64,000 nucleotides of DNA, taken from IMG/VR virus record IMGVR_UViG_3300028591_000213, positions 540 through 64,539 of that record. One strand, 5' to 3'. The stretch is from a virus. Its lineage: Duplodnaviria; Caudoviricetes. Positions 1 to 64,000 of the stretch are shown here, piece by piece. The notes beneath the pieces are model-generated. The model saw nothing but the letters and a program-made list of their open reading frames with translations. It searched no databases and had not been told where the DNA came from. Position numbers and translations under genes: made by a program. The first letter of the stretch is position 1, and every line of letters begins with the position of its first letter.

Positions 1-534
1 CAAATATCAGGTTCTGATTTGCTTTTATCAACAAAAGACGGTAAATTAAATCGTTCAATAATTGATGAAAAGGTAGCAAGTAGGTTTGCTAATAAAAATC
101 TTGAAACATTTTCATTGGAATTGTCATTTATCAGCAAAAATGGTCAAAAACGCTGCGGATGGCTACTGGATAACACAAAAAGAACAGAATATTATCTTTT
201 TGGGTGGATTTTGGAAGCAGATATACCATATTTTGAAGATAAAAAACGTTTTGATACAAATGCTATTACTAAAAATAATATAAAAAAGTTAGAATGGGCA
301 TTGGTAAAGCGGTCTGATATTGTTAAATTACTTGAAAAGAAGGGATGGACTCTAGAAAAGCTTGCTAAACAAGACGAAAAAATACGTGAACAAGGTGGAG
401 TTAAAACAAAAGATTTTATAGATGGCATTTCCTTTAGATATAGTGATGCTTATATTGAAAAACCTATAAATGTTTTGTTAAAAAAAGAAACTTATATAAA
501 TATTTCAACATTGCATGGTACAATTGAAAAATAA
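1..534 (+). CDS. Hypothetical protein, 5'-truncated by window edge; possible PD-(D/E)xK nuclease-like fold
   Basis: Frame is open from base 1 (caa ata tca ggt tct gat ttg), so the ORF-track TTG start at 19 is not the real start; D...DEK spacing (GSDLLL...IIDEKV) is only suggestive. Confidence 0.45.
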   Translation, partial: QISGSDLLLSTKDGKLNRSIIDEKVASRFANKNLETFSLELSFISKNGQKRCGWLLDNTKRTEYYLFGWILEADIPYFEDKKRFDTNAITKNNIKKLEWALVKRSDIVKLLEKKGWTLEKLAKQDEKIREQGGVKTKDFIDGISFRYSDAYIEKPINVLLKKETYINISTLHGTIEK

Positions 535-535
535 T

Positions 536-922
536 ATGGGTAAAAAAAAAGATAATTTTAAAGTTATAATTGCAGGCTCAAGAGGATTTAGCAATTATAA
601 GTTATTAAGGGACAGTTGCAATAAATTTTTGTTTGAAAAAAAGAAAACGCACAACATTGTTATAATCAGTGGTGGTGCACGTGGCGCTGACAGCTTAGGA
701 GAGAGGTATGCCAAGGATGAGGGCTTTGATTTGGAGGTATATCCCGCCGATTGGAAGAAATATGGAAAATCAGCTGGTTTTAGAAGGAATGAGCAGATGG
801 CGGAGGTTGCCGATGGTTTAATAGCATTTTGGGATGGTGTTTCTCATGGAACCGCTCATATGATTGAAATTTCAAAAAATAAGAATATTGAAACAAATGT
901 TGTTAATTATGGAACTATGTGA
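536..922 (+). CDS. SLOG/YspA-like (DUF2493-type) protein
   Basis: KVIIAGSRGF, IISGGARGADSLGERYA, PADWKKYGKSAGFRRNEQM, LIAFWDG.S.GT motifs; ATG at 536 preferred over the overlapping 515 start. Confidence 0.8.
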   Translation: MGKKKDNFKVIIAGSRGFSNYKLLRDSCNKFLFEKKKTHNIVIISGGARGADSLGERYAKDEGFDLEVYPADWKKYGKSAGFRRNEQMAEVADGLIAFWDGVSHGTAHMIEISKNKNIETNVVNYGTM

Positions 923-1017
923 ATATGATTTGATTGAACTGTTAAGAACACATTAATATATTACAGCGAAGTGAAAGAAATAGATTATAATAATTACAGA
1001 TTTAAAAAAATTTTTAT

Positions 1018-2172
1018 ATGATACAACCAATAAATAAAAACAAAAAAAGTATAAAAAAAGAAAATCAGTTATTTACTTTGTTGGTAGATGGCAATTCATT
1101 ACTGAAAATGTCATTGGTTGATAAAAGGATGAACTCAAAGGGTGAAGAATATGGGGCAATATTTGTTTTTTTGAGGCAATTGGGCCATTTATTGGAGAAA
1201 AAGGATTTTAATTTTTGTGTTGTGTGTTATGATGGCTATAATTCGGGCATTTTAAGATACAATTATTATAAAGATTACAAAGCCAATCGTGATAAACATT
1301 ATGAAATGGCTGGAGCTGGTACAACAGATTATGATAAGAATATCAATGATTATGTAAAGAAGGTATTAAATTACAGTAGGTCCAACAAGAAAGAGTTAAA
1401 GCGTGTTGAGACTGATGATGAGTGTTTTCAGAGGCAGAGGGAGATTTTGCAAAATATTTTGGAGAATCTATATGTTAGGCAATTTATGTATGATGACGTT
1501 GAGGGTGATGATTTGATTGCTTATTATGTTAAGAATAAATTGCCAAATGAAAATATAGTAATTGTTAGTGGCGACAGGGATTTAACTCAATTAATAAGTG
1601 ATGATGTTTGTCAGTATATACCTTCTTTAAAAAAATTTATAAGCCCAAAAAATTCTGCCAAAGAGCTTGGAATTACGCATGAAAATACTGTTTTAAAGAA
1701 AATAATATGCGGTGATTCTTCTGATAATATTAAAGGTATAAAGGGAATTGGGGAGCAAACTTTGGTTAAATTGTTTCCGGAGTTGATTGAAAATAAAAGC
1801 GATTTGGAAGCCGTTATAGCGCGTTCAAAGGAGTTGCTGAGTGAGAGGAAGGAGCAGAAGAAAAAGCCTCTCAGAGCGCTCGAAAACATCATTAACGGCG
1901 TTACAGATGGGTCACAGGGCAAAGACATTTATGAAATAAACAAAAAGATTATAGATTTATCAGAGCCATTATTAACGGATGAAGCGTTAAATGCGTTAAA
2001 TGATGAAATTCGTGCTCCTTTGAGCGATGAAGGTAGGAGCATTAAAAATATATATGAAATTATAGAAGAAAATGGGATGAATTATATTATGGACAATTTT
2101 GGAGAGATTTTTGGTAAATTTGAACGCATTATAAAAACTGAGAAGAAGTATAGTAAAAACATGTCTAGATAG
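1018..2172 (+). CDS. 5'-3' exonuclease / flap endonuclease (T4 RNase H / PolI N-terminal-like)
   Basis: LLVDGNSL, YKANR, EGDDLIA, IVSGDRDLTQL, GDSSDNIKGIKGIGEQT (helix-3-turn-helix) motifs. Confidence 0.9.
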   Translation: MIQPINKNKKSIKKENQLFTLLVDGNSLLKMSLVDKRMNSKGEEYGAIFVFLRQLGHLLEKKDFNFCVVCYDGYNSGILRYNYYKDYKANRDKHYEMAGAGTTDYDKNINDYVKKVLNYSRSNKKELKRVETDDECFQRQREILQNILENLYVRQFMYDDVEGDDLIAYYVKNKLPNENIVIVSGDRDLTQLISDDVCQYIPSLKKFISPKNSAKELGITHENTVLKKIICGDSSDNIKGIKGIGEQTLVKLFPELIENKSDLEAVIARSKELLSERKEQKKKPLRALENIINGVTDGSQGKDIYEINKKIIDLSEPLLTDEALNALNDEIRAPLSDEGRSIKNIYEIIEENGMNYIMDNFGEIFGKFERIIKTEKKYSKNMSR

Positions 2173-2217
2173 TGAAAAAATGTTATAAAATAATTTTTAT
2201 TTTTTTAAATTTTTTTG

Positions 2218-2225
2218 TATATTTG
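2218..2225 (+). promoter_or_regulatory. Bacteroidota-type -7 promoter box (TATATTTG)
   Basis: tttttgTATATTTG matches the TAnnTTTG consensus; the same context recurs at 34957(-), 45869 and 59528, with a near match at 42570(-). Confidence 0.55.
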
Positions 2226-2313
2226 TACTGTTAACATTTGTTAACAACTATTTTTTAAAAAGATATTGAGATTTATTAAAAAAATTGTTTAACTATTAAT
2301 TTAAAATTTAATT

Positions 2314-3048
2314 ATGGGAATTGTAAAAGACCAAGTTTACAAAGAAGAGAGATTTGAGTTTGCGTTATATGTTAATAACAACATTATTTGCAAAAGAAAT
2401 TTCAAAATTAACGATTTTATTGAACATAGTATGGAATCTTTAGATTTTAAAGATAAAGTAGATGAAATCGTTGGAATGATTGATAATGATTTAAAATCAA
2501 AGAGTAGGGTATATTTATGGTATAATTTTAACCCTAATGAACCAGATGCAAATGAGGAATTTAATTCTGAATTAATTGCGCCTTGGGAATGTACGTTTAA
2601 GTTTGAAGTGTCTGATAATCATAAAGTTATGATTAGCAAAATTTGGGATGGCTATGCATATCCGAGGCAAATTAGAGAAAAGGTAGACATTAGTAATAGA
2701 AATGTTAAGATTTCAAACAAAGATGGTAGAGTGTATGTTTATGATAAGGAATCATTTTTCAAAGCTAATGATGACAGGCTTACATTTGAGCAGCAAGTTC
2801 TCAAGGGGATGATAATGGATAAATCAGATTTATTAGCTCAGATTACCAAGCAGATTTGCGAAGCGTGTTCCGTGCATGATGGGGCATATACAGATGTAAA
2901 TGATTATGTCTTATCTGAGTCATATGGCAAAAATGCCAATGGCGAAGAGGTAGTATATAATTTCAATATAGATGCCCAAAATAAGAAATTAGAAAGAAAG
3001 TGGCTAAAATTAGCTTTAGAAGATATTAAGAAAAGAAATGTAAATTAA
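2314..3048 (+). CDS. Hypothetical phage protein
   Basis: 244-aa ORF with clean ATG in a replication gene cluster; no recognisable motif. Confidence 0.7.
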   Translation: MGIVKDQVYKEERFEFALYVNNNIICKRNFKINDFIEHSMESLDFKDKVDEIVGMIDNDLKSKSRVYLWYNFNPNEPDANEEFNSELIAPWECTFKFEVSDNHKVMISKIWDGYAYPRQIREKVDISNRNVKISNKDGRVYVYDKESFFKANDDRLTFEQQVLKGMIMDKSDLLAQITKQICEACSVHDGAYTDVNDYVLSESYGKNANGEEVVYNFNIDAQNKKLERKWLKLALEDIKKRNVN

Positions 3049-3071
3049 TCTTTTTTAAAATAAAAATTATC

Positions 3072-5165
3072 ATGGCAATAAATGCATCAAATTCAAATAA
3101 ATTAGGTTTTTTGGGAGAAGATTTTCAATTTAAACTGGTGCATAGTTTTTTAAGCGACATAGAATTTTTCAAAGATTTATGTGATATTATTGACCAAAAC
3201 TTATTCACTAACCCCAACTTAAAGACAATAGTTGGGGTTATGAGAGAATATTATAAAAATAGACAGTCTGTACCTGATTATAAGACGCTTGAAATTCTTC
3301 TTGCTGAAAAATCGCATTCGGAGCAAGAAAAAGACATCTATTTAGAAGTTTTAAGAAAAATTCATGAAATTCCATATAATGATGGTGAATATATAAAAGA
3401 ATTGTCAGAAAAGTTTTTTAAGCAACAGAATATGGTTAGAGTGGCAAATGAAATAATATCAATTGCAAGTAAAGGTGATGTCGAAAATTATGACAAATGC
3501 GTTGAAATACTTAATAAGGCATTAATACAAGGGACCGGAGAAGATTTGGGTAGTTCTGTGTTTGATGATGAAAACAATGTGCTCTCAGATGACTATAGAA
3601 TTGTTATTCCAACAGGTATAGGCAAAATTGATGAAACATTGGAAGGCGGATTAGGTAAAGGAGAATTGGGCGTAATAGTTGGCTCATCTTCATTTGGAAA
3701 AGTACAACCATATGATTCAAAGGTAGTTACGCCTGACGGCATAAAGAATATGGGTGATATACATGAAGGTGATTACGTAATCGGAGCAGATGGTAAGCCT
3801 CATGTAGTTACAACTGTTTATCCTCATACAGATTGGGACTTTTACAAAGTAACATTCTCTGATGGCACTTTTACTGAGTGCGGAATGGAGCATTTGTGGA
3901 ATGTGAGAAATATATTTTCTAAGGATAAAAATAAAGATTTTGAAACACTCCCATTATCTGAAATAGTTAAGAAAGGACTTCGTACTAAAAAAGGGCAGAA
4001 CAGATTTGAAATACCAACATGTAAACCGGTAGAATTTATTAAAAATGATGATTTAGCATTTTCAACCATAGAAGATAGAGAGAAGTTTTTAATTGAAACC
4101 ATTGGAGATGAAAATATGCACAATGATTTGTTACAGATAACAGATTCATTGGAAGATGCCGCAAGAATATCATTTGTCGTTCGTTCTTTGGGCGGAATTT
4201 CACAAGTATTTGAATATGGCGGCAATTATAATTTATTCATAAGGTGGAATACCAATAAAACAATACAGTCTGTTGAATTTTCAAGAAAAGCAGATGGACA
4301 ATGTATAATGGTTGATTCTGAAGAACACCTATACCTGACAGATGATTTCATTGTAACGCATAATACATCATTAACAACCGCCATATCATCATTTGCATCA
4401 ACCTATTGTTGCCCACAAAATAATGATGAGGGTTTTAAAGTGCTACAGATTGTTTTTGAGGATAGAATTAAACAAATTCAAAGAAAACATATTGGAAGGA
4501 TAACAGGCATCGAAGCTAAAGATTTATCTAAACCAGGGATAGTGGACCAAGTGAAAGAGCAGTTGGAACACTATCCTTTTAGAGAAATGATGCAAAAAAA
4601 TTTAAGAATTATTAGACTTCCCAGCGGAGAAAAAACCGCCGATGATATAAAAAGACTCATTATAAAATTAAGAAATAATGGATTTAGCCCCGATTTGGTC
4701 ATTATAGACTATTTTGAATGTCTTCTATGTAAAGGAGATTCAAGCGATGATAAGTGGGAAAAAGAAGGAAAAACAATGAGAAAGTTTGAGTCAATTGCAG
4801 GAGAACTTAACATTGGAATATGGATTCCCGTACAAGGAACAAAAGATTCTTTAAACGCTGAAGTAGTTACCATGGATAAAGCAGGCGGCTCGTTTAAAAA
4901 AATACAAATTGCGCACATCGTAATGTCAATAGCAAGAACAGTCAATGATATTGAAAATAATATTGCAACCATCGCAATCCTTAAAAATAGAGCAGGAAAA
5001 GCAGGAAGAGTATTTGATGGCGTTGAATTTAATAATGGCACGTGTAGAATAAGCACAGACCACGTGGAAGAGTACGGAAGTGCATTTTTTGTAAAACAAA
5101 AAGAAAAAAGTGAACTTGAAAAATCTAGTGATGTTTATAAAAAATTTATAGAAAAAAATAAATAA
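3072..5165 (+). CDS. dnaB: Replicative DNA helicase (DnaB / T4 gp41-like) containing an intein
   Basis: Walker A GELGVIVGSSSFGK|T reconstituted after intein removal; Walker B LVIIDY; KKIQIAHIVMSI and ILKNRAG C-terminal motifs. Confidence 0.9.
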   Translation: MAINASNSNKLGFLGEDFQFKLVHSFLSDIEFFKDLCDIIDQNLFTNPNLKTIVGVMREYYKNRQSVPDYKTLEILLAEKSHSEQEKDIYLEVLRKIHEIPYNDGEYIKELSEKFFKQQNMVRVANEIISIASKGDVENYDKCVEILNKALIQGTGEDLGSSVFDDENNVLSDDYRIVIPTGIGKIDETLEGGLGKGELGVIVGSSSFGKVQPYDSKVVTPDGIKNMGDIHEGDYVIGADGKPHVVTTVYPHTDWDFYKVTFSDGTFTECGMEHLWNVRNIFSKDKNKDFETLPLSEIVKKGLRTKKGQNRFEIPTCKPVEFIKNDDLAFSTIEDREKFLIETIGDENMHNDLLQITDSLEDAARISFVVRSLGGISQVFEYGGNYNLFIRWNTNKTIQSVEFSRKADGQCIMVDSEEHLYLTDDFIVTHNTSLTTAISSFASTYCCPQNNDEGFKVLQIVFEDRIKQIQRKHIGRITGIEAKDLSKPGIVDQVKEQLEHYPFREMMQKNLRIIRLPSGEKTADDIKRLIIKLRNNGFSPDLVIIDYFECLLCKGDSSDDKWEKEGKTMRKFESIAGELNIGIWIPVQGTKDSLNAEVVTMDKAGGSFKKIQIAHIVMSIARTVNDIENNIATIAILKNRAGKAGRVFDGVEFNNGTCRISTDHVEEYGSAFFVKQKEKSELEKSSDVYKKFIEKNK
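3702..4364 (+). mobile_element. Class-3-type mini-intein (221 aa) in the helicase P-loop, endonuclease degenerate
   Basis: Inserted between GK and T of Walker A; begins VQPYDSKVVTPDG; block B ECGMEHLW, block F GQCIMVD, block G IVTHN|T; only a remnant of a LAGLIDADG region (SFVVRSLGG). Confidence 0.85.
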
Positions 5166-5336
5166 AATTTTTTTAATTGGAAACTCATTGGCTATCATAA
5201 AGTTAAAAAAATGATAGCTATTTTTAGCTAAAAAATAAAATTTTTTTATATTTTTTGGCATATTTATTTTCACATCTAGATGAAAATGGTTGACCGAAAA
5301 AGAAAAATAATTAACTAAAAAAAAAGTTTTGTTTTA

Positions 5337-6207
5337 ATGGAAGTAAGAAAAAGCGATGGAACTTTTGAAGAGTACGCAATCTCAAAAGTAAAACACGGTA
5401 TATGTGAAGCATATGCCGCCGCCAAAGAAGAATGTCCAGACGGATTGATTGAATCATTAATAAAAAACTTATATGTATACGATAAGATTTCATCAAGCGA
5501 AGTCAGAAGACAAGTGGAAGAGTCTTTGATGTCAGTAAATAAAAAGGTCGCAAGAATCTATATTAAGAAGTATGAAGAAAAAGAAGGAAAACAAAAAACA
5601 CTAGAAAAAGATAGCGATTTTATAAGAGATTATATTAACGCATCAAATGCATCAACGGGTTCAAAATATGATTCAAACGCCAACGTTGAAAATAAAAATG
5701 TTGTTACCTTGGGACAAGAGCTACACAAAGGCAAAAATATTCAACAAAATAGATACATAATGCATAATAAAATAAAAGCATTATACTCTAAAAAGTTGGC
5801 AGACCAATATATAAAAGATTTGGAAACACACGTGTTATATAAACACGATGAGTCAGGAACCCCAGGCTATCCGTACTGCGTGGCAATTACAATGTACCCA
5901 TTCCTAATAGACGGACTTAAAAAATTGGGAGGACAGTCCAAAGCGCCAACAGATTTAAAATCATATTGCGGAGAATTTATAAACCTTGTTTACTCAGTCT
6001 CATCTCAGTTCATGGGCGCGGTGGCCACTCCGGAATTCCTTATGTATATGGACTATTTCATTAGGAAAGATTATGGAGATGATTATTTAAGCATACTTGA
6101 TAAACAAGTTGAACTTAATAGAAAGGGTAGAACATTGGAACAAGTAATCGAAAACGCATTCCAACAAGTGGTTCATTCAATGAATATGCCAGCCGGCAAT
6201 AGAGGGT
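5337..6207 (+). CDS. nrdD: Anaerobic ribonucleoside-triphosphate reductase NrdD, exon 1 (ATP-cone + N-terminus)
   Basis: ATP-cone MEVRKSDGTFEEYAISKV, IYKHD-like LYKHDES, YCVAITMYPFL, SQFMGAVA, NMPAGNRG; ends in the U of a split TAC codon. Confidence 0.92.
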
Positions 6208-6597
6208 AGATTTGTGCCCTTACTGCGTTAAGAGCTTTATCAGGCTCAGTTATACAAGCAGCAATTAAATAATTGCATAAGCAAATAATACTTGTATAGC
6301 TTCGGGGAAGGTTTTACATGGTCAGTATACTTTTTGGAACATATATTTATATAAAGAATACAGTAATGATAATGTAAAAATAATCCCGAACCAAATTAGA
6401 TAAAAATATGTATGTATATAAAATTATAAATTTAATAAACAATAACATACAAAAATATCTAATGTGTGTAGAGAGCATTTCCTTTGTAGGAAAGTACGTC
6501 CCTATTGATACGGGTACAGAAACACGCGGGTGTATAAAAATACACAAAAGGTGCTCCACAGTATTGTTTAATAGTTCCAAAATTAAATAATGCTTTG
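6208..6597 (+). ncRNA. Group I intron 1 of nrdD (390 nt, no ORF)
   Basis: Removal gives G-Y-Q-T-V-F-W in frame; 5' exon ends in U, intron ends in G; P1 AGGGU/GCCCU; P7 GAGCA(6473-6477)/UGCUC(6552-6556). Confidence 0.82.
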
Positions 6598-8519
6598 ACC
6601 AAACAGTTTTTTGGAATGTAGGATATTTCGATGAAAATTATTTTAAAGGAGTATTTGGGGATTTTAGATTCCCAGACGGAACAGCTCCAAAATGGGAAAC
6701 CCTGTCGTGGCTTCAGAAGAAGTTTATGAAATGGTTTAACGAAGAAAGAAATAAATATGTTCTTACTTTCCCAGTAGAAACCATGGCAATGCTTACAGAT
6801 GGACATGACGTTGTTGATAAAGAATATGCTGACTTTACAGCTAAAATGTGGGCCGAAGGACACTCATTTTTCTGTTATTTAAGCAATTCTCCCGACTCAT
6901 TGAGTTCGTGTTGCTTTGCGGGAACTCAGAAAGTTTTATGGAAGTCTTCTACACAAGGCGTTAAGCTGACAACACTTGAAGAACTTCATAATTGCAAATG
7001 GGAGCCGTATAAGAAAAATCTTAGAATTTTCCACAATGGAAGCTGGGTGAAAGGAAAATCCATCAAGTTGCCAAACAGAGAAATGTTTAAAGTTACGACT
7101 TTTAACAATAAAGAGTTTTTAATGACAGATAATCATATTAATGTTACCATTGACGGCGAAAAACCAACCAGTGAACTTACAACCAATGATTATTTGATGT
7201 TTAATACTCAAAAATTAAGTGCAATACCAGAGTTAGATGAAAAGCTAACATATGAGCAAGGATTTACTATTGGGGCGTTTTTAGGCGATGGCTCATTTGG
7301 CTCTGAAATAAAAGGGAAGATTTATGATATAAATTTTTCACAAAATGAGGAAAAATATAAAGAAACCGCTAAAAACGTTAATATTGCAAATGAACAACTT
7401 GGAGGCGATAAAAAATGTTCTTTAAACGAAATTTATCATAATGTTTATCCATTACGAATATCATCAAATGCCCTTGTTGAGTTTATTAAAAAATGGACAC
7501 ATTGGGAACGTGGAACATATGCGTTTAATAAAAAACTTAATTTAAACTGTTTATTGCAGTCGGAAGAATTTAGAAGAGGCATTTTAGATGGATGGTATAA
7601 TACAGATGGTGGTAATTCTAACAGATGTTACACAACAAGTAAAGAACTTGCAGAAGATATGGAAGTTTTAATAACATCATTAGGTATGAATTCGATTATT
7701 AATATTTCTGATAAAACCAATGAGAAATTAATAATAAGAGGAGAAGAATATAAGAGAAATTACCCATTATATTGCGTTAGATGGTATTCTGATACGAGCA
7801 ATAGAGCGAATAAAGATGAAGAAAATTCTTGGATTAAGAAAAATAATAGCATATACTTTAAAATAAAGTCAATAGAAAAGATTGATTATTCCGATGATGT
7901 ATATTGTATTGAGTGCAGTAACACTGATGAACCATATTTCACATTGCCATCCGGGTTGATAACTCACAATTGTAGACTGAGAAACTCTCTTAAAGACGTT
8001 GAAGACGATGAACACAACCATACAACGCATCAATTTTCAATGGGAACTGCATCTGTTGCAACGGGTTCAAAATCTGTAATGACGATAAATCTTAATAGGG
8101 TTATTCAAAATGCAACAATTAAATATTTTAAAGAGGTTGAAGGCTTGGAATTTAGCAAAGGACAACAGGTTGATTTATCCAAGGTGTTAAGCAAAGCTAC
8201 TTTATATCAATTTATAGCTGATGGCCTTACAGAGATAACCGAAAGGGTGCATAAATACCAAAGGGCTTTTAATGAAATTATAAAAGACTTTTTCAATGCC
8301 AAAATGCTTGACGTATATAACGCAGGATTTATTTCATTAAAAAAACAATATTTAACGGTTGGAGTCAACGGATTAACTGACGCAGCAGAATTCCTTGGGA
8401 TAGAGGCAAATATTAATGATAAATATGAAGAATTTGTCAACCTAATTCTTGAAACCATCAACATCTCAAATAAAAAAGACAGAACAAGAGATTGTATGTA
8501 TAATACTGAATTCGTGCCT
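6598..8519 (+). CDS. nrdD: NrdD exon 2 (contains an intein)
   Basis: QTVFWNVGYFD, KWFNEER..LTFPVET, SLSSC|CRLRN after intein removal, SVMTINLNR, QYLTVGVNGL, YNTEFVP. Confidence 0.92.
6912..7970 (+). mobile_element. Intein (353 aa) with LAGLIDADG homing endonuclease, inserted between the NrdD active-site cysteines
   Basis: Starts CFAGTQKV, ends LITHN followed by Cys; endonuclease motifs GAFLGDGS and GILDGWYNTDGG. Confidence 0.92.
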
Positions 8520-8797
8520 AAACACACTGGACACGTTAAACCCCTTTTAATTGACTTGGAACTCCATAATGGACAACAAGGCGCAAGCAGAAGCGTTTGT
8601 ATGCTTCGTGCAGCGTGAACGACTAAATATAGGGGCATTACTTAATTAGTAATGATGTGATAGTCTGAACTCTATGGTAACATAGAGAGGGGAATTCGAA
8701 GAAGTTCCCCCGTTTAAAACAAAAAAATATGTTTTAAACCTTCCTTCACCGCTAGAAGAACTAAAAAAGGTACTTCAAGAAGGAGCGTAACAGAGTG
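8520..8797 (+). ncRNA. Group I intron 2 of nrdD (278 nt, no ORF)
   Basis: Removal gives EFVP-GENLSNK in frame; exon ends in U (CCT), intron ends in G; canonical P7 GACUA(8621-8625)/UAGUC(8661-8665); P9 CUCUAUG-GUAA-CAUAGAG with GNRA loop. Confidence 0.9.
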
Positions 8798-9256
8798 GGT
8801 GAAAATCTGTCAAATAAGAATTATAATTGGGATAAAAAAGATGGGTATTATGTTTCTCCAAAACATATAATGTACAGTAGCTATTTCTTTAACCCAGAAG
8901 ATACAAGTTTATCTATTTTGGATAAAATGAAATTACATGGAGAAAAATACGTTAAATATTTGGATGGAGGCCAAGCTTGTCATATTAATATAAATGAACA
9001 TTTATCATTTGAACAGTATAGAAAATTGTTGAAAGTGGCATCAGAATACGGATGTAGTTATTATACATTTAATTGCAAAAATAGTATCTGCAATGATTGT
9101 CAACATATTAGCAAAGATACATTGGAGGTATGCCCAAAATGCGGAAGCAAAAACATAGATTACCTGACTCGTATAATAGGGTACTTAAAACGGGTAAGTT
9201 CGTTTAATGAGGCCAGACAGATTGAGGAGGGTATGAGAAGTTATAGCAACGAATAA
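8798..9256 (+). CDS. nrdD: NrdD exon 3 (Zn site and glycyl-radical loop)
   Basis: YLDGGQACHIN, CNDC...CPKCGS, TRIIGYL; the three exons total 3252 nt = 1083 aa precursor, 730 aa after intein excision. Confidence 0.93.
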   Translation, partial: GENLSNKNYNWDKKDGYYVSPKHIMYSSYFFNPEDTSLSILDKMKLHGEKYVKYLDGGQACHININEHLSFEQYRKLLKVASEYGCSYYTFNCKNSICNDCQHISKDTLEVCPKCGSKNIDYLTRIIGYLKRVSSFNEARQIEEGMRSYSNE

Positions 9257-9323
9257 GTATTGATTTATTGGGCATTTTTATTATATTTTATATGATGTAA
9301 TGTAATAATAATGCTCAATAATA

Positions 9324-10742
9324 ATGAAAAATGTGGTAGAAGAATTAAGGGAGAAGGTTGAGAATCAAAAAAAGATTAAAAAGATTATTTTTGACAATGA
9401 GCTTTTGCTAGAAAGGTTAATTAGGGAGAGTGATTTTTTAAAAGGCTCTAAGTATGATGATATAAATTTGAGGTATAAATATTTAAGAGTTGGCGGTTCT
9501 ATTGAGAATTATAAATGTCCATACTGTGGTAATGTTAGGAAATTGAATGCAAGTATGTTGGCTAACACTTGTGGCTCTAAAGAATGTATGCAGAAAGCAC
9601 AACATGATGCTAAGATAAAGATGCATGAGAACATGAGTGAAGAGACGAAAAAAATGATTCGTGATAAGATGAAGAAAACTTGTTTGGAGCGTTATGGCGT
9701 AGAGTTTTCCACACAGGCGAATATAATGAAAGAAAAGTCACGTACTACCAAGGGAGAGAAGTATGGAAATGAATTTTTTACTAATCAGGAGAAGCGTGAA
9801 AAAACTAATATTTTAAAATATGGTGGTATTGCGCCGTTATGTAGTGATTATGTTAAAAGAAAGATGGAGAATACCAACATTAATCGTTATGGCGCAAGGA
9901 ACGTTTTTCAATCTGAAAAAGTTAAAAATTTAATTAGGGAAACCAACTTAAAGAAATATGGCGTTGAATACCCAATGATGAGCAAGGAAATTCAGAAGAA
10001 GGTGAATTATTCGGAGGCTGTATCTAAGCAAATAATGTCTAAGAAGGAAAACGGTACTCTTCACACGTCAAGCCATGAAAAACAAATATATGAGTGGCTA
10101 AAAGATGAATTTGGTAACGTTGAGAAACAGTACACGGATGATAGATATAAGAATCCTGTAAATAACGTAAGATTTAAATGTGATTTTTACTTACCGGATT
10201 TTGATTTATTTATATATAATAGAGCAAGAAAACCCACTCATCTTAAGTGGGTGGGATGAATTGCCCAACCTTGGCTCTCGATGTATTTTCTGATAGTAAA
10301 AGTACTTGACAGAGATATAAACGCTGCAATGAATATCCTTTCAGAAGGATTAAATAATATATCGGCAGGAACTGTCGATTACACTGATGGAGCAGATGTA
10401 AGACCCTTTCAAGGGCAATCAGCTATGAAGTCAGAAGCCCACAAATCTTTAGTTTGTGGGTAGTTCACAGAGTATCAAGGGACATATCATCATGGAAAAG
10501 AACCATTTAATGAAAATATTTCATCTCATATGGACATTTTAAGAAAAATGGAGGAAAAAGCTTCTATGCATATTAATAGCGATTACACTGAAGCGATAAA
10601 AGTATGGACGCAAAAAGACCCATTAAAAAGGCAAGTTGCAAAAGATACTGGACTTAATTATTTGGAGATATGGAATAACAACGGAAAATGTCCCGATAAG
10701 GATGAGATTTTAAATTTAATATATAAAAAGATTAATAATTAA
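9324..10742 (+). pseudogene. Free-standing homing-endonuclease-like gene (Zn finger, RYGV-type repeats, C-terminal PD-(D/E)xK/Vsr-like domain) interrupted by a 255-bp IS mini-element
   Basis: Removing 10214-10468 restores FKCDFYLPDFDLFI-EYQGTYHHGK and joins ORF-track pieces 9324 and 10530 in one frame; repeats LERYGVE, KYGNE, KYGGI, RYGAR, KYGVE. Confidence 0.82.
10214..10468 (+). mobile_element. Non-autonomous IS200/IS605-family mini-element (LE hairpin, tnpB 3' remnant, omegaRNA, RE hairpin)
   Basis: Inserted 3' of TTTAT with no duplication; LE hairpin CCCACT..AGTGGG; TnpB C-terminal remnant LDRDINAAMNILSEGL; RE hairpin CCCACAAA-TCTTTAG-TTTGTGGG ending TTCAC; second copy at 63879. Confidence 0.85.
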
Positions 10743-10762
10743 ATAAAAAAAAAAATAATATT

Positions 10763-10936
10763 ATGAGTGTTTGGTTTATAGTTTTGATTGTATGGTTGGT
10801 TGGTGCAGTTGTATCATACGGCTTATTTATGAGAAAATGGAATTGTAATTTATTAAGGAAGGTTGCTTTTAGTCTTATTTGGCCATTAATTTTGCCCCTT
10901 TATGCAATTCATTATTTTTATAACAAATTTAAATAA
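10763..10936 (+). CDS. Small membrane protein (57 aa, two hydrophobic segments)
   Basis: Hand-translated MSVWFIVLIVWLVGAVVSYGLFMRKW...FSLIWPLILPLYAIHYFYNKFK; below ORF-track cutoff. Confidence 0.6.
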   Translation: MSVWFIVLIVWLVGAVVSYGLFMRKWNCNLLRKVAFSLIWPLILPLYAIHYFYNKFK

Positions 10937-10983
10937 TATTTTGGGCAGTTTTTTTCTACCCAATTTTTAATAATTGGAAATGT

Positions 10984-11247
10984 ATGGGTAATTTAAAGTT
11001 AATTAAGTTTTATGCCGATTGGTGTGGCCCGTGTAAGGTTATGGACGGCCGGTTGGAGAATTTTGACGTCTGTGAGGTATTAAAATGTAACATAGATGAT
11101 GATGATAATTATGATTTAGCGTCAAAGTATGGTGTTAGGAGTATTCCAACTCTTATTTTAGTTAATGAAGAAGAGAAGGAGCTAAAAAGATGGATAGGCG
11201 TAACAGATATTGATGTTATTAAAAAAGAAGTTGAAGCAAAAAAATGA
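10984..11247 (+). CDS. trxA: Thioredoxin
   Basis: FYADWCGPCK active site, YGVRSIPTLI. Confidence 0.93.
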   Translation: MGNLKLIKFYADWCGPCKVMDGRLENFDVCEVLKCNIDDDDNYDLASKYGVRSIPTLILVNEEEKELKRWIGVTDIDVIKKEVEAKK

Positions 11248-11420
11248 TAACAATTTTTAGAAAAGATGGATGGAAACTTAATCCAAAGGACTCAGTGGTT
11301 AATTCCATTTTAAAAATGTGTTCTTAACAGTATGAGGGCAAAGATTTGCATTGTCCTTGCACTGACTATACTTTAAAAAATAAATGCGTCTGTGGCCTTT
11401 ATTTGAAGTATTTGGATTAA
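11244..11420 (+). pseudogene. Degenerate ferredoxin-thioredoxin reductase catalytic-chain-like gene
   Basis: MITIFRKDGWKLNPKDSVVNSILKMCS*QYEGKDLHCPCTDYTLKNKCVCGLYLK: one CPC and a CxC motif remain, the first CPC is replaced by CS plus an in-frame TAA (11325-11327). Confidence 0.55.
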
Positions 11421-11447
11421 TATTGTATAACAAAAAGATGATATAAT

Positions 11448-11921
11448 ATGCTTAAGTATTATAATTCAATGGTTGTGTTTGAGGAAGTGCCAAATGAGAT
11501 TACGTTGGCCATTAACATAACAAACTGTCCTTGCAAGTGTTCTGAGTGTCATTCAAAATTTCTTTGGGAAGATATTGGCACTGAACTTACGCATAATGAA
11601 CTGGAGAAGTTAATTAAAATAAACGATGGAATATCATGCGTTTGTTTTATGGGTCATGGTTCATTTGATGGAATAAAAGAAGCAATTAGTTTATCTAATT
11701 TTATAAAAAGCAAATTTGGCCTTAAAACGGCGTTATATAGTGGATTTACCAATATACGTAATATTGTTGGTATAGATGTTTTTGATTTTATCAAGGAAGG
11801 CAAATATGAAAGTGATAAGGGCGGTTTGAATAATATAAACACAAATCAAAGGTTTTATCAAAACGTTAAAGGAGAATTTATTGATAAAACTGAGTTATTT
11901 TGGAAAAAAAGTATGAAATGA
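11448..11921 (+). CDS. nrdG: Anaerobic ribonucleotide reductase activating protein (radical SAM)
   Basis: VFEEVPNEITLAINITNCPCKCSEC (CxxxCxxC), GGLNNINTNQRFY; close to nrdD. Confidence 0.9.
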   Translation: MLKYYNSMVVFEEVPNEITLAINITNCPCKCSECHSKFLWEDIGTELTHNELEKLIKINDGISCVCFMGHGSFDGIKEAISLSNFIKSKFGLKTALYSGFTNIRNIVGIDVFDFIKEGKYESDKGGLNNINTNQRFYQNVKGEFIDKTELFWKKSMK

Positions 11922-11947
11922 GGAATTATATGTTCCTCATTTTTTTG
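11918..11947 (+). terminator. Rho-independent terminator after nrdG
   Basis: ATGAGGAA-TTATATG-TTCCTCAT followed by a U-tract. Confidence 0.7.
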
Positions 11948-12000
11948 TTTACAATTATTTCAAAAAAGTTAAATTTTAAATAATTATATTTAAAAAAACA

Positions 12001-12390
12001 ATGGCTAGAAGACAATATTTTAACATAAAATATCCATTTACAGATAATGGTTTTCAAAATTTCTTTATTGACGTGAATATGTCAACAAAAGAAAAGATTA
12101 GAAGCCAAATAATGCACGTTATATTTACTCCAAAGGGTCAGCGAATAAGAATGCCAGAATTTGGAACAAATTTGATACAGTATATTTTTACTCCAAATGA
12201 AGAAGATTCATGGGAATCAATAAAAAATGAAATAATTGAGTCTGTTGAAAGATGGGTAAGTGGGGCTGAGATAAGAGATATAAGAGTCATACAAAGCAAT
12301 GATGACGGACATGAAATATATGTTAGAATAGATTATTCTATAAAGGAAGGAAATAAAACAATAAATGATAGTGTTGTTGCACAATTATGA
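12001..12390 (+). CDS. Baseplate wedge protein, gp25/GPW-like
   Basis: IKYPF...IRSQIMHVIFTPKGQRIRMPEFGTNLIQYIF pattern. Confidence 0.85.
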   Translation: MARRQYFNIKYPFTDNGFQNFFIDVNMSTKEKIRSQIMHVIFTPKGQRIRMPEFGTNLIQYIFTPNEEDSWESIKNEIIESVERWVSGAEIRDIRVIQSNDDGHEIYVRIDYSIKEGNKTINDSVVAQL

Positions 12391-12412
12391 GTAAAAACAA
12401 AGATTTAAACAT

Positions 12413-14428
12413 ATGAGTCAAAAGAAAATAAACTATTTAGCGAGAACGTTTGATGACTACAAGTCTGAATTGATTGAATTCAGCAATAAATATTATCCGG
12501 AATTAGCCGATAGCTACAACGATTCAAGCGTTGGCTCTTGGTTCATTGACCTTGTTTCTGCCGTTGGCGATAATTTATCATATAGTATTGACCGGGCGTA
12601 CCAAGAGACATCTTTAAATAGTGCCACATTAAAGAGTACCGTTAATAACATTGCAAGAACCAATGGATTAAAGATTCCTGGTCCAAAGGCAAGTATATGT
12701 GAAGTTGCTTTTTCGTGCAATTTGCCGGTTGGGAATGTTAATGGTAATATAGCTCAACCTGATTGGAGATATGCTCCTACTGTTAAGAGGAGTACTATTA
12801 TTGCTGCCGGCAATGTTAATTTCCAATTGACTGAGGATGTTAAGTTTTCTGAGCAATTTAACAGTGATGGCTATTCTAACAGGACATTTGCTCCTAGAAG
12901 GAATTCCAATGGTGTTATAACTGCTTATACTGTAACAAAGACAACTTTGGCTACAAATGGTAGTTCAAGGATATTTAAGAAGGTTATAACGTCTCAGGAT
13001 TTAAGGCCTTTTATGGAGGTGATTCTTCCAGAAAAGAACGTAATGAATGTTGAATCAATAATATTTAAGGAGTCTGCAAATTTTAATGTTGACCCTGATA
13101 TATCTGAATTTTACATTGATGCCGAGCAATTTAGGATGTCCAAAGAGGCGGCAGATACGTTTAGATTTTTTGAGGTGAAGTCATTAGCTGACCAATATCG
13201 TTTTGGCAGTGAGGCTAATATAGATGAGAATATTTTGATTGACATGTATAATCCGGAGGTATATGATGATTATACTGAAGGTGATGGTAGTGGTTCTACA
13301 AGAACAACAAGATATTACAGGGGTAAATGGAAGCCTTTGAAACAGAAGTTCATAACTGAATATACTGATAGGGGATATTTGAAGATTATTTTTGGAAGTG
13401 GCGTATTATATGATGAATTGCCCAAAACGAAGGAGAAGTTTTCAGAAAGAATAATGTCCAATATTATCAATAATGATATGTTGGGAGTATTACCAAGGGA
13501 AGGTTGGACAATGTTTATCCTTTATAAAGTTGGTGGTGGGGTTTCAAGCAATATTGCTCCTGGGGCTATTAATTCCATAGAGTTGGCCGTTACTGAATTT
13601 GAGGAGAAAGTAACTGGTGATACTAATGCTGCTGATGTTAGGGGTGCTGTATTAGGTTCTTTAACCGTGACAAACACGAGTCCTGCTGTTGCAGGTAAAG
13701 ATTCTCCTTCTGAGGAAGAGGTGAAGTATTTAACAAAGTACAATGTTTCTTCTCAAGAGAGGTGTGTAACTGTAAAGGATTATAAAGCTAGAGTAATGAT
13801 GATGCCTCCTAAATATGGTGCTCCATTTAGAATTGCCGCGATAGAGGAAAACAATAAGATTAATTTAAGTATGTTAGGGTTAGACTACAACGGTAAATTA
13901 ACCAAATACTTAGCAGAGACTCTTATTGACAATATAGAAGAATATTTATCTCACTATAGAACGGTGAGCGATTACGTTGAGTGTAGAAGTGGTAAAATAT
14001 ATGATATTGGATTTTCAATAGATTTATTTGTCAATAAAACATATGATGCCCCTACAGTTTTAAATAATGTCATTGAATTGATAACTGATTATATGTCTGT
14101 TGATAAGCATGACATGGGTGAAGATATATTTATTGGCGATTTGGAAAAGGAGATAACATTAGTCGATGGTGTTATTTCTATAATTAATTTTTCAGTATAT
14201 AGTATTTACGATGGCGTTTATAGTTCTGATAGATGCCCATATCCTGAAGAGGGTGCTAACAGCGCTTGTCCTACGGTAAATAACTCCACTTTCAAGGTGG
14301 ATGATAACGCAAAATCATTTAAGATTGATTTGGAAGCCATTGATTATATTTTACATAGCGATTATAATTCAATGTTTCAGATTCGTTATCCTGACAGCAA
14401 TATACAGATACGTGTTAAGATGATTTAA
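12413..14428 (+). CDS. Baseplate wedge protein, T4 gp6-like
   Basis: INYLARTFDDYKSELIEF, SVGSWFIDLVSAVGDNLSYSID, SQERCVTVKDYK; follows the gp25-like gene. Confidence 0.82.
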   Translation: MSQKKINYLARTFDDYKSELIEFSNKYYPELADSYNDSSVGSWFIDLVSAVGDNLSYSIDRAYQETSLNSATLKSTVNNIARTNGLKIPGPKASICEVAFSCNLPVGNVNGNIAQPDWRYAPTVKRSTIIAAGNVNFQLTEDVKFSEQFNSDGYSNRTFAPRRNSNGVITAYTVTKTTLATNGSSRIFKKVITSQDLRPFMEVILPEKNVMNVESIIFKESANFNVDPDISEFYIDAEQFRMSKEAADTFRFFEVKSLADQYRFGSEANIDENILIDMYNPEVYDDYTEGDGSGSTRTTRYYRGKWKPLKQKFITEYTDRGYLKIIFGSGVLYDELPKTKEKFSERIMSNIINNDMLGVLPREGWTMFILYKVGGGVSSNIAPGAINSIELAVTEFEEKVTGDTNAADVRGAVLGSLTVTNTSPAVAGKDSPSEEEVKYLTKYNVSSQERCVTVKDYKARVMMMPPKYGAPFRIAAIEENNKINLSMLGLDYNGKLTKYLAETLIDNIEEYLSHYRTVSDYVECRSGKIYDIGFSIDLFVNKTYDAPTVLNNVIELITDYMSVDKHDMGEDIFIGDLEKEITLVDGVISIINFSVYSIYDGVYSSDRCPYPEEGANSACPTVNNSTFKVDDNAKSFKIDLEAIDYILHSDYNSMFQIRYPDSNIQIRVKMI

Positions 14429-14615
14429 GAAAAAAATGAATAAATTTTGTAATTGTAAGAATATAGATAATGGTTATGATTTATCATTATTTATTAATAA
14501 TAGTTTTGAAATAAGGAGGAATAAAGCATTAAAAAAGATGAAGATAATACGCAATATTTTTCGTTTTGTATTTTTATTAATAATATTGTGCATTTTATGG
14601 TTAATTTTTTAAAAA

Positions 14616-17600
14616 ATGGATAAAAGTTACAGAATAAAGGCAAATGTTGGCCAAGACCAAGTTTTAAACGTAAATTTAAGACAAGATATTGATTTATATG
14701 AGATTTTATCTTTAAAGATTGGCCAAAATAAAATGTATAAAACGCACTCTGCTGGCTATGGCGTTATAGTTGGCAGAGTTCTTGCTAATGATGCATTTGG
14801 AGTTCCAAATGCAAGAGTATCTGTATTTATACCACTAAGTGCTGAAGATAGTTTAAGAAGTGATTTAACTGCTGAATATCCTTTTAAATCAGCAACTGAT
14901 TATAATGGCGATATAAGATACAACACATTACCAATTGAAAAGAAATATGCTTGTTATGCTAATGTTGGTACTTTTCCAAACAAAGAATTAGTATTAGATG
15001 ATGATTTGGTATTGGAAATTTTTGATAAATATTATAAATTTACCACAACAACCAATGATTCCGGCGACTATATGATATTTGGTGTTCCTGTTGGCAGTCA
15101 TGTTATTCATGTTGATGTAGATTTATCGAATATCGGGTTATTATCTCAATCTCCAAGAGACTTTATTTATAAGGGCTATCCAGCTGACATGTTTGAAAGT
15201 CCAAGTCAGTTTAAAAAAAGCACCAATTTGGATAATTTGCCTCAGATTTTTACTGAGAACACATCTGTATACGTTTATCCATTTTGGGGTGATAAAGAAA
15301 AGGAACAAGTTGCAATAACAAGAAAAGATATTAAATTAAATTATAAATTTGAACCTACTTGTGTCTTTTTAGGCTCTGTTATGACAGATAATGGCAGCAA
15401 TTCAATTGGGTATAGCTGTATTCCTGATGAACATGTTGGAGATGCTGACCAACTTGAAGCCGTTGGCGGAACCATTGAAATGATTAGGAAAAGGCCTGAT
15501 GATGTAATAGAAGAATTTCCAATAAAGGGCAATAAACTTATTGATGGTGATGGCGTATTCTGTTATCAAATACCAATGAACCTTGATTTTATTGGTACTG
15601 ATGAATATGGAAATATTTGTCCAACTGATAATCCCGAAAAGGGAATACCTACCAGGGCAAGTGTCAGATTTAGATTTTCCGTGGAAGATGACAGTGGCGA
15701 TGCTTCTACTAATCATACTGCCAAGTATCTTGTTCCAAACAATCCTGAGTTGATTGAAAATACTGTTGAACCAAAAATATCTAAAAACGTATATAATAGT
15801 AATTTGTATGAATTTGGAACATTGACACCAGATGATTGCTTTAGAGATTTATATTGGAATAAAATATATTCCGTTAAATCATATATACCAAGAATACAGG
15901 TTAGCAAATATGAAAATACAGCAAATTATTTTGGCATAAAGGGCGTTAATAAAAAGGGAGCAAGAAACATAAACCCAATACCTTATAATAAGATTAATCT
16001 TAATTTTTCAGTACCTACTACAGATGTTCTTCAAAGGTTTTATGATAATAGGGAGCCGTGGTTTAGACGTTTTTGGGGGTTTATAAAATCATCATTAATA
16101 TCATTTAGTTATGATAGTGCTGCGGAAAATATTTTGGAAGAAACTGATGGCGTTGGCCTTGATTTTTATAATGATTGGCTTAATGGCTGTTTATATTTTC
16201 CATCATGGAATTGGAGTGTGAGGCTTAAGAAAAAATATAAAAAGAATGAAGATGTATATGATAGCTCATTTTGCGAATGCAAGGGAGAAAAAACAAATGA
16301 ATTTTTCCTGTATAATAATTGTTCTTTAATTTATGATAATAATGAACTTCAATTGAATAGCAAGTTACCCGGTGATGAGGATAGTGAAGACGAAGTAAAA
16401 AGGCAAAGTGACCCTGTAAAAATAAATGATTTTTATCGTGGTACATATCATTCTATGAATCTTGGTTCAAAGAAGATATATGGAGGTGTTATAAAAAAGA
16501 ACATTAATAAAGATGGGGGCGAAATTTATTATTATGCCTATGGAAGTGCTTTAAGTGAAGACGATTCTACAAACTCTCAATATTTTTATGCCAGATTATT
16601 CTCCACCGATATTATCTTATTGGGAAGTTTTAATGATTGCGATATTGACGGCGTTCCACAGATGCCATTCACCTATCCATCCACCACATCTTTGATTCCT
16701 CCAATGGGGGCAAATAAAAAAGATATTGCAAATAAGATGGTTGGAAACGATACTGCATATGATGAAGGAGAAGAAAATTTATTGGAAGACGAGATAAGCA
16801 ATAAAGAATGTAATGGAATGAATTGGGGCTACGCCTGGTTGCCAACTCACCAAGTGGAAACTGACATATATGAAAGGGTTAGCAACATAAACTTATATGG
16901 AGATAATTCTGCCGCCAAAATATCATATGATAGACTACCGGAATTCTACCAACGCGCCCTTTTTGGCACTGGTTTGTTCTTTGGCCTTAGAAGGCATAAA
17001 AGATACCATGGATGGGCATTTACAAGGCATCTTGAAAAAGACGATATGGTTGCTGTAAGTGATTTCAAAACTTGTGTAAATGTTGAAAGGCTGTGCGAAC
17101 TTGGCGTTATTAATGATTCTGATTCGTACAACTATTATAACAATAATAGAATGGATGGCTTAATCACCAAAAAAGAGTTACAAAATGTAGAGCTCAGAAG
17201 TTTATTTGCGACACTTAATAGTAATAAGTTAATTGGTTTAAAGGGCAACGATACCACAGGATATAAAACATATAATTTGTTATTTACATACCCATCCAAT
17301 TTTGATGGAAGATTAGAAAATTTAGCTCCTCTATATACATCTTGGGGTGGTAAAGGATATGATAAATATAAGCAAACAGCAACAAGAGATTTAAGGAGTA
17401 AAGATTACCTTGACTTTAGATTTGGTTCAAATGTTAGTTATGCTGCTAAATTCTCTGAGAAAAATGTAAATTATGGAGGTGATGACGCCGGAAGAAGCGG
17501 TAGAAGGATTAGAGCACACGGGAGCAATGATGAAGGTAAAAAAAGAACTGATATAAACAGTAATGGAGTGATAATAACCACATATAATAGCGGCCAAAGA

Positions 17601-18542
17601 TACAGGCATTTTTATGGGTTTAAAACCATGCGTAATGGAAGCCGTTATAATGGAGATAATGTTTATCCATATGCAGCTGTTTCATCATGGGATAAACATA
17701 TGGGAAGTGATATAACTTTAAATTACACGTTCCCATTATACAACAATTCATTCTATTTCTATTTTGGCTTAAATAGAGGAAGAACGGCCATTGATAAATT
17801 TTATAATGAATTTTATAGTGATTGTGAAACATTAAAGAACACTCCATTTATTGTTGATATTACAATGGTAAGCGATGATGTTTGTAGTTCTACCCCAAAT
17901 GGAAGTATAACAATAAATGTTGATGAAATTAGTACTCCTTACAAAATAGAATTATTTAACGAAGAAAATAATATTGTAGGCATTAAAGAAAATATTAATA
18001 TTATGAACACAACGTTTAGCGGATTAACCAATGGCTATTATATGGCAAGAATAACAGACAGTAACGAATCGTATATTGAAGAGGACGCTTCATTGCCTTA
18101 TAATACTATATCATTGAATTATTCCGTTGATGGGGTTAAATTCAACATATCCGCTGAGACTTCTGCTGAAACATCATGTCAAGAGATATGCAATTCTAAT
18201 GACCATGGCACATTAACAATTGATGGATGCACGATAGATAATACGTTTTATCAAACAACAGGCATTACAAAAATAGAAGACTATAATTATGAATTAGGGC
18301 TATCGGGCCTAAGTTCCAATGTTAAAGTAATATTGGAATTTGATGGCAGCTTTAGTGGAATGACCTGTGAACAATGCGATGGAGAAAATTACTTTTGTAT
18401 TTGTGAACCCGGTATCATCGAAAGTAAAGTTAAAATAATGTGTGATGGCAACGATACAAATATATATTCATATAATAGTATTATAATTGATGCTTTATAC
18501 TATACAAATAATTCTGAAGCTACTGATAATTCTGAACAATAA
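14616..18542 (+). CDS. Large virion structural protein (baseplate/tail), N-terminal beta-sandwich
   Basis: 1308 aa; GRVLANDAFGVPNARVSV and TTTNDSGDYMIFGVPVG resemble carboxypeptidase-regulatory-like folds; context in baseplate block. Confidence 0.6.
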   Translation: MDKSYRIKANVGQDQVLNVNLRQDIDLYEILSLKIGQNKMYKTHSAGYGVIVGRVLANDAFGVPNARVSVFIPLSAEDSLRSDLTAEYPFKSATDYNGDIRYNTLPIEKKYACYANVGTFPNKELVLDDDLVLEIFDKYYKFTTTTNDSGDYMIFGVPVGSHVIHVDVDLSNIGLLSQSPRDFIYKGYPADMFESPSQFKKSTNLDNLPQIFTENTSVYVYPFWGDKEKEQVAITRKDIKLNYKFEPTCVFLGSVMTDNGSNSIGYSCIPDEHVGDADQLEAVGGTIEMIRKRPDDVIEEFPIKGNKLIDGDGVFCYQIPMNLDFIGTDEYGNICPTDNPEKGIPTRASVRFRFSVEDDSGDASTNHTAKYLVPNNPELIENTVEPKISKNVYNSNLYEFGTLTPDDCFRDLYWNKIYSVKSYIPRIQVSKYENTANYFGIKGVNKKGARNINPIPYNKINLNFSVPTTDVLQRFYDNREPWFRRFWGFIKSSLISFSYDSAAENILEETDGVGLDFYNDWLNGCLYFPSWNWSVRLKKKYKKNEDVYDSSFCECKGEKTNEFFLYNNCSLIYDNNELQLNSKLPGDEDSEDEVKRQSDPVKINDFYRGTYHSMNLGSKKIYGGVIKKNINKDGGEIYYYAYGSALSEDDSTNSQYFYARLFSTDIILLGSFNDCDIDGVPQMPFTYPSTTSLIPPMGANKKDIANKMVGNDTAYDEGEENLLEDEISNKECNGMNWGYAWLPTHQVETDIYERVSNINLYGDNSAAKISYDRLPEFYQRALFGTGLFFGLRRHKRYHGWAFTRHLEKDDMVAVSDFKTCVNVERLCELGVINDSDSYNYYNNNRMDGLITKKELQNVELRSLFATLNSNKLIGLKGNDTTGYKTYNLLFTYPSNFDGRLENLAPLYTSWGGKGYDKYKQTATRDLRSKDYLDFRFGSNVSYAAKFSEKNVNYGGDDAGRSGRRIRAHGSNDEGKKRTDINSNGVIITTYNSGQRYRHFYGFKTMRNGSRYNGDNVYPYAAVSSWDKHMGSDITLNYTFPLYNNSFYFYFGLNRGRTAIDKFYNEFYSDCETLKNTPFIVDITMVSDDVCSSTPNGSITINVDEISTPYKIELFNEENNIVGIKENINIMNTTFSGLTNGYYMARITDSNESYIEEDASLPYNTISLNYSVDGVKFNISAETSAETSCQEICNSNDHGTLTIDGCTIDNTFYQTTGITKIEDYNYELGLSGLSSNVKVILEFDGSFSGMTCEQCDGENYFCICEPGIIESKVKIMCDGNDTNIYSYNSIIIDALYYTNNSEATDNSEQ

Positions 18543-18561
18543 TTACCTAATTTAACCAATA

Positions 18562-21500
18562 ATGAACAATATAGATACTTTAAAATTTTTATTAGATGGC
18601 AAAGATAAAATTTTTAACGTAAATTTGAGGGGTAATAGGAAAATATTACCTGAAGATGATGTTATATCTACCATTAATGCAAACGATGTCTATGAGAATG
18701 AGAAATCTAAAAGTAATATTTTTAGATTGGTTATTTCCATAAACCCATTTTGTAGTAATATATTGTTCAATCCATTTACAGAGGTAATTTATAAAGAAGG
18801 TAGCACCTCTGCATATTGTTTAAATTTTGTTGATAAGAAAACTTCTGATTTGGAATCTAAAAACGAGATAATTGGAAAGCGTTTAGATTTCAAATGGACT
18901 GAATATGAGGCAGTTAGAGACACACAGCTTTCAAACGTTGACCATGGTTTTGATTATAACTGTGGCCTAGATATATTTAATAATCATTTATTGCGCTCAA
19001 GAACATTTAAATCTGTAAATTATAGTAAGTCTTATTCAATGCAAAAAATAAATAGGCTTTCTCCGTTTTATGGGGATGCTTATAGTGGTGTTACTGCAAT
19101 TGATAATATTCATGACAATGATGAAACGATGCATGTTTATACTGATAATAATTTTAATACTATAGATGATTATTTACGGGATAAATTTGGAATTATCGTT
19201 TCTGAAGAGGTTTTTATACCAACATACTATGTTCATGATTTAAATCAATGGAAAATAATGCCAATGCATTTGTATCAAAAATATGATGCTTATACATTTG
19301 ATGAGTGCATAGAGAATAAAAAATTAAATGATAATGGTTGGTATGGATTTAGCAATTCATCCACGTTTTCTTATTTAAATTTTAATGTTTTTGATAAAAA
19401 TGGTAATATTACAACCAGAGCAGTTGGTGATGTGGATGATAATAATAATATTAATGTAAAAAGTAATGAGATATTCATCAATAAAACAATAAATAGCAAA
19501 AAATATTGCGAATTTATAGATTTATATCCCGGAAGAAATTTATATTCATTTACGCCTAATTACAACAAATATCGTAGAAGATTAGAATATAATTGGAATT
19601 ATTGTTTAACATATCCAAGCAAAAGTGTTATAAGAGTTGCAGACTATAAAGAATTTCCATTCTTAAAGGTTATAAATGAAAATAATACTGCATTAAAAGC
19701 TTTGATGATTGATGAATTAACCGAAAATGATTCAGGAGTATCGGTCTTAACGGTTTATTCAGTTTCTCAGCATGGATTACAAAATGGAGATTTGGTTAAC
19801 ATATATAAACAGTATGAAGAAGATGACGCAACAAAAAATGATTTGGTTTATGTAAATTCTGAAGTTACTGTTATAGATAAATATACATTTCAAGTTGCAA
19901 AAACAGAAAGAAATATATCTAACGAGTGGATAGAGTTAGAAAAAGCACCAAATAACTATGTTACTACATATAAAGGTAAAAACTATAAGGTATGCGCTTC
20001 AAAAAGGTGTAACGTTGATGATAAAGCACAAGACATATATTTTAAAAGGGTTGTAAATGGTGTAGAATGCAAATATTATGTTAGAAAGTTCTCTAGGCTT
20101 CCTAATTTTAAATTTGCTGAAGAAGAGATAAATGACTATTATTTGTATGATGAAGAATTTAATAAAAAAAGAGCCAAAGAGGGTAAAGAAACATTATTGT
20201 ACAAATATTCTACGCCAACCAATAAAAAAAGTGAATTTGAAAGTCATATTGCTGACTTGGGTTTTTCAAAAAACGCTTATGGCGATAATAATGCCGAAAT
20301 TGTTTTTACAGATGACATAAATGTATCATTTATAAAGGATAATTTAGGAAGGCCATTAAGTGAAATTTATCTTACGATTATTAAAAATAATAAGGGGTAT
20401 AAAAAATGGTATGGCTTTAATGAGTATGAAATAGAAACTAATAGCGAAGATATAGAATATTCACATTGTTTTGGAAAGAATAATTGCGGCTTTTTATTGT
20501 CGGATTATTACAGAATAATGTTTGAAAAAGATGATGTTAGAAGTATAAATTCTTCAAATGAAATTGGTTTACTGAAAAATAAAGAAACCGATGAAATAGA
20601 TTTTTATACCGATAATGAATTCTATGGAGATTTGTGTTGTTATTCTCCAATTGATTGTGAAGAGGAAGTAATACAGAAAGTAATGAACCGTTTCAACACT
20701 GTACAACGTGAAATTAATATACCTGGTAATGCTAATAGGTTTAAGGCCTCTAAATATTTTAAAGATTTAGTCGTTGACGAAATACAAGATTCAGAAACAA
20801 ATTTGGAATATATACCCAGTAAAACACGTGGATACTTTGGTGACTATGATGATGGATATAAGCTTTTTAATGGCGGCTATGCAATTCATTCTAAAAAGGT
20901 TAAATATGGTAATATGTCCCAACAAACTGAGGGATATTATTATCTGCCTCATTATAAAATACAAATAAAGAACGTTTCTGGCGCTTTGAGCACTAGTGAT
21001 GGCATTAAATATGAGATATATAGCGCATCTAAAGCTGAAAGCTCAGATGAAAACGTTGGCGTTTTTGAAATAAAAACACTTGAAAACAATGGTTTTGAAA
21101 AAAATGAAAAATTGATACTGTATAAAAAGTCAACTAATGAATATTTTTATATAACTATTATTAAATTATTGACTGATAAAAAATTTGATTGTAATATTAA
21201 TAATGAAGATGGAACATACATTTCTTCATCATATGACTTAATTAACAGTAATAATATTGGTGATTTCATATTATTGAAAAAGCACGAAGACACACCTGAT
21301 TATGCTAAGTTAATAAAAGATGGTTCTTGTAGGTTTGGGTGGCGTGAAGTGCTGCCAAATGGGTCAGAGAACGATGATGTCATTTATCCATTTACCAATG
21401 GGGCGTTTTATATATTAAAGCAAATTAATTTCTTTTTGAGAAGGCAAGACCCAACGGAAGAATTTTTATATGGTTTATTGAAAAATAAAAGATATAAAAA

Positions 21501-21588
21501 TTTAATTCCAAAGGATGGAGAATTTATTAGCCATAAAGTGGAAGATTTTGATAATTATTTCAGCGAAAATGAATTTAAGAGATGTTAA
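18562..21588 (+). CDS. Large hypothetical protein, probably structural
   Basis: 1008-aa ORF co-oriented within the baseplate block. Confidence 0.55.
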   Translation: MNNIDTLKFLLDGKDKIFNVNLRGNRKILPEDDVISTINANDVYENEKSKSNIFRLVISINPFCSNILFNPFTEVIYKEGSTSAYCLNFVDKKTSDLESKNEIIGKRLDFKWTEYEAVRDTQLSNVDHGFDYNCGLDIFNNHLLRSRTFKSVNYSKSYSMQKINRLSPFYGDAYSGVTAIDNIHDNDETMHVYTDNNFNTIDDYLRDKFGIIVSEEVFIPTYYVHDLNQWKIMPMHLYQKYDAYTFDECIENKKLNDNGWYGFSNSSTFSYLNFNVFDKNGNITTRAVGDVDDNNNINVKSNEIFINKTINSKKYCEFIDLYPGRNLYSFTPNYNKYRRRLEYNWNYCLTYPSKSVIRVADYKEFPFLKVINENNTALKALMIDELTENDSGVSVLTVYSVSQHGLQNGDLVNIYKQYEEDDATKNDLVYVNSEVTVIDKYTFQVAKTERNISNEWIELEKAPNNYVTTYKGKNYKVCASKRCNVDDKAQDIYFKRVVNGVECKYYVRKFSRLPNFKFAEEEINDYYLYDEEFNKKRAKEGKETLLYKYSTPTNKKSEFESHIADLGFSKNAYGDNNAEIVFTDDINVSFIKDNLGRPLSEIYLTIIKNNKGYKKWYGFNEYEIETNSEDIEYSHCFGKNNCGFLLSDYYRIMFEKDDVRSINSSNEIGLLKNKETDEIDFYTDNEFYGDLCCYSPIDCEEEVIQKVMNRFNTVQREINIPGNANRFKASKYFKDLVVDEIQDSETNLEYIPSKTRGYFGDYDDGYKLFNGGYAIHSKKVKYGNMSQQTEGYYYLPHYKIQIKNVSGALSTSDGIKYEIYSASKAESSDENVGVFEIKTLENNGFEKNEKLILYKKSTNEYFYITIIKLLTDKKFDCNINNEDGTYISSSYDLINSNNIGDFILLKKHEDTPDYAKLIKDGSCRFGWREVLPNGSENDDVIYPFTNGAFYILKQINFFLRRQDPTEEFLYGLLKNKRYKNLIPKDGEFISHKVEDFDNYFSENEFKRC

Positions 21589-24500
21589 GGTATAGCATAA
21601 AACCATTTAAAGAAAGAAAACTTACTGAGTTTGACTATAGAAATTTATATGTATCTCCAGATTTAAAATATATTTCTGGAGTCACTGACTATAGTGTTGG
21701 CCTTGTTAATAAAGAATCAGTATACATTAAAAGCCCATATTTGGTTGGTAGCGAAACTAATGTTATTAGTGTTAGCGAATCAACCATACAAGGTAAACTA
21801 TTGGTAAAAATAGAATTACCTGTTAAAAGTATAACGAAAACATTAAAGTTTGATATTTTGGCAGGTTCTGAATATACTGGTAATGTAGATGAAGAAGAGT
21901 CAGGAACAGAAGAAAGTACTGAATGGTTTATAAACGTCTATAATGGAAGTTATCAGATAATAAACGAGGTGGGTGATGGCCAATATGTTTATAAAACAAT
22001 CATTCAAAAGTATGTAGAGTATAATGGAGAAATTTCTTATTATTTTAATGATGTTGAAGATGAAAGAAAGTGTGGGTACTTAATTGGCCATAAGTTTTAT
22101 AATGCTAAAATATCAGATGATACCGTTGTTATTGATGAATATATTAATATTGAAGATTATGTAATTAAATTTGATAATGATATTACATACAGTGCAGACT
22201 TTTCAATATATAATGGCAATAATGAAGAAATAAAGCCTCAAATTAAACTTAGTAAGTATACGGAACCAATATCCGGTGGGGATTATTTGGGTTTATTAAA
22301 CGGAAATAAGTGTTATGCTGTTTCTGACGAAGACAATACTATAGTGATAGTAAATTGGGAGAGTAAAAAATGGGAAAAGATAAAAAAGTTTGAAATTCAT
22401 AAAAACAATAATCCTGTATTAGATACCGATGATGTATATTATGGGGTTTACGACCACTTTATAGAATATAAAGGAAAAAATTATGAAGTTAAAGACATTT
22501 ATTCTGATGATGAGAACCATTCTTATATAGGTTATGGGGCTATTTTAGATACAGGTTTTGCTGAATGTGAAGTTAATTATAATGCAGAAAAAGAAGATAA
22601 ATACATTGGCGTTTTTGCAAAATTGCCTGAAACTGACAAATATACTCAAGTTGAGAATACTTTAAAAGTCAATAAAACTCATGGAAAAATTGTCGTTATA
22701 ATTTTATCTGATGAAAATACTGATATAATTCCAGGTAATATCATAGAAGCCAATAGTCTTTCTCCATTATCTTTTAAAAAAATAGTGGAAGAGGCTTATG
22801 TGACAAATGTTTCATCTGATGGATTTAGTTCAGAAACTAGAAGTCTATATGTGACCTTCTTAGGGAAAAAATATGATGTCAAGAAAAAATTATATGACAC
22901 AATAAACATTGCTGGTATTGATTATAAATTAACATATACTGATGGCTATTTATATTCTTCTGCATATATTTATGCCAATGGAGAAAAATTAGATTTTGAT
23001 ATTAAGTATTATAGTGGTGGCTCTGATAATGATGAAGTCGATTATGATACGTATGAAGAGTCAGATTCCGTTTCTAAGAGAATAAAGGCGACATATAGGA
23101 AAAATATGTTCTATAGCACTGGACAGCCATTAATAGTGCGCTATGGCCTATTAGAAAACTCATATGATGTAAATGAAAACTCTGGCGTGACTATTAATAA
23201 AACAGTCTATAAAGTTGTGGCTGATGATGCAATATATGATGAAAATTATTACACAGAAGGGGATAGCGATGAAACAGGAGAGACAGAATATGCTGTAAAC
23301 ATAGAGGAAAAGGTAACTATTGATTTACAAATAGCAGAGATAAATGGTTCAGCTACTTTGGTGTGTATTCCCATTGTCAATGAAGACGAATTTGATGATA
23401 ATGATATTGAAAAGATTAAACATGAATTATCTAGTGTTATAGTAGATAATAGAAATACTTTTTCTTTTAATCTTAAAAGAAATGTGTTTGGCGAAACAGA
23501 ATTCCTTGCTGAAAATGGGTTAATGGATTCTATGACAGCGACATATCCTTATGTTCTTTCTGATTCACATGAATTGTCCAAAAGAATTAAGATATATAGA
23601 TATGGCAGCTTTATAAGCATGAATATACCATTTACCAATATGTTGAGCAATGATATATTAAAAGAGGATTTAATAAATAATGTTTTTAACAAAGAGGTTG
23701 AAGAAAAAAGCATAAACAGAATTGTTGATATGGAAAAGGATATATATTATCCTGGTTATACAATTAACGATGAATTATATCCAATTTTTTGTATAAGGTT
23801 TAACATGCATTTTAGAACGAGGAATTTGGATAATTGGAAAATAATAGAAGATGACAGAGAATTTACTAAAGGTCAAATACCAAACACCGATGAATATAAT
23901 GTAACAAACTATACATATAATAGCAATCGTTGTAATTGGTTTGTAACAGATTATAATTACTATAAAAACGGCTCTCCTTCTACTGAATATAATAAAATAA
24001 GCAGAAAGAGTTTGCATAATGCTTCGGACTTATTGGGTTATCTTAACTTTACAAATGAAGATGTTTATAATCAAGCAGCCAAGATTAAAAAATCTTTTTT
24101 AAGATTATCGTTTTATAGCACAAATAATCCTGAAACACAGGTATTATTGGGTACATCTACTATATTTTTAGATGGCCAAGCAGCGTTGGCTAAATATCTT
24201 TATTTGAAAAGAAATACAGATATAAATTATGTGAATACTCAAGTAATGCAAAAAGCAGGATATAACACGGTAGATGAATACTTAGAGGATTCCAACCCAA
24301 CTTATCAAGTTACATCTAATACGAGTAGTGTTGAAGCGGAGGTATTAACAACAACCGATTATGTTCCTGATGACTTGAGGTTAAGTAGTAGAATATATGT
24401 ATATGACAAATATACATCGCATAAATCTTCTGAAGGTTTTTACATGTATATGTTTAAAGAATATACTCCAAAAATGCGAGAGGGTATTATTTATATGAAA

Positions 24501-24824
24501 ATAGAGTTTAATCATGCCGGTATAGGAAAATCGATACCAATGATTGTTCCAAGGAAAAATATGGAAGATGGTATCGGCACACCTCTATATTTGCACAACG
24601 ATAATGATTTAGCAACATTGAAAAATGGCTTTAAATTAAAAGAATTAAATGAACAATTATATTTTCCACTATATGTAAAATATAGTGATAAAGACAATAG
24701 ATTTTATTATTATATTCCAAAACAGTTGAGAGAAAACGAAGAACTAGGAGTCAGCGACGAGGTGATGGAATTTAATTTATTTGAAATCAAAAACGCTAAT
24801 GAGAGTTTAATAGACATAGACTAA
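21582..24824 (+). CDS. Large hypothetical protein, probably structural
   Basis: 1080-aa ORF overlapping the previous stop (translational coupling). Confidence 0.55.
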   Translation: MLRYSIKPFKERKLTEFDYRNLYVSPDLKYISGVTDYSVGLVNKESVYIKSPYLVGSETNVISVSESTIQGKLLVKIELPVKSITKTLKFDILAGSEYTGNVDEEESGTEESTEWFINVYNGSYQIINEVGDGQYVYKTIIQKYVEYNGEISYYFNDVEDERKCGYLIGHKFYNAKISDDTVVIDEYINIEDYVIKFDNDITYSADFSIYNGNNEEIKPQIKLSKYTEPISGGDYLGLLNGNKCYAVSDEDNTIVIVNWESKKWEKIKKFEIHKNNNPVLDTDDVYYGVYDHFIEYKGKNYEVKDIYSDDENHSYIGYGAILDTGFAECEVNYNAEKEDKYIGVFAKLPETDKYTQVENTLKVNKTHGKIVVIILSDENTDIIPGNIIEANSLSPLSFKKIVEEAYVTNVSSDGFSSETRSLYVTFLGKKYDVKKKLYDTINIAGIDYKLTYTDGYLYSSAYIYANGEKLDFDIKYYSGGSDNDEVDYDTYEESDSVSKRIKATYRKNMFYSTGQPLIVRYGLLENSYDVNENSGVTINKTVYKVVADDAIYDENYYTEGDSDETGETEYAVNIEEKVTIDLQIAEINGSATLVCIPIVNEDEFDDNDIEKIKHELSSVIVDNRNTFSFNLKRNVFGETEFLAENGLMDSMTATYPYVLSDSHELSKRIKIYRYGSFISMNIPFTNMLSNDILKEDLINNVFNKEVEEKSINRIVDMEKDIYYPGYTINDELYPIFCIRFNMHFRTRNLDNWKIIEDDREFTKGQIPNTDEYNVTNYTYNSNRCNWFVTDYNYYKNGSPSTEYNKISRKSLHNASDLLGYLNFTNEDVYNQAAKIKKSFLRLSFYSTNNPETQVLLGTSTIFLDGQAALAKYLYLKRNTDINYVNTQVMQKAGYNTVDEYLEDSNPTYQVTSNTSSVEAEVLTTTDYVPDDLRLSSRIYVYDKYTSHKSSEGFYMYMFKEYTPKMREGIIYMKIEFNHAGIGKSIPMIVPRKNMEDGIGTPLYLHNDNDLATLKNGFKLKELNEQLYFPLYVKYSDKDNRFYYYIPKQLRENEELGVSDEVMEFNLFEIKNANESLIDID

Positions 24825-27800
24825 TGAGAGTAATTAAAAAAATAATTGCACGCGATGATTTAATATCAAAAATCCCAGGAATAATACCATCTATAAAAGA
24901 TTCTTGGAAGTTACCTTCGTTTATTAAAGATTGTAGTAATATAGAAGGTGAAGTGTTTTTTGATTTTGATGAAGCATTAAAGAAGATTGATGATTATGGA
25001 TTGAAATCTTCTTCTTTGGTTTATGAGGGTATTTTTGCTGACTTCATAAGTGATTTCAAATATGATGAAAATGGTAATTATGGCTTAATACCAAGTGATA
25101 TTATTATTCCACTTCTTAAGGATGAAAATAATAACATCGTACATATAACAGATTATACTGATTTATATGTAAATATACCTGTCACAGACAGTTTCCTTGA
25201 AAACGTTAGTATAAAAGACAGAGATAAATATGATACATATTTTGATTTATCATATCCTGTTCGTAAACAAGACCCTCATTATGAATATAATAATGAAGCA
25301 AATAGATATGGAATTTATAGCGGTTCCAATGATAATAAAATAGAAATAAAAATATTATCATATAAAACATTATCGAAATGGTATTTTTTTGCGAAGAAAA
25401 GAGAAAATATTTTAAAAAGTCATAACAATAAAAAAGAATATAGTAACTACATAGAATATAATAAGAATGAAAATTTAAAGGAAGATGAATTGTATTATAA
25501 CTTGGAGCAATTATATATTTCACGTGGCGGAGATTATATGTACAATTGGATGAAAAATAATTGCTTTCTTGCATTTACAATACCTTTTAAATATTCTAGC
25601 GAGTGGAAAACGAGCTATTTATATTATTCTCAAGCAATTAAATGGCTCAAATGGTTCGAAGAAAAGGATTCAAAATATTATGATAGCGAAACCGGAAAAG
25701 AAAAAAAATGTAAAGATGAAGAAAACTGTTATGAATGCAATGAATATGTAAGATTGGGTGGGCATGAATTGTATGTTTTATTGAAAGAATGGGTGGAAAA
25801 TAGTACATCTGAAATTAATATAAACAATACAAATTCAGCTTCGTTAAATTTATATATTAATTTTCAAACATCTATTGATGATTTGGGAGAAATGTCTATT
25901 TTTTCTAGTAAATGGGAAAATGATGTTGATTATCATAACACACTGAGCGATGACGAAATGGAAGAAGGCTCAGAAGGAGGAACAATTGTTTATTTACCAT
26001 ATAAAACAGATGAAGAAACCGGTAAGATAACGGTAATAAATGATACTGTTATGATTAAAAATGGTAATCATACTGGATATAAGCATAATGATTTCTATGA
26101 AAATACATTTAATGAAGATGATTGGATAAATACGTATACTAATTATTATACCAATGAACGCCCTGAAGAATTTGCAACGTCTGCTATAAGCGCATATGCT
26201 TATTCTTCGCTATATAATGAGGTTGTTTATAATCCTAGTGAAAATCCTGAGATGTTTAAAAAGTATATTTCTCCTATTATGATTAAATTTGTTTTAATAA
26301 ATAATAGGACATATTTTGTAATAGATGGTAAATACGTAGAAATGTGTTATGAAAGCTCTTCAATTGCAAATTTGGATTTAAAAAGCAAAAGCAAACTAAG
26401 GATATATAAAGATGGCGATTTGGAGTATGCCGTTTTAAATGGTAATAGGTACTACGTGGAGGTTGATAAAAATGGGATAGAAAGAGTTTATTTTTTGAAA
26501 AATTATAATTGTAAAGATGAGGGTTGCGCTGTTAATAGTAATGTTAGCTACATAATGTTTAATAAAAATCTATGTTTAATTAATGACGATGGTTCAACTG
26601 TCATTTATGATGGCCATAATGAAAATGTATATTATACGTTGGATGGAATTTTTGAACTTGATGGTAAGACTTACTATATAAAAAATGACGCATCCGGATA
26701 TAAAATAGTCAAGCAATATGAAAGCTATGAGGACGATGGCAAAGTATACTATTATTTTGAGGAAATAAGTTTGGATGATTTGGTTGACAAATCTATAGAT
26801 TCAATTAAATTTGAAATAATTTCAGGAAATCCAATGGTGGTGGTTGAATATAATTATTATGTTAATTATACGAATAAAATAACAGGTATTACGGATTCAA
26901 AATTGGAACTTCTTAGAAGAAGGGAAATCACAACTGATGAATTGGGTAATGAATTACCTGGTTATTTTAAATCTGTCATAGATTACGATAAAATTGAAAA
27001 CGAGTATAATAGCAACGCTAATCGTTATTATACAGATGTTTCTGCTAATGTTCCTGATGAAGATTATTCTTTGGAGAATGATAAGGGCCAATATTACAAT
27101 AGCCCATATGAAGGTTGTACGTTAGATATACTTTATAGGGTTGGCGAAGTTTCAAACTTAGTATATGACACTTATCTTAGCACAGGCGAGACTCAATATT
27201 TTATTGGAAACATAATTGATAACATTGAATTTTACTATACTGATGTTGATTTAAATCGTGTTGATGATTTCAGTCCTGATAGAAAATTTGAAGCTAAAGA
27301 TGACGATGCATTAAGCGTAATAAAAGAATGTGAGGAAGCTAAAAATAATTATAGTGGCAATTCATTTTTATGCAGTAAAATGATGTGCAACATAACATAT
27401 TATATGGGTGCTGTGCTAAAAAAAGTGGATGATAAATATGAGATTGTTAAACAGTACCATACAGGAATTAAATATGTTGATTCTGCTTTTGTAACATTAG
27501 AGAATTGTCTTTATTATCTTAATGATGGCTCTAAGTTTGTTGTTAAGTATTATTATTTGGACCCATTTAAATATAGCACTTATAATCAAGATGATAAAAT
27601 AAGTTCAACAATGATGATGTCAAAATTTGAAGTTGAACCTATGATATTTTATTATAAAAAGGGGTACAGTAAATCTGAAGAGATTTTTGCAGTTGATAAC
27701 ACAGGAAACTGTGAAGATAATGTAGGTAAGAATAGTATCAATTTAACTTTATCAGCGATAACAAAGATTGATGCAAATGATGATAAAACAACATTGGAGT

Positions 27801-28039
27801 TTAAAAATAAATCGATTTTTGATAGGTGGGAAGGAGATTATAATTTTATTGCTTCTCCTGTTTATAGAAATGAATTTAACATTGGAAATTCTTTACCACA
27901 AATTATTGAAGGCAATATTTATATAGATAGAGGCATAAATGCCGCATTTGAAAAACATTTAAAACTACAAGAAGTGAAAACAATGGAAGCATTGACTAAT
28001 TTTGGAAATAATTGGTTTAAAATAGAAGATAATGGCTAG
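24824..28039 (+). CDS. Large hypothetical protein, probably structural
   Basis: 1071-aa ORF, TAATG coupling; C-terminal IYIDRGINAAFEKHLKL. Confidence 0.55.
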   Translation: MRVIKKIIARDDLISKIPGIIPSIKDSWKLPSFIKDCSNIEGEVFFDFDEALKKIDDYGLKSSSLVYEGIFADFISDFKYDENGNYGLIPSDIIIPLLKDENNNIVHITDYTDLYVNIPVTDSFLENVSIKDRDKYDTYFDLSYPVRKQDPHYEYNNEANRYGIYSGSNDNKIEIKILSYKTLSKWYFFAKKRENILKSHNNKKEYSNYIEYNKNENLKEDELYYNLEQLYISRGGDYMYNWMKNNCFLAFTIPFKYSSEWKTSYLYYSQAIKWLKWFEEKDSKYYDSETGKEKKCKDEENCYECNEYVRLGGHELYVLLKEWVENSTSEININNTNSASLNLYINFQTSIDDLGEMSIFSSKWENDVDYHNTLSDDEMEEGSEGGTIVYLPYKTDEETGKITVINDTVMIKNGNHTGYKHNDFYENTFNEDDWINTYTNYYTNERPEEFATSAISAYAYSSLYNEVVYNPSENPEMFKKYISPIMIKFVLINNRTYFVIDGKYVEMCYESSSIANLDLKSKSKLRIYKDGDLEYAVLNGNRYYVEVDKNGIERVYFLKNYNCKDEGCAVNSNVSYIMFNKNLCLINDDGSTVIYDGHNENVYYTLDGIFELDGKTYYIKNDASGYKIVKQYESYEDDGKVYYYFEEISLDDLVDKSIDSIKFEIISGNPMVVVEYNYYVNYTNKITGITDSKLELLRRREITTDELGNELPGYFKSVIDYDKIENEYNSNANRYYTDVSANVPDEDYSLENDKGQYYNSPYEGCTLDILYRVGEVSNLVYDTYLSTGETQYFIGNIIDNIEFYYTDVDLNRVDDFSPDRKFEAKDDDALSVIKECEEAKNNYSGNSFLCSKMMCNITYYMGAVLKKVDDKYEIVKQYHTGIKYVDSAFVTLENCLYYLNDGSKFVVKYYYLDPFKYSTYNQDDKISSTMMMSKFEVEPMIFYYKKGYSKSEEIFAVDNTGNCEDNVGKNSINLTLSAITKIDANDDKTTLEFKNKSIFDRWEGDYNFIASPVYRNEFNIGNSLPQIIEGNIYIDRGINAAFEKHLKLQEVKTMEALTNFGNNWFKIEDNG

Positions 28040-28943
28040 TACAGGTTTATATGGAATTACAGTTCCTTCGAGAATAACTACAGATGATATAGATATATTT
28101 TATTCATATCGTGAGACAAGAAATAGTGATAATGCAGGAAAGACTGCATTTATGAAATTACCATCATCAATATTAAGCGATGTATTGTGTGATGGAGAAA
28201 CGAAACCAGTTGGCAATGTGCTTGAGGGTATGTATAATTTGAAATTACCTCTTCAATATTTTAACCAAAAGGGCTATTATACTGTATATATTAAACCAAA
28301 AGAGCTTAGAGCCGTTATTGCTGACGTTAGCAATCTTGCAGCTTACCCAAATGTTAGGGGTATAATACTTGATAGAAATACTGAATCCAATGATATTTCA
28401 TTAAGAAATAAATTATTGGAAAATAATTCTTTGGTTGGCTATAGGATAATTTATATAGATGATAATGGCAATAGGGAGAATTATTTTAGATTAATAACCA
28501 GTAATAATAGAAGTGAGCCAATAATTCAAGCTTCAAATATGTCAAGTAATAAATCATATGTATATAGATATAATGATTCTTCAACGTTATCATTTATTAC
28601 TGTAACTCCATCAAGTGCACCCAGCTTTAAAGCAAGTGCTGCGCCATATATAGGCAAGCCAACGCAACAAATATTGATTGTTAACACTTTATTTGAACCA
28701 ATAATGCTTGATATTGAAATTACTGATAAGGATATTAATACTATTACAACAATGCTTGAAGGCTCTCAGCTTAGAGATTTGGACAATGGCTTAGTTACAA
28801 CGTTTGATGAAAATAATCAAATTTACCACCAATCTGAGCATTATACCATTAAAGACTCAGCAACAGGCGTGCCTGTTTATGAGGTTAAAAAAGAAAAAAC
28901 TGATTCTATTGATTTTAGTCAAAGCATAGAAGACAAAATTTAA
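28032..28943 (+). CDS. Hypothetical protein, probably baseplate-associated
   Basis: 303-aa ORF overlapping the previous gene. Confidence 0.55.
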   Translation: MASTGLYGITVPSRITTDDIDIFYSYRETRNSDNAGKTAFMKLPSSILSDVLCDGETKPVGNVLEGMYNLKLPLQYFNQKGYYTVYIKPKELRAVIADVSNLAAYPNVRGIILDRNTESNDISLRNKLLENNSLVGYRIIYIDDNGNRENYFRLITSNNRSEPIIQASNMSSNKSYVYRYNDSSTLSFITVTPSSAPSFKASAAPYIGKPTQQILIVNTLFEPIMLDIEITDKDINTITTMLEGSQLRDLDNGLVTTFDENNQIYHQSEHYTIKDSATGVPVYEVKKEKTDSIDFSQSIEDKI

Positions 28944-28954
28944 ATTCTTAAAAA

Positions 28955-31900
28955 ATGGCAAAATATATAAAATCATATAGTAATTATGTGCTTAAATCAA
29001 AGCATCAAGATACTTCCAATGGAACTATATTTGAAAGGGATATAACAACCATTGGAGGTAGGGACCAATTTGCTAGAAATCAAGTGCCTATTTATAGAAG
29101 TGGCAATTTTATAATAACTATAAATGGTGATAATGAAAAATATAAAAAGACTTTTTCAAAACCTTGGTATGAAAATGAATCTGGTAAAATATGGAATAAT
29201 GACATACTTAAAAATTATGAAAAAGATGAAAAAGCATCTTTTGATGAGAAATTAGTTATTAAAAAAGATTACTTTGATTTAAGAGATTATGCTTATTATG
29301 GTTCTTGCTCAGAATTAATGAGAGCTTCTATAACGGATATTCTTAAAAAATATCCCGGTGAAATTTTTGTGCCATATAGAAAAGAATTTGAAGGTATAAA
29401 TCAATTTAGTGAGGAGAGAGAAATACAATATGATGAAGATGTAGCCAAATCAGTTTTTGGCGATAATTATAGCACATATCTAAGCGGTTTATATGATACA
29501 TATACATCTTTTGATATAGATACATATTCTTCTACTGAAATTCCATATGAGTATAGATTAACAGAAGAAGAGGAAAAAAATGTGGAGCTAGGAATACCAT
29601 TTACTAGAAGATATGGCCTTTTAACTGATAGCACTGGTAAATATGCCCCATTAACAAGTTGCACAGATACTGAACGTACAAATCCTATAGCAATAGATGT
29701 TGTTGCTATGGATAATCCTTTTGGCATTAACATACACGATAGATTTGTTCCAAAAGGCGCAAATCCATTGAAATATTTTGCCGAAGGAGGTATAGAAAAC
29801 TACGTTGCTTATAAATTTCACGAGTCAGAAGCAGATTATGAAAAAATTGAAGATAAATTTTATGATGGCTCTTGGAATTTAGAAGATGAATATAAAATAG
29901 AAATCATATCTTCTGTTTTTAATGGGTTGGACGAATGTGGAAAAAGTGAAAAAGTTTTTACGGTAAATAATGTAGGAAATTGCGAAGATAATACTGGTAG
30001 CAATAGTATTAGCTTAATGTTATCTGCGTCTACCAAATTTGAGGTAAGTGGAGGAACAACTGAGTATTGTTTATCTCCTGGCAAATATATTGGATATGTT
30101 GAACTTGGTTTTAAAAAGACAAACTATGATTTTTCTGTATCTTCCGGAGAACATGAAGATATTTGCGAAGATGATGATTGCGAAAATGGTATCAAATTCA
30201 CCAATGAGGATGTAAGAGAAACTGTAATAGTAGAATCGCATTCAATAGATAATTTTGATGAAAAACTTAAGATATATTTGTTTGTTGGCCAAGATAAGAA
30301 CATTAAATATTTTGTAGAGAATTTTGGTACTTTAAATAATGAAGGTATAGATAATAGAAATAATTTTGTATGGAGAATAAGGCCAAATAAAAAAATCATT
30401 AACAATTTCTTTAATAATGAGTTAGATTTGTTTGAAAAGATTTTATTAAATAGAAATAGTGACCCAATATATACTTCATATTTTGAGATTGTTGATGAAA
30501 ATAAATTTGGATATTATACTTACACAAAATCATTTACATTCCCAACAACATATGGTGGATATAATTTGGGTTCTAGCGGCCCACTATATTCTCAATTCGT
30601 AAGCGAAATGTCTAAAATTTCTAATTTTTATGATGAGAGATTTAGTGATAACTTATGGCGTTCAATGACGCATGAGGCCATTAAAAATTTCGATTGGACC
30701 GATTCTAAAGAAAAAGCTGATGGCACTAACAAGATACAAAAGACAATAAGGCTATTTGGAAGAGAATTTGATGAAATTAAAAATTATATTTCTGCCATTA
30801 AAAATAACAATAATGTTACATATGATGATGTAAATAACCTACCTGATTATTTCTACACAGATAAATTAGAAGATGAAGGGTGGGATGTTTTTCAAATTAA
30901 GCCATTAATTTTATCTGAATATATAAATGATTTGGATGGAATAACAGCAGATTTGGATAAATTGTTTTGTAGTACTGAGCTTTATTTAATAAATAAAGAT
31001 GGTGAATATGAAAAATGTTCATTGGAAGAAGCAAGAAAAAATAATTGCTTCTATACACTTAAAAATGAAATATCAAAGAAATATACCATTAAAAGAAATT
31101 TCATCGGACAATTTGATGATACTTATATAACACCTTATTCAAAAGACATTATAACAGGAATTAGAGTAATAAAGGAAGAGGGCGAAGATACAGAATATTC
31201 TTTTGGCTTTCCTGACTTTAGTGGTAATTCTTGCATTATTGATGGCGGTATTAATGTTGACGTTACATTTAAGAATGGAGAAAAGGTTGCAAATGGCTAT
31301 CATAACAATTGCGGAAATTTGATAAAGATATATTCGAACGAAAATAAATATACTCCTTCTGATGTTAATACCGAATTCATGAAAAGGTTAATTATGAATA
31401 GTAGGGATTTATTATCGCATAAAGGAACTATTGATGGTATGGAAATGATGCTTTCTCTGTTTGGCCTAAAGAGCAAAAATTTTGTATTTAAAAATGAAAC
31501 ATATTTCAAATGTAAATCAGTAAGTGGAGAAACAACATTAGAATTAACTAGTGGCGATACTTGGAATAATGGAGAAAGATATTATAATATTAATGATTTG
31601 GATAAAATATATGATTATGACATAAAAGAATATTCAATGTTTACAACATATATTGAAGATGAATATCTGCCAGAAAAAGATATGTTTAGAATTGATTGGA
31701 TAAATTCCAAAAAATTAATGACTTATAATACAGATGATTTTAAAAATGGAATTTATATAGATTATCAAGGTTTACCAGTTTCATTTGAAAATGAATATGT
31801 AGTTAATGAAGATAATGAAATGGTAGTTACTGGTAGAAAATTATATCCTCATTTTGAAAGCACTGCAATTTATGATGGAAACCCATACTACCAAATGAAT

Positions 31901-33310
31901 GGTGGGTGGCTTCAAAAAAGGCCTTTTGCTTTTGATTTAGATAATAATATTATATCAGAGGATAATGAATCTAACAGTAGAAAAAATAAAGCATTATTTA
32001 CTGAAACTGTTAGAAATATATACTGTGTAAATAATTTACAAAGTCTATTAACAGACGTTACTGTTGGAGGAAAACAGGGCGATATTATACAAGTATTAGA
32101 TATATCCGGAAGATATGCTATTGTTGATGGAATCGTGTATCAATTGTTAAGCGAGAGTGATTCTCAAAAAGGAGAAAGCTTTTTCTATGCCACAGTTGCT
32201 GATAATTCAGTAGTAATAGGAAAAACATTGTTCACTGATTATGTTATAATTAGCAATCCATATGTGGATGATAAAAAACAAACAATAAATTTAAATGGAG
32301 GCTATTATAGCAATAAAAAAATCAAAGTCTATGTTTTAGAAAGCTATAATGAAACTGGAGATAAAATATATTCAATGGATGCATATTCGAGTGACGCATC
32401 AATAAGCACGTTTACTGTTTTTGAAAATGGTAAATACATGAGCGGAGATACTTATACAAATTATTTCATGCTTAATAATCCTGATTTTAGGGGAGAATTA
32501 AGTATGTTAGGATGGCAGCAGCTTAAAGAAGATGAGTTTGAATATTATAAATTAAATGCAATTGAAAATTATTATAATGGCAATAATCCTCATTATGGGC
32601 ATATGAATTATGATAATGGTCACGAATATTTGACATATTTTTCTCAGTTGTTTAAACATTCAATAAATAATAATTTATTGGACTATAGACAATTTAAAGG
32701 AAGTGATTATGATATATTAGATGAAATTGTTGATGAAGATGGCAGTATTATAAGAGACAGTTATAGAAATATAGGATTTAAAAATTTAATTGATACTGAC
32801 GAAACTTGTAATATAGATTACGACAAATATTTAAGATTGGATAATAAATGCCACTTTTTTGGCTCATTTATAGAGAGACAAGAGTCACCTAAATTTGTAG
32901 AGAAAAATGCTATTTGCAACCCATTTAAAAAACGTAGTTTGAACGATGATACAGAAATAAATAGTGACGTTGCTTCATATAATATATCGGATATTATAAG
33001 GAAAAATTATATCAATTCTTCATCGAGCAATATTAAAATTGAGGATTTAAGATATGCAAAAATAAATGAGGCCATAGGTGAGGATGGTTTGGAAAATGAT
33101 GATTCATTTGCTGAAAAAGTAAATGGCATTACTGACCAAATAGTAAACACAAAAAGGATGGAGATAGATTTCTTCATAAGAGGCCATAAAGAATATACAA
33201 AAGAATGGCTTGAAGAGGTTAAGTATATAGACTCTATAGTAATGCCTTATTTAACACAAATGATGCCCTCTAATGTCATATGCAGGGTAAACTATAAAAC
33301 AGTTGTTTAA
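28955..33310 (+). CDS. Large baseplate/tail structural protein
   Basis: 1451 aa; HKGTIDGMEMMLSLFG resembles the KGT..G...LL..FG motif of baseplate wedge / tail-I-like proteins. Confidence 0.6.
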   Translation: MAKYIKSYSNYVLKSKHQDTSNGTIFERDITTIGGRDQFARNQVPIYRSGNFIITINGDNEKYKKTFSKPWYENESGKIWNNDILKNYEKDEKASFDEKLVIKKDYFDLRDYAYYGSCSELMRASITDILKKYPGEIFVPYRKEFEGINQFSEEREIQYDEDVAKSVFGDNYSTYLSGLYDTYTSFDIDTYSSTEIPYEYRLTEEEEKNVELGIPFTRRYGLLTDSTGKYAPLTSCTDTERTNPIAIDVVAMDNPFGINIHDRFVPKGANPLKYFAEGGIENYVAYKFHESEADYEKIEDKFYDGSWNLEDEYKIEIISSVFNGLDECGKSEKVFTVNNVGNCEDNTGSNSISLMLSASTKFEVSGGTTEYCLSPGKYIGYVELGFKKTNYDFSVSSGEHEDICEDDDCENGIKFTNEDVRETVIVESHSIDNFDEKLKIYLFVGQDKNIKYFVENFGTLNNEGIDNRNNFVWRIRPNKKIINNFFNNELDLFEKILLNRNSDPIYTSYFEIVDENKFGYYTYTKSFTFPTTYGGYNLGSSGPLYSQFVSEMSKISNFYDERFSDNLWRSMTHEAIKNFDWTDSKEKADGTNKIQKTIRLFGREFDEIKNYISAIKNNNNVTYDDVNNLPDYFYTDKLEDEGWDVFQIKPLILSEYINDLDGITADLDKLFCSTELYLINKDGEYEKCSLEEARKNNCFYTLKNEISKKYTIKRNFIGQFDDTYITPYSKDIITGIRVIKEEGEDTEYSFGFPDFSGNSCIIDGGINVDVTFKNGEKVANGYHNNCGNLIKIYSNENKYTPSDVNTEFMKRLIMNSRDLLSHKGTIDGMEMMLSLFGLKSKNFVFKNETYFKCKSVSGETTLELTSGDTWNNGERYYNINDLDKIYDYDIKEYSMFTTYIEDEYLPEKDMFRIDWINSKKLMTYNTDDFKNGIYIDYQGLPVSFENEYVVNEDNEMVVTGRKLYPHFESTAIYDGNPYYQMNGGWLQKRPFAFDLDNNIISEDNESNSRKNKALFTETVRNIYCVNNLQSLLTDVTVGGKQGDIIQVLDISGRYAIVDGIVYQLLSESDSQKGESFFYATVADNSVVIGKTLFTDYVIISNPYVDDKKQTINLNGGYYSNKKIKVYVLESYNETGDKIYSMDAYSSDASISTFTVFENGKYMSGDTYTNYFMLNNPDFRGELSMLGWQQLKEDEFEYYKLNAIENYYNGNNPHYGHMNYDNGHEYLTYFSQLFKHSINNNLLDYRQFKGSDYDILDEIVDEDGSIIRDSYRNIGFKNLIDTDETCNIDYDKYLRLDNKCHFFGSFIERQESPKFVEKNAICNPFKKRSLNDDTEINSDVASYNISDIIRKNYINSSSSNIKIEDLRYAKINEAIGEDGLENDDSFAEKVNGITDQIVNTKRMEIDFFIRGHKEYTKEWLEEVKYIDSIVMPYLTQMMPSNVICRVNYKTVV

Positions 33311-33315
33311 TTGCT

Positions 33316-33585
33316 ATGAATAGAACCGGATGGAACGCAGTAATATATGATGTAGATTGGGCAAGATTTGCATCAGGACAAGAAGGGATTGCTGTCTATA
33401 AGGATGGCAAAGAATGCGAAACAATTGATGAACAGGCCAACAAGGTAATTATAGAAGCCAATGTGAATGATAGCATTATCGATAATGTTGGCCACATACT
33501 TTTTAAGCAAAAAGGAAGCAATAATACATTTATAATATGTATAAAAGCTGTTAATGATGGAAATATAGCAATAAATGTACCATGA
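33316..33585 (+). CDS. Small hypothetical protein, possible beta-sandwich
   Basis: 89-aa ORF coupled to the next gene. Confidence 0.5.
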   Translation: MNRTGWNAVIYDVDWARFASGQEGIAVYKDGKECETIDEQANKVIIEANVNDSIIDNVGHILFKQKGSNNTFIICIKAVNDGNIAINVP

Positions 33586-34112
33586 ACATATTTAAAGCAG
33601 AATTAATAACAGATAGCGCAGCAATCTCTATAATTTCAAATACCACTTGGGAAGCTTTTGCCATTGGAAATTTTAAATTATCTAAATATTATGGCAAAGG
33701 TAATGATTCTATTGATATAATTATACCTGATGATATATATTTGGCAGAGGGATATGTTTATTTTAAATATGGCGACGAAAAATGTATTTATCCAAATTTA
33801 TATGCTACCATAACAAATAAATGTTTTACTAAAACAATACCAAATTATACAATATGTGATGTAAATGGTGAAAAGAGAAAAACAATTTTTTTATATTATA
33901 ATGATGATAAGGAAATACTTGAACTTCAATTTTCACCAAATATGAAAGAATGGAGTATTGCTGATAATAGATTTTTAATTTTTAATACCCTCGAAAACAA
34001 GCTTATAATTGTTTCTGATGGAAATGACGGAGAAATTGAAATTAAAATAGGCCAAGAAGATTCATACTGTGATTCATTATTTGTCAAAATAGTTAAGAAT
34101 CCTAACCTTTAG
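33582..34112 (+). CDS. BACON-like domain protein
   Basis: ISNTTWEA...LSKYYGKGNDSIDIII resembles the BACON W..S....GxG pattern. Confidence 0.45.
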   Translation: MNIFKAELITDSAAISIISNTTWEAFAIGNFKLSKYYGKGNDSIDIIIPDDIYLAEGYVYFKYGDEKCIYPNLYATITNKCFTKTIPNYTICDVNGEKRKTIFLYYNDDKEILELQFSPNMKEWSIADNRFLIFNTLENKLIIVSDGNDGEIEIKIGQEDSYCDSLFVKIVKNPNL

Positions 34113-34936
34113 TAGTTGGTTAGGATTTCTTTGTTATTATCTATATCTTCTGGTGATTCAATTTCAAATCGATAAAGGGAATATTCCGTTGGTAAATCTA
34201 CAAATTTATAAGTTCCATTTTCAATATCCCATGATGCAAAGCCATGTTGCGTGACTGTTTCTCCAAAATTTTGCTGTATTAATGAGCCTGGATATACTAT
34301 GGTATATGTTTTTCCTTTTATTTCTTGTCTTTTATGTATATCTCCCGCCATTACTATTTTGCAACCATCAAAAATGTCTTCACTAATTCCACTATCCATT
34401 TTCGTGCCATTATTTAATAATGAGCCTACTATTGGCCCGTGAAATAAGCCCACAATAGTATTTTCTGGATAATTCTTTTTTATTTGCTCAATATCCGGCC
34501 TTCGATAATCAGAAAATATGGAATATAGTGCCCATGTGATATTTTCATCTACTAACGTTCCACTTTCATATCCAAAATACTTATCCAAATAAATTGCATT
34601 TTTAAATTCTGCGGCAGTAAATATGGCAGATAAAGTATCTACCCTATTTTTATTATCAACCAATAAGTCATGGTTTCCACTGATGACGATAACTTTTCCT
34701 ATTTTTTCTAATTTTCTAATCCACGTGCAAATAAATGATATTAATTCATTACTTATTGTTATTTTGGAATGACATATATCTCCAGAAATAACAATTCTAA
34801 TTTCATCGTAATTTAACCCTTTTACTTCTTCATTTATTTTATCGTTTAAAATTTCCAATTGATTTGTATATTCTTCCAACCTTTGAAAATTTCTTATATG
34901 CACGTCTGCAAGATGTATTACTTTTTTAATGCTCAT
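34109..34936 (-). CDS. sbcD: SbcD/Mre11-like metallophosphoesterase nuclease (T4 gp47-like)
   Basis: HLADVH, ISGDICH, SGNHD, GLFHGPI, MAGDIHKRQ, YPGSLIQQNFGE; start MSIKKV at 34936 (the ORF-track extension to 35335 overlaps another gene). Confidence 0.9.
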   Translation of the reverse strand: MSIKKVIHLADVHIRNFQRLEEYTNQLEILNDKINEEVKGLNYDEIRIVISGDICHSKITISNELISFICTWIRKLEKIGKVIVISGNHDLLVDNKNRVDTLSAIFTAAEFKNAIYLDKYFGYESGTLVDENITWALYSIFSDYRRPDIEQIKKNYPENTIVGLFHGPIVGSLLNNGTKMDSGISEDIFDGCKIVMAGDIHKRQEIKGKTYTIVYPGSLIQQNFGETVTQHGFASWDIENGTYKFVDLPTEYSLYRFEIESPEDIDNNKEILTNY

Positions 34937-34956
34937 TTTGATATATATTTTCAGGG

Positions 34957-34964
34957 CAAATATA
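34957..34964 (-). promoter_or_regulatory. Bacteroidota-type -7 promoter box for the sbcD-like gene
   Basis: Reverse strand tttttttgTATATTTG, 20 nt upstream of the 34936 start. Confidence 0.55.
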
Positions 34965-35015
34965 CAAAAAAAATATTTAAAAACAAAATATTTATTATAA
35001 AATGTTTTTAAAATA

Positions 35016-36869
35016 ATGACAAATGATATATGGTCAGCACATACTGACACTGAATGGATTAAATTTAATAATGGTTTAAATGATATATCAGGAGATTCTG
35101 AAAGTAGCTTTTCCATAGATATAGATTCTGCCTCAAATATAAATGATGAGCAGTTTGGAAAGGTATATCTATATTCCAATGGAAATACCACCGAAAAAAC
35201 AATCGTTAGATGCGTGCCAAAATTAATAAGCCAAACAGCTGAATTAACATTTTTAGGAAATGGAACAGCTCCATTATGTGGAACAACCGGTGGAACAGCA
35301 TTATCATATTTTAACTTAAGCAATATATTAATCACATATAAAAGGCTAATATTAACTCCAGGAGATGATGCCCCGCACGAAGAAATAGTAGAAGAGCATT
35401 TTGATAATGCTGATAATTTCTTAAAGTTTTTTGTGATTGATAATATGACATATTATGTAAATGATATTCCATCCAATGTTGGTCAAAAAAGAAATGTATA
35501 CTTGGTTCTTCAATATTCATTAAACCCATCAATCGTGAGTGAACCAACTTTAATTGGCAAGCAAGCAGGATTATATAATATGTTTGGCATAGATATGGAT
35601 GCCATATGCGAAACTGGACGTACTGAAACAAGACACGAATATAGCAATTTCTATATAGATATAGATTTTCAGAATAGTGGCATTAATGAAGAAGATACTG
35701 AACTTATTGATAATGTTAGAATTGTTAGCGCTCATAGTTCTTCAGAAATAGTAGAAGGGTTGGTGGAATCATTTAATGGCTTTAAAACATATGTAAGAGC
35801 AAGAAAGTACATAGGGCCTAAAACTGGTAAAACATGTTGTGACCCCAAAATTGAAGTACAATTAGACATAGGAAGGTACATAAATTGTATGGATTGCAAT
35901 TATGACGTTAATTATTCAACAATAAGTACAATCGATAATAATTTAGCTTCTTATTTTAGCGACAATTCTACAACGTTATATTTTTACAGAAATACAAGTC
36001 ATTCAATAACAAAAAATATACTTGTGACAGCTCGCTTAGTAGATGAAGAATATAATGTAAGAGTGGATTCTTATAGAAGAATAAAATTCTTAGTTCCACC
36101 AGATATAAACGGTCCGGGATATGAAAATATATTACTTAATTTGGAATCAAATTATAGTGAATTAGAATATAATGAAAATCTAATATCATTTATATGGTTT
36201 TTAACAAAAAATCCTGAATATATAGGATATGAACCAGGCACACTTTCGTCCGTGGAAGACGAAACAATAGAGACCTTTAAAAAATCAATGTCCGGCAGCG
36301 TATTTATAACAATTGATGGCCTTGTAAGAGAACCAAGAATAACTTATATTGCACGTTCAGGCATTTTTCAAGTAGTTAATTATAATGTTGGAAATAATTT
36401 AACAACATCAGATAGAATAATAAAAATGTCAGTTAATAACTGTTTCTTAGCATCTAATCCGAATAAAGAAATAACAATTATACAACATAAGGTTAAATTA
36501 TATACACATGCATATATAACATACCAAGAAAATATATATACCGGAAAAGATGAAGATATTCCAACAATGCCATTGTCAGGAGGAATTGCTTATATACAAT
36601 ATTTTGTATCAGAAACAGAAAATATAAATAAAAATGGAGTGTTTTCAGTTTATTCATTTAAAAAACAAATAGTTACAAATAATCTTTCGCATGAATGCCC
36701 AAATGGTGTAACATGCGAGGCAGATGAAGGGAATGATATTAAGATGTTCAAAGTTGAAGTGCCAGCAGTATTAGGCGGCTCTGATACAGATTTTGAATTT
36801 ACACTATCATGTAATGGATATTCTAATCCATATACAGTTAAAATAACGAGAAAAAATTTGACAGCTTAA
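35016..36869 (+). CDS. Tail-associated protein with N-terminal BACON-like domain
   Basis: IWSAHTDTEWIKF..ISGDSESSFSIDI at the N-terminus; beta-rich sequence. Confidence 0.5.
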   Translation: MTNDIWSAHTDTEWIKFNNGLNDISGDSESSFSIDIDSASNINDEQFGKVYLYSNGNTTEKTIVRCVPKLISQTAELTFLGNGTAPLCGTTGGTALSYFNLSNILITYKRLILTPGDDAPHEEIVEEHFDNADNFLKFFVIDNMTYYVNDIPSNVGQKRNVYLVLQYSLNPSIVSEPTLIGKQAGLYNMFGIDMDAICETGRTETRHEYSNFYIDIDFQNSGINEEDTELIDNVRIVSAHSSSEIVEGLVESFNGFKTYVRARKYIGPKTGKTCCDPKIEVQLDIGRYINCMDCNYDVNYSTISTIDNNLASYFSDNSTTLYFYRNTSHSITKNILVTARLVDEEYNVRVDSYRRIKFLVPPDINGPGYENILLNLESNYSELEYNENLISFIWFLTKNPEYIGYEPGTLSSVEDETIETFKKSMSGSVFITIDGLVREPRITYIARSGIFQVVNYNVGNNLTTSDRIIKMSVNNCFLASNPNKEITIIQHKVKLYTHAYITYQENIYTGKDEDIPTMPLSGGIAYIQYFVSETENINKNGVFSVYSFKKQIVTNNLSHECPNGVTCEADEGNDIKMFKVEVPAVLGGSDTDFEFTLSCNGYSNPYTVKITRKNLTA

Positions 36870-36873
36870 AAAT

Positions 36874-37851
36874 ATGGAGACATTAGAAAACATTGTATGG
36901 AGTGCATCGTCTGATTGTGAGTGGGTGAATATTTCGCCTAACCATGGAACTGGTAATACATCAATAGAAATATCTTCTAAAAATGACGCAGAGTGGTATG
37001 AGAATGATGAATGTGTAATAACATTTAGAGATGTAAACAATCAAGAATTTTCAGCACAAACTTGCTTTAAAAGAATTAGAAAAGAATTTAGTTGCAATAA
37101 TATATATACAGATGGAGGAAGTGAATATATTGTTTTTCCCTATAGCGCCAGTGGAGAGACATTATTATTTACAATTAATAAACCTTATTTAAATAATAGT
37201 TATTCTGGATATATTGAAGGCGAATGGATAAACAATTTAACATTCACAGAAATAGAAAACGATATTATTGAAGTAAAAGCAACACTTTCACAAAATAGTA
37301 CTGAAAATGAACGAGAGGCTTCTATAGTAATAACAGTTAGTGGGCTAAATGAAACATATGCATGTACAAGAATAATTTCTCAAAGCGCACAAGGCTGTGA
37401 CTGTACTAAGTTAACTATAACTGAATCAGATACAGGGAATTGTGATTGTAGTAGCGTAACATTTGCTGATTGCACAATTGAAACATGTGAATGCCATTAC
37501 AGTTTGACAAACTTAAATGATATAACTCTTGAATATACCGGAGGTACTGTAACATTTAATCCTATTTTAGTAAAAGAAAATTGCTTAAACGAAGAAGAAA
37601 TAGTATTAACCACATTTAATGGCGGATGCTCATCGTCAATAGAAAATATTGCCATAACCACAACACCTGCCTCTGCTATCACAATAAATAATGCTTATGT
37701 GGACGGAAATAATATTAAAGCAACGGTAACTAGTGATTCAATATATGAAACAATAGATGCTATTATTAAATTCGATATGGGTGTTAGCTTTAATAATGAA
37801 CGTAAAGTAACGTGTTATGGTAACTTTAAAATTAATACCAGACCAAAGTAA
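36874..37851 (+). CDS. BACON-domain protein
   Basis: WSASSDCEWVNISPNHGTGNTSIEIS and NSTENEREASIVITV are typical BACON signatures; Cys-rich linker. Confidence 0.65.
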   Translation: METLENIVWSASSDCEWVNISPNHGTGNTSIEISSKNDAEWYENDECVITFRDVNNQEFSAQTCFKRIRKEFSCNNIYTDGGSEYIVFPYSASGETLLFTINKPYLNNSYSGYIEGEWINNLTFTEIENDIIEVKATLSQNSTENEREASIVITVSGLNETYACTRIISQSAQGCDCTKLTITESDTGNCDCSSVTFADCTIETCECHYSLTNLNDITLEYTGGTVTFNPILVKENCLNEEEIVLTTFNGGCSSSIENIAITTTPASAITINNAYVDGNNIKATVTSDSIYETIDAIIKFDMGVSFNNERKVTCYGNFKINTRPK

Positions 37852-37971
37852 AATAACTATTTTATAAAATATATACAGATGATTGTTTCCTTTTGTTTTT
37901 TATATGATAAATGCCACGCAAATAATACCTTTCTTAAAAGGTGTAATATTTATATATAAAAATACTTATAT

Positions 37972-39039
37972 ATGGAACAAATACATTATATTTACAAAAT
38001 TACATTTTTAAAAGGTAGCCTTAAAGGGTTCTATTATATTGGTAAGAGAACATCAGTGATAAGAAAAAAGAAAATGGAATGGGCTAATTTCTCAGACCCA
38101 ATAGAGTGGGCTAAAAATGATGTTATGTTTGATAACTACGCGGGTTCAGGGAAAATACCGAGAGATTACTTCAAAAAATATGGCAAAGAGTTTGGAATTA
38201 CTTTCAATAAAGAAATTATTCTTTTTTCTAAAACATTTGAAAAAAATGCTTTATCTGAGGAAAATATTATAGGTGATAAATATAAATCTGACCCAAAATG
38301 TGTTAATTTAGTTAGGGGAGGAATGTGTGGAGACTCTAGTAAAATGTCTGACAAAGAGCGTAAAACAAAATTCAAAAGAGTTCTTACAGAAGATGGAAGA
38401 AAAAGATTATCTGAATTTCATAAAGAAAGATGCTCTAAAATTCCTATGCCATGGAAAGGTAAAAAGTTAACAGACAAAGAAAAGGAACAAATTTCTAAAA
38501 AACTAAAAGAATATTTTAAAACACATAAAGCGCCTCTACTTGGAAAACATCTTTCTGAAGAAACAAAAGAAAAACTTTCTAAATCTTTAAAGGAGTTTTA
38601 TATTAAAAATCCAGATAGAAGGCCTTTTGGTAGAAAACCAACTGAAAGGTCTAAAATGCTGAATAGTAAGACTCATAAAGAACTATGGAAAAATAAAGAA
38701 TATCGTGAAAAAATGATAAGTTCTTTAAAAAAGTATTGGGCCACGCACGATTCACCAATTATTGGCACTCACTTGACAGAAGAAAGAAAAAAGAAATTAA
38801 GTGAATATTTTAAAGGTAGGCCAAATTATAAAAACAAAGGAGAAAATAATGGTATGTATGGAAAAATTCCGGCTAACGCTAAAAAAGTTATACAATTAAC
38901 AGAAGAAGATGTATTTATAAAAGAATGGAATTCAATAAGTGAAGCATCTAGAACTCTAAAATTACACTCTTCAAACATATTTAAAGTGTGTGTTGGCGAA
39001 AGAAAAACTTGTGGAGGCTTTCATTGGAAATATAAATAA
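37972..39039 (+). CDS. Free-standing GIY-YIG (Seg-like) homing endonuclease with NUMOD3 repeats and C-terminal NUMOD1 HTH
   Basis: YIYKIT...YYIGKR, YAGSGK, repeats GKKLTDKEKEQIS / GKHLSEETKEKLS / GTHLTEERKKKLS, KKVIQL...KEWNSISEA...CGGFHWKY. Confidence 0.85.
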   Translation: MEQIHYIYKITFLKGSLKGFYYIGKRTSVIRKKKMEWANFSDPIEWAKNDVMFDNYAGSGKIPRDYFKKYGKEFGITFNKEIILFSKTFEKNALSEENIIGDKYKSDPKCVNLVRGGMCGDSSKMSDKERKTKFKRVLTEDGRKRLSEFHKERCSKIPMPWKGKKLTDKEKEQISKKLKEYFKTHKAPLLGKHLSEETKEKLSKSLKEFYIKNPDRRPFGRKPTERSKMLNSKTHKELWKNKEYREKMISSLKKYWATHDSPIIGTHLTEERKKKLSEYFKGRPNYKNKGENNGMYGKIPANAKKVIQLTEEDVFIKEWNSISEASRTLKLHSSNIFKVCVGERKTCGGFHWKYK

Positions 39040-39060
39040 TTTTTTTTAATTGACTATATT

Positions 39061-39708
39061 ATGATAATTCTTATCGATGCGGGACACGGAAGTGATTCTG
39101 AATCACGGGGCAAGTATAGCCCTTTATTGGATGAAACTATTAATGTAAGTGAAAAATTTACAAATGGAAATAGGTTTAGAGAATGGAAATATAACAGGGA
39201 AATTGCATGGAATGTCTATAAAAACCTAAAAGCATTGGGATATGATGCAAGATTATTAGTACCAGAAGATACTGATACTTCATTATCCGAAAGAATAAGA
39301 AGGGTTAATACTTTATGCAATAAATATGGTGCTGAAAATGTTTTACTTATATCGGTGCACTCAAATGCCGTTGGCAATGGCACAGAATGGATGACAGGAA
39401 AAGGTTGGGAAGCATATACAACAAGGGGTAAAACAAAATCAGACAAATTGGCAGATTGTTTATATGCCAAGGCTAAAGAAAATTTTGGAGATAGAAAAAT
39501 AAGAACAGATTGGAGCGATGGAGATATAGATAAAGAAGCTGACTTCTATATAATAAAAAAATCTAAATGTCCAGCAGTTTTAACTGAAAACTTTTTCTAT
39601 GATAATAAAGATGATTTAAAATATTTAACATCAGAAGATGGCGTGAGAGCCGTTGTTAGAACCCATGTATATGGAATAATTGATTACCTAAATTTAATAA
39701 AAAAATAA
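39061..39708 (+). CDS. N-acetylmuramoyl-L-alanine amidase (Amidase_3), probable endolysin
   Basis: ILIDAGHG, catalytic E (FREW), ISVHSNA, PAVLTENFF. Confidence 0.9.
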   Translation: MIILIDAGHGSDSESRGKYSPLLDETINVSEKFTNGNRFREWKYNREIAWNVYKNLKALGYDARLLVPEDTDTSLSERIRRVNTLCNKYGAENVLLISVHSNAVGNGTEWMTGKGWEAYTTRGKTKSDKLADCLYAKAKENFGDRKIRTDWSDGDIDKEADFYIIKKSKCPAVLTENFFYDNKDDLKYLTSEDGVRAVVRTHVYGIIDYLNLIKK

Positions 39709-39991
39709 AAAGTATTATGCGCGAAAAATATAGTGAAGAAAATGTAACATGGTCATATATTGAAAAATATGTACCATATATTAAAACAATTTGGTCAATG
39801 CAAAAAAATGGCATACCAAAATATACCTTTATAATTGAAGAGAAAAACTAAAATAAATAGGGAACGATATGCCTGTTGATACAAGTTCCCTTTTCTGAAA
39901 AAATATACAAAAATGAGGAATTTGCATAAACAATTCCTCATTTTTTTTGCATATCTACTGATATTTATATATAAATAAAATTAAAGATTAT

Positions 39992-41278
39992 ATGAAATAT
40001 TTAAAACTATTTGAAACTACAGCTCAGTATGAAGAAGTTAGGCAAAACTAAGTTTTGCCTAACGTATCATTATGTGAAGATGCTCCAACTACCGTGCATT
40101 ATAATCCTTATGTGCCGCAACATGATTATTCCCAAGACTACTTGACATTCGTTGCATTAAGTCAAGGCACAATAACAATAAATTATGATGAAGCTGATGG
40201 CTCTCCAACTACCATTTCATACAGCACAGATGATGGTACAACTTGGACTCAAATAACAACAACCACAGAACCATATACCATAACGACCCTTAATGTTGGT
40301 GACAAATTACTTTTAAAAGGAAATAATTCAAGTTATTATTATAGTGCTTTAATTAGAGGAACTGCCACATTTGAAGTTTGTGGCAACATAATGTCCTTAA
40401 TCTATGGAGATAACTTTGTCGGGCAAACAACTCTAACAGAAAGCGGTACTTTCGATTCATTTTTTTATGGTAACATTAATCTTATAAGTGCTGAAAATCT
40501 TGTATTACCTGCTACAACGTTAGCAAGTGGCTGTTATCAAAGTATGTTCCAAGGTTGCACCTCGTTAACGACAGCGCCTGAATTACCTGCTACAACGTTG
40601 GCAGACAACTGTTATAATAGTATGTTCGATGGTTGCACCTCGCTAACGACAGCGCCTGAATTACCAGCAGAAACGTTAGCAGACGACTGTTATGATGGTA
40701 TGTTCAGTGGTTGCGACTTGTTAACGACAGCACCTGAATTACCTGCTACAACGTTGGCAGACTACTGTTATAATAGTATGTTCTATGGTTGCACCTCGTT
40801 AACGACAGCGCCTGAATTACCTGCTACAACGTTGGCAGACTACTGTTATAGTAATATGTTCGAAGGTTGCACCTCGTTAACGACAGCACCTGAATTACCC
40901 GCTACAACGTTAGCAAGTGGCTGTTATCAAAGTATGTTCATAGGCTGCACCTCGTTAACGACAGCGCCTGAATTACCTGCTACAACGTTAGAAGAATCAT
41001 GTTATAATAGTATGTTCAGTGGTTGCACCTCGTTAACGACAGCGCCTGAATTACCTGCTACAACGTTAGCAGAATCATGTTATTATCAGATGTTCGATGG
41101 TTGTTCTAATCTAAATAGCATTACTTGTCTTGCAACTGATATAAGTGCAAGTAACTGTACGCAAGCTTGGGTAAATAGTGTTTCATCAAGTGGTACATTT
41201 ACCAAGGCGGAAAGTATGAAAAGTTGGACAAGAGACATTAATGGCATACCAACCTATTGGACGATAAAAGATGCATAG
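39992..41278 (+). CDS. BspA-like leucine-rich-repeat protein A; in-frame TAA at codon 20 (40049-40051)
   Basis: MKYLKLFETTAQYEEVRQN*VLPNVSLC...; 7 full plus 1 partial 26-aa (78-bp) LPATTLxxxCYxxMFxGCTSLTTAPE repeats; the ORF track starts at the TTG after the stop. Confidence 0.8.
40037..40063. promoter_or_regulatory. Perfect 27-bp palindrome (13-bp arms, 1-nt centre) carrying the TAA/TTA codon, copy A
   Basis: GTTAGGCAAAACT-A-AGTTTTGCCTAAC; arms are exact reverse complements. Regulatory role is inferred. Confidence 0.75.
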
Positions 41279-41482
41279 TAACACATATAAAAGGATAGTT
41301 CAAAAGGACTATCCTTTTTATATAATAAAGTGTGATGGATAAAAAGGTATCATAGCATTTGGCAAAAAAATCTGCAAGAACATTATCGTTTCTTGCAGAT
41401 TTGCATATTTATTCAAAAGGAGCGAATTGTGTCAACAGGTATATAATTCCCTTATCTTATTAAATAGATAGCTCCCTTTATT

Positions 41483-42502
41483 TTATAGTTCATATTCCGG
41501 TATTTTCTTTGCATTTTGCAAGCAATATACAATTCCTTTATATCCATATTTTTGATAAATTTCGCTTGGGTCTTTTCCTATTGTGGTATTAATAAATCTT
41601 ATTTTATTATATAGTTTTTCATGGTTAAGTAATGAGTATATCTTCTTTGAGGCATCTTTCGCATCGCCATCCAACCATATATTTATATTTGCATTTGCAT
41701 TTTTAATTATTTCCCAATATAATTTAAAGTCTCTATTTAAAGATTTTCCCAATAATGGAACGGAGTTTGGGACAACAATATGGTCAAATGGCCCTTCTAC
41801 CAATGTTACATCTGCATCCCATTGTATTTTTTCCTCGTTAAATATTATTCCCTTTCTTTCCACTTTTGGGTTATAATATTTTACAACCTTTTCACGGTTC
41901 ATATAATCTCGTCCGGTCCAATAATTTAAATCCCCAAATTTATCATAAGACGGTATATATACTCTATATGATGGCATAAAGCTATCTTTACTGTATTCAA
42001 TATACCCCATATTGAAGCGTTCTATAATATCATAACCAACGCCCCTTGAGAAAAGATAATCCAAAACTTTTTTTGGAGTATATTTTCCTTTAATTATTCT
42101 TTTATAACCTTCTGGCAGACTTAAATCATCAATTTCTACGGATTTTGAATCTATGTTAAAATCATCATTGGAGAAATTTAAACTGTATAACTTGCTTTCA
42201 CGAAATGAACGAATTGCCTCCTTATAATCTTTTAATAATTGTTCATTGCCATATTGTTTAATCAATTTAATTATTGAACCATGCATTGCCTCGTCACCTT
42301 CGTCTGAACACTTCCAACAATTAAATCTCTGTAATTTAAGTGATATAGAACAGTTATATTTTTGTATTTCAGAATTTCCATACTTTTCAATACACCTAGG
42401 GCATGGGTATTCTAATTGAAAACTGCTCGTCATTTCTGACTTAGGATTACCAAGGAATGAATCTAAAATATTTTTCATTTTAATAATTTCATCGGGTATC
42501 AT
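41483..42502 (-). CDS. dnaG: DNA primase (DnaG / T4 gp61-like)
   Basis: Zn finger CPRC...CWKC, KYYNP, TOPRIM VEGPFD and LDGDA, GKDPSE. Confidence 0.9.
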   Translation of the reverse strand: MIPDEIIKMKNILDSFLGNPKSEMTSSFQLEYPCPRCIEKYGNSEIQKYNCSISLKLQRFNCWKCSDEGDEAMHGSIIKLIKQYGNEQLLKDYKEAIRSFRESKLYSLNFSNDDFNIDSKSVEIDDLSLPEGYKRIIKGKYTPKKVLDYLFSRGVGYDIIERFNMGYIEYSKDSFMPSYRVYIPSYDKFGDLNYWTGRDYMNREKVVKYYNPKVERKGIIFNEEKIQWDADVTLVEGPFDHIVVPNSVPLLGKSLNRDFKLYWEIIKNANANINIWLDGDAKDASKKIYSLLNHEKLYNKIRFINTTIGKDPSEIYQKYGYKGIVYCLQNAKKIPEYEL

Positions 42503-42569
42503 CTTTAATTTCTTTTAAAAGTTTTTCTTTAGTGCTTATAATATTTTTATTTATACTTATTTTTGTAAG

Positions 42570-42577
42570 CAAATATA
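42570..42577 (-). promoter_or_regulatory. Bacteroidota-type -7 promoter box upstream of primase
   Basis: Reverse strand tttttatgTATATTTG. Confidence 0.5.
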
Positions 42578-42638
42578 CATAAAAAATCGGAAAAAAACAA
42601 AATTATTTAGATATTTATTATAAAAAATATTATATTAA

Positions 42639-42917
42639 ATGGAAAAGAAAAAACTAATTAGAGATAGAGATTTACTAATGGGTATGGAAATGATGGTTGA
42701 CTATGAACCCGTGGTTTATGGTTATTCACAGCATTACTATTATACCAATCTTTCGGAAGAGTCTGCAATAATTGATGACCATACTCATAGATTTGATGAG
42801 CACTCACTTGATGAGGTTTATGGAAAAATGTGGAAAGATAACTCATTGGATGAAAATAATTTAGAGGATTCTCAGGTTAAATATTTACAGAATGCTCTTT
42901 GGCTATATTATTATTAA
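42639..42917 (+). CDS. Hypothetical protein
   Basis: 92-aa ORF with ATG, acidic. Confidence 0.55.
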   Translation: MEKKKLIRDRDLLMGMEMMVDYEPVVYGYSQHYYYTNLSEESAIIDDHTHRFDEHSLDEVYGKMWKDNSLDENNLEDSQVKYLQNALWLYYY

Positions 42918-42923
42918 AAAAAC

Positions 42924-43238
42924 ATGAAGAGAAATATATTAAAAGAATACGGAGAAACTCCCGAAACAATTAAAAAGATGGCCTTGGCTTCAAAACGGGG
43001 TGTTAAAAATGGAAAATCAGATATATATAATAATTCCCTTGAAACATTAAGAAGAAGAAATGCGCCGAAAAAAGACTTTGATTTTTTTCAATCAAATTTT
43101 GAAACCGATGATGACGGATTTAATGAACAACCAATAAACAATATTACAGAAAATAAAACAATCAGAATAACGGAACAAGACCTTCATAATATTATAAAAG
43201 AATCTGTTAATAAAATATTAAAAGCAATATTAAAATAG
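42924..43238 (+). CDS. Hypothetical protein with C-terminal ITEQDLHNIIKESV motif
   Basis: 104-aa ORF; motif type often seen in small jumbo-phage proteins. Confidence 0.55.
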   Translation: MKRNILKEYGETPETIKKMALASKRGVKNGKSDIYNNSLETLRRRNAPKKDFDFFQSNFETDDDGFNEQPINNITENKTIRITEQDLHNIIKESVNKILKAILK

Positions 43239-43380
43239 GCAATAATAGGAAAATTTATAACGAATTTTACAACCGAAGTTGATTATAATGCGGTGAAAGA
43301 CAATTTGATAAAGCCACACGTTAGCTTAACAAAAGACAATAACTAAGTACATTATCTGCCATTTGACCTATATGCATGGC
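43239..43380 (+). pseudogene. Remnant of an LRR-gene-type leader peptide
   Basis: GKFITNFTTEVDYNAVKDNLIKPHVSLTKDNN*VHYLP aligns with KYLKLFETTAQYEEVRQN*VLPNVSLCEDAPTTVHYNP; no ATG, internal TAA. Confidence 0.55.
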
Positions 43381-43520
43381 ATGATTGCAAACGGTTACAG
43401 CATGTACTTTGGTCGTAGTATCGTGAATTGGCAGCTCATCTACGGCCATTTCGGAGTACTGCCGGTTCGTGGCGTTATTGGTTAATAAATCAAACTATAT
43501 TTATTTCAATTATAAATTTA

Positions 43521-43553
43521 AAAGCGAAGTCATTATTTTTGGCTTCGCTTTTT
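43521..43553. terminator. Bidirectional hairpin terminator overlapping the stop of the 43533 gene
   Basis: AAAAGCGAAGTC-ATTATTTTT-GGCTTCGCTTTT. Confidence 0.6.
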
Positions 43554-44945
43554 TATATATTTAATTGAACCACAGTCATATATTTTATAAGATTTTAAAG
43601 AAGTATAAGTATTACTTTTTTTTGTTCTCTCTATTTTGTTTCCATTTATAAAGGTATAAGATGGTTTAATATATTCATCTTTTTTAAATCCACAAATGGT
43701 AAAAACATTATTATCATTTGACCATCTTCTATCAACAAAAGTAATTAAAGACTTATATTGATAATTTTTTTCAAAAAATGAAATTAATTTAGAGCATATT
43801 CCATCGCAAATATAGTTTATATCTGTTGCTAACCTTTTTAAAATATAATTTTCTCCACTCTTTAAAAAAGATGCTACTCCTATTAGTTCGCCATTATAAA
43901 ATGCCCCTATATTAATACTACTTTTTGTAAAGCTTTCTATATGATTTTTTTTCAAAAATTTATTTGAATCTTCTTTCAATATTTCTTTTATATCACATTT
44001 TCTAGCCATTATTTTTTCTTTTTTATTTAGCCCAAAAATATGTAATATTTTTGATTTTACAATATCATTTTTATTTAGCCATTCATCTTCAAATATTTGA
44101 AGCAGTTTAATTCCATTTTTAAGGCATTCTATAGTTTTACTTAAATGATAGTTTTTGTCTTTTCCGAATTTTTCAGAATGCCATCGTAATCCATTATATT
44201 CTATAGCTATATTAAATTTAGGGGCGAAAATGTCTATTTCTTTCTTAGAGTTTGCAAACAAATTCCTTGTTCTTTCAATTATTTCTATATTATTCTCTCT
44301 TAAAAAGTCTATTATTTCTTGTTCTTGATTCGATACGGAGTGACTACATTTTGGGCATCCATGGCCATGAAGATGACTACTTATTTCTTGAGAAAATATT
44401 CCATGTTCTGGACAGATAATATCAATTTTTTCCTTTTCGTTTTTAATATCTTTTTCAATATACTTGTATTTCGTTTTGTGCTTTTCATTTGCCCGTCTAA
44501 CAAATTCATCAAATCTAATAATTCTATTTTTGTTTTTTGCTTCATTGGCGCATTTTGGACAGCCCCTTCCACTCAAATGATTCTGTGGTGTTTGCCAAAA
44601 TTCACCGTGTTCCGGACAGTTTATACAAATTTTATCTTCACGCGTTTTATATTCTACTTTTGAATAATCATATTTGTTTCCATGAACAGCAATTGCTTTT
44701 TCTAAAAAATTATTAAAAGACTTAATTTTACTATTCTTTATTCTTTCATTTCCACATTGTCTACATCCCTTTCCGTGTAAATGCTCTTGAGCAACTTGCC
44801 AAAATTCGCCATGTCTTGGGCAAATTATGCAAATCTTTTCGTACATTTTTACAATGTTAGATTTTGAGTAGTCATACTTATCGCCATGAACTTGTTTTGC
44901 CCTTTTTAAAAATTCATCTTTTGAAACTATTCTACTCATTGGCAT
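43533..44945 (-). CDS. Zinc-finger-repeat homing-endonuclease-like protein (DUF723-type repeats, PD-(D/E)xK domain, GNAT-like C-terminus)
   Basis: Three repeats VHGDKYDYSK....ICPxHGEFWQ..HL.G.GCPKC; EIDIFAPKFNIAIEYNGLRWHS; KRLAT..TFVDRRWS..YDCG. Confidence 0.78.
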   Translation of the reverse strand: MPMSRIVSKDEFLKRAKQVHGDKYDYSKSNIVKMYEKICIICPRHGEFWQVAQEHLHGKGCRQCGNERIKNSKIKSFNNFLEKAIAVHGNKYDYSKVEYKTREDKICINCPEHGEFWQTPQNHLSGRGCPKCANEAKNKNRIIRFDEFVRRANEKHKTKYKYIEKDIKNEKEKIDIICPEHGIFSQEISSHLHGHGCPKCSHSVSNQEQEIIDFLRENNIEIIERTRNLFANSKKEIDIFAPKFNIAIEYNGLRWHSEKFGKDKNYHLSKTIECLKNGIKLLQIFEDEWLNKNDIVKSKILHIFGLNKKEKIMARKCDIKEILKEDSNKFLKKNHIESFTKSSINIGAFYNGELIGVASFLKSGENYILKRLATDINYICDGICSKLISFFEKNYQYKSLITFVDRRWSNDNNVFTICGFKKDEYIKPSYTFINGNKIERTKKSNTYTSLKSYKIYDCGSIKYIKKRSQK

Positions 44946-45711
44946 CTATGTAAGTTGTCCTATGTTCAGTTTTATCCCAATATGTCACGTCATAATGCAC
45001 TATATGCTCTCCATTGCCGTCACAGCTTTCACCAGTTATATGGGTTTTGAAGTTCAAATCTCCGTATTTGCTATGGTTCATATATCCTAAGCATGCAATA
45101 TAGCTGTCGCTGGCATCGAAGTTCTCTTTCTTTAATTCTCCTTTTTTATCATATATCCATTCGATATCTGGAAAGAGTTCTGAGACTTTTTCTTGCATTA
45201 CCATTTTTTTATCAATTTCCCAGCTATAGCTTCCGAAGAGCACGAGTTTTTCCTTTTTAATTTCATTGATGATTTTATCGTAATCATATTGTTTTCCGTC
45301 TTTTCCGTATTTTCTTATTGCCATTAATTCTGGGAAAGAATATTTTCTGGCGTCGTAGCTTGATATATATTTTGGAACGATTCCCAGAATATTATATATG
45401 CAATCGGAAATCATTCCATTGAATCTTAGCAATACTCCGCATGTTGTTATATTATTGCTTTTCATCAATGGTTCTTCTATGATTACCTCATCTACTCCAA
45501 TATCTTTATATTTGACAATAAATTTTTCAAATATTTGTTTTTTAAGGAAAAGTTGTTCTATGCCTTTTATTTTAGATGATACTTTTGGACTAATATGTGT
45601 TAATTCTATAATTTTTCCATAATCTGAATTATCATCTTCTAGTAGGCAAAATCCGATTGTTTTGGTTGAAATATCTAGTGCCAGCAAAATTTTGTTATTA
45701 TTTTTATCCAT
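44932..45711 (-). CDS. RuvC-like Holliday junction resolvase
   Basis: LALDISTKTIG, VIIEEPL, FDASDS acidic catalytic pattern. Confidence 0.7.
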   Translation of the reverse strand: MDKNNNKILLALDISTKTIGFCLLEDDNSDYGKIIELTHISPKVSSKIKGIEQLFLKKQIFEKFIVKYKDIGVDEVIIEEPLMKSNNITTCGVLLRFNGMISDCIYNILGIVPKYISSYDARKYSFPELMAIRKYGKDGKQYDYDKIINEIKKEKLVLFGSYSWEIDKKMVMQEKVSELFPDIEWIYDKKGELKKENFDASDSYIACLGYMNHSKYGDLNFKTHITGESCDGNGEHIVHYDVTYWDKTEHRTTYIDANE

Positions 45712-45868
45712 TTTTTCTTTTTATATATTTTTCTTTTTTTATTTATTTAAAAATATTTTATATAATAAAATAATAATATTTTATAAAATACAGGACCGGT
45801 TTTTAATAAAAAATAAAATTTTTATAAAAAAAATAAATAAAAAATTATTTTTTTAAAAATATTTTTTG

Positions 45869-45876
45869 TATATTTG
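45869..45876 (+). promoter_or_regulatory. Bacteroidota-type -7 promoter box upstream of the 45896-sbcC-sigma run
   Basis: ttttttgTATATTTG, 19 nt before ATG 45896. Confidence 0.55.
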
Positions 45877-45895
45877 TATTAAATTATAAAATATT

Positions 45896-46249
45896 ATGTT
45901 TATAACGTTACCCAGGAGTTTAGAAAATGATATAATGGAATTTTGCAATTTAAATGATATAAAGGACATTAATTCATTTTTAGTTAATTGTTTGAGGGAT
46001 GGTTTTAATATTATAAAATATGGTTCATCCCCGCAAGATAATTTCAATAAAGAAAATAAGCCTTTAAAAATAGATTATATCAATGATTATAAAGAAAAAG
46101 ACAACGTTGGCGGATTGGAAAAAAATGAAGCCAAAAGAAGGGGTAGGCCAAGAAAAGATGACAGTAAAAAAGAAGAAAGTTTATCAGGACAAGAAGCTAA
46201 GAAAGAAAATTTGACTCCGCAAAAGAAAATACGGATAATTAAGAATTAA
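45896..46249 (+). CDS. Hypothetical protein
   Basis: 117 aa; basic KRRGRPRK (AT-hook-like) segment. Confidence 0.6.
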   Translation: MFITLPRSLENDIMEFCNLNDIKDINSFLVNCLRDGFNIIKYGSSPQDNFNKENKPLKIDYINDYKEKDNVGGLEKNEAKRRGRPRKDDSKKEESLSGQEAKKENLTPQKKIRIIKN

Positions 46250-46255
46250 AAAAAG

Positions 46256-48628
46256 ATGGATAAAATAGGCAAAAATTCGAGAATTACGTTTCATTGGAAA
46301 GTTTCTCCATATGATTATTCAAAAGATAAATTGGACAGTATAGTTGCAAAAGCTAGTAAGAAATATGGTATTCCTAAAGAGCATATAAGTATTATACCAA
46401 ATTTTTCTGAGATTAACGATAAGGGGGAAAAGGTTTCAATGTGTAAAGATATTATTGATAATATACAGGACCCGCAGTTTCAAGTTAAGTTATTTGAAGA
46501 ATATTTATTGGCAAATAATATTACAGGTTATGATTTTGATTTAATTAAAAAAATAGATTCTGAGATAAATGCAAAGATTGATTACAAAGTTATTAGTAAG
46601 AATAGGAGATATTCTATCAAGTGGATTAAGTGGGACAATTTTTTGTCTTATGGAGCCGGCAACTATTTTGATTTTACAACCCTTAATGGCATAGTATCAT
46701 TAAATGGCCAAAATCAAAGTGGTAAAACTACTTTTGGCATAGACCTAATTCATTTTTTGTTGTTTGGCAAAGTTCCAAAGGTTGATGTTCAAAGCAAGAT
46801 ATTCAATAAACATATCGCTGAAGCAACCAATGTTGTTGTTGAAGGATGCCTTGTTATTGATGGAATGGAGTATATAATTAAAAGAACATTATCCAGGCCA
46901 TCTTTGGATAAAAGAACAGAAAAATCAAAGGTAACTCAAAAGGTCGAGTACTATAAGATAGTAAAAGACGTTAAAGAGGAACTAGAAGATTATACTGAGA
47001 ATCAGAGTGAAGAAAATACAGCCCAAACAAATAAGGTAATTAAAGAATCCATTGGCAACGAAAGTGATTTTGATTTGATGATGTCTATCACGGAATCGAA
47101 TTTGGATGATTTAATAAGCATGAAAGAAACTGAAAGAGGAAGAGTATTATCAAGATGGATTGGTTTATTACCTATTGAGGAAAAAGAGTTATTGGCCAAA
47201 GAAAAGTTTAATTTGGAAATAAAACCGTTTTTATTATCAAATAAATATAATTCTGAAACGCTTAAGCAAGAAAACTCTTCTTTTGAAATAAAAATAAAAA
47301 ATATTGAAGAAAAAATTTCAAATTTAAAAAACAATTCTTCAAAGGTTGATAAAGAAATTGAAACGCTTGAAGAAACCAAAAATACTCTTTTACAGGCCAT
47401 CCAAAAGATAGATAATAATTTGGCTCTTATAGATATTACCACTCTTAATTATAAAATAGAAATGCTGACAAATGACGGCATAAAGAAAAAGAATGAAGTT
47501 GAAGAAATTACCAATAAAATAAATAATATTGGAGAAGTAGATTTTTCTGTTGAGAAATACGATAACGCCGTTCAAGAATTGTCATCATTAAAAGAAAAGA
47601 GGGGTAGCTTGGTGGAGAAGCATAAAGCTCTAAAGCATAATATAGAGCACCTTAAGAATAGCGAATTTTGTCCGGTTTGCAAAAGAAAATTGGATAACGT
47701 GGATAATTCAAAACAAATTAAAGAATCTGAATATGAACTTGAAAAGTTAATAGAGAATGGCAAGAAAATAGCAGAATATATTTCAAAATATGAAAGCTTA
47801 ATTCTCTCAATGAAAGAAAAAAGAGATTCATACAATGAGAAATCAAAGCTATCTATGACAAAAGCCGCTTTGGAAATAAACATGTCCAAGTTAAGGGAAC
47901 AATTAAAGGATGCAATGGCTTCTTTAAAAGAATATAATAAAAATAAAGACGCTATTGATAGCAATAATAAAATAAACCTTCAATTGCGCAATAATGATGC
48001 TTTCTTAAAAAATAAAAGACAAGAAAAAGAAAATATAATAAGGGAAATTATTTCATCCGAACAAGATATTGTAAATATAAAAAATTCAATTCAGGGAAAT
48101 AAAGAAATAATTAATAAAATTATAGAAGAAGAAAAATTAATTAAAAATTGGAAGATATATTTGGAATTGGTTGGTAAAAATGGAATTTCAAAAATGGTAT
48201 TTAGAAAAACGCTGCCAATAATTAATGCCAAATTATCACAATTATTAAGTGATGTCTGCGATTTTGACGTTGAAGTTGGAATCAATATGAAAAATGATGT
48301 AATGTTCTATCTTATTAAAGATGGCATACGGTCAGATTTAAGCAGCGGAAGCGGCTTTGAAAAAACAGCAGCATCATTGGCCCTAAGGTCAGTTCTTGCA
48401 GAATTATCAAATATACAAAAATTAAATTTTGCATTACTCGATGAGTTGACCGGTAGGGTTTCGCAAGAAAATTTGGAAAATATACATAATCTAATTGAAA
48501 AAATTTCTAAGAATTTTGACTTTGTATATTTAATCAGCCACAATCAAGAAATTAAAAATTGGGCAAACATCAATGTTACAGTTGAAAAAATTGATAATAT
48601 AAGCAAAATTTTCCTTGCAAAAAAATAA
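46256..48628 (+). CDS. sbcC: SbcC/Rad50-like ATPase (T4 gp46-like)
   Basis: Walker A GQNQSGKTT, coiled coil with CPVC Zn hook, signature LSSGSGFE, Walker B LLDE, LISHN. Confidence 0.9.
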   Translation: MDKIGKNSRITFHWKVSPYDYSKDKLDSIVAKASKKYGIPKEHISIIPNFSEINDKGEKVSMCKDIIDNIQDPQFQVKLFEEYLLANNITGYDFDLIKKIDSEINAKIDYKVISKNRRYSIKWIKWDNFLSYGAGNYFDFTTLNGIVSLNGQNQSGKTTFGIDLIHFLLFGKVPKVDVQSKIFNKHIAEATNVVVEGCLVIDGMEYIIKRTLSRPSLDKRTEKSKVTQKVEYYKIVKDVKEELEDYTENQSEENTAQTNKVIKESIGNESDFDLMMSITESNLDDLISMKETERGRVLSRWIGLLPIEEKELLAKEKFNLEIKPFLLSNKYNSETLKQENSSFEIKIKNIEEKISNLKNNSSKVDKEIETLEETKNTLLQAIQKIDNNLALIDITTLNYKIEMLTNDGIKKKNEVEEITNKINNIGEVDFSVEKYDNAVQELSSLKEKRGSLVEKHKALKHNIEHLKNSEFCPVCKRKLDNVDNSKQIKESEYELEKLIENGKKIAEYISKYESLILSMKEKRDSYNEKSKLSMTKAALEINMSKLREQLKDAMASLKEYNKNKDAIDSNNKINLQLRNNDAFLKNKRQEKENIIREIISSEQDIVNIKNSIQGNKEIINKIIEEEKLIKNWKIYLELVGKNGISKMVFRKTLPIINAKLSQLLSDVCDFDVEVGINMKNDVMFYLIKDGIRSDLSSGSGFEKTAASLALRSVLAELSNIQKLNFALLDELTGRVSQENLENIHNLIEKISKNFDFVYLISHNQEIKNWANINVTVEKIDNISKIFLAKK

Positions 48629-48652
48629 TATTTCGAAATGTTTAACTTTTAA

Positions 48653-49378
48653 ATGACAAATTCATATGTTAATGATTTTAGCACCACCGTAAAAACATAT
48701 TATAATGAGCTAAAAAAATATAAACCAATATCAAGGGAAAAAGAAAAAGAACTTATATATAAAGCAAAAAACGGAGATTTAAAAGCACAAAATGAAATCT
48801 TAACATCAAATTTAAGATTCGTTTTTAATATCGCAAGCAGATATAAAGGAAAGGGAGCACCAATAGATGACCTAATCTCAGAAGGAAACTTGGGACTAAT
48901 TAAAGCAATATATAAGTTTAATCCGGAAAGAAATATTAAATTCATCTCATATGCCGTATGGTGGATTAAAAATTCTATATACGAATTCATTAAAAAAAGA
49001 CAAATGGAATTGAAAATAGAAAAAGAAGAAGACTCATTGTATATAGTAAATCCAGAAAGCCTTTTAAAAGATGAAAGCGATGATGATTATGCCAATAAAA
49101 TTGAAACAGTGCTTTCAGACGAAAATGATAATAAAACAAAAGAATTACAAAAAGGCCAAAAAACTATAGTGAATAAAATATTGTCAAAATTAAACAATAG
49201 GGAACGATTTGTTATTGAACAATATTACGGCATAAATTGCGATGAAAAAAATTTAGAAGAAATTGGAAAAATATTAGGAATAACCAAAGAACGTGTAAGA
49301 CAAATAAAAAGATGTGCCTTAAATAAAATGAGGTCAGACGTTTTACTTTTGGAAGTTTCAGAATATTTATTTAAGTAA
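48653..49378 (+). CDS. Sigma-70-family RNA polymerase sigma factor
   Basis: NLRFVFNIA, DDLISEGNLGLIKA, FISYAVWWI, LEEIGKILGITKERVRQI. Confidence 0.92.
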   Translation: MTNSYVNDFSTTVKTYYNELKKYKPISREKEKELIYKAKNGDLKAQNEILTSNLRFVFNIASRYKGKGAPIDDLISEGNLGLIKAIYKFNPERNIKFISYAVWWIKNSIYEFIKKRQMELKIEKEEDSLYIVNPESLLKDESDDDYANKIETVLSDENDNKTKELQKGQKTIVNKILSKLNNRERFVIEQYYGINCDEKNLEEIGKILGITKERVRQIKRCALNKMRSDVLLLEVSEYLFK

Positions 49379-49392
49379 AATTATAAATTATT

Positions 49393-49773
49393 ATGGCAGA
49401 AAAAAAAGAAACAACAAATAAAAAAGCAACTACACAAAAAAATAAAAATAATACACAGAAAAAAGTTGCGAAAAAAGTAGAAACGGTTAAAGAAAATATA
49501 CAAACCGTAGAACCAATAAAAGAAGAAAATGCAAATGTTTTGGATGAGGTAAAAGAAATGCCAACAGCAGACGTTGCAATTGAAGATGCTATTGGAGAAA
49601 CCATTGAAAAAGTAGTTGAAGAACCAGTGGTAGAATCAGAAAAAACGGTCGAAAAAACAGCAGAGAAAGTTGAAAAGACCGAAGAAAAAACCAAAAACGT
49701 TGTGAAAAAAATAACCAAAAGAATAAACCAATACTTTGGCTATCTTTGGAATGGACAAGCAATAGACTATTAA
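49393..49773 (+). CDS. Hypothetical Lys/Glu-rich protein
   Basis: 126 aa, low complexity, C-terminal YLWNGQAIDY. Confidence 0.6.
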   Translation: MAEKKETTNKKATTQKNKNNTQKKVAKKVETVKENIQTVEPIKEENANVLDEVKEMPTADVAIEDAIGETIEKVVEEPVVESEKTVEKTAEKVEKTEEKTKNVVKKITKRINQYFGYLWNGQAIDY

Positions 49774-49778
49774 ACACA

Positions 49779-50345
49779 ATGGAAAAAGATATAACAAAAA
49801 AAATGCTTAACGTAATTAGGGAAAATACCGATAAAATAAAAGAACAATACAACAAAGTAAAACCACTAGTTATAGAAAAAGCAAATAACGAAAAAGATAA
49901 TTTCTTAACCCGTTCAAAAATTTTAATGGAAGAAGCAGAAACGCAAAAAAAAAAATTGAACGAGGAAAATCAAGAAAGCCATGAAAAAAGCTTTCCAATA
50001 ACAAAAAATACACCACAATTCGGAGATGTAAGAACTTCACAAGAAGAAGCCGTGATTAAAACCGTCGGAGAACAAGTTAAATTCAATGATGAATCACTTC
50101 TATACTATCCGGAAGCAGATGACCTAGTTCTTAACGGAGAATTACCTTCAATGAACACAAAATTCCAATTCAGATATAACGACCCAGGAGAAGGACTATA
50201 TATTTGGTGTAATGCAATGCCATTAAACGAAAGAAACCTTAGAACAGTAGGTAAGATTAATGATGCATATCTAAATTGGAGGCAGAATCTGATTACAGAC
50301 TCGGACTTGATGACAAAGCTTAAGAAAGTATCGGAAAAAAATTAA
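49779..50345 (+). CDS. Hypothetical protein
   Basis: ATG at 49779 preferred over the overlapping 49746 start. Confidence 0.6.
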   Translation: MEKDITKKMLNVIRENTDKIKEQYNKVKPLVIEKANNEKDNFLTRSKILMEEAETQKKKLNEENQESHEKSFPITKNTPQFGDVRTSQEEAVIKTVGEQVKFNDESLLYYPEADDLVLNGELPSMNTKFQFRYNDPGEGLYIWCNAMPLNERNLRTVGKINDAYLNWRQNLITDSDLMTKLKKVSEKN

Positions 50346-50353
50346 GGGAATGA
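50334..50353 (+). repeat. 20-bp direct repeat, copy 1 (GAAAAAAATTAAGGGAATGA)
   Basis: Identical to 52207-52226; the pair brackets the 50350 endonuclease gene. Confidence 0.85.
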
Positions 50354-52218
50354 ATTTTATAAGTACTGAAGAATTTATAAAAAAAGCAAAATTAATGCAC
50401 GGCGACGAATATGATTATTCAAAAACGCAGTGCATTAATTGTTATAGTAAGGTTTGTATAATATGCCCAAAACACGGTGAGTTTTGGCAAAGTGTATATA
50501 GTCATTTATCTGGGCATGGATGCCCAAAATGTAAATGCGAAAAAATGTGGAATTCTAGAGGAAGAATGACAACAGAACATTTTATTGATGCGGCAAGAAA
50601 AATTCACGGAAATAAATATGATTATTCAAAAGTTGAATATAAAAACGCAAAGGAAAAAGTTTGTATAATTTGTTCAGAGCATGGGGAATTTTGGCAAACT
50701 CCATATAACCATTTAAAGGGGCATGGGTGCAGAAAATGTTTCAATGAAATGTCATCAAAAAAACAAAAATCAACGATTAAAGAATTTATTGATAAAGCTA
50801 AAGCAATACATGGAAATAAATATGATTATTCAAAAGTAAATTATATTAATAACCAAACAAAGATTTGCATAATATGTCCGGAACACGGTGAGTTTTTTCA
50901 AACGCCAAGTTCTCATTTGGCCGGAAATGGGTGTAAAATGTGTTCCAAAGTTAAAGAAAACAAGTACACAACCGAAACATTTATTAAGGCATTAAAAAAA
51001 ATCCATGGAAACAAATATGATTATTCTAAAGTTAAATATAATGGGTGCGATGAGTATGTTACTGTTATTTGTCCAAAGCATGGAGAATTTAAAATTAGGG
51101 CAAGGCATTTAATTGGAGGAGTTGGTTGTAAAAAATGTGGCATTGAAAAAAGGAAAACCAAAAGGCTAAGTAATTCAGATGAATTTATAGAGAAAGCAAG
51201 AAAAATACATGGCAATAAATATGATTATTCAAAAGTAGAATATATAAATGCTCATACAAAAGTGTGTATTGTATGCCCCGAACATGGAGAATTCTGGATG
51301 ACGCCAAATGACCATTTAAGTAATGCTTATGGATGTAGAAAGTGCTGTAAAAATATATCTAAAGCGGAAAATAGCATTGCAGAAATCATTAAAGAGTATG
51401 GTATAAAAGTAGAACAAGGGAATAGAAAAATTTTGAATGGAAAAGAAATAGATATATTTTTACCAGATTATGACATAGGGATAGAGTATGATGGACTTAA
51501 ATGGCATTCAGATGAATATTGCAAAGATAGATTGTATCATTTTAAAAAAACAAATGAATGCTTAAATAAAGGAATAGGTTTAATTCATATTTTTGAGGAC
51601 GAATATTATATGCACAAAGAAATTGTTTTATCAAAAATAAAACATTTACTTCACATTAATAATGAACTTGAAAAAATAGATGCTAGAAAATGTATTGTAA
51701 ACGAAATAACAAACAAAACTGCTTCAATTTTTTTTGAAAAAAATCACATACAAGGGTTTTCAAAATCTACTGTTTATTTAGGATGTTTTAAAGATAAAGA
51801 ACTTATTGGCGCTATGAGCTTTATAAAAAGGAAAGAAAAATGTTGGGAGTTAAATCGTTGCGCATCAGATATAAATTATCAATGCAGAGGAGTAATTGGA
51901 AAATTATTATCTTATTTTAAAAAACATTATGAATGGAATACAATAAAAACATTTGCTGATAAAAAATGGATAATTAATGAAAATGAAAATTTATATTCAA
52001 AGCTTGGCTTTAAAAAATGTATTGTCTTAAAACCAGACTACAAGTATTGTAAGGGAAATACAAAAGAAAGAATTAATAAAGATAATTTCAAAAAGAAATT
52101 AATTAATAAAAACCACGACTTGTCATCGTCTATGTCAAAAACAGAAATGGCTAAAAAATTAGGCTATCATAAAATATGGGACTGTGGCTTAATAAAATAC
52201 GTACTTGAAAAAAATTAA
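50350..52218 (+). CDS. Zinc-finger-repeat homing-endonuclease-like protein (five DUF723-type repeats, PD-(D/E)xK domain, GNAT-like C-terminus)
   Basis: IHGNKYDYSKVxY....KVCIICPEHGEFWQ repeats; KEIDIFLPDYDIGIEYDGLKWHS; ELNRCAS..TFADKKW..IWDCG; same architecture as the 43533 gene. Confidence 0.8.
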   Translation: MNFISTEEFIKKAKLMHGDEYDYSKTQCINCYSKVCIICPKHGEFWQSVYSHLSGHGCPKCKCEKMWNSRGRMTTEHFIDAARKIHGNKYDYSKVEYKNAKEKVCIICSEHGEFWQTPYNHLKGHGCRKCFNEMSSKKQKSTIKEFIDKAKAIHGNKYDYSKVNYINNQTKICIICPEHGEFFQTPSSHLAGNGCKMCSKVKENKYTTETFIKALKKIHGNKYDYSKVKYNGCDEYVTVICPKHGEFKIRARHLIGGVGCKKCGIEKRKTKRLSNSDEFIEKARKIHGNKYDYSKVEYINAHTKVCIVCPEHGEFWMTPNDHLSNAYGCRKCCKNISKAENSIAEIIKEYGIKVEQGNRKILNGKEIDIFLPDYDIGIEYDGLKWHSDEYCKDRLYHFKKTNECLNKGIGLIHIFEDEYYMHKEIVLSKIKHLLHINNELEKIDARKCIVNEITNKTASIFFEKNHIQGFSKSTVYLGCFKDKELIGAMSFIKRKEKCWELNRCASDINYQCRGVIGKLLSYFKKHYEWNTIKTFADKKWIINENENLYSKLGFKKCIVLKPDYKYCKGNTKERINKDNFKKKLINKNHDLSSSMSKTEMAKKLGYHKIWDCGLIKYVLEKN

Positions 52219-52226
52219 GGGAATGA
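52207..52226 (+). repeat. 20-bp direct repeat, copy 2
   Basis: Identical to 50334-50353; overlaps the terminus of cassette B. Confidence 0.85.
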
Positions 52227-52399
52227 TATACCTGTTGACACAGGCCGCTCCTTTTGAATAAATATGCAAATCTGCAAGAACCTCATCGTTTCTTGCAGAT
52301 TTTTTTGTTAAATGTTATGATACCTTTTTATCCATCCCACTTTATTATATAAAAAGGATAGTTCACTGTTTGAACTATCCCTTATATGTGTGTGCCAAA

Positions 52400-53680
52400 T
52401 TATGCTGCATCTTTCACAGTCCAACCACTTGGAGTACCATTAGTACCTTCTGTCCAATTACTCATACTTGCTGCCTTGGTAAATGTACCACTTGCTGCAA
52501 CACCATTTACCCAATTAGATGTACAGTTAGACGCACTAATGTCAGTTGCAAGACAAGTAATACTATTTAACGAGGTGCAACCATAGAACATACTTTCATA
52601 ACAGCGGTTTGCCAACGTTGTAGCAGGTAGTTCAGGCGCTGTTGTTAACGATGTGCAACCATTGAACATACCACTATAACAGCCGTTTGCCAACGTTGTA
52701 GCAGGTAATTCAGGCGCTGTTGTTAACGATGTGCAACCATTGAACATACCACTATAACAGTCGTCTGCTAACGTTTCTGCTGGTAATTCAGGTGCTGTCG
52801 TTAGACTTGTACAACCATAGAACATCTGATAATAACATTCGCTTGCTAACGTTGTAGCAGGTAATTTAGGTGCTGTCGTTAACGATTTGCAACCATAGAA
52901 CATATTACTATAACAGGAGTATTCCAACTTTGTAGCAGGTAATAATTTAGGTGCTGTCGTTAACGATTTGCAACCATAGAACATGCTATTATAACAGTTG
53001 TCTGCCAACGTTGTAGCAGGTAATAATTCAGGTGCTGTCGTTAACGAGGTGCAACCTTGGAACATATTACTATAACAGCTGTTTGCCAACGTTGTAGCAG
53101 GTAATTTGGGTGCTGTCGTTAATGATGTGCAACCTTTGAACATATTACGATAACAGTTGTCTGCCAACGTTGTAGCAGGTAATGATAGGTTTTTAGCACT
53201 TACCACATTAGTATTACCACTGAATAAGCAATAAAATGCATATTCCTTTCCATTTAGACTTGTTTGGGCTTTAAAATTATAGCCAAACAGTAATGACATT
53301 GCATTACCTTCTACAGAGTATCTAACACCAGTAGCACCACTGAACCTACCAATACCTTTATTTGTTTGTGGTGCCGGTGTTCCTTTCCATAGAACCTTAT
53401 CACCTGCTGCAACAGATATTGTATCTGCACTTGTTACAGCCGACCAATTCTCACCGTTATCCTTTGAGTAAGATAGTGTATTAGCAGTTGTTGAACCACT
53501 CCACTTAATATTTCCGCCACTTGTCACTATCATTGTGAAATAGTCTTGGGAATAATCATGAAAAGGGTTATAATGCACGGTAGTTGGAGCATCTTCACAT
53601 AATGATACGTTAGGCAAAACTTAGTTTTGCCTAACTTCTTCATACTGAGCTGTTGTTTTAAAAAGTTTTAAGTATTTCAT
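52400..53680 (-). CDS. BspA-like leucine-rich-repeat protein B; in-frame TAA at codon 20 (53623-53621)
   Basis: MKYLKLFKTTAQYEEVRQN*VLPNVSLC...; 7 full plus 1 partial LPATTLxxxCYxxMFxGC repeats. Confidence 0.8.
53609..53635. promoter_or_regulatory. Perfect 27-bp palindrome carrying the TAA/TTA codon, copy B
   Basis: Plus strand GTTAGGCAAAACT-T-AGTTTTGCCTAAC, i.e. TAA on the coding minus strand. Regulatory role is inferred. Confidence 0.75.
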
Positions 53681-53885
53681 ATTATTTTATATTTTTATAT
53701 AAATATCAGTAGATATGCAAAAAAAAAATGAGGAGTTGCATAAACAATTCCTCATTTTTGTATTTTTATTCAGAAAAGGGAGATTGTGTCAACAGGTATA
53801 TAATTACCTTATGAATAATGCCTCTTATTAAGATAAGTGGTATTTTTTTGTTTTATAGAATATTTATAGTAAAAGTTTTTTATAC

Positions 53886-54101
53886 ATGGATTATAACGAG
53901 AAGAAAATACAGGAAATTATAAAAGAAGAGCTTACAAAATCAGAAGTAAATTCAATGATTAGTAGTAAAATTAGTTCTTCTTTATCGTCACGTGATTTTA
54001 AGAAAGCCGTTAAAGAATTAACTGCCGATGTGGTTGGCGAATTATTTAGATTATTATGGAATAGAAATAACTTCTGGAAATCAACTGTAGTAAGAGCATG
54101 A
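53886..54101 (+). CDS. Hypothetical protein
   Basis: 71-aa ORF coupled to the next gene. Confidence 0.55.
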   Translation: MDYNEKKIQEIIKEELTKSEVNSMISSKISSSLSSRDFKKAVKELTADVVGELFRLLWNRNNFWKSTVVRA

Positions 54102-54454
54102 AGATATATTTAAGCGAAAATAAATTAATTATGCTTAAAGAAAGCGAAAATGAAGAAAAGGAAGAAGTAACGTTTTATAAGTTCTTTACGGAGGTAAAAA
54201 ACTTTTTAAAAAAATTACTTGATGACCCAATAAATGCAAAACCAGGTAGCTTCTTTAAAGAAAATAATATTAGCAAAAGCAAATTGCTAAATAAATTATT
54301 GGATAAAGGCATAATAAGGAAAAAGGAAAATATAGATGAACCAAATGATGCAGATGGAAAAATGAAATCAATGCATTATTTGCAGTATATGATACCAAAG
54401 AAAAACTTTGAACAAAATATACATAGACTATATTCATATTTTTTTGAAAGATAA
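54098..54454 (+). CDS. Hypothetical protein
   Basis: 118-aa ORF, ATGA overlap. Confidence 0.55.
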   Translation: MKIYLSENKLIMLKESENEEKEEVTFYKFFTEVKNFLKKLLDDPINAKPGSFFKENNISKSKLLNKLLDKGIIRKKENIDEPNDADGKMKSMHYLQYMIPKKNFEQNIHRLYSYFFER

Positions 54455-54477
54455 GCATAAAAAATTAAATAAAAAAT

Positions 54478-57400
54478 ATGGGTAATTATTTGAAATTATT
54501 TAATACTCAAGAGGATTATAACAAGCACAAGGAGAGCGCATCTACAATGCCAAATGTTTCACACTGTATAGATAATATAAATGTATATTTGGAAGAATGC
54601 GCCCCTTCAATAGCATATGAACTTATAGGTAATCCTTCTTATCCGTCCACAATTAATGGAATGGATGAATCGTTTGATATAACATTTACTTGTAAAAAAA
54701 CAACAAACACCATAGTTTGTTCAACAATCGTTACCAATGAAACAAATACCGTAACGGTATATATTGGAAAAAATACAAGTACTGAAACTGACAGGGTAAT
54801 AAGTGATACATTTAACTATAATGGATTGCTTATACCATATACAATTACACAATATAAACGTTGCACAGCAAATACAGTTTATGAATTAAATGGCACTCCT
54901 TCTTATCCAAGTGAAATAGAAGGTGATGTTGATTCATTTAATTTGACATTTAGTTATAGAAAAATAGTTACAGATAAAAATTGTAATGAAACCGTAACTA
55001 CCGGTAGTGATACTACTGTCATATATGTTGGTGTTAACCCAAATAGCGGTACATCACGAATAATATCAGATTCATATAACTACAGCGGCATGAGCGTGCC
55101 TTATACTGTCACACAGAATAAAATGTGTACTGCCGGTATAGTATATGAACAAGTTGGTGATGCCACTTATCCAAGCGAAATAGAATATAATGTTTCAGCA
55201 TTTAATTTATCATTTAGCTATAAGAAAATAAATGTAGATAAATATTGTAACGAAACCGTAATAGAAACCAGTAGTGTTACCACTTCAATAACTGTAGGAG
55301 AGAATTCTCTATATGAAGACAGAACAATAAGTAGTAGCTATACATTTAATGGCATAGTTATTAACTATTCATTGGTTCAGAAAAAGAATAATCATTATCA
55401 AATAGTAAATACATTTAATGTAAGAAGTACAAGCAATAATACTAACATCGCTTCAAATACTACTCCAATAGATTGCATAGAAATAGATAATACAGTATAT
55501 AGAACAGTTAGTAGTGGATTTAGATTTAGCACTACAGGTTCTCATACTGTTAAATATTCTTTGAAAAACGCAATAGAAACTGGAGGAGGAATATTTGGTG
55601 GATGCGAAGATTTAACAAATTCAGTTATTGAAGAAGGAGTAGCCAAAATTGGCAATTCTTTATATGCCGAGTGCAATAATCTGTCAAGCGTTACAATACC
55701 TGAAAGTACCACAATAATTGATGATGGGGCATTCTTTGCATGTCCAAATTTATCAAAAGTAAATAGTGAAACATCTTATACGGTTAATATACCAAATAAT
55801 GTAACAACTATTAATAATGATGTGTTTAGTAACTGTACAAAAATTAAAACGGTTAATTTTAATGATGATTCCTCATTAACAACCATTGGAAATGAGGCAT
55901 TTAGTAGATGTGACATGCTTGAAACAATAAACATACCAAGCGGAGTTACAAGTATTGGCAACAGTGCGTTTAAAGCATCAACCGGCCTCACGAGCGTTTA
56001 TCTTAATCCGGTAGAGCCACCAATAATTGGAGCATCAGCATTTACCGAAAATGCAGACGACAGAAAAATATATGTTACATGCTATAGCATTAACACATAT
56101 AAAGCAGACGAAGATTGGAGCGAATATACAAGTGGAATAGTATCAGAAGATGGTTGTCCGTTGGTTGCAACATATAACGTTACATCAACAACGGAAGCTA
56201 CAGCATTAAGGGCCATATGGTACAGCGAAAATATAGAGTCTATGGAAATAGATGGTGTAGAATTGTCAAGTCCTGTTACAAGTTATACATTTGATACAAT
56301 AGGAATACATGAAGTTAAATATTATCCTAAAGACCAAACTGTCACTTATTCAGGCGTTACGTTTGGCGCAAGTGCAACAGTCGTACCAGATTATATGTTC
56401 CATAATATTGATAAGTTAATTAGTATAGATATTCCAGATAGCTTTACAACTATCGGAGAACGTGCTTTTCACGGATGTAGTGGGCTAACAACAATACATT
56501 TTGGACAAAGAGTCAATAACTTTAGCACATATGGCGTTTTTGGAAATTGCACAAGTTTACCTGTTGTAAATAATATTAGATACGCAGATACATATGCCGT
56601 TGAAGCTGTTGACAAAACACTTAGCTCATATACAATAAAAGATGGTACAAAATTTATTGGGCGTAATTGTTTTGCAAGCTGTAGTGGACTTACAAGCGTT
56701 AATTTGCCTGATAGTCTTATAAAGTTCGAAACCAATGCTTTTTGGAAATGTAGTGGTCTCACAAGTGTTACAATACCAAATGGAGTAACACACATTGGAG
56801 GTGGAGCTTTCTATTATTGCACTAGCTTAACAAATATAAATATACCAAATAGTGTTACTGGTATATACAGCGGAGCATTCCGAGACTGTAGTGGATTAAC
56901 AAGTGTAACCATACCTGATAGCGTAACATATGTTGATGGAGATATATTTAGTGATTGTACGAGTTTACCGGTAGAAAATAACATTAGATATGCCGATACA
57001 TTTGTGGTCGAAGCTACTGATAAAACTTTATCAACATATACAATAAAAAATACAACAAGATTTATTGGTAACAGCTCTTTCAGTGGTTGTAGTAATCTTA
57101 CAAGCATAACAATTCCAAGTAACGTAACAAGCATTGGTGGCAGCGTTTTCTCTAACTGTAGCAATCTTACAAGTATAGTCATACCTGACAACGTTACATC
57201 TGTTGGCAGTGCTATATTTGCTAATTGTACAAGTTTAACATCTGTTACCATGTCGCCAAACATCACGGTAATTGGCCAAGATGCTTTCAAAGGTTGCAGT
57301 AGTTTAACTTCTGTTAATTTGTCAGATAATATAACATCAATTGGCGATGGAGCTTTTTCGGGCTGTACAAGTCTAAGTAGTTTAACAATTCCATCCGGCT

Positions 57401-57813
57401 TAACATCAATATCAAAATATATTTTCTATAATTGTAGTGGCCTTACAAGTATAATAATACCAGATAGCGTTGTAACTATCGCCTCTCAAGCTTTTTATTG
57501 TTGTAGTGGCCTTACAAGTATAAATATACCAAATAGTGTTGTAACTATCGCCTCTCAAGCTTTTTATTGCTGTAGCGGTCTTATTAGCGCAACAATAGGC
57601 AGTGGCGTGACATATATAGCCATGAATGCTTTCTATAACTGTAGTGGGCTTACAGGCATAACTATTGAAAGAACAACACCTCCAACATTGGTAGTAAATG
57701 CTTTAACCAATACCAATAATTGCCCAATATATGTCCCAGCAGCTTCGGTTGACACATATAAGGCAGCAAGTGGGTGGAGCAGTTATGCAAGTAGAATTCA
57801 GCCAATTTCATAG
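54478..57813 (+). CDS. Large BspA-like (LRR_5) protein with three N-terminal ~88-aa repeats
   Basis: Leader MGNYLKLFNTQEDY...MPNVSHC; YExxGxxxYPSxI repeats at 264-nt spacing; many IPxSVTxIGxxAFxxCxxLTS repeats; C-terminal IYVPAASVDTYKAASGWSSY. Confidence 0.85.
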   Translation: MGNYLKLFNTQEDYNKHKESASTMPNVSHCIDNINVYLEECAPSIAYELIGNPSYPSTINGMDESFDITFTCKKTTNTIVCSTIVTNETNTVTVYIGKNTSTETDRVISDTFNYNGLLIPYTITQYKRCTANTVYELNGTPSYPSEIEGDVDSFNLTFSYRKIVTDKNCNETVTTGSDTTVIYVGVNPNSGTSRIISDSYNYSGMSVPYTVTQNKMCTAGIVYEQVGDATYPSEIEYNVSAFNLSFSYKKINVDKYCNETVIETSSVTTSITVGENSLYEDRTISSSYTFNGIVINYSLVQKKNNHYQIVNTFNVRSTSNNTNIASNTTPIDCIEIDNTVYRTVSSGFRFSTTGSHTVKYSLKNAIETGGGIFGGCEDLTNSVIEEGVAKIGNSLYAECNNLSSVTIPESTTIIDDGAFFACPNLSKVNSETSYTVNIPNNVTTINNDVFSNCTKIKTVNFNDDSSLTTIGNEAFSRCDMLETINIPSGVTSIGNSAFKASTGLTSVYLNPVEPPIIGASAFTENADDRKIYVTCYSINTYKADEDWSEYTSGIVSEDGCPLVATYNVTSTTEATALRAIWYSENIESMEIDGVELSSPVTSYTFDTIGIHEVKYYPKDQTVTYSGVTFGASATVVPDYMFHNIDKLISIDIPDSFTTIGERAFHGCSGLTTIHFGQRVNNFSTYGVFGNCTSLPVVNNIRYADTYAVEAVDKTLSSYTIKDGTKFIGRNCFASCSGLTSVNLPDSLIKFETNAFWKCSGLTSVTIPNGVTHIGGGAFYYCTSLTNINIPNSVTGIYSGAFRDCSGLTSVTIPDSVTYVDGDIFSDCTSLPVENNIRYADTFVVEATDKTLSTYTIKNTTRFIGNSSFSGCSNLTSITIPSNVTSIGGSVFSNCSNLTSIVIPDNVTSVGSAIFANCTSLTSVTMSPNITVIGQDAFKGCSSLTSVNLSDNITSIGDGAFSGCTSLSSLTIPSGLTSISKYIFYNCSGLTSIIIPDSVVTIASQAFYCCSGLTSINIPNSVVTIASQAFYCCSGLISATIGSGVTYIAMNAFYNCSGLTGITIERTTPPTLVVNALTNTNNCPIYVPAASVDTYKAASGWSSYASRIQPIS

Positions 57814-57860
57814 GCTTCTACGTTGGTTGACGAAACCATGCCAAAAACCAATTAAAACAA

Positions 57861-57900
57861 AAAAAGTTTGCTTTAGCTTGTGGCTCATAGCAAACTTTTT
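57861..57900. terminator. Hairpin terminator after the large LRR gene
   Basis: AAAAAGTTTGCT...AGCAAACTTTTT. Confidence 0.55.
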
Positions 57901-57978
57901 GCTTTAATATAATATTTATGTATGTAGGCAAATCTTTATTTGCTTTTTTAAAAAATAATTACTAAATAGTAACAAAAA

Positions 57979-59436
57979 ATGGCAAAAGACAGAAAAAAGA
58001 TTCAGCACATACATAGTAGTGTGTTTGACAAGCAGCCGACTCCTGAGTCATTGGAGATTGGCGAGTTAGCTGTTAATAATAACAGCAATTGTGCATTTAT
58101 TTCAACGAAGAACAGCAGCAATAATGTTGTTCGTTTTTCTGAAGATTCGATGATGGTTAATTTAATGGAGAACAAGGAAGTATTTACTTACTATGGGGCC
58201 GTTTTAAATCCTTCTGAATCAGATTTAAAAAACAACAAATCTCAGCTTATTTTTAAATTAAATCAGGTTGTTGCAAATAACACCGTTCATGGAAGTGATG
58301 TGAATGGAAAGAATGATATGCATGGCAATCCCATTAATCCATTATCTCCTGATGGAAGCGAGGGAGGAGCAGGTTTTGCTGTCAATATGGACATATATGC
58401 CATGAATGGCTCAAATCCGTCATTCAGTTCAATCACTGCTGTTGAGAAATCAACATTAAAGGGTGATACGGTTATAAGTGGTTCTTCGCTTAATATAAAT
58501 GATGGCGCAGTTAGCGTTAGTGCAACCAATATTTCAACAACGGCGAATACTTTAGGCACAAGTGTTCAGACTGCAACGACCAATATAAGCAATAATACTT
58601 ATAATGGTACTTCGTTTAATGGAAATATAAGTCAGTTGGATTTAAATTGTGGCACAATTTCTGCCAATTCTTCTACAAATACCATAATTAGTTCAAATAA
58701 GAATGTTAGCATAAATTCTTTAAGTGGAGTTAGTGTTAATGCTGTTAGCGATATGGATGTATTATCTGATAAGAATATCAACTTATGTGGTTCAATAAAC
58801 ACCAACATTGGTTTTGACACGGATGATAATTTAACAGCTTCAACAACAACCGTAAGGGGTGATAAGGTTGTAATTGACTCAATATCGGATGATTTAGGCA
58901 TTTCTTCAAGGGAAAACATTATAGAGTCTTCTGAAAAGGATATTACCATCACAGCCAATGATAATTTAATAACCACAGCTGGAAAGAATGCTTCTTTATA
59001 TGGTGTATCTGCCACCACTTTAGGTACTATTGGCTCTAATATTCATATTGTTGGTAGTCCAATTACCATTGATGGCAATACTACTGTAAATGGTACTTTA
59101 ACGGCAACCGCAGGTTTTTATTCTTCTGATGAAAGACTTAAAGAGAATATTTTAAATATTAATAAGGTTGATTTTGATAAAACAAAAGATATACAGATTA
59201 AGTCATTCAACTTTAAAAATGATAATACTAAGAGAAAGACATATGGTGTTATTGCACAAGATGTTGAAAAAGCGGGTTTATCAGAATTAGTGCATGTTAA
59301 AGAAGATGGCTTTAAAGCTGTTGATTATACGTCATTGACAATGTTGAAATTATCTTATCTTGAAGAATATTGTTCGCATTTAAATGATATTATTAAAGAA
59401 TTAAAAGAAAAGATAGAAGCCTTGGAAAAACAATAA
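57979..59436 (+). CDS. Tail fibre/spike protein with C-terminal intramolecular chaperone (Peptidase S74-like)
   Basis: SSDERLKENI followed by GVIAQDVE and VDY; N-terminal PxxLEIGELAVN; Ser/Thr/Asn-rich beta-helix-like middle. Confidence 0.82.
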   Translation: MAKDRKKIQHIHSSVFDKQPTPESLEIGELAVNNNSNCAFISTKNSSNNVVRFSEDSMMVNLMENKEVFTYYGAVLNPSESDLKNNKSQLIFKLNQVVANNTVHGSDVNGKNDMHGNPINPLSPDGSEGGAGFAVNMDIYAMNGSNPSFSSITAVEKSTLKGDTVISGSSLNINDGAVSVSATNISTTANTLGTSVQTATTNISNNTYNGTSFNGNISQLDLNCGTISANSSTNTIISSNKNVSINSLSGVSVNAVSDMDVLSDKNINLCGSINTNIGFDTDDNLTASTTTVRGDKVVIDSISDDLGISSRENIIESSEKDITITANDNLITTAGKNASLYGVSATTLGTIGSNIHIVGSPITIDGNTTVNGTLTATAGFYSSDERLKENILNINKVDFDKTKDIQIKSFNFKNDNTKRKTYGVIAQDVEKAGLSELVHVKEDGFKAVDYTSLTMLKLSYLEEYCSHLNDIIKELKEKIEALEKQ

Positions 59437-59450
59437 AGTAATTTTTTATA

Positions 59451-59486
59451 AAATGGAGCAAGTTTAAAAATTTGTTCCATTTTTTT
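59451..59486 (+). terminator. Rho-independent terminator after the tail fibre gene
   Basis: AAATGGAGCAA...TTGTTCCATTT plus U-tract. Confidence 0.6.
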
Positions 59487-59527
59487 TATTTTTTTAATTT
59501 TTATTTTGGTTTTTTAATATTTTTTTG

Positions 59528-59535
59528 TATATTTG
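59528..59535 (+). promoter_or_regulatory. Bacteroidota-type -7 promoter box
   Basis: ttttttgTATATTTG upstream of ATG 59571. Confidence 0.55.
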
Positions 59536-59570
59536 TAAAAACGAAAATTTAATTTTAAAAGAATATAGTT

Positions 59571-60131
59571 ATGGCAGATAAAAATTCAAATTTTGAACTT
59601 TATGTTAAAAAGTTAAATCAATTGGGTTTAGACACCGATTGCTTATTAAAGGAATATGGGGATTTATTACGTGATGCCTCTTTTAGTTTATCAAACGATA
59701 ATGGTTTGGCATTTGAAGGGTCATTAATCAATACGCTGTTATTTAAATTAACTCCATATGCTGTTAAGATAAATGATTTATTTCCTGAAAACATTCGTGT
59801 TGATAAATCTTCATTGGTTAAGGTTTGCTTATTGCATCAAATAGCAAAGGCTGTTAGACTTGTTAAAAATGACAATGAATGGGAGATTAATAATCGTAAC
59901 CTATTATATAAATATGCAAAGAATCAGCCATCAATTAGAACGGGATTACATTCTTTAGTTATGTGTCAAAATTGCGGAATACAATTTACTCCGGAAGAGT
60001 CTGAAGCAATGACAATTAATGATAGAGATTTGAGTGATGACCAAGCAAGATGGCATTCAAGCATATTTGCTTCAATTGTAAGGCAAGCAAATGAGATGGT
60101 ATATTTGGAGGCAAACAATAAAAAGCAGTAA
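59571..60131 (+). CDS. HD-domain-like protein (degenerate HD to HQ)
   Basis: KVCLLHQIAKA resembles LLHDxGK; helical character. Confidence 0.45.
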   Translation: MADKNSNFELYVKKLNQLGLDTDCLLKEYGDLLRDASFSLSNDNGLAFEGSLINTLLFKLTPYAVKINDLFPENIRVDKSSLVKVCLLHQIAKAVRLVKNDNEWEINNRNLLYKYAKNQPSIRTGLHSLVMCQNCGIQFTPEESEAMTINDRDLSDDQARWHSSIFASIVRQANEMVYLEANNKKQ

Positions 60132-60140
60132 TTTGTTGTA

Positions 60141-60764
60141 ATGATGATGATGGACAATAAAGATTTAATTGAATATATTAAGAAACCCATAGGTTGCTCA
60201 AAACTTGAGGTATCATTTAAAAAGCTTGATGAGCGTGCCGTAATTCCAACTTATGCCCATGATGGCGATGTTGGCATGGATTTAACGGCAATTGACATTG
60301 AATATAATAGTGATATGGACTGTTATATATATCATACTGGTTTAGCCTTTGAAACGGACAAACATTATGGTATATTTTTATTTCCGAGGAGTTCAAATAG
60401 AAAGACAGAAGCTTATCTTGCAAATCATGTTGGTATCGCCGATTCCGCAATATATCGTGGCGAAATAATGCTATGTTTCAAAAACAGAACATCATTAAGG
60501 CAACAGGCTCTTGAAGGCAGAACTATTAGTTTTTTTAACGCCATAGAAAAGGGTAAGAGCTTGGAAGAGGCAACAAAAGAAAGTATAGAGGGATGGATGG
60601 AAGTTATGAACAATACAATGTTATTTGCACCTTATAAGGTAGGTGATAGGATTGCACAAATGGTTGTTTTGCCTTATCCGGATGTTAAATTAATAGAAAA
60701 AAAGGAATTATCAGAAACTGAAAGAGGCTGCAATGGATTTGGCAGCACTTCTGTTAAAAAATAA
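60141..60764 (+). CDS. dut: Trimeric dUTPase with a ~47-aa insertion
   Basis: GDVGMDL, FPRSS, GIADSAIYRGEI, GDRIAQMVV, RGCNGFGST. Confidence 0.9.
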   Translation: MMMMDNKDLIEYIKKPIGCSKLEVSFKKLDERAVIPTYAHDGDVGMDLTAIDIEYNSDMDCYIYHTGLAFETDKHYGIFLFPRSSNRKTEAYLANHVGIADSAIYRGEIMLCFKNRTSLRQQALEGRTISFFNAIEKGKSLEEATKESIEGWMEVMNNTMLFAPYKVGDRIAQMVVLPYPDVKLIEKKELSETERGCNGFGSTSVKK

Positions 60765-60770
60765 AATGTT

Positions 60771-61307
60771 ATGGAATTATCGCAATTATTTAGAAGGTTT
60801 TTAAAAGAAAATAACATATATTATGCTTATAGCGACGGACGAATGTCTGGTATTAAAGGAACATACTTTTTAAGTTCTGATGAACATTTATCAAAAAAAA
60901 TTTATGTTTATGGAGGATTATACGATTTTTTTCGGATTACCGCCGGATGCTTATCAATGTTTAAAGGACATGCCAACACCCCCAAAAGAAGAAGCCTTTA
61001 TCGTTTAAATAAAAAATGGAAAGATTTTTTAAAAAATACTTACGTTCAGCACAATTTATCAGTGGGAGATGAAGTTAAACTTTGTTCATACCAAAAGATG
61101 GAATTTTTAGTGAAAGAAATAAAAAATAATGGTTTTGTTACTGTTTGCTCAAATAACCGATTGTATAACAATGATTCTTTTAATATACCTATATATGCAA
61201 TAGAGTCAAAAGTTAAAGGCAATCTAATAAAAAATTATTATATAAATGATGGAGAAAACACATATGGGAAAATTGACGGAGAATTCAATGAAATACAGTT
61301 ACAATGA
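60771..61307 (+). CDS. Hypothetical protein
   Basis: 178-aa ORF with ATG. Confidence 0.55.
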   Translation: MELSQLFRRFLKENNIYYAYSDGRMSGIKGTYFLSSDEHLSKKIYVYGGLYDFFRITAGCLSMFKGHANTPKRRSLYRLNKKWKDFLKNTYVQHNLSVGDEVKLCSYQKMEFLVKEIKNNGFVTVCSNNRLYNNDSFNIPIYAIESKVKGNLIKNYYINDGENTYGKIDGEFNEIQLQ

Positions 61308-62442
61308 CATATTAATTAAACCAGCAATCCTATCTACAATCAGTCACAGGGCAGAATGCAATCCTTTTGACGATAATGGCAAGCTACCATTATTTACAGC
61401 GCCTATGGATAGCGTTGTTGGGGTTGATAATTTCGAGTTGTTTGAACAAAATGGTATAATTCCAATTCTTCCAAGAACGATTGATTTAAAGACAAGAATT
61501 GAATTTTCCTTTAACAACAAATGGGCGGCGTTTTCATTGCAAGAATTTGAAGATGAGTTTACAAAAGAGCATAAAACGCATAAAGATACCATTAAGGCAC
61601 TTATTGATATTGCAAATGGGCATGTAGCAAGACTGTATGAGGCTGTGAGAGCATCAAAGAATATATTTGGAGATTCCATTGTTGTAATGGTTGGCAATAT
61701 TGCAAATCCAGAAACATATAGGGCATGTGTAGAAAACCACGTGGATTATGTTAGATGCTCAGTAGGCACTGGCAATTGCTGTATAACATCAAGTAATACC
61801 GCCATAGGTTATCCTATTGCCTCACTAATATCAGAAATTGCAGAAATTAAACAAGAATATATTGATAAAGGAATAGATAATAATTCATTGCCAAAAATTA
61901 TTGCTGATGGAGGGGTTAGAAATTATTCAGATGTAATAAAAGCAATAGCACTTGGGTCAGATTATGTAATGTGTGGAAGCATATTCTCAAAAATGCTAGA
62001 ATCATCAGCTTTAAAATATATGGAACGTTATTCATCGGTAGGCAAACCAATAAATTTAAAATTTCCAATTAATAGATATGAAAATTTAAGATATGAAAAT
62101 GGAAAATGGTATGGAGATTATACAGATGAATTTATTGGTAAAATGTCCAATGATGGAAGAAATACAGAAAAACATAATCACCATATTGGAACTATAATAG
62201 CAAAAACATATGGTATGGCATCAAAAGCTGGGCAAATTGCAATGAAAGGAGAAAAAACGCATACCAGTGAAGGTATAGAAAAAAACATAAAAGTAGAATA
62301 TACCATGAGCACATGGGTCGAAAATATGACAGATTATTTAAGGTCAGCAATGAGCTATACCAATTCAAAAACACTTGATGAACTTAAAAAAGCAGAAATT
62401 GTAATTATTTCAAATAATACATATAATTCTGTTAATAAGTGA
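61288..62442 (+). CDS. IMP dehydrogenase / GMP reductase family protein
   Basis: YNDILIKP, FTAPMD, IDIANGH, SVGTGNCCIT, IIADGG, VMCGS, YGMAS, SEG, LRSAMSY; start MKYSYND at 61288. Confidence 0.88.
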   Translation: MKYSYNDILIKPAILSTISHRAECNPFDDNGKLPLFTAPMDSVVGVDNFELFEQNGIIPILPRTIDLKTRIEFSFNNKWAAFSLQEFEDEFTKEHKTHKDTIKALIDIANGHVARLYEAVRASKNIFGDSIVVMVGNIANPETYRACVENHVDYVRCSVGTGNCCITSSNTAIGYPIASLISEIAEIKQEYIDKGIDNNSLPKIIADGGVRNYSDVIKAIALGSDYVMCGSIFSKMLESSALKYMERYSSVGKPINLKFPINRYENLRYENGKWYGDYTDEFIGKMSNDGRNTEKHNHHIGTIIAKTYGMASKAGQIAMKGEKTHTSEGIEKNIKVEYTMSTWVENMTDYLRSAMSYTNSKTLDELKKAEIVIISNNTYNSVNK

Positions 62443-62477
62443 TAAAATGCTTCAAGCCTTGGTAGGCATTGAAGAAA

Positions 62478-62592
62478 TAACGGACCGTAGGTAAGCGGTT
62501 TGAAGGGCGTTGAGGGTAAAGTGGTTGTACTCCCTATGAAACGCCAAGATAGTAAATCCTGAAGGTTTATGCCAACAGGTATATCATTACCT
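62478..62592 (+). ncRNA. Orphan TnpB omegaRNA-like structured RNA
   Basis: ACCG/CGGT stem, then GGCGTT-GAGGG...CCCT-ATGA-AACGCC, resembling the conserved omegaRNA hairpin; GC-rich intergenic block; no tnpB ORF adjacent. Confidence 0.5.
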
Positions 62593-62625
62593 AAAATACT
62601 TCATTGTTTAATTACTTTTTTTAAG

Positions 62626-62652
62626 AGTCGGAATTTTATTCCGACTTTTTTT
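62626..62652 (+). terminator. Rho-independent terminator
   Basis: AGTCGGAA-TTTTA-TTCCGACT plus U-tract. Confidence 0.7.
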
Positions 62653-62696
62653 GTTTACTTTTCATATTTAATTATTATATTTTATAAAAAAAGACA

Positions 62697-63410
62697 ATGG
62701 AAGATAGCATAGCAGTAGTAATTTGTTCTCGTAATAACGATGAACGTAAAAATAAAATAATAGAACACGTGCAAAGTACTTGTGGATGCAATGTACACAT
62801 ATTTTATATATATAACCCAGAAGGAGTAGGGCTTACTGAAATATATAACACAGTTCTTTCACCAGAAAAATGTGAATATGACGTTATTATATATGTTCAC
62901 GATGATGTTGAATTTCTAAGAAAAGGCTGGGGAGCCGAAATATTAAGGCTTTTCAATGAGCACGAAGATTATGGCATAATTGGCGTTGCTGGCTCTGCAC
63001 AATTTGATGAAAACGCAGCATGGTGGCAATATGAAAAGAAATATGGGCAAGTTTTGCATCGCCATGAAGGAAAATCGTGGCTAACATCATTTTCTCCATT
63101 ATTGGATAAGGATTTGCAAGAGGTATGTGTAATAGATGGGTTATTTATTGCTGTTCATAGAAAGAGAATAACGAAACAATTTGATAAGGATTTGAAAGGC
63201 TTCGATTACTATGATATAACTTTTTGCCTTGACAATTATTTGGATGGAAAAACAAAGATTGGCGTTACAACAAATATAAGGTTGGCTCACAATTCAATTG
63301 GCCAGATGAGGGAGACTTGGTATGCTGCTAGAGAATATGTAAATCAAAAGTATAAAGATTATTATCCAATAAACGTTGATGATAGGAGACAGAAAAATAA
63401 TAGAAGATAA
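62697..63410 (+). CDS. Glycosyltransferase family 2-like protein
   Basis: IAVVICS, YVHDDVEF (DxD-like), IIGVAGS, VIDGLFIA, FDYYDITFC. Confidence 0.8.
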   Translation: MEDSIAVVICSRNNDERKNKIIEHVQSTCGCNVHIFYIYNPEGVGLTEIYNTVLSPEKCEYDVIIYVHDDVEFLRKGWGAEILRLFNEHEDYGIIGVAGSAQFDENAAWWQYEKKYGQVLHRHEGKSWLTSFSPLLDKDLQEVCVIDGLFIAVHRKRITKQFDKDLKGFDYYDITFCLDNYLDGKTKIGVTTNIRLAHNSIGQMRETWYAAREYVNQKYKDYYPINVDDRRQKNNRR

Positions 63411-63878
63411 ATGCTCGGAACTAGGTTTTAAGCTTGTTGATAATGATTTTGATTATGATTTAAATAGAGATGCTCGTTTTAAGGTTATTTGTTTAAAATG
63501 TGGTAATGAGTCTTATAAAACGTTTGTAACGCTAGTTAAAAAATCATGTAAATGCAAGTTTTGCCACGAAAGGAGAAGAAACTATCATAATTCTCGTGAT
63601 GAAATACTGCCATTAATAAAATCAGCTTGCGAAAATAATGACTATATTTTTTTAGATTTTGTTGGCGGAAAATGGATAGGCTGTAGAAAAACTAAATTAT
63701 TGGTTAAATGTAAAAATTGTGGTAAAATAACAGAAAAAAACTATGATAATTTGGTAAACAAAAATAGTAAATGCATTTGTCATAGAATTGAAAAAATCAA
63801 AAAGAAAAATGTTTTATCTGAAAATGCTGTCAAAGAAACGATAAATTATATTTCAAAAATCAATAACTTTACCTTTAT
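63376..63878 (+). pseudogene. Zinc-finger homing-endonuclease-like gene interrupted by the IS mini-element
   Basis: CLKC, CKFC, CKNC, CIC zinc-knuckle repeats; frame runs into the element at TTTAT and stops. Confidence 0.65.
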
Positions 63879-64000
63879 ATATAATAGAGCAAGAAAACCC
63901 ACTCATCTTCAGTGGGTGGGATGAATTGCTCAACCTTGGCTCTCGATGTATTTTCTGATAGTAAAAGTACTTGACAGAGATATAAACGCTGCAATGAATA
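63879..64000 (+). mobile_element. Second copy of the IS200/IS605 mini-element (truncated by window end)
   Basis: 122 bp matching 10214-10335 with 2 substitutions; again directly 3' of TTTAT. Confidence 0.88.

Follow-up and report, generated by a model that had tools for sequence, protein, structure and literature searches.

LRR genes interrupted at the centre of a perfect palindrome

We analysed a window of 64,000 nucleotides, spanning bases 540-64539 of a virus contig 64,539 nt long (IMGVR_UViG_3300028591_000213), in which two LRR genes, hereafter the 40-kb and 53-kb genes, each carry TAA as codon 20 (Table 1). In both genes this stop lies at the centre of the same perfect 27-nt palindrome, exactly as had been claimed in a first-pass annotation made from sequence alone; in the 40-kb gene it occupies 40049-40051, with its middle base at the palindrome centre. 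Read by codons (GTT AGG CAA AAC TAA GTT TTG CCT AAC), the palindrome is codon-symmetric, pairing GTT with AAC, AGG with CCT and CAA with TTG around the centre codon, and its inversion leaves V-R-Q-N and V-L-P-N unchanged, the sole change being from TAA to TTA (Leu). We refer to the TAA state as OFF and to the TTA state as ON. In any codon-symmetric palindrome, one in four of the possible centre codon pairs includes a stop, so the pairing of stop with Leu could be coincidence.

Table 1. Features of the LRR gene cassettes and related copies (window coordinates)
Feature	Position	Strand	Description
Shared upstream part of 40-kb cassette	39860..39991	+	blocks conserved in alignment of four copies
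16-nt box	39869-39884		ATGCCTGTTGATACAA, with TTGACA-like hexamer; in upstream part of 40-kb cassette
Hairpin and T-run	about 39911-39949		upstream of 40-kb gene
AT-rich promoter-like stretch	39960-39971		GATATTTATATA; upstream of 40-kb gene
Leader of 40-kb gene	39992..40051	+	ATG, 19 sense codons (MKYLKLFETTAQYEEVRQN), TAA as codon 20; OFF state
Perfect 27-nt palindrome, copy 1	40037..40063	.	GTTAGGCAAAACT-A-AGTTTTGCCTAAC, 13+1+13; toggled base 40050
Body of 40-kb gene	40052..41278	+	in frame with leader; mechanical ORF call begins at TTG 40055; beta-sandwich N-domain with Asp-box, then BspA-type LRRs (78-nt repeats)
Inverted copy of 16-nt box	41427..41442	-	closes 40-kb cassette
Decayed leader remnant	43239..43370	+	…GKFITNFTTEVDYNAVKDNLIKPHVSLTKDNN-stop-VHY…; no ATG, no body, stop at another codon
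16-nt box pair of 53-kb cassette	52228-52243 and 53784-53799	+ and -	matches 40-kb pair
Body of 53-kb gene	52400..53620	-	mechanical ORF call begins at TTG 53617
Perfect 27-nt palindrome, copy 2	53609..53635	.	same 27-mer; centre base 53622
Leader of 53-kb gene	53621..53680	-	ATG at 53680, MKYLKLFKTTAQYEEVRQN, TAA at 53623-53621; OFF state
Third LRR paralogue	54478..57813	+	1111 aa; PF13306 441.6 bits

Only three perfect inverted repeats with arms of at least 10 bp and a loop of at most 1 occur in the whole 64.5-kb contig, all of them copies of this element, and no chance match to the palindrome arose in 100 shuffles. Its arms are built from codons seldom used in this genome (AGG 27%, AAC 19% and TTG 26%, with a joint expectation of ~0.1%), which argues that the palindrome is not a by-product of codon bias. 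The element is predicted to fold, in RNA as in DNA, into a 12-bp stem with a 3-nt loop (TAA or TTA). An antisense terminator, weakly flagged by a scan, was rejected as a reading of the element, its T-rich tail being derived from Glu-Glu codons and absent in D-type leaders. The leaders of the 40-kb and 53-kb genes are 93% identical over 133 nt. The third copy of the 27-mer lies at contig positions 185-211, in the 539 bases ahead of the window, and reads TTA (Leu, ON) in gene sense; it belongs to a minus-strand gene that has its own upstream region, is truncated by the contig end and is ~95% identical to the start of the 40-kb gene. The claim that both window copies were assembled OFF thus holds, with an ON copy beyond the window edge.

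Both downstream frames are open for more than 400 codons after the TAA (408 in the 40-kb gene and 406 in the 53-kb gene), as claimed. All three LRR genes of Table 1 are BspA-type by scoring above the PF13306 (LRR_5) gathering score of 27.7 bits, with matches of 34.4 bits (2.4e-08) for the 40-kb gene and 36.4 bits (5.7e-09) for the 53-kb gene. The best PDB matches in Foldseek are the Bacteroides and Faecalibacterium BspA-like LRR proteins 4fs7 and 4gt6, and the fold searches returned nothing more specific than generic BspA-like LRR proteins. An AlphaFold2 model of the 40-kb gene protein (pLDDT 92.9) predicts a leader of ~45 residues, a beta-sandwich with an Asp-box and BspA-type LRRs, the leader consisting of a strand (residues 4-7) and a helix (10-19) followed by the invariant P-N-V-S.

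Two further claims concerned leaders without a stop at this codon, and both held. The third LRR paralogue has an uninterrupted leader of the same family, which is also not palindromic (0 complementary positions beside the centre), and the remnant at 43239 has Leu at the toggle codon (KDN-L-IKPHVS), with a different stop lying further on. This remnant illustrates the appearance of a truly dead copy. Homology with a relative from our survey (L023) begins at window 39851, and L023 resembles the 40-kb cassette and not its flanks, suggesting that the LRR cassettes are mobile.

Phage and genomic setting

The contig has a G+C content of ~30% and an estimated completeness of ~20%, which puts the genome at roughly 320 kb. 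Its gene content identifies the source as a T4-like phage of large size (about 320-375 kb) from the ruminant gut, the genes including those for a baseplate wedge protein, a DnaB-type helicase, a primase and a gp46/SbcC-like protein. Also encoded are a sigma factor, an anaerobic ribonucleotide reductase, several HNH homing endonucleases and an Amidase_3 lysin. A relative with 99% identity, found on a contig of 140 kb, additionally carries gp13, gp32, RecA/UvsX and thymidine kinase. Other related contigs are as long as 349-375 kb, and the stretch is present in sheep and bovine gut metagenome sequencing runs. The LRR genes have the primase, HNH homing endonucleases, the gp46/SbcC-like protein and the sigma factor as neighbours, and no recombinase domains were found in the ORFs between 34 and 58 kb, the neighbourhood of both window LRR genes. 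TAA is the main terminator, ending 27 of 40 long ORFs, and tRNA genes were found neither in the contig nor in ~150 kb of related loci, a search that does not cover ~80% of the genome.

Outside this setting, no DNA or protein match was found among GenBank phages, and the palindromic core was not found in GTDB genomes, where protein relatives in ruminant MAGs have different N-termini. Three complete 349-363-kb genomes and two partial large contigs from IMG/VR contain the gene family and lack the palindrome, which is therefore confined to a sub-lineage.

Stop and leucine alleles across homologues

More than 500 homologues share the leader, whose consensus is M-x-K-Y-L-K-L-F-E-T-H-x-E-Y-E…L-P-N-V-S-Y-C-E-D…V-H-Y-N-P, and almost all of them read through the toggle codon with Leu or another residue, often as R-Q-N-L-[V/I]-L-P-N across the site. 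Because nearly all homologues lack a stop here, we infer that Leu is the ancestral state. The family has roughly 5-10 members per complete jumbo-phage genome, and one leader type can be joined to different bodies, indicating module shuffling. An exact record of the read-through ON form of the 40-kb protein was not found, and two database proteins (P0002 and P0051) begin with MPNVS, that is, at the gene-caller start at the TTG after the stop. We rejected the idea that the leader is a T4-type capsid-targeting sequence, as the L-x-E motif is not conserved across homologues.

To collect alleles of the palindrome itself we used a pattern scan of JGI metagenomes with a 19-nt core carrying W at its centre, protein-based retrieval from IMG/VR, and retrieval from ENA and Logan contigs. 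In the contig studied here and in contigs assembled from metagenomes of sheep and of ruminant gut, we identified 14 distinct genes with a perfect palindromic core (arms 10-13 bp), 6 with TAA and 8 with TTA. A survey of homologues for TTA/TAA polymorphism with conserved arms had been named in the first-pass annotation, beforehand, as a check on its reading, and the outcome is positive. The OFF genes are the two of the window, one on a related 64.9-kb contig (G001/L035), L005, L009 and L110b; the ON genes are the contig-start copy (L003), L023, L008, L020, L025, L107, L109 and L110a. All 14 share an identical core (AGGCAAAACT-W-AGTTTTGCCT), and the centre base is A or T only in every one of them. 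Half of these copies were retrieved with a pattern that demands a perfect core, and part of the core's invariance is therefore due to ascertainment; arms are imperfect in 3 of the 6 protein-ascertained genes with the peptide RQNL[V/I]LPN. One OFF gene found without such bias, L110b, lies 1.6 kb from the ON gene L110a on a 375-kb contig.

Both states occur in each of three leader sub-types (…EEVRQN, …EEARQN and …YI[Q/N]DRQN), which share little identity beyond a 21-nt core. Among ~22 family leaders without a perfect palindrome, none has a stop at the toggle codon; four of these are imperfect palindromes, with AAT in L108 and AGA in L116, L093 and L118. Restricting the comparison to protein-ascertained copies, the codon is OFF in 4 of 8 perfect palindromes vs. 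0 of the ~22 others (Fisher p ~0.003), and stops were seen only with arms of at least 11 bp. Wherever one locus occurs in two independent assemblies its state is identical, suggesting that switching is not extremely fast.

Recurrence of the stop and constraint on OFF genes

We built an ML tree from 120 nt upstream and 420 nt downstream of the core, with the core itself removed. On this tree the allelic state requires 6 changes under the most parsimonious reconstruction, well-supported branches force at least 3, and states cluster no better than with shuffled labels. The OFF gene at 40 kb, for instance, is sister to the ON gene L023, with 96% identity over 521 columns and an N-domain dS of 0.07, and the ~105 nt of DNA that precede the core are the same in L110b (OFF) and L116 (ON). 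Reversal from TAA to TTA is not demonstrable from the tree.

The bodies of all six OFF genes remain open, for 189-408 codons after the stop, and none of the six carries a second lesion, at dS up to 1.4; nor does a further in-frame TAA occur elsewhere in these genes. Pairs of OFF genes show dN/dS of 0.26-0.49 at dS 0.55-1.4, indistinguishable from the 0.29-0.51 of ON-ON pairs, and the OFF leaders retain the family peptide consensus upstream of the stop. A paralogue in another jumbo phage (G004) has an ordinary mid-gene TAA that is not palindrome-centred. On this evidence the OFF genes are not dead, and either the OFF state is evolutionarily short-lived or these genes are expressed by another route.

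Together, these results make a recurrent, site-specific stop/Leu toggle very likely. The locus shows two of the features expected of a contingency locus, with ON and OFF alleles that differ at one mutable motif among relatives and OFF alleles that are intact and constrained. The suggestion of the first-pass annotation that this is an ON/OFF device is accordingly supported, by alleles scattered on the tree and by intact OFF genes under purifying selection.

A proposed switch by spacer inversion

The alleles also meet the sequence criteria for inverted-repeat spacer inversion: perfect arms of at least ~10 bp, a spacer of at most 5 nt, and recurrent alleles that are reverse-complementary with their arms unchanged. 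In the mechanism we propose, nine codons (V/A/D-R-Q-N-(L or stop)-V-L-P-N) form a perfect inverted repeat with arms of 10-13 bp and one unpaired base. During replication, the nascent strand would jump onto the complementary arm carried by the opposite template strand, be extended past the centre and then return, leaving the spacer inverted and exchanging only A and T at the centre. In gene sense this would convert TTA (Leu; full-length protein, ON) into TAA (a stub of 19-25 residues, OFF) and back. With several such genes per genome in different states, progeny would differ in the LRR binding proteins they make, a variation that would amount to a contingency (bet-hedging) mechanism. For a 1-nt spacer, inversion can be distinguished from a plain A/T transversion only by recurrence.

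The first-pass annotation had left the drive open between a recombinase and template switching. Template switching is the likely drive, as it fits arms of at least 10 bp and a 1-3-nt spacer, as in yeast (PMC8604942); the recombinase part is unsupported, since none is encoded nearby. We rejected a site-specific invertase switch in particular, given the absence of recombinase domains between 34 and 58 kb and arms that abut around a single base. On balance, we favour by a modest margin the reading that the toggle works and is used as a reversible ON/OFF switch through spacer inversion, and there is no read-level evidence of both alleles in one population. The template-switch chemistry, the reversibility from OFF to ON, the switching rate and the adaptive use are all inferred, and so is any adaptive benefit, the functions of the LRR proteins and of the leader being unknown.

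A bolder reading, toward which we remain slightly more sceptical than persuaded, takes the palindrome to be a selected, self-contained phase-variation element that needs no dedicated enzyme and flips at a useful rate. One burst would then hold virions with different LRR repertoires, as bet-hedging for host range or host manipulation, and template switching would also keep the palindrome arms perfect.

Alternative explanations

The rival hardest to set aside, and a possible one, is that the palindrome is a non-adaptive hotspot, kept for another reason (it may act as an mRNA hairpin, be bound by a dimeric protein or maintain itself through homogenisation of its arms), whose flips are a by-product that transiently knocks out redundant paralogues. 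The same recurrence data would support it, and the RNA form of the palindrome folds stably. Hairpins can moreover arise and persist through template switching even where switching itself is not selected (PMC8794818), and the family, at roughly 5-10 paralogues in each complete genome, is highly redundant. Against it, the consensus state in natural populations is OFF for 6 of the 14 palindromic genes, and their bodies are under the same constraint as those of ON genes, whereas a purely deleterious by-product ought to be rare; nor was another function of the palindrome found, which is not a sense-strand terminator, having no U-run after it. The flips could also be real but result, in place of inversion in situ, from short-patch gene conversion in which ON and OFF paralogues exchange sequence, perhaps following homing-endonuclease cuts. 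It is favoured by leaders that, within a sub-type, are near-identical over ~130 nt in one genome, by the mobility of the cassettes, and by the HNH homing-endonuclease genes flanking the LRR genes. However, the sub-types share little beyond the 21-nt core and yet each has both states, and conversion is unable to create the first TAA. As the whole explanation it is unlikely; as a contribution, it remains possible. The idea that these are ordinary pseudogenes, one dead allele having spread by duplication, an alternative that the first-pass annotation had also raised in the form of gene conversion, draws on the near-identity of the two window leaders. It is all but excluded, being contradicted by OFF alleles that fall in three leader sub-types and not in one clade of the tree, and by intact bodies without secondary lesions in six genes, in contrast with the 43239 remnant and the G004 nonsense allele, which look different.

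Two further rivals concern the stop itself. In one, the TAA alleles are a stable and functional split form, in which the 19-25-codon leader is translated, the hairpin is melted, termination occurs at UAA, and reinitiation at the UUG two codons downstream yields an LRR protein without its leader. A TTG does follow the stop by 3 nt in every copy, gene callers start there, the hairpin would otherwise sequester it, the OFF bodies are intact and constrained, and OFF states are stable across assemblies. But the TTG is imposed by the palindrome, equally in ON copies, and is therefore not a specific adaptation; OFF leaders keep a family peptide consensus that a mere coupling ORF would not need; the leader supplies a strand and a helix to the protein in the AlphaFold2 model; and at least 3 origins of a stop at one nucleotide are left unexplained. 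We consider this split form unlikely as a general account, and reinitiation at the TTG is not excluded. In the other, ribosomes get past the TAA (with the help of an ochre suppressor tRNA, or by readthrough, frameshifting or a bypass like that of gene 60), or else the TAA is an artefact of assembly or sequencing. tRNA genes are common in jumbo phages, only ~20% of the genome is in hand, and the AAC before the stop and the AAC/AAT 12 nt later are conceivable take-off and landing codons for bypass. We nevertheless rejected each form: stop-codon reassignment or suppression, as TAA ends so many of the long ORFs, no tRNA genes were found in the contig or the related loci and these genes have no other in-frame TAA; on sequence grounds, bypass of the T4 gene 60 type, as joining would delete L-V-L-P-N, including the family-invariant P23 and N24; and a frameshift, as the other frames meet stops within a few codons. 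An assembly flip, which the first-pass annotation had allowed for, is unlikely as well, since an odd palindrome contains no k-mer identical to its reverse complement, and since the state of a locus agrees wherever it was assembled independently. This group of explanations is, overall, very unlikely.

Significance and relation to known systems

Known heritable ON/OFF switches work by repeat slippage, site-specific inversion, cassette conversion or methylation. If the proposed switch is real, it would be the smallest heritable ON/OFF device, made only of a short perfect palindrome. On the bolder reading it would add a third basic design of genetic switch to the two based on repeat slippage and on recombinase-driven inversion. 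Inverted-repeat spacer inversion, so far described only as a mutational curiosity, would thereby gain a function, and uncultured rumen jumbo phages would seem to vary their binding proteins in a programmed way. Current phase-variation finders, designed to detect simple repeats or invertases, would miss such a device, and gene callers would mis-annotate a toggle gene as truncated, starting at the next TTG, as in P0002 and P0051. A search rule applicable to any genome follows from its form, namely an in-frame, codon-symmetric palindrome centred on TAA/TTA.

A close precedent is the spacer inversion of inverted repeats in S. cerevisiae coding sequences, attributed to intermolecular template switching (Abraham and Hazkani-Covo 2021, PMC8604942). 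There the flips are reversible between two codon states and recur, as many as five times within a single gene. As in yeast, the phage element has perfect arms of more than 9 bp around a spacer of a few bases in an ORF, and its flip is a reverse complement that leaves the arms unchanged. The yeast flips, however, exchange amino acids in single-copy genes and were described as parallel evolution and not as a switch, whereas the phage element sets stop against Leu, is codon-symmetric and sits in a multi-copy gene family with 43% of copies OFF. Repeated independent flips between short perfect repeats are also seen in plastid hairpin-loop inversions (trnH-psbA, PMC2903610; Lauraceae plastomes, PMC6824564), even within species, but those loops are located in non-coding spacers and do not serve as switches.

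Quasipalindrome hotspots likewise involve template switching during replication at repeats that form hairpins. Examples are those of E. coli thyA (PMC7202029) and of T4 rIIB, where template-switch mutation hotspots were reportedly found (Ripley 1982); the classical system is a T4-type phage. Quasipalindrome mutations are one-way and perfect an imperfect repeat, in contrast to the two-way inversion proposed here for the centre of an already perfect one.

Among phase-variable phages, Fletchervirus phages of Campylobacter are reported to carry hypermutable poly-G tracts within the genes for their receptor-binding proteins (Sorensen et al. 2021). The two cases resemble each other in a putative error of replication, at a structured DNA motif close to the 5' end, that turns a binding-protein gene ON or OFF without a recombinase, and in relatives that occur in both states with their ORFs intact; they differ in that slipped-strand length change causes a frameshift in Fletchervirus, and the change in the palindrome is a length-neutral A/T transversion at its centre. 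Invertase switches (Mu Gin/G segment, P1 Cin, Salmonella Hin and E. coli fimS) share with our element an inversion between inverted repeats that alters the form of a protein, and in Mu and P1 it is phage binding proteins that are altered. They rely, however, on a site-specific recombinase and on hundreds to thousands of bp between 26-34-bp sites, whereas the inverted "segment" of the phage palindrome is 1-3 nt, its arms abut and no recombinase gene lies nearby. Taken together, these comparisons suggest that the toggle probably combines two known things, contingency loci and inverted-repeat spacer inversion, in a stop/sense use that is new.

Mobility and surroundings of the LRR cassettes

A 120-kb metagenome contig has an entire LRR cassette in common with the window while its flanks are not shared, from which we infer that these cassettes move. 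The first bases of the source contig already lie within a close copy of the 40-kb LRR gene (L003, within the 539 bases preceding the window), which carries the ON allele, and this repeat is probably the place where the assembly broke. Three homing-endonuclease-like genes surround the LRR genes, two of them combining DUF723/HNH with an MTES_1575 REase-like domain (one of these two also with a GNAT domain) and the remaining one I-HmuI-like; DUF723 genes are associated with LRR cassettes in relatives as well.

Coordinates of features in the window, its source contig and other LRR-family members
Feature	Location (strand)	Remark
Homing-endonuclease-like gene	window 43533-44945 (-)	
Homing-endonuclease-like gene	window 50350-52218 (+)	
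Homing-endonuclease-like gene	window 37972-39039 (+)	
16-nt box pair	window 39869-39884 (+) and 41427-41442 (-)	brackets 40-kb cassette
16-nt box pair	window 52228-52243 (+) and 53784-53799 (-)	brackets 53-kb cassette
16-nt box, further copy	G000:C1:303-318	source contig
Contig-start LRR copy (L003)	G000:C1:1-283	ON
LRR paralogue (L169)	G004:C1:189135-190010	mid-gene TAA
Nine-G run	L156:972	
Five large ORFs	window 14616-33310 (+)	1008-1451 aa

Other family members and neighboring genes

An LRR paralogue of a complete 349-kb jumbo phage (L169) served as background, illustrating a simple nonsense allele: its ordinary in-frame TAA (…LYENG*SCYF…) does not lie at a palindrome centre. Separately, a G+C-rich family member on a MAG contig binned as Verrucomicrobia (L156) carries a nine-G run immediately 5' of the conserved HDYSADYLTF motif, conceivably a slippage tract. 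Elsewhere in the window, downstream of a baseplate-wedge-like gene, five very large ORFs follow in succession; none has a PHROG match, and they might encode novel tail or fibre proteins.

Inverted boxes bracketing the LRR cassettes

In this leader sub-type, every LRR cassette is flanked by two mutually inverted copies of the 16-nt box ATACCTGTTGACACAA. TTGACA is part of the box, and paired boxes are spaced ~1572-1574 nt apart. The box is also present in L023 (the ON sister of the 40-kb gene) and L035 (the OFF gene of a related contig). Behind the upstream box come a hairpin with a T-run and an AT-rich promoter-like block; this layout resembles that of promoter-early stem-loop (PeSL) cassettes in T4-type phages.

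Follow-up and report, generated by a model that had tools for sequence, protein, structure and literature searches.

A probable tnpB-less remnant of an omegaRNA module, ending in an IS1595-type terminal inverted repeat, in a phage genome

The window analysed here, a stretch of 64,000 nucleotides, corresponds to G000:C1:540-64539 of a linear 64.5-kb phage record that is rated approximately 20% complete. Near its 3′ end is a block, at 62450-62592, that is preceded by the stop codon of an IMPDH/GMP-reductase-like gene (61246-62442, + strand; Pfam PF00478, E 3e-35) and succeeded by an intrinsic terminator of 12 pairs with a trailing T run (62623-62649, +); the next gene downstream encodes a glycosyltransferase (62697-63410). 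The GC content is 0.48 at 62450-62549, compared with 0.18-0.35 in the surroundings. Since no terminator separates the IMPDH-like gene from the block, the two would be transcribed together, with the block in what is now the 3′ UTR of the gene and a single terminator ending the transcript of both; a sigma-70-like promoter candidate at 62399-62427 was set aside, as such sites are at chance level (11 sites versus 12.7 expected). Hairpins are predicted at 62450-62474, 62481-62502 and 62506-62545, with a terminal hairpin at 62558-62579. Relative to shuffled sequences, the block folds with z of -3.6 on the + strand and -3.8 on the - strand, and with the two strands folding about equally well, folding alone assigns no strand to the block. 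A first-pass annotation of this DNA had described a GC-rich intergenic block with omegaRNA-like stems, ending in a 23-nt motif that is followed by a terminator, and these descriptions are borne out by the composition, the covariance-model match described below and the 12-pair hairpin.

Database searches with the window return little of direct use. Rfam 15, run over the whole window, gives no family at the gathering score, a result that carries little weight for a sub-family without a curated model, and nothing relevant is found at 62300-62800 at E values up to 10. The strongest of the weak Rfam matches, L20_leader, scores 27 bits where the gathering score is 58.7; it derives from the terminator and was rejected, as were other weak and likewise terminator-driven matches at 62540-62659. 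A tRNA/tmRNA scan of the window finds none, and a blastn search (word 11) of GenBank phages (INPHARED) with 62430-62660 as the query finds no match.

Relatives of the block are found in IMG/VR. A scan with a degenerate form of the motif returns 54 loci, 11 of which carry the same GC-rich RNA 5′ of the motif; a second scan, with the AAATCCT box of the RNA plus the motif core, returns 23 loci, comprising 10 RNA homologues and 13 unrelated sequences, and did not recover locus L024. An exact 18-mer from hairpin 2 matches no IMG/VR locus, and the relatives differ there by a few bases. We used nine relatives, with the window excluded, to build a covariance model (R2, from alignment A3), and find that this model matches the window at 62451-62592 on the + strand with 137.4 bits and E 1.9e-29, and that each of the 20 model pairs is canonical there. 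The covariance-model check proposed in the first-pass annotation is thus negative with Rfam and positive with our own model. In a ten-sequence alignment, compensatory changes are present at 8 of 12 consensus pairs; the single-sequence fold z-scores of the homologues are modest, ranging from -0.9 to -3.1.

In seven relatives the RNA lies directly 3′ of an intact tnpB ORF of 374-430 aa (L059, L065, L077, L078, L087, which is the same as L024, L084 and L089) and starts in or just after the last tnpB codons; the same 3′ position is seen in one tnpB element interrupted by the end of its contig (L073) and in another with a truncated tnpB (L064). L084 and L089 are further elements of record G005. HTH_OrfB_IS605, OrfB_IS605 and Cas12f1-like_TNB domains are found in all six tnpB ORFs scanned, at E 1e-14 to 1e-27, and the L089 tnpB gene is covered by a PF07282 match. 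These TnpBs retain GIDLG, CLE(D/N)LN and DRD(V/I)NAA, which we take to be the D, E and D positions of RuvC I-III, and judged from these motifs they do not look like nuclease-dead repressors; the earlier suggestion of a TldR-type repressor therefore loses its footing for this family. A curated Rfam model for this omegaRNA is lacking, and the two other hallmarks, a position 3′ of tnpB and a conserved scaffold followed by a variable flank, are both present, so that by homology and covariation the block is a TnpB omegaRNA scaffold. A pattern scan of bacterial and archaeal genomes gives at least 120 loci, and R2, run on 80 of them, yields a single partial match of 47 bits. Locus L244, where the repeat is present together with the final ~45 nt of the RNA, lies on a contig of 5.5 kb that has phage-like genes and is binned to a Paludibacteraceae MAG, which is too weak a basis to name a host.

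The motif itself behaves as part of this scaffold and of an element end. Alignments A1 and A2 comprise ten sequences from different sites of insertion, all with an invariant or nearly invariant motif, and the homologues are unrelated from the first base after it; a guide would vary and this motif is conserved, which argues that the motif is not the guide. In their minimum-energy folds, five of six homologues, the window included, have CAACAGG, the inner portion of the motif, paired to an upstream CCU.GUUG; in the window, CCUG at 62558-61 is predicted to pair with CAGG at 62576-79 around GGU/GCC. This terminal stem with the repeat is complete in five of nine aligned sequences and shows no covariation, as expected of an invariant repeat, and the predicted folds are consistent with, and no proof of, pairing of the repeat within the scaffold.

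The motif recurs in the record. Relative to the 23-mer at 62570-62592 (+), taken as the reference, copies are present at 52218-52240 (-) with 2 mismatches (21/23 identity, exactly as first reported), at 53787-53809 (+) with 2 mismatches and at 41430-41452 (+) with 3 mismatches; a fourth terminus at 39859-39882 (-) has more than 3 mismatches and keeps the exact 12-mer core, CAACAGGYATAT. The window contains this core 5 times where 0.06 copies would be expected, and 100 shuffles give no match to the 23-mer, so the likeness among the termini noted in the first pass is real. There is a sixth copy at G000:C1:303-327, a short way beyond the edge of the window. When the motif is expressed as a 19-mer repeat and up to 3 mismatches are allowed, the window holds five copies, namely two pairs and a solo right end at 62573-62591 (+), which is the core of the motif and has 2 mismatches to the consensus of an IS1595-type terminal inverted repeat; a match with 5 mismatches at 57187, within an LRR gene, we took as chance.

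The two pairs bound leucine-rich-repeat (LRR) cassettes. Cassette A (39860-41451, +) has repeats at 39860-39878 and 41433-41451 around an LRR_5 gene at 39992-41278, and cassette B (52219-53808, -), an inverted copy of A, has repeats at 52219-52237 and 53790-53808 around an LRR gene at 52400-53680 (-). The sixth copy closes a third LRR cassette (C) that is itself cut by the contig start; the assembly is interrupted by the repeats at both ends of the contig. Other LRR cargo lies between the same repeats in L086 (in a 401-kb record), L088 and L085. The four cassette ends in the window reach just 27-40 bits with R2, all from the last ~25 bases, and ~50 bases beyond the repeats at the cassette ends resemble the left end of L085/L092. 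The 8-mers that flank the cassettes agree at 2/8 positions for A, 2/8 for B, 3/8 for L086 and 4/8 for L085, which reveals no target duplication; pairings of the flanks expected from an A/B inversion, and pairings with cassette C and the solo end, gave no match when inspected by eye, and the flanks of the cassettes could have been shuffled by recombination among copies. From their ends, the LRR cassettes appear to be a second type of cargo carried between the same repeats as the tnpB modules, with transposition a putative origin. The 3′ end of the RNA would match the cassette termini because both carry what is presumed to be a transposase-binding end.

The architecture of the complete elements, which are common in contigs of related ruminant-gut phages (several of these contigs are 235-412 kb long), identifies the motif. 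The tnpB elements are 1.36-1.53 kb long, carry tnpB and the omegaRNA only, and end in 19-20-bp terminal inverted repeats, GGRAAY.ATATACYTGTTG ... CAACAGGTATAT.RTTYCC. The reverse complement of the motif is found 1.36-1.53 kb upstream, beyond tnpB, in L059, L065, L077, L078 and L084, and 165-502 bp upstream in the internally deleted L070, L072 and L064. With the ends read as GGRAA...TTYCC and the 8 bases outside each end compared, an 8/8 target duplication is present in seven of the eight tnpB or mini elements that retain both ends, the exception being L078.

A candidate transposase is carried by locus L085 of record G003, where a repeat pair surrounds a 282-aa ORF with DDE_Tnp_IS1595 (PF12762, E 7e-42) and Zn_ribbon_IS1595 (PF12760) domains that adjoins an LRR_5 gene. 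An IMG/VR search with this protein returns 63 loci, of which 13 have a left and a right repeat, counted at up to 4 mismatches and within 4 kb. Ten of these 13 show perfect 8-bp duplications (L094, L095, L097-L099, L103, L104, L108, L109 and L115, where L097-L099 are one element seen in three contigs) and L096 shows a 7/8 duplication; the two without a duplication are L092, which is the same locus as L085, and L111, in which the pair does not enclose the transposase. The insertion sites around the tnpB and the transposase elements are unrelated to each other. We conclude from these ends and duplications that the motif is the terminal inverted repeat of an IS1595-type transposon, and hold with high confidence the two identities jointly, that of the block as an omegaRNA scaffold and that of the motif as an IS1595-type end. 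The first-pass fallback of an IS607-like right end is thus correct as to a transposon right end and incorrect as to IS607, given the inverted repeats, the 8-bp duplications and the DDE transposase. All 63 transposase loci lack a tnpB within 3.5 kb, which argues that the tnpB elements depend on a transposase supplied in trans; they would be non-autonomous cargo elements mobilised by the transposase of autonomous copies, with an RNA that starts in the last tnpB codons, crosses the right inverted repeat and continues into the DNA that flanks the element. The record, window included, encodes no IS1595 transposase, and the repeat copies in the window are therefore non-autonomous.

The window copy retains only part of such an element. 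A tnpB remnant, comprising the last 14 codons and the stop, lies at 62450-62494 (+) and reads LQALVGIEEITDRR; it matches the TnpB C-termini in L087 and L065, which end in PQALVGFEEK(V/A)(L/E)EITDRR before the stop (L087 itself ends in PQALVGFEEKVLEITDRR), with a 12-nt in-frame gap in the window sequence in alignments A1 and A2. No tnpB of the RNA family is found in the 64.5-kb record, so the orphan status first assigned to this RNA holds. Directly after the repeat, TAAAATAC occupies 62592-62599, and seven of its eight bases recur as TAAAATGC at 62443-62450 (+), a probable left copy of the target-site duplication that abuts the remnant. We estimate the probability of a 7/8 left copy by chance at ~0.01, allowing some boundary freedom; in AT-rich DNA it could be chance. 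A relative (L083) has the same IMPDH-like gene (71% aa identity), in which the stop codon runs straight to the terminator and the RNA block is absent, so that the block is an insertion rather than the native 3′ UTR of this gene.

From these features we infer an order of events in which an element inserted between the IMPDH-like stop codon and the terminator, duplicating TAAAATAC, and a later deletion removed the left repeat and all but 14 codons of tnpB. The deletion would have begun exactly at the left element boundary, since the 7/8 duplication copy abuts the remnant, and would have stopped at the first hairpin of the RNA. With one end only in the window, the copy cannot transpose. A DNA contig from another run (X4) contains the same junction of gene and RNA with ~3% divergence and has 12 extra bases that are also present in TnpB-linked relatives, which indicates that the arrangement has been passed on and continues to change. 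In one contig of X4, positions 62501-62559 are skipped.

In TnpB systems, the RNA scaffold ends at the right end of the transposon and the guide is the flanking DNA. By this analogy, and by analogy with the reRNAs of Fanzors, together with the divergence of the homologues at 62592, the guide would lie in the downstream flank, from 62592 onward, which places the scaffold/guide boundary at 62591/62592. The putative guide of the window RNA (62592-62612, +) thus consists of TAAAATAC in the duplication position and then flanking DNA, and the homologues are unrelated here. In full phage elements, a guide made of the duplication plus the flank would recognise the uninterrupted site. Within the window, the candidate guide has no second match at up to 3 mismatches; an 18-mer from it occurs at 31 IMG/VR loci, all with unrelated flanks, and none is an empty site or a target. 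To act at all, the window RNA would need a TnpB provided in trans. The search for tnpB or TldR genes proposed in the first pass is negative for this record and positive for one of the five related records searched, G005, whose 99.5 kb include 4 full tnpB genes; G004, a 401-kb record that is rated complete, has the repeats and lacks tnpB. RNA-library contigs of this phage extend as far as 62374 in X2 and 62391 in X3, and the RNA region is covered there by sequences of relatives. Record 2 of X2, also an RNA-library contig, is a full element of the L024 type, with the end of tnpB, the RNA and 167 nt of flank.

We consider it very probable that the block is the remnant of an omegaRNA module that has lost tnpB and ends in an IS1595-type repeat, rather than a guide RNA aimed at the LRR cassettes. 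The mechanism proposed in the first pass, in which the 23-nt 3′ end would steer a protein of the TnpB family to the four ends of the cassettes for repression, cutting or rearrangement, draws on two observations that we confirm, namely a sequence match far above chance and a true omegaRNA scaffold. The segment is nonetheless conserved in ten of ten aligned homologues from different sites and followed by unrelated DNA, its inner bases are predicted to pair within the scaffold, and it is the inverted-repeat end of an element, found inverted at the opposite end, with the target duplications outside it. The same repeat also ends IS1595-transposase elements that have no RNA, and the TnpBs of the family keep the putative RuvC D, E and D, unlike nuclease-dead repressors; we regard cassette-aimed guidance as very improbable. 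Just as hard to credit is a motif that serves as a conserved insertion target or regulatory site at which tnpB elements and cassettes repeatedly land, an idea also raised in the first pass as a preferred insertion site. Partnerless copies of the motif do exist, in the window, in L061/L075 and in L244, and the LRR cassettes lack target duplications, as such a site might predict. Against this stands the 8-bp duplication immediately outside the motif on both sides in 7/8 tnpB or mini elements and 10/13 transposase elements, as do the inverted orientation of the motif at the two ends and the lack of relationship among the surrounding sites.

A more substantial alternative, which we judge unlikely yet worth weighing, is that the block encodes a functional stand-alone guide RNA loaded by a TnpB from the unseen ~80% of the genome or from a co-infecting relative. 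Here TAAAATAC and the flank that follows would direct cutting of insertion-free alleles, for example in competing phages, and so favour inheritance of this region. Canonical pairing is preserved throughout the 20 model pairs in the window RNA, hairpin 1 shows a compensatory change relative to L024 and L065 (CUUCAA/UUGAAG versus CCUCAA/UUGAGG), and the deletion took tnpB yet ended at the 5′ edge of the RNA. Copies without tnpB recur, as mini-elements with both ends (L070, L072) and as solo copies (L061/L075), and L072 lies on a 69-kb contig together with the full tnpB element L073, their RNAs being nearly identical; the X4 contig shows that the arrangement has been inherited through ~3% divergence, and the record is only ~20% complete, with four full tnpB genes in the relative G005. 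What tells against a working guide is that the 64.5 kb contain no tnpB of the RNA family, that tnpB is found in only 1/5 related records and is missing from the complete G004 despite its repeats, that the guide has no second match in the window and its 31 IMG/VR matches lie in unrelated contexts, and that RNA-library contigs of this phage end short of the block. In L061, the other solo copy, the inner stem is broken, which is what a decaying relic would show. We therefore favour the module remnant, and think it probable, with less assurance than for its origin, that the window copy is a present-day relic without function; taken by itself, an orphan copy of this kind is an ordinary decay product.

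To our knowledge, prokaryotic TnpBs have been described almost solely in the scarlessly excising IS200/IS605 and IS607 elements. The RNA resembles the omegaRNAs of these elements in being a ~140-nt RNA that extends from the 3′ end of tnpB to the transposon right end and is followed by a variable flank, and the phage tnpB has the same HTH, OrfB_IS605 and zinc-ribbon (TNB) domains. IS200/IS605 and IS607 elements lack terminal inverted repeats and target duplications (PMC13565253, PMC6188088), and the phage elements differ from them in having inverted repeats and duplications and no TnpA. A closer parallel is found in Fanzors of cut-and-paste transposons, in which the inverted repeat plus the duplication end the reRNA scaffold and the RNA continues ~15 nt further (PMC10711439). 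Fanzor1 and Fanzor2* elements, of which the ascovirus SfAV element is an example, are non-autonomous, have repeats and duplications and encode the nuclease only (PMC10711439), an anatomy identical to that of the phage elements. The hosts of Fanzors are eukaryotes or viruses of eukaryotes, whereas the present proteins are prokaryotic-type TnpBs of 374-430 aa on bacteriophage contigs, within IS1595-family ends.

On the transposon side, the relatives resemble the IS1595 family (ISXO2-like DDE) in their DDE_Tnp_IS1595 and Zn_ribbon_IS1595 domains, shared repeats and 8-bp duplications. Members of the IS1595 family generate 8-bp duplications and include forms with passenger genes and MITE-like derivatives, as the ISfinder literature records. 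Unlike described IS1595 elements, those analysed here carry tnpB-omegaRNA or LRR_5 cargo and reside in phage genomes. A 2026 review treats prokaryotic TnpBs associated with DDE transposons (ISL2, IS630, IS1031) as rare, surrounded by repeats and encoded with the transposase (PMC13565253). The phage TnpBs are like these in lying outside IS605/IS607 and in repeat-bounded elements, and differ from them in that no tnpB is found less than 3.5 kb from the 63 transposase loci; IS1595 is not one of the families listed there (PMC13565253). In the open-access literature, as represented by titles and the opening lines of abstracts, no pairing of IS1595 with TnpB is described, and we found no description of transposase-less IS1595-type tnpB phage elements in open-access text; a preprint that deals with TnpB and invertible segments in cyanophages is unrelated. 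TnpB inside IS1595-type phage elements thus appears, from sequence comparison, to be a new form of a rare known association.

Shared transposon ends replace the idea of an RNA aimed at the cassettes with a simpler one, and the element family, rather than the orphan copy, is the interesting part. In these phages, LRR genes are packaged between the same ends as the tnpB modules. The elements provide a phage and bacterial system in which to study a guide RNA and a DDE transposase that would use one DNA end, and they permit tests of omegaRNA-only derivatives in trans; with the transposase in trans and the repeat apparently built into the 3′ end of the RNA, the phage elements and the Fanzors of eukaryotes would have arrived at the same solution. 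We raise, as a speculation that we think more likely wrong than right by a wide measure, the idea that an IS1595-type transposon captured TnpB-omegaRNA modules, as a prokaryotic equivalent of the uptake of Fanzors by cut-and-paste transposons of eukaryotes, and that the tnpB-less copies are extra guide genes, with one TnpB policing several sites. If this were true, an inverted repeat would have become the last segment of a guide-RNA scaffold, and these phages would carry an array-less, distributed multi-guide system that biases the inheritance of neighbouring phage genes in co-infection.

The two LRR cassettes that lie complete in the window, A (39860-41451, plus strand) and B (52219-53808, minus strand), are copies in inverted orientation with 11 kb between them, and share 79-93% identity across hundreds of bases; the gene region is 93% identical along its first 133 bases. 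Comparison of the flanks of both cassettes reveals no 8-bp target duplication at either. A third, cassette C (G000:C1:1-327, minus strand), lies just upstream of the window and is truncated by the contig start. Homologous recombination between A and B would invert the intervening segment, on which the genes for a primase, an SMC-like and a sigma-like protein lie.

The left repeat of cassette B coincides with the exact end point of one of several paralogous genes whose products repeat a zinc-ribbon-like ...HG.KYDYSK..Y... module and resemble endonucleases at the C-terminus, found at 43533-44945 (minus strand), and at 50350-52218, 9324-10742 and 63376 to the end of the window (all plus strand); these may be free-standing homing-endonuclease-like genes. 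Two of them carry a TnpB-derived mini-element of ≈255 bp, one copy at about 10215-10469, where it splits gene 9324-10742 as an in-frame insertion after ...DFDLFI, and the other at 63874-64000, running off the contig end. The two copies are 98% identical and occupy the same position in the two paralogous genes. The mini-element contains a RuvC-III remnant (LDRDINAAMNIL...) together with terminal hairpins, and an Rfam scan of the window gave no match to it. It looks like an IS200/IS605-type omegaRNA-bearing MITE that homed into the paralogues. It is the second TnpB-derived element in the window and is unrelated to the omegaRNA block at 62451-62592. Since the contig start cuts cassette C and the opposite end cuts the mini-element, both assembly breaks of G000:C1 are located in repeats.

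The inverted repeats that bound the cassettes also occur in four copies in G004, a related 401-kb phage record rated complete; among these copies are those that flank a 578-aa LRR_5 gene (L086). That record lacks both tnpB and an IS1595 transposase, and thus any transposase acting on its repeats must come from outside that phage. We compared the left junctions of seven tnpB-type elements, mini-elements included (L059, L064, L065, L070, L072, L077 and L084) and find that the 8-bp duplication begins with T in every one and is preceded by A in six; in distinct transposase-bearing elements the duplication begins with A or T, without the tnpB-type pattern. The A-then-T pattern may be the trace of a TAM requirement, seven elements being too few to judge. 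At a locus from the bacterial and archaeal genome scan (L244, 2196-2239), nothing but the inverted repeat and the final ≈45 nt of the RNA is left; its 5.5-kb contig is binned to a Paludibacteraceae MAG and the small genes on that contig look phage-like, so that the locus is a weak hint of the host unless the contig is a phage fragment that was mis-binned.

In each cassette a perfect palindrome, AGGCAAAAC-TWA-GTTTTGCCT, is centred on codon 20 of the LRR gene; it is located at 40043-40063 in A, 53609-53629 (minus strand) in B, and about 185-205 of L004, the contig part upstream of the window (minus strand), in C. The centre reads TAA in A and B, an in-frame stop that leaves the long ORF to start anew from a TTG further downstream, and TTA (Leu) in C, leaving the frame open. 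Because TAA and TTA are reverse complements, flipping the palindrome would exchange stop and Leu; it may be an on/off switch, or else a single mutation spread via gene conversion.
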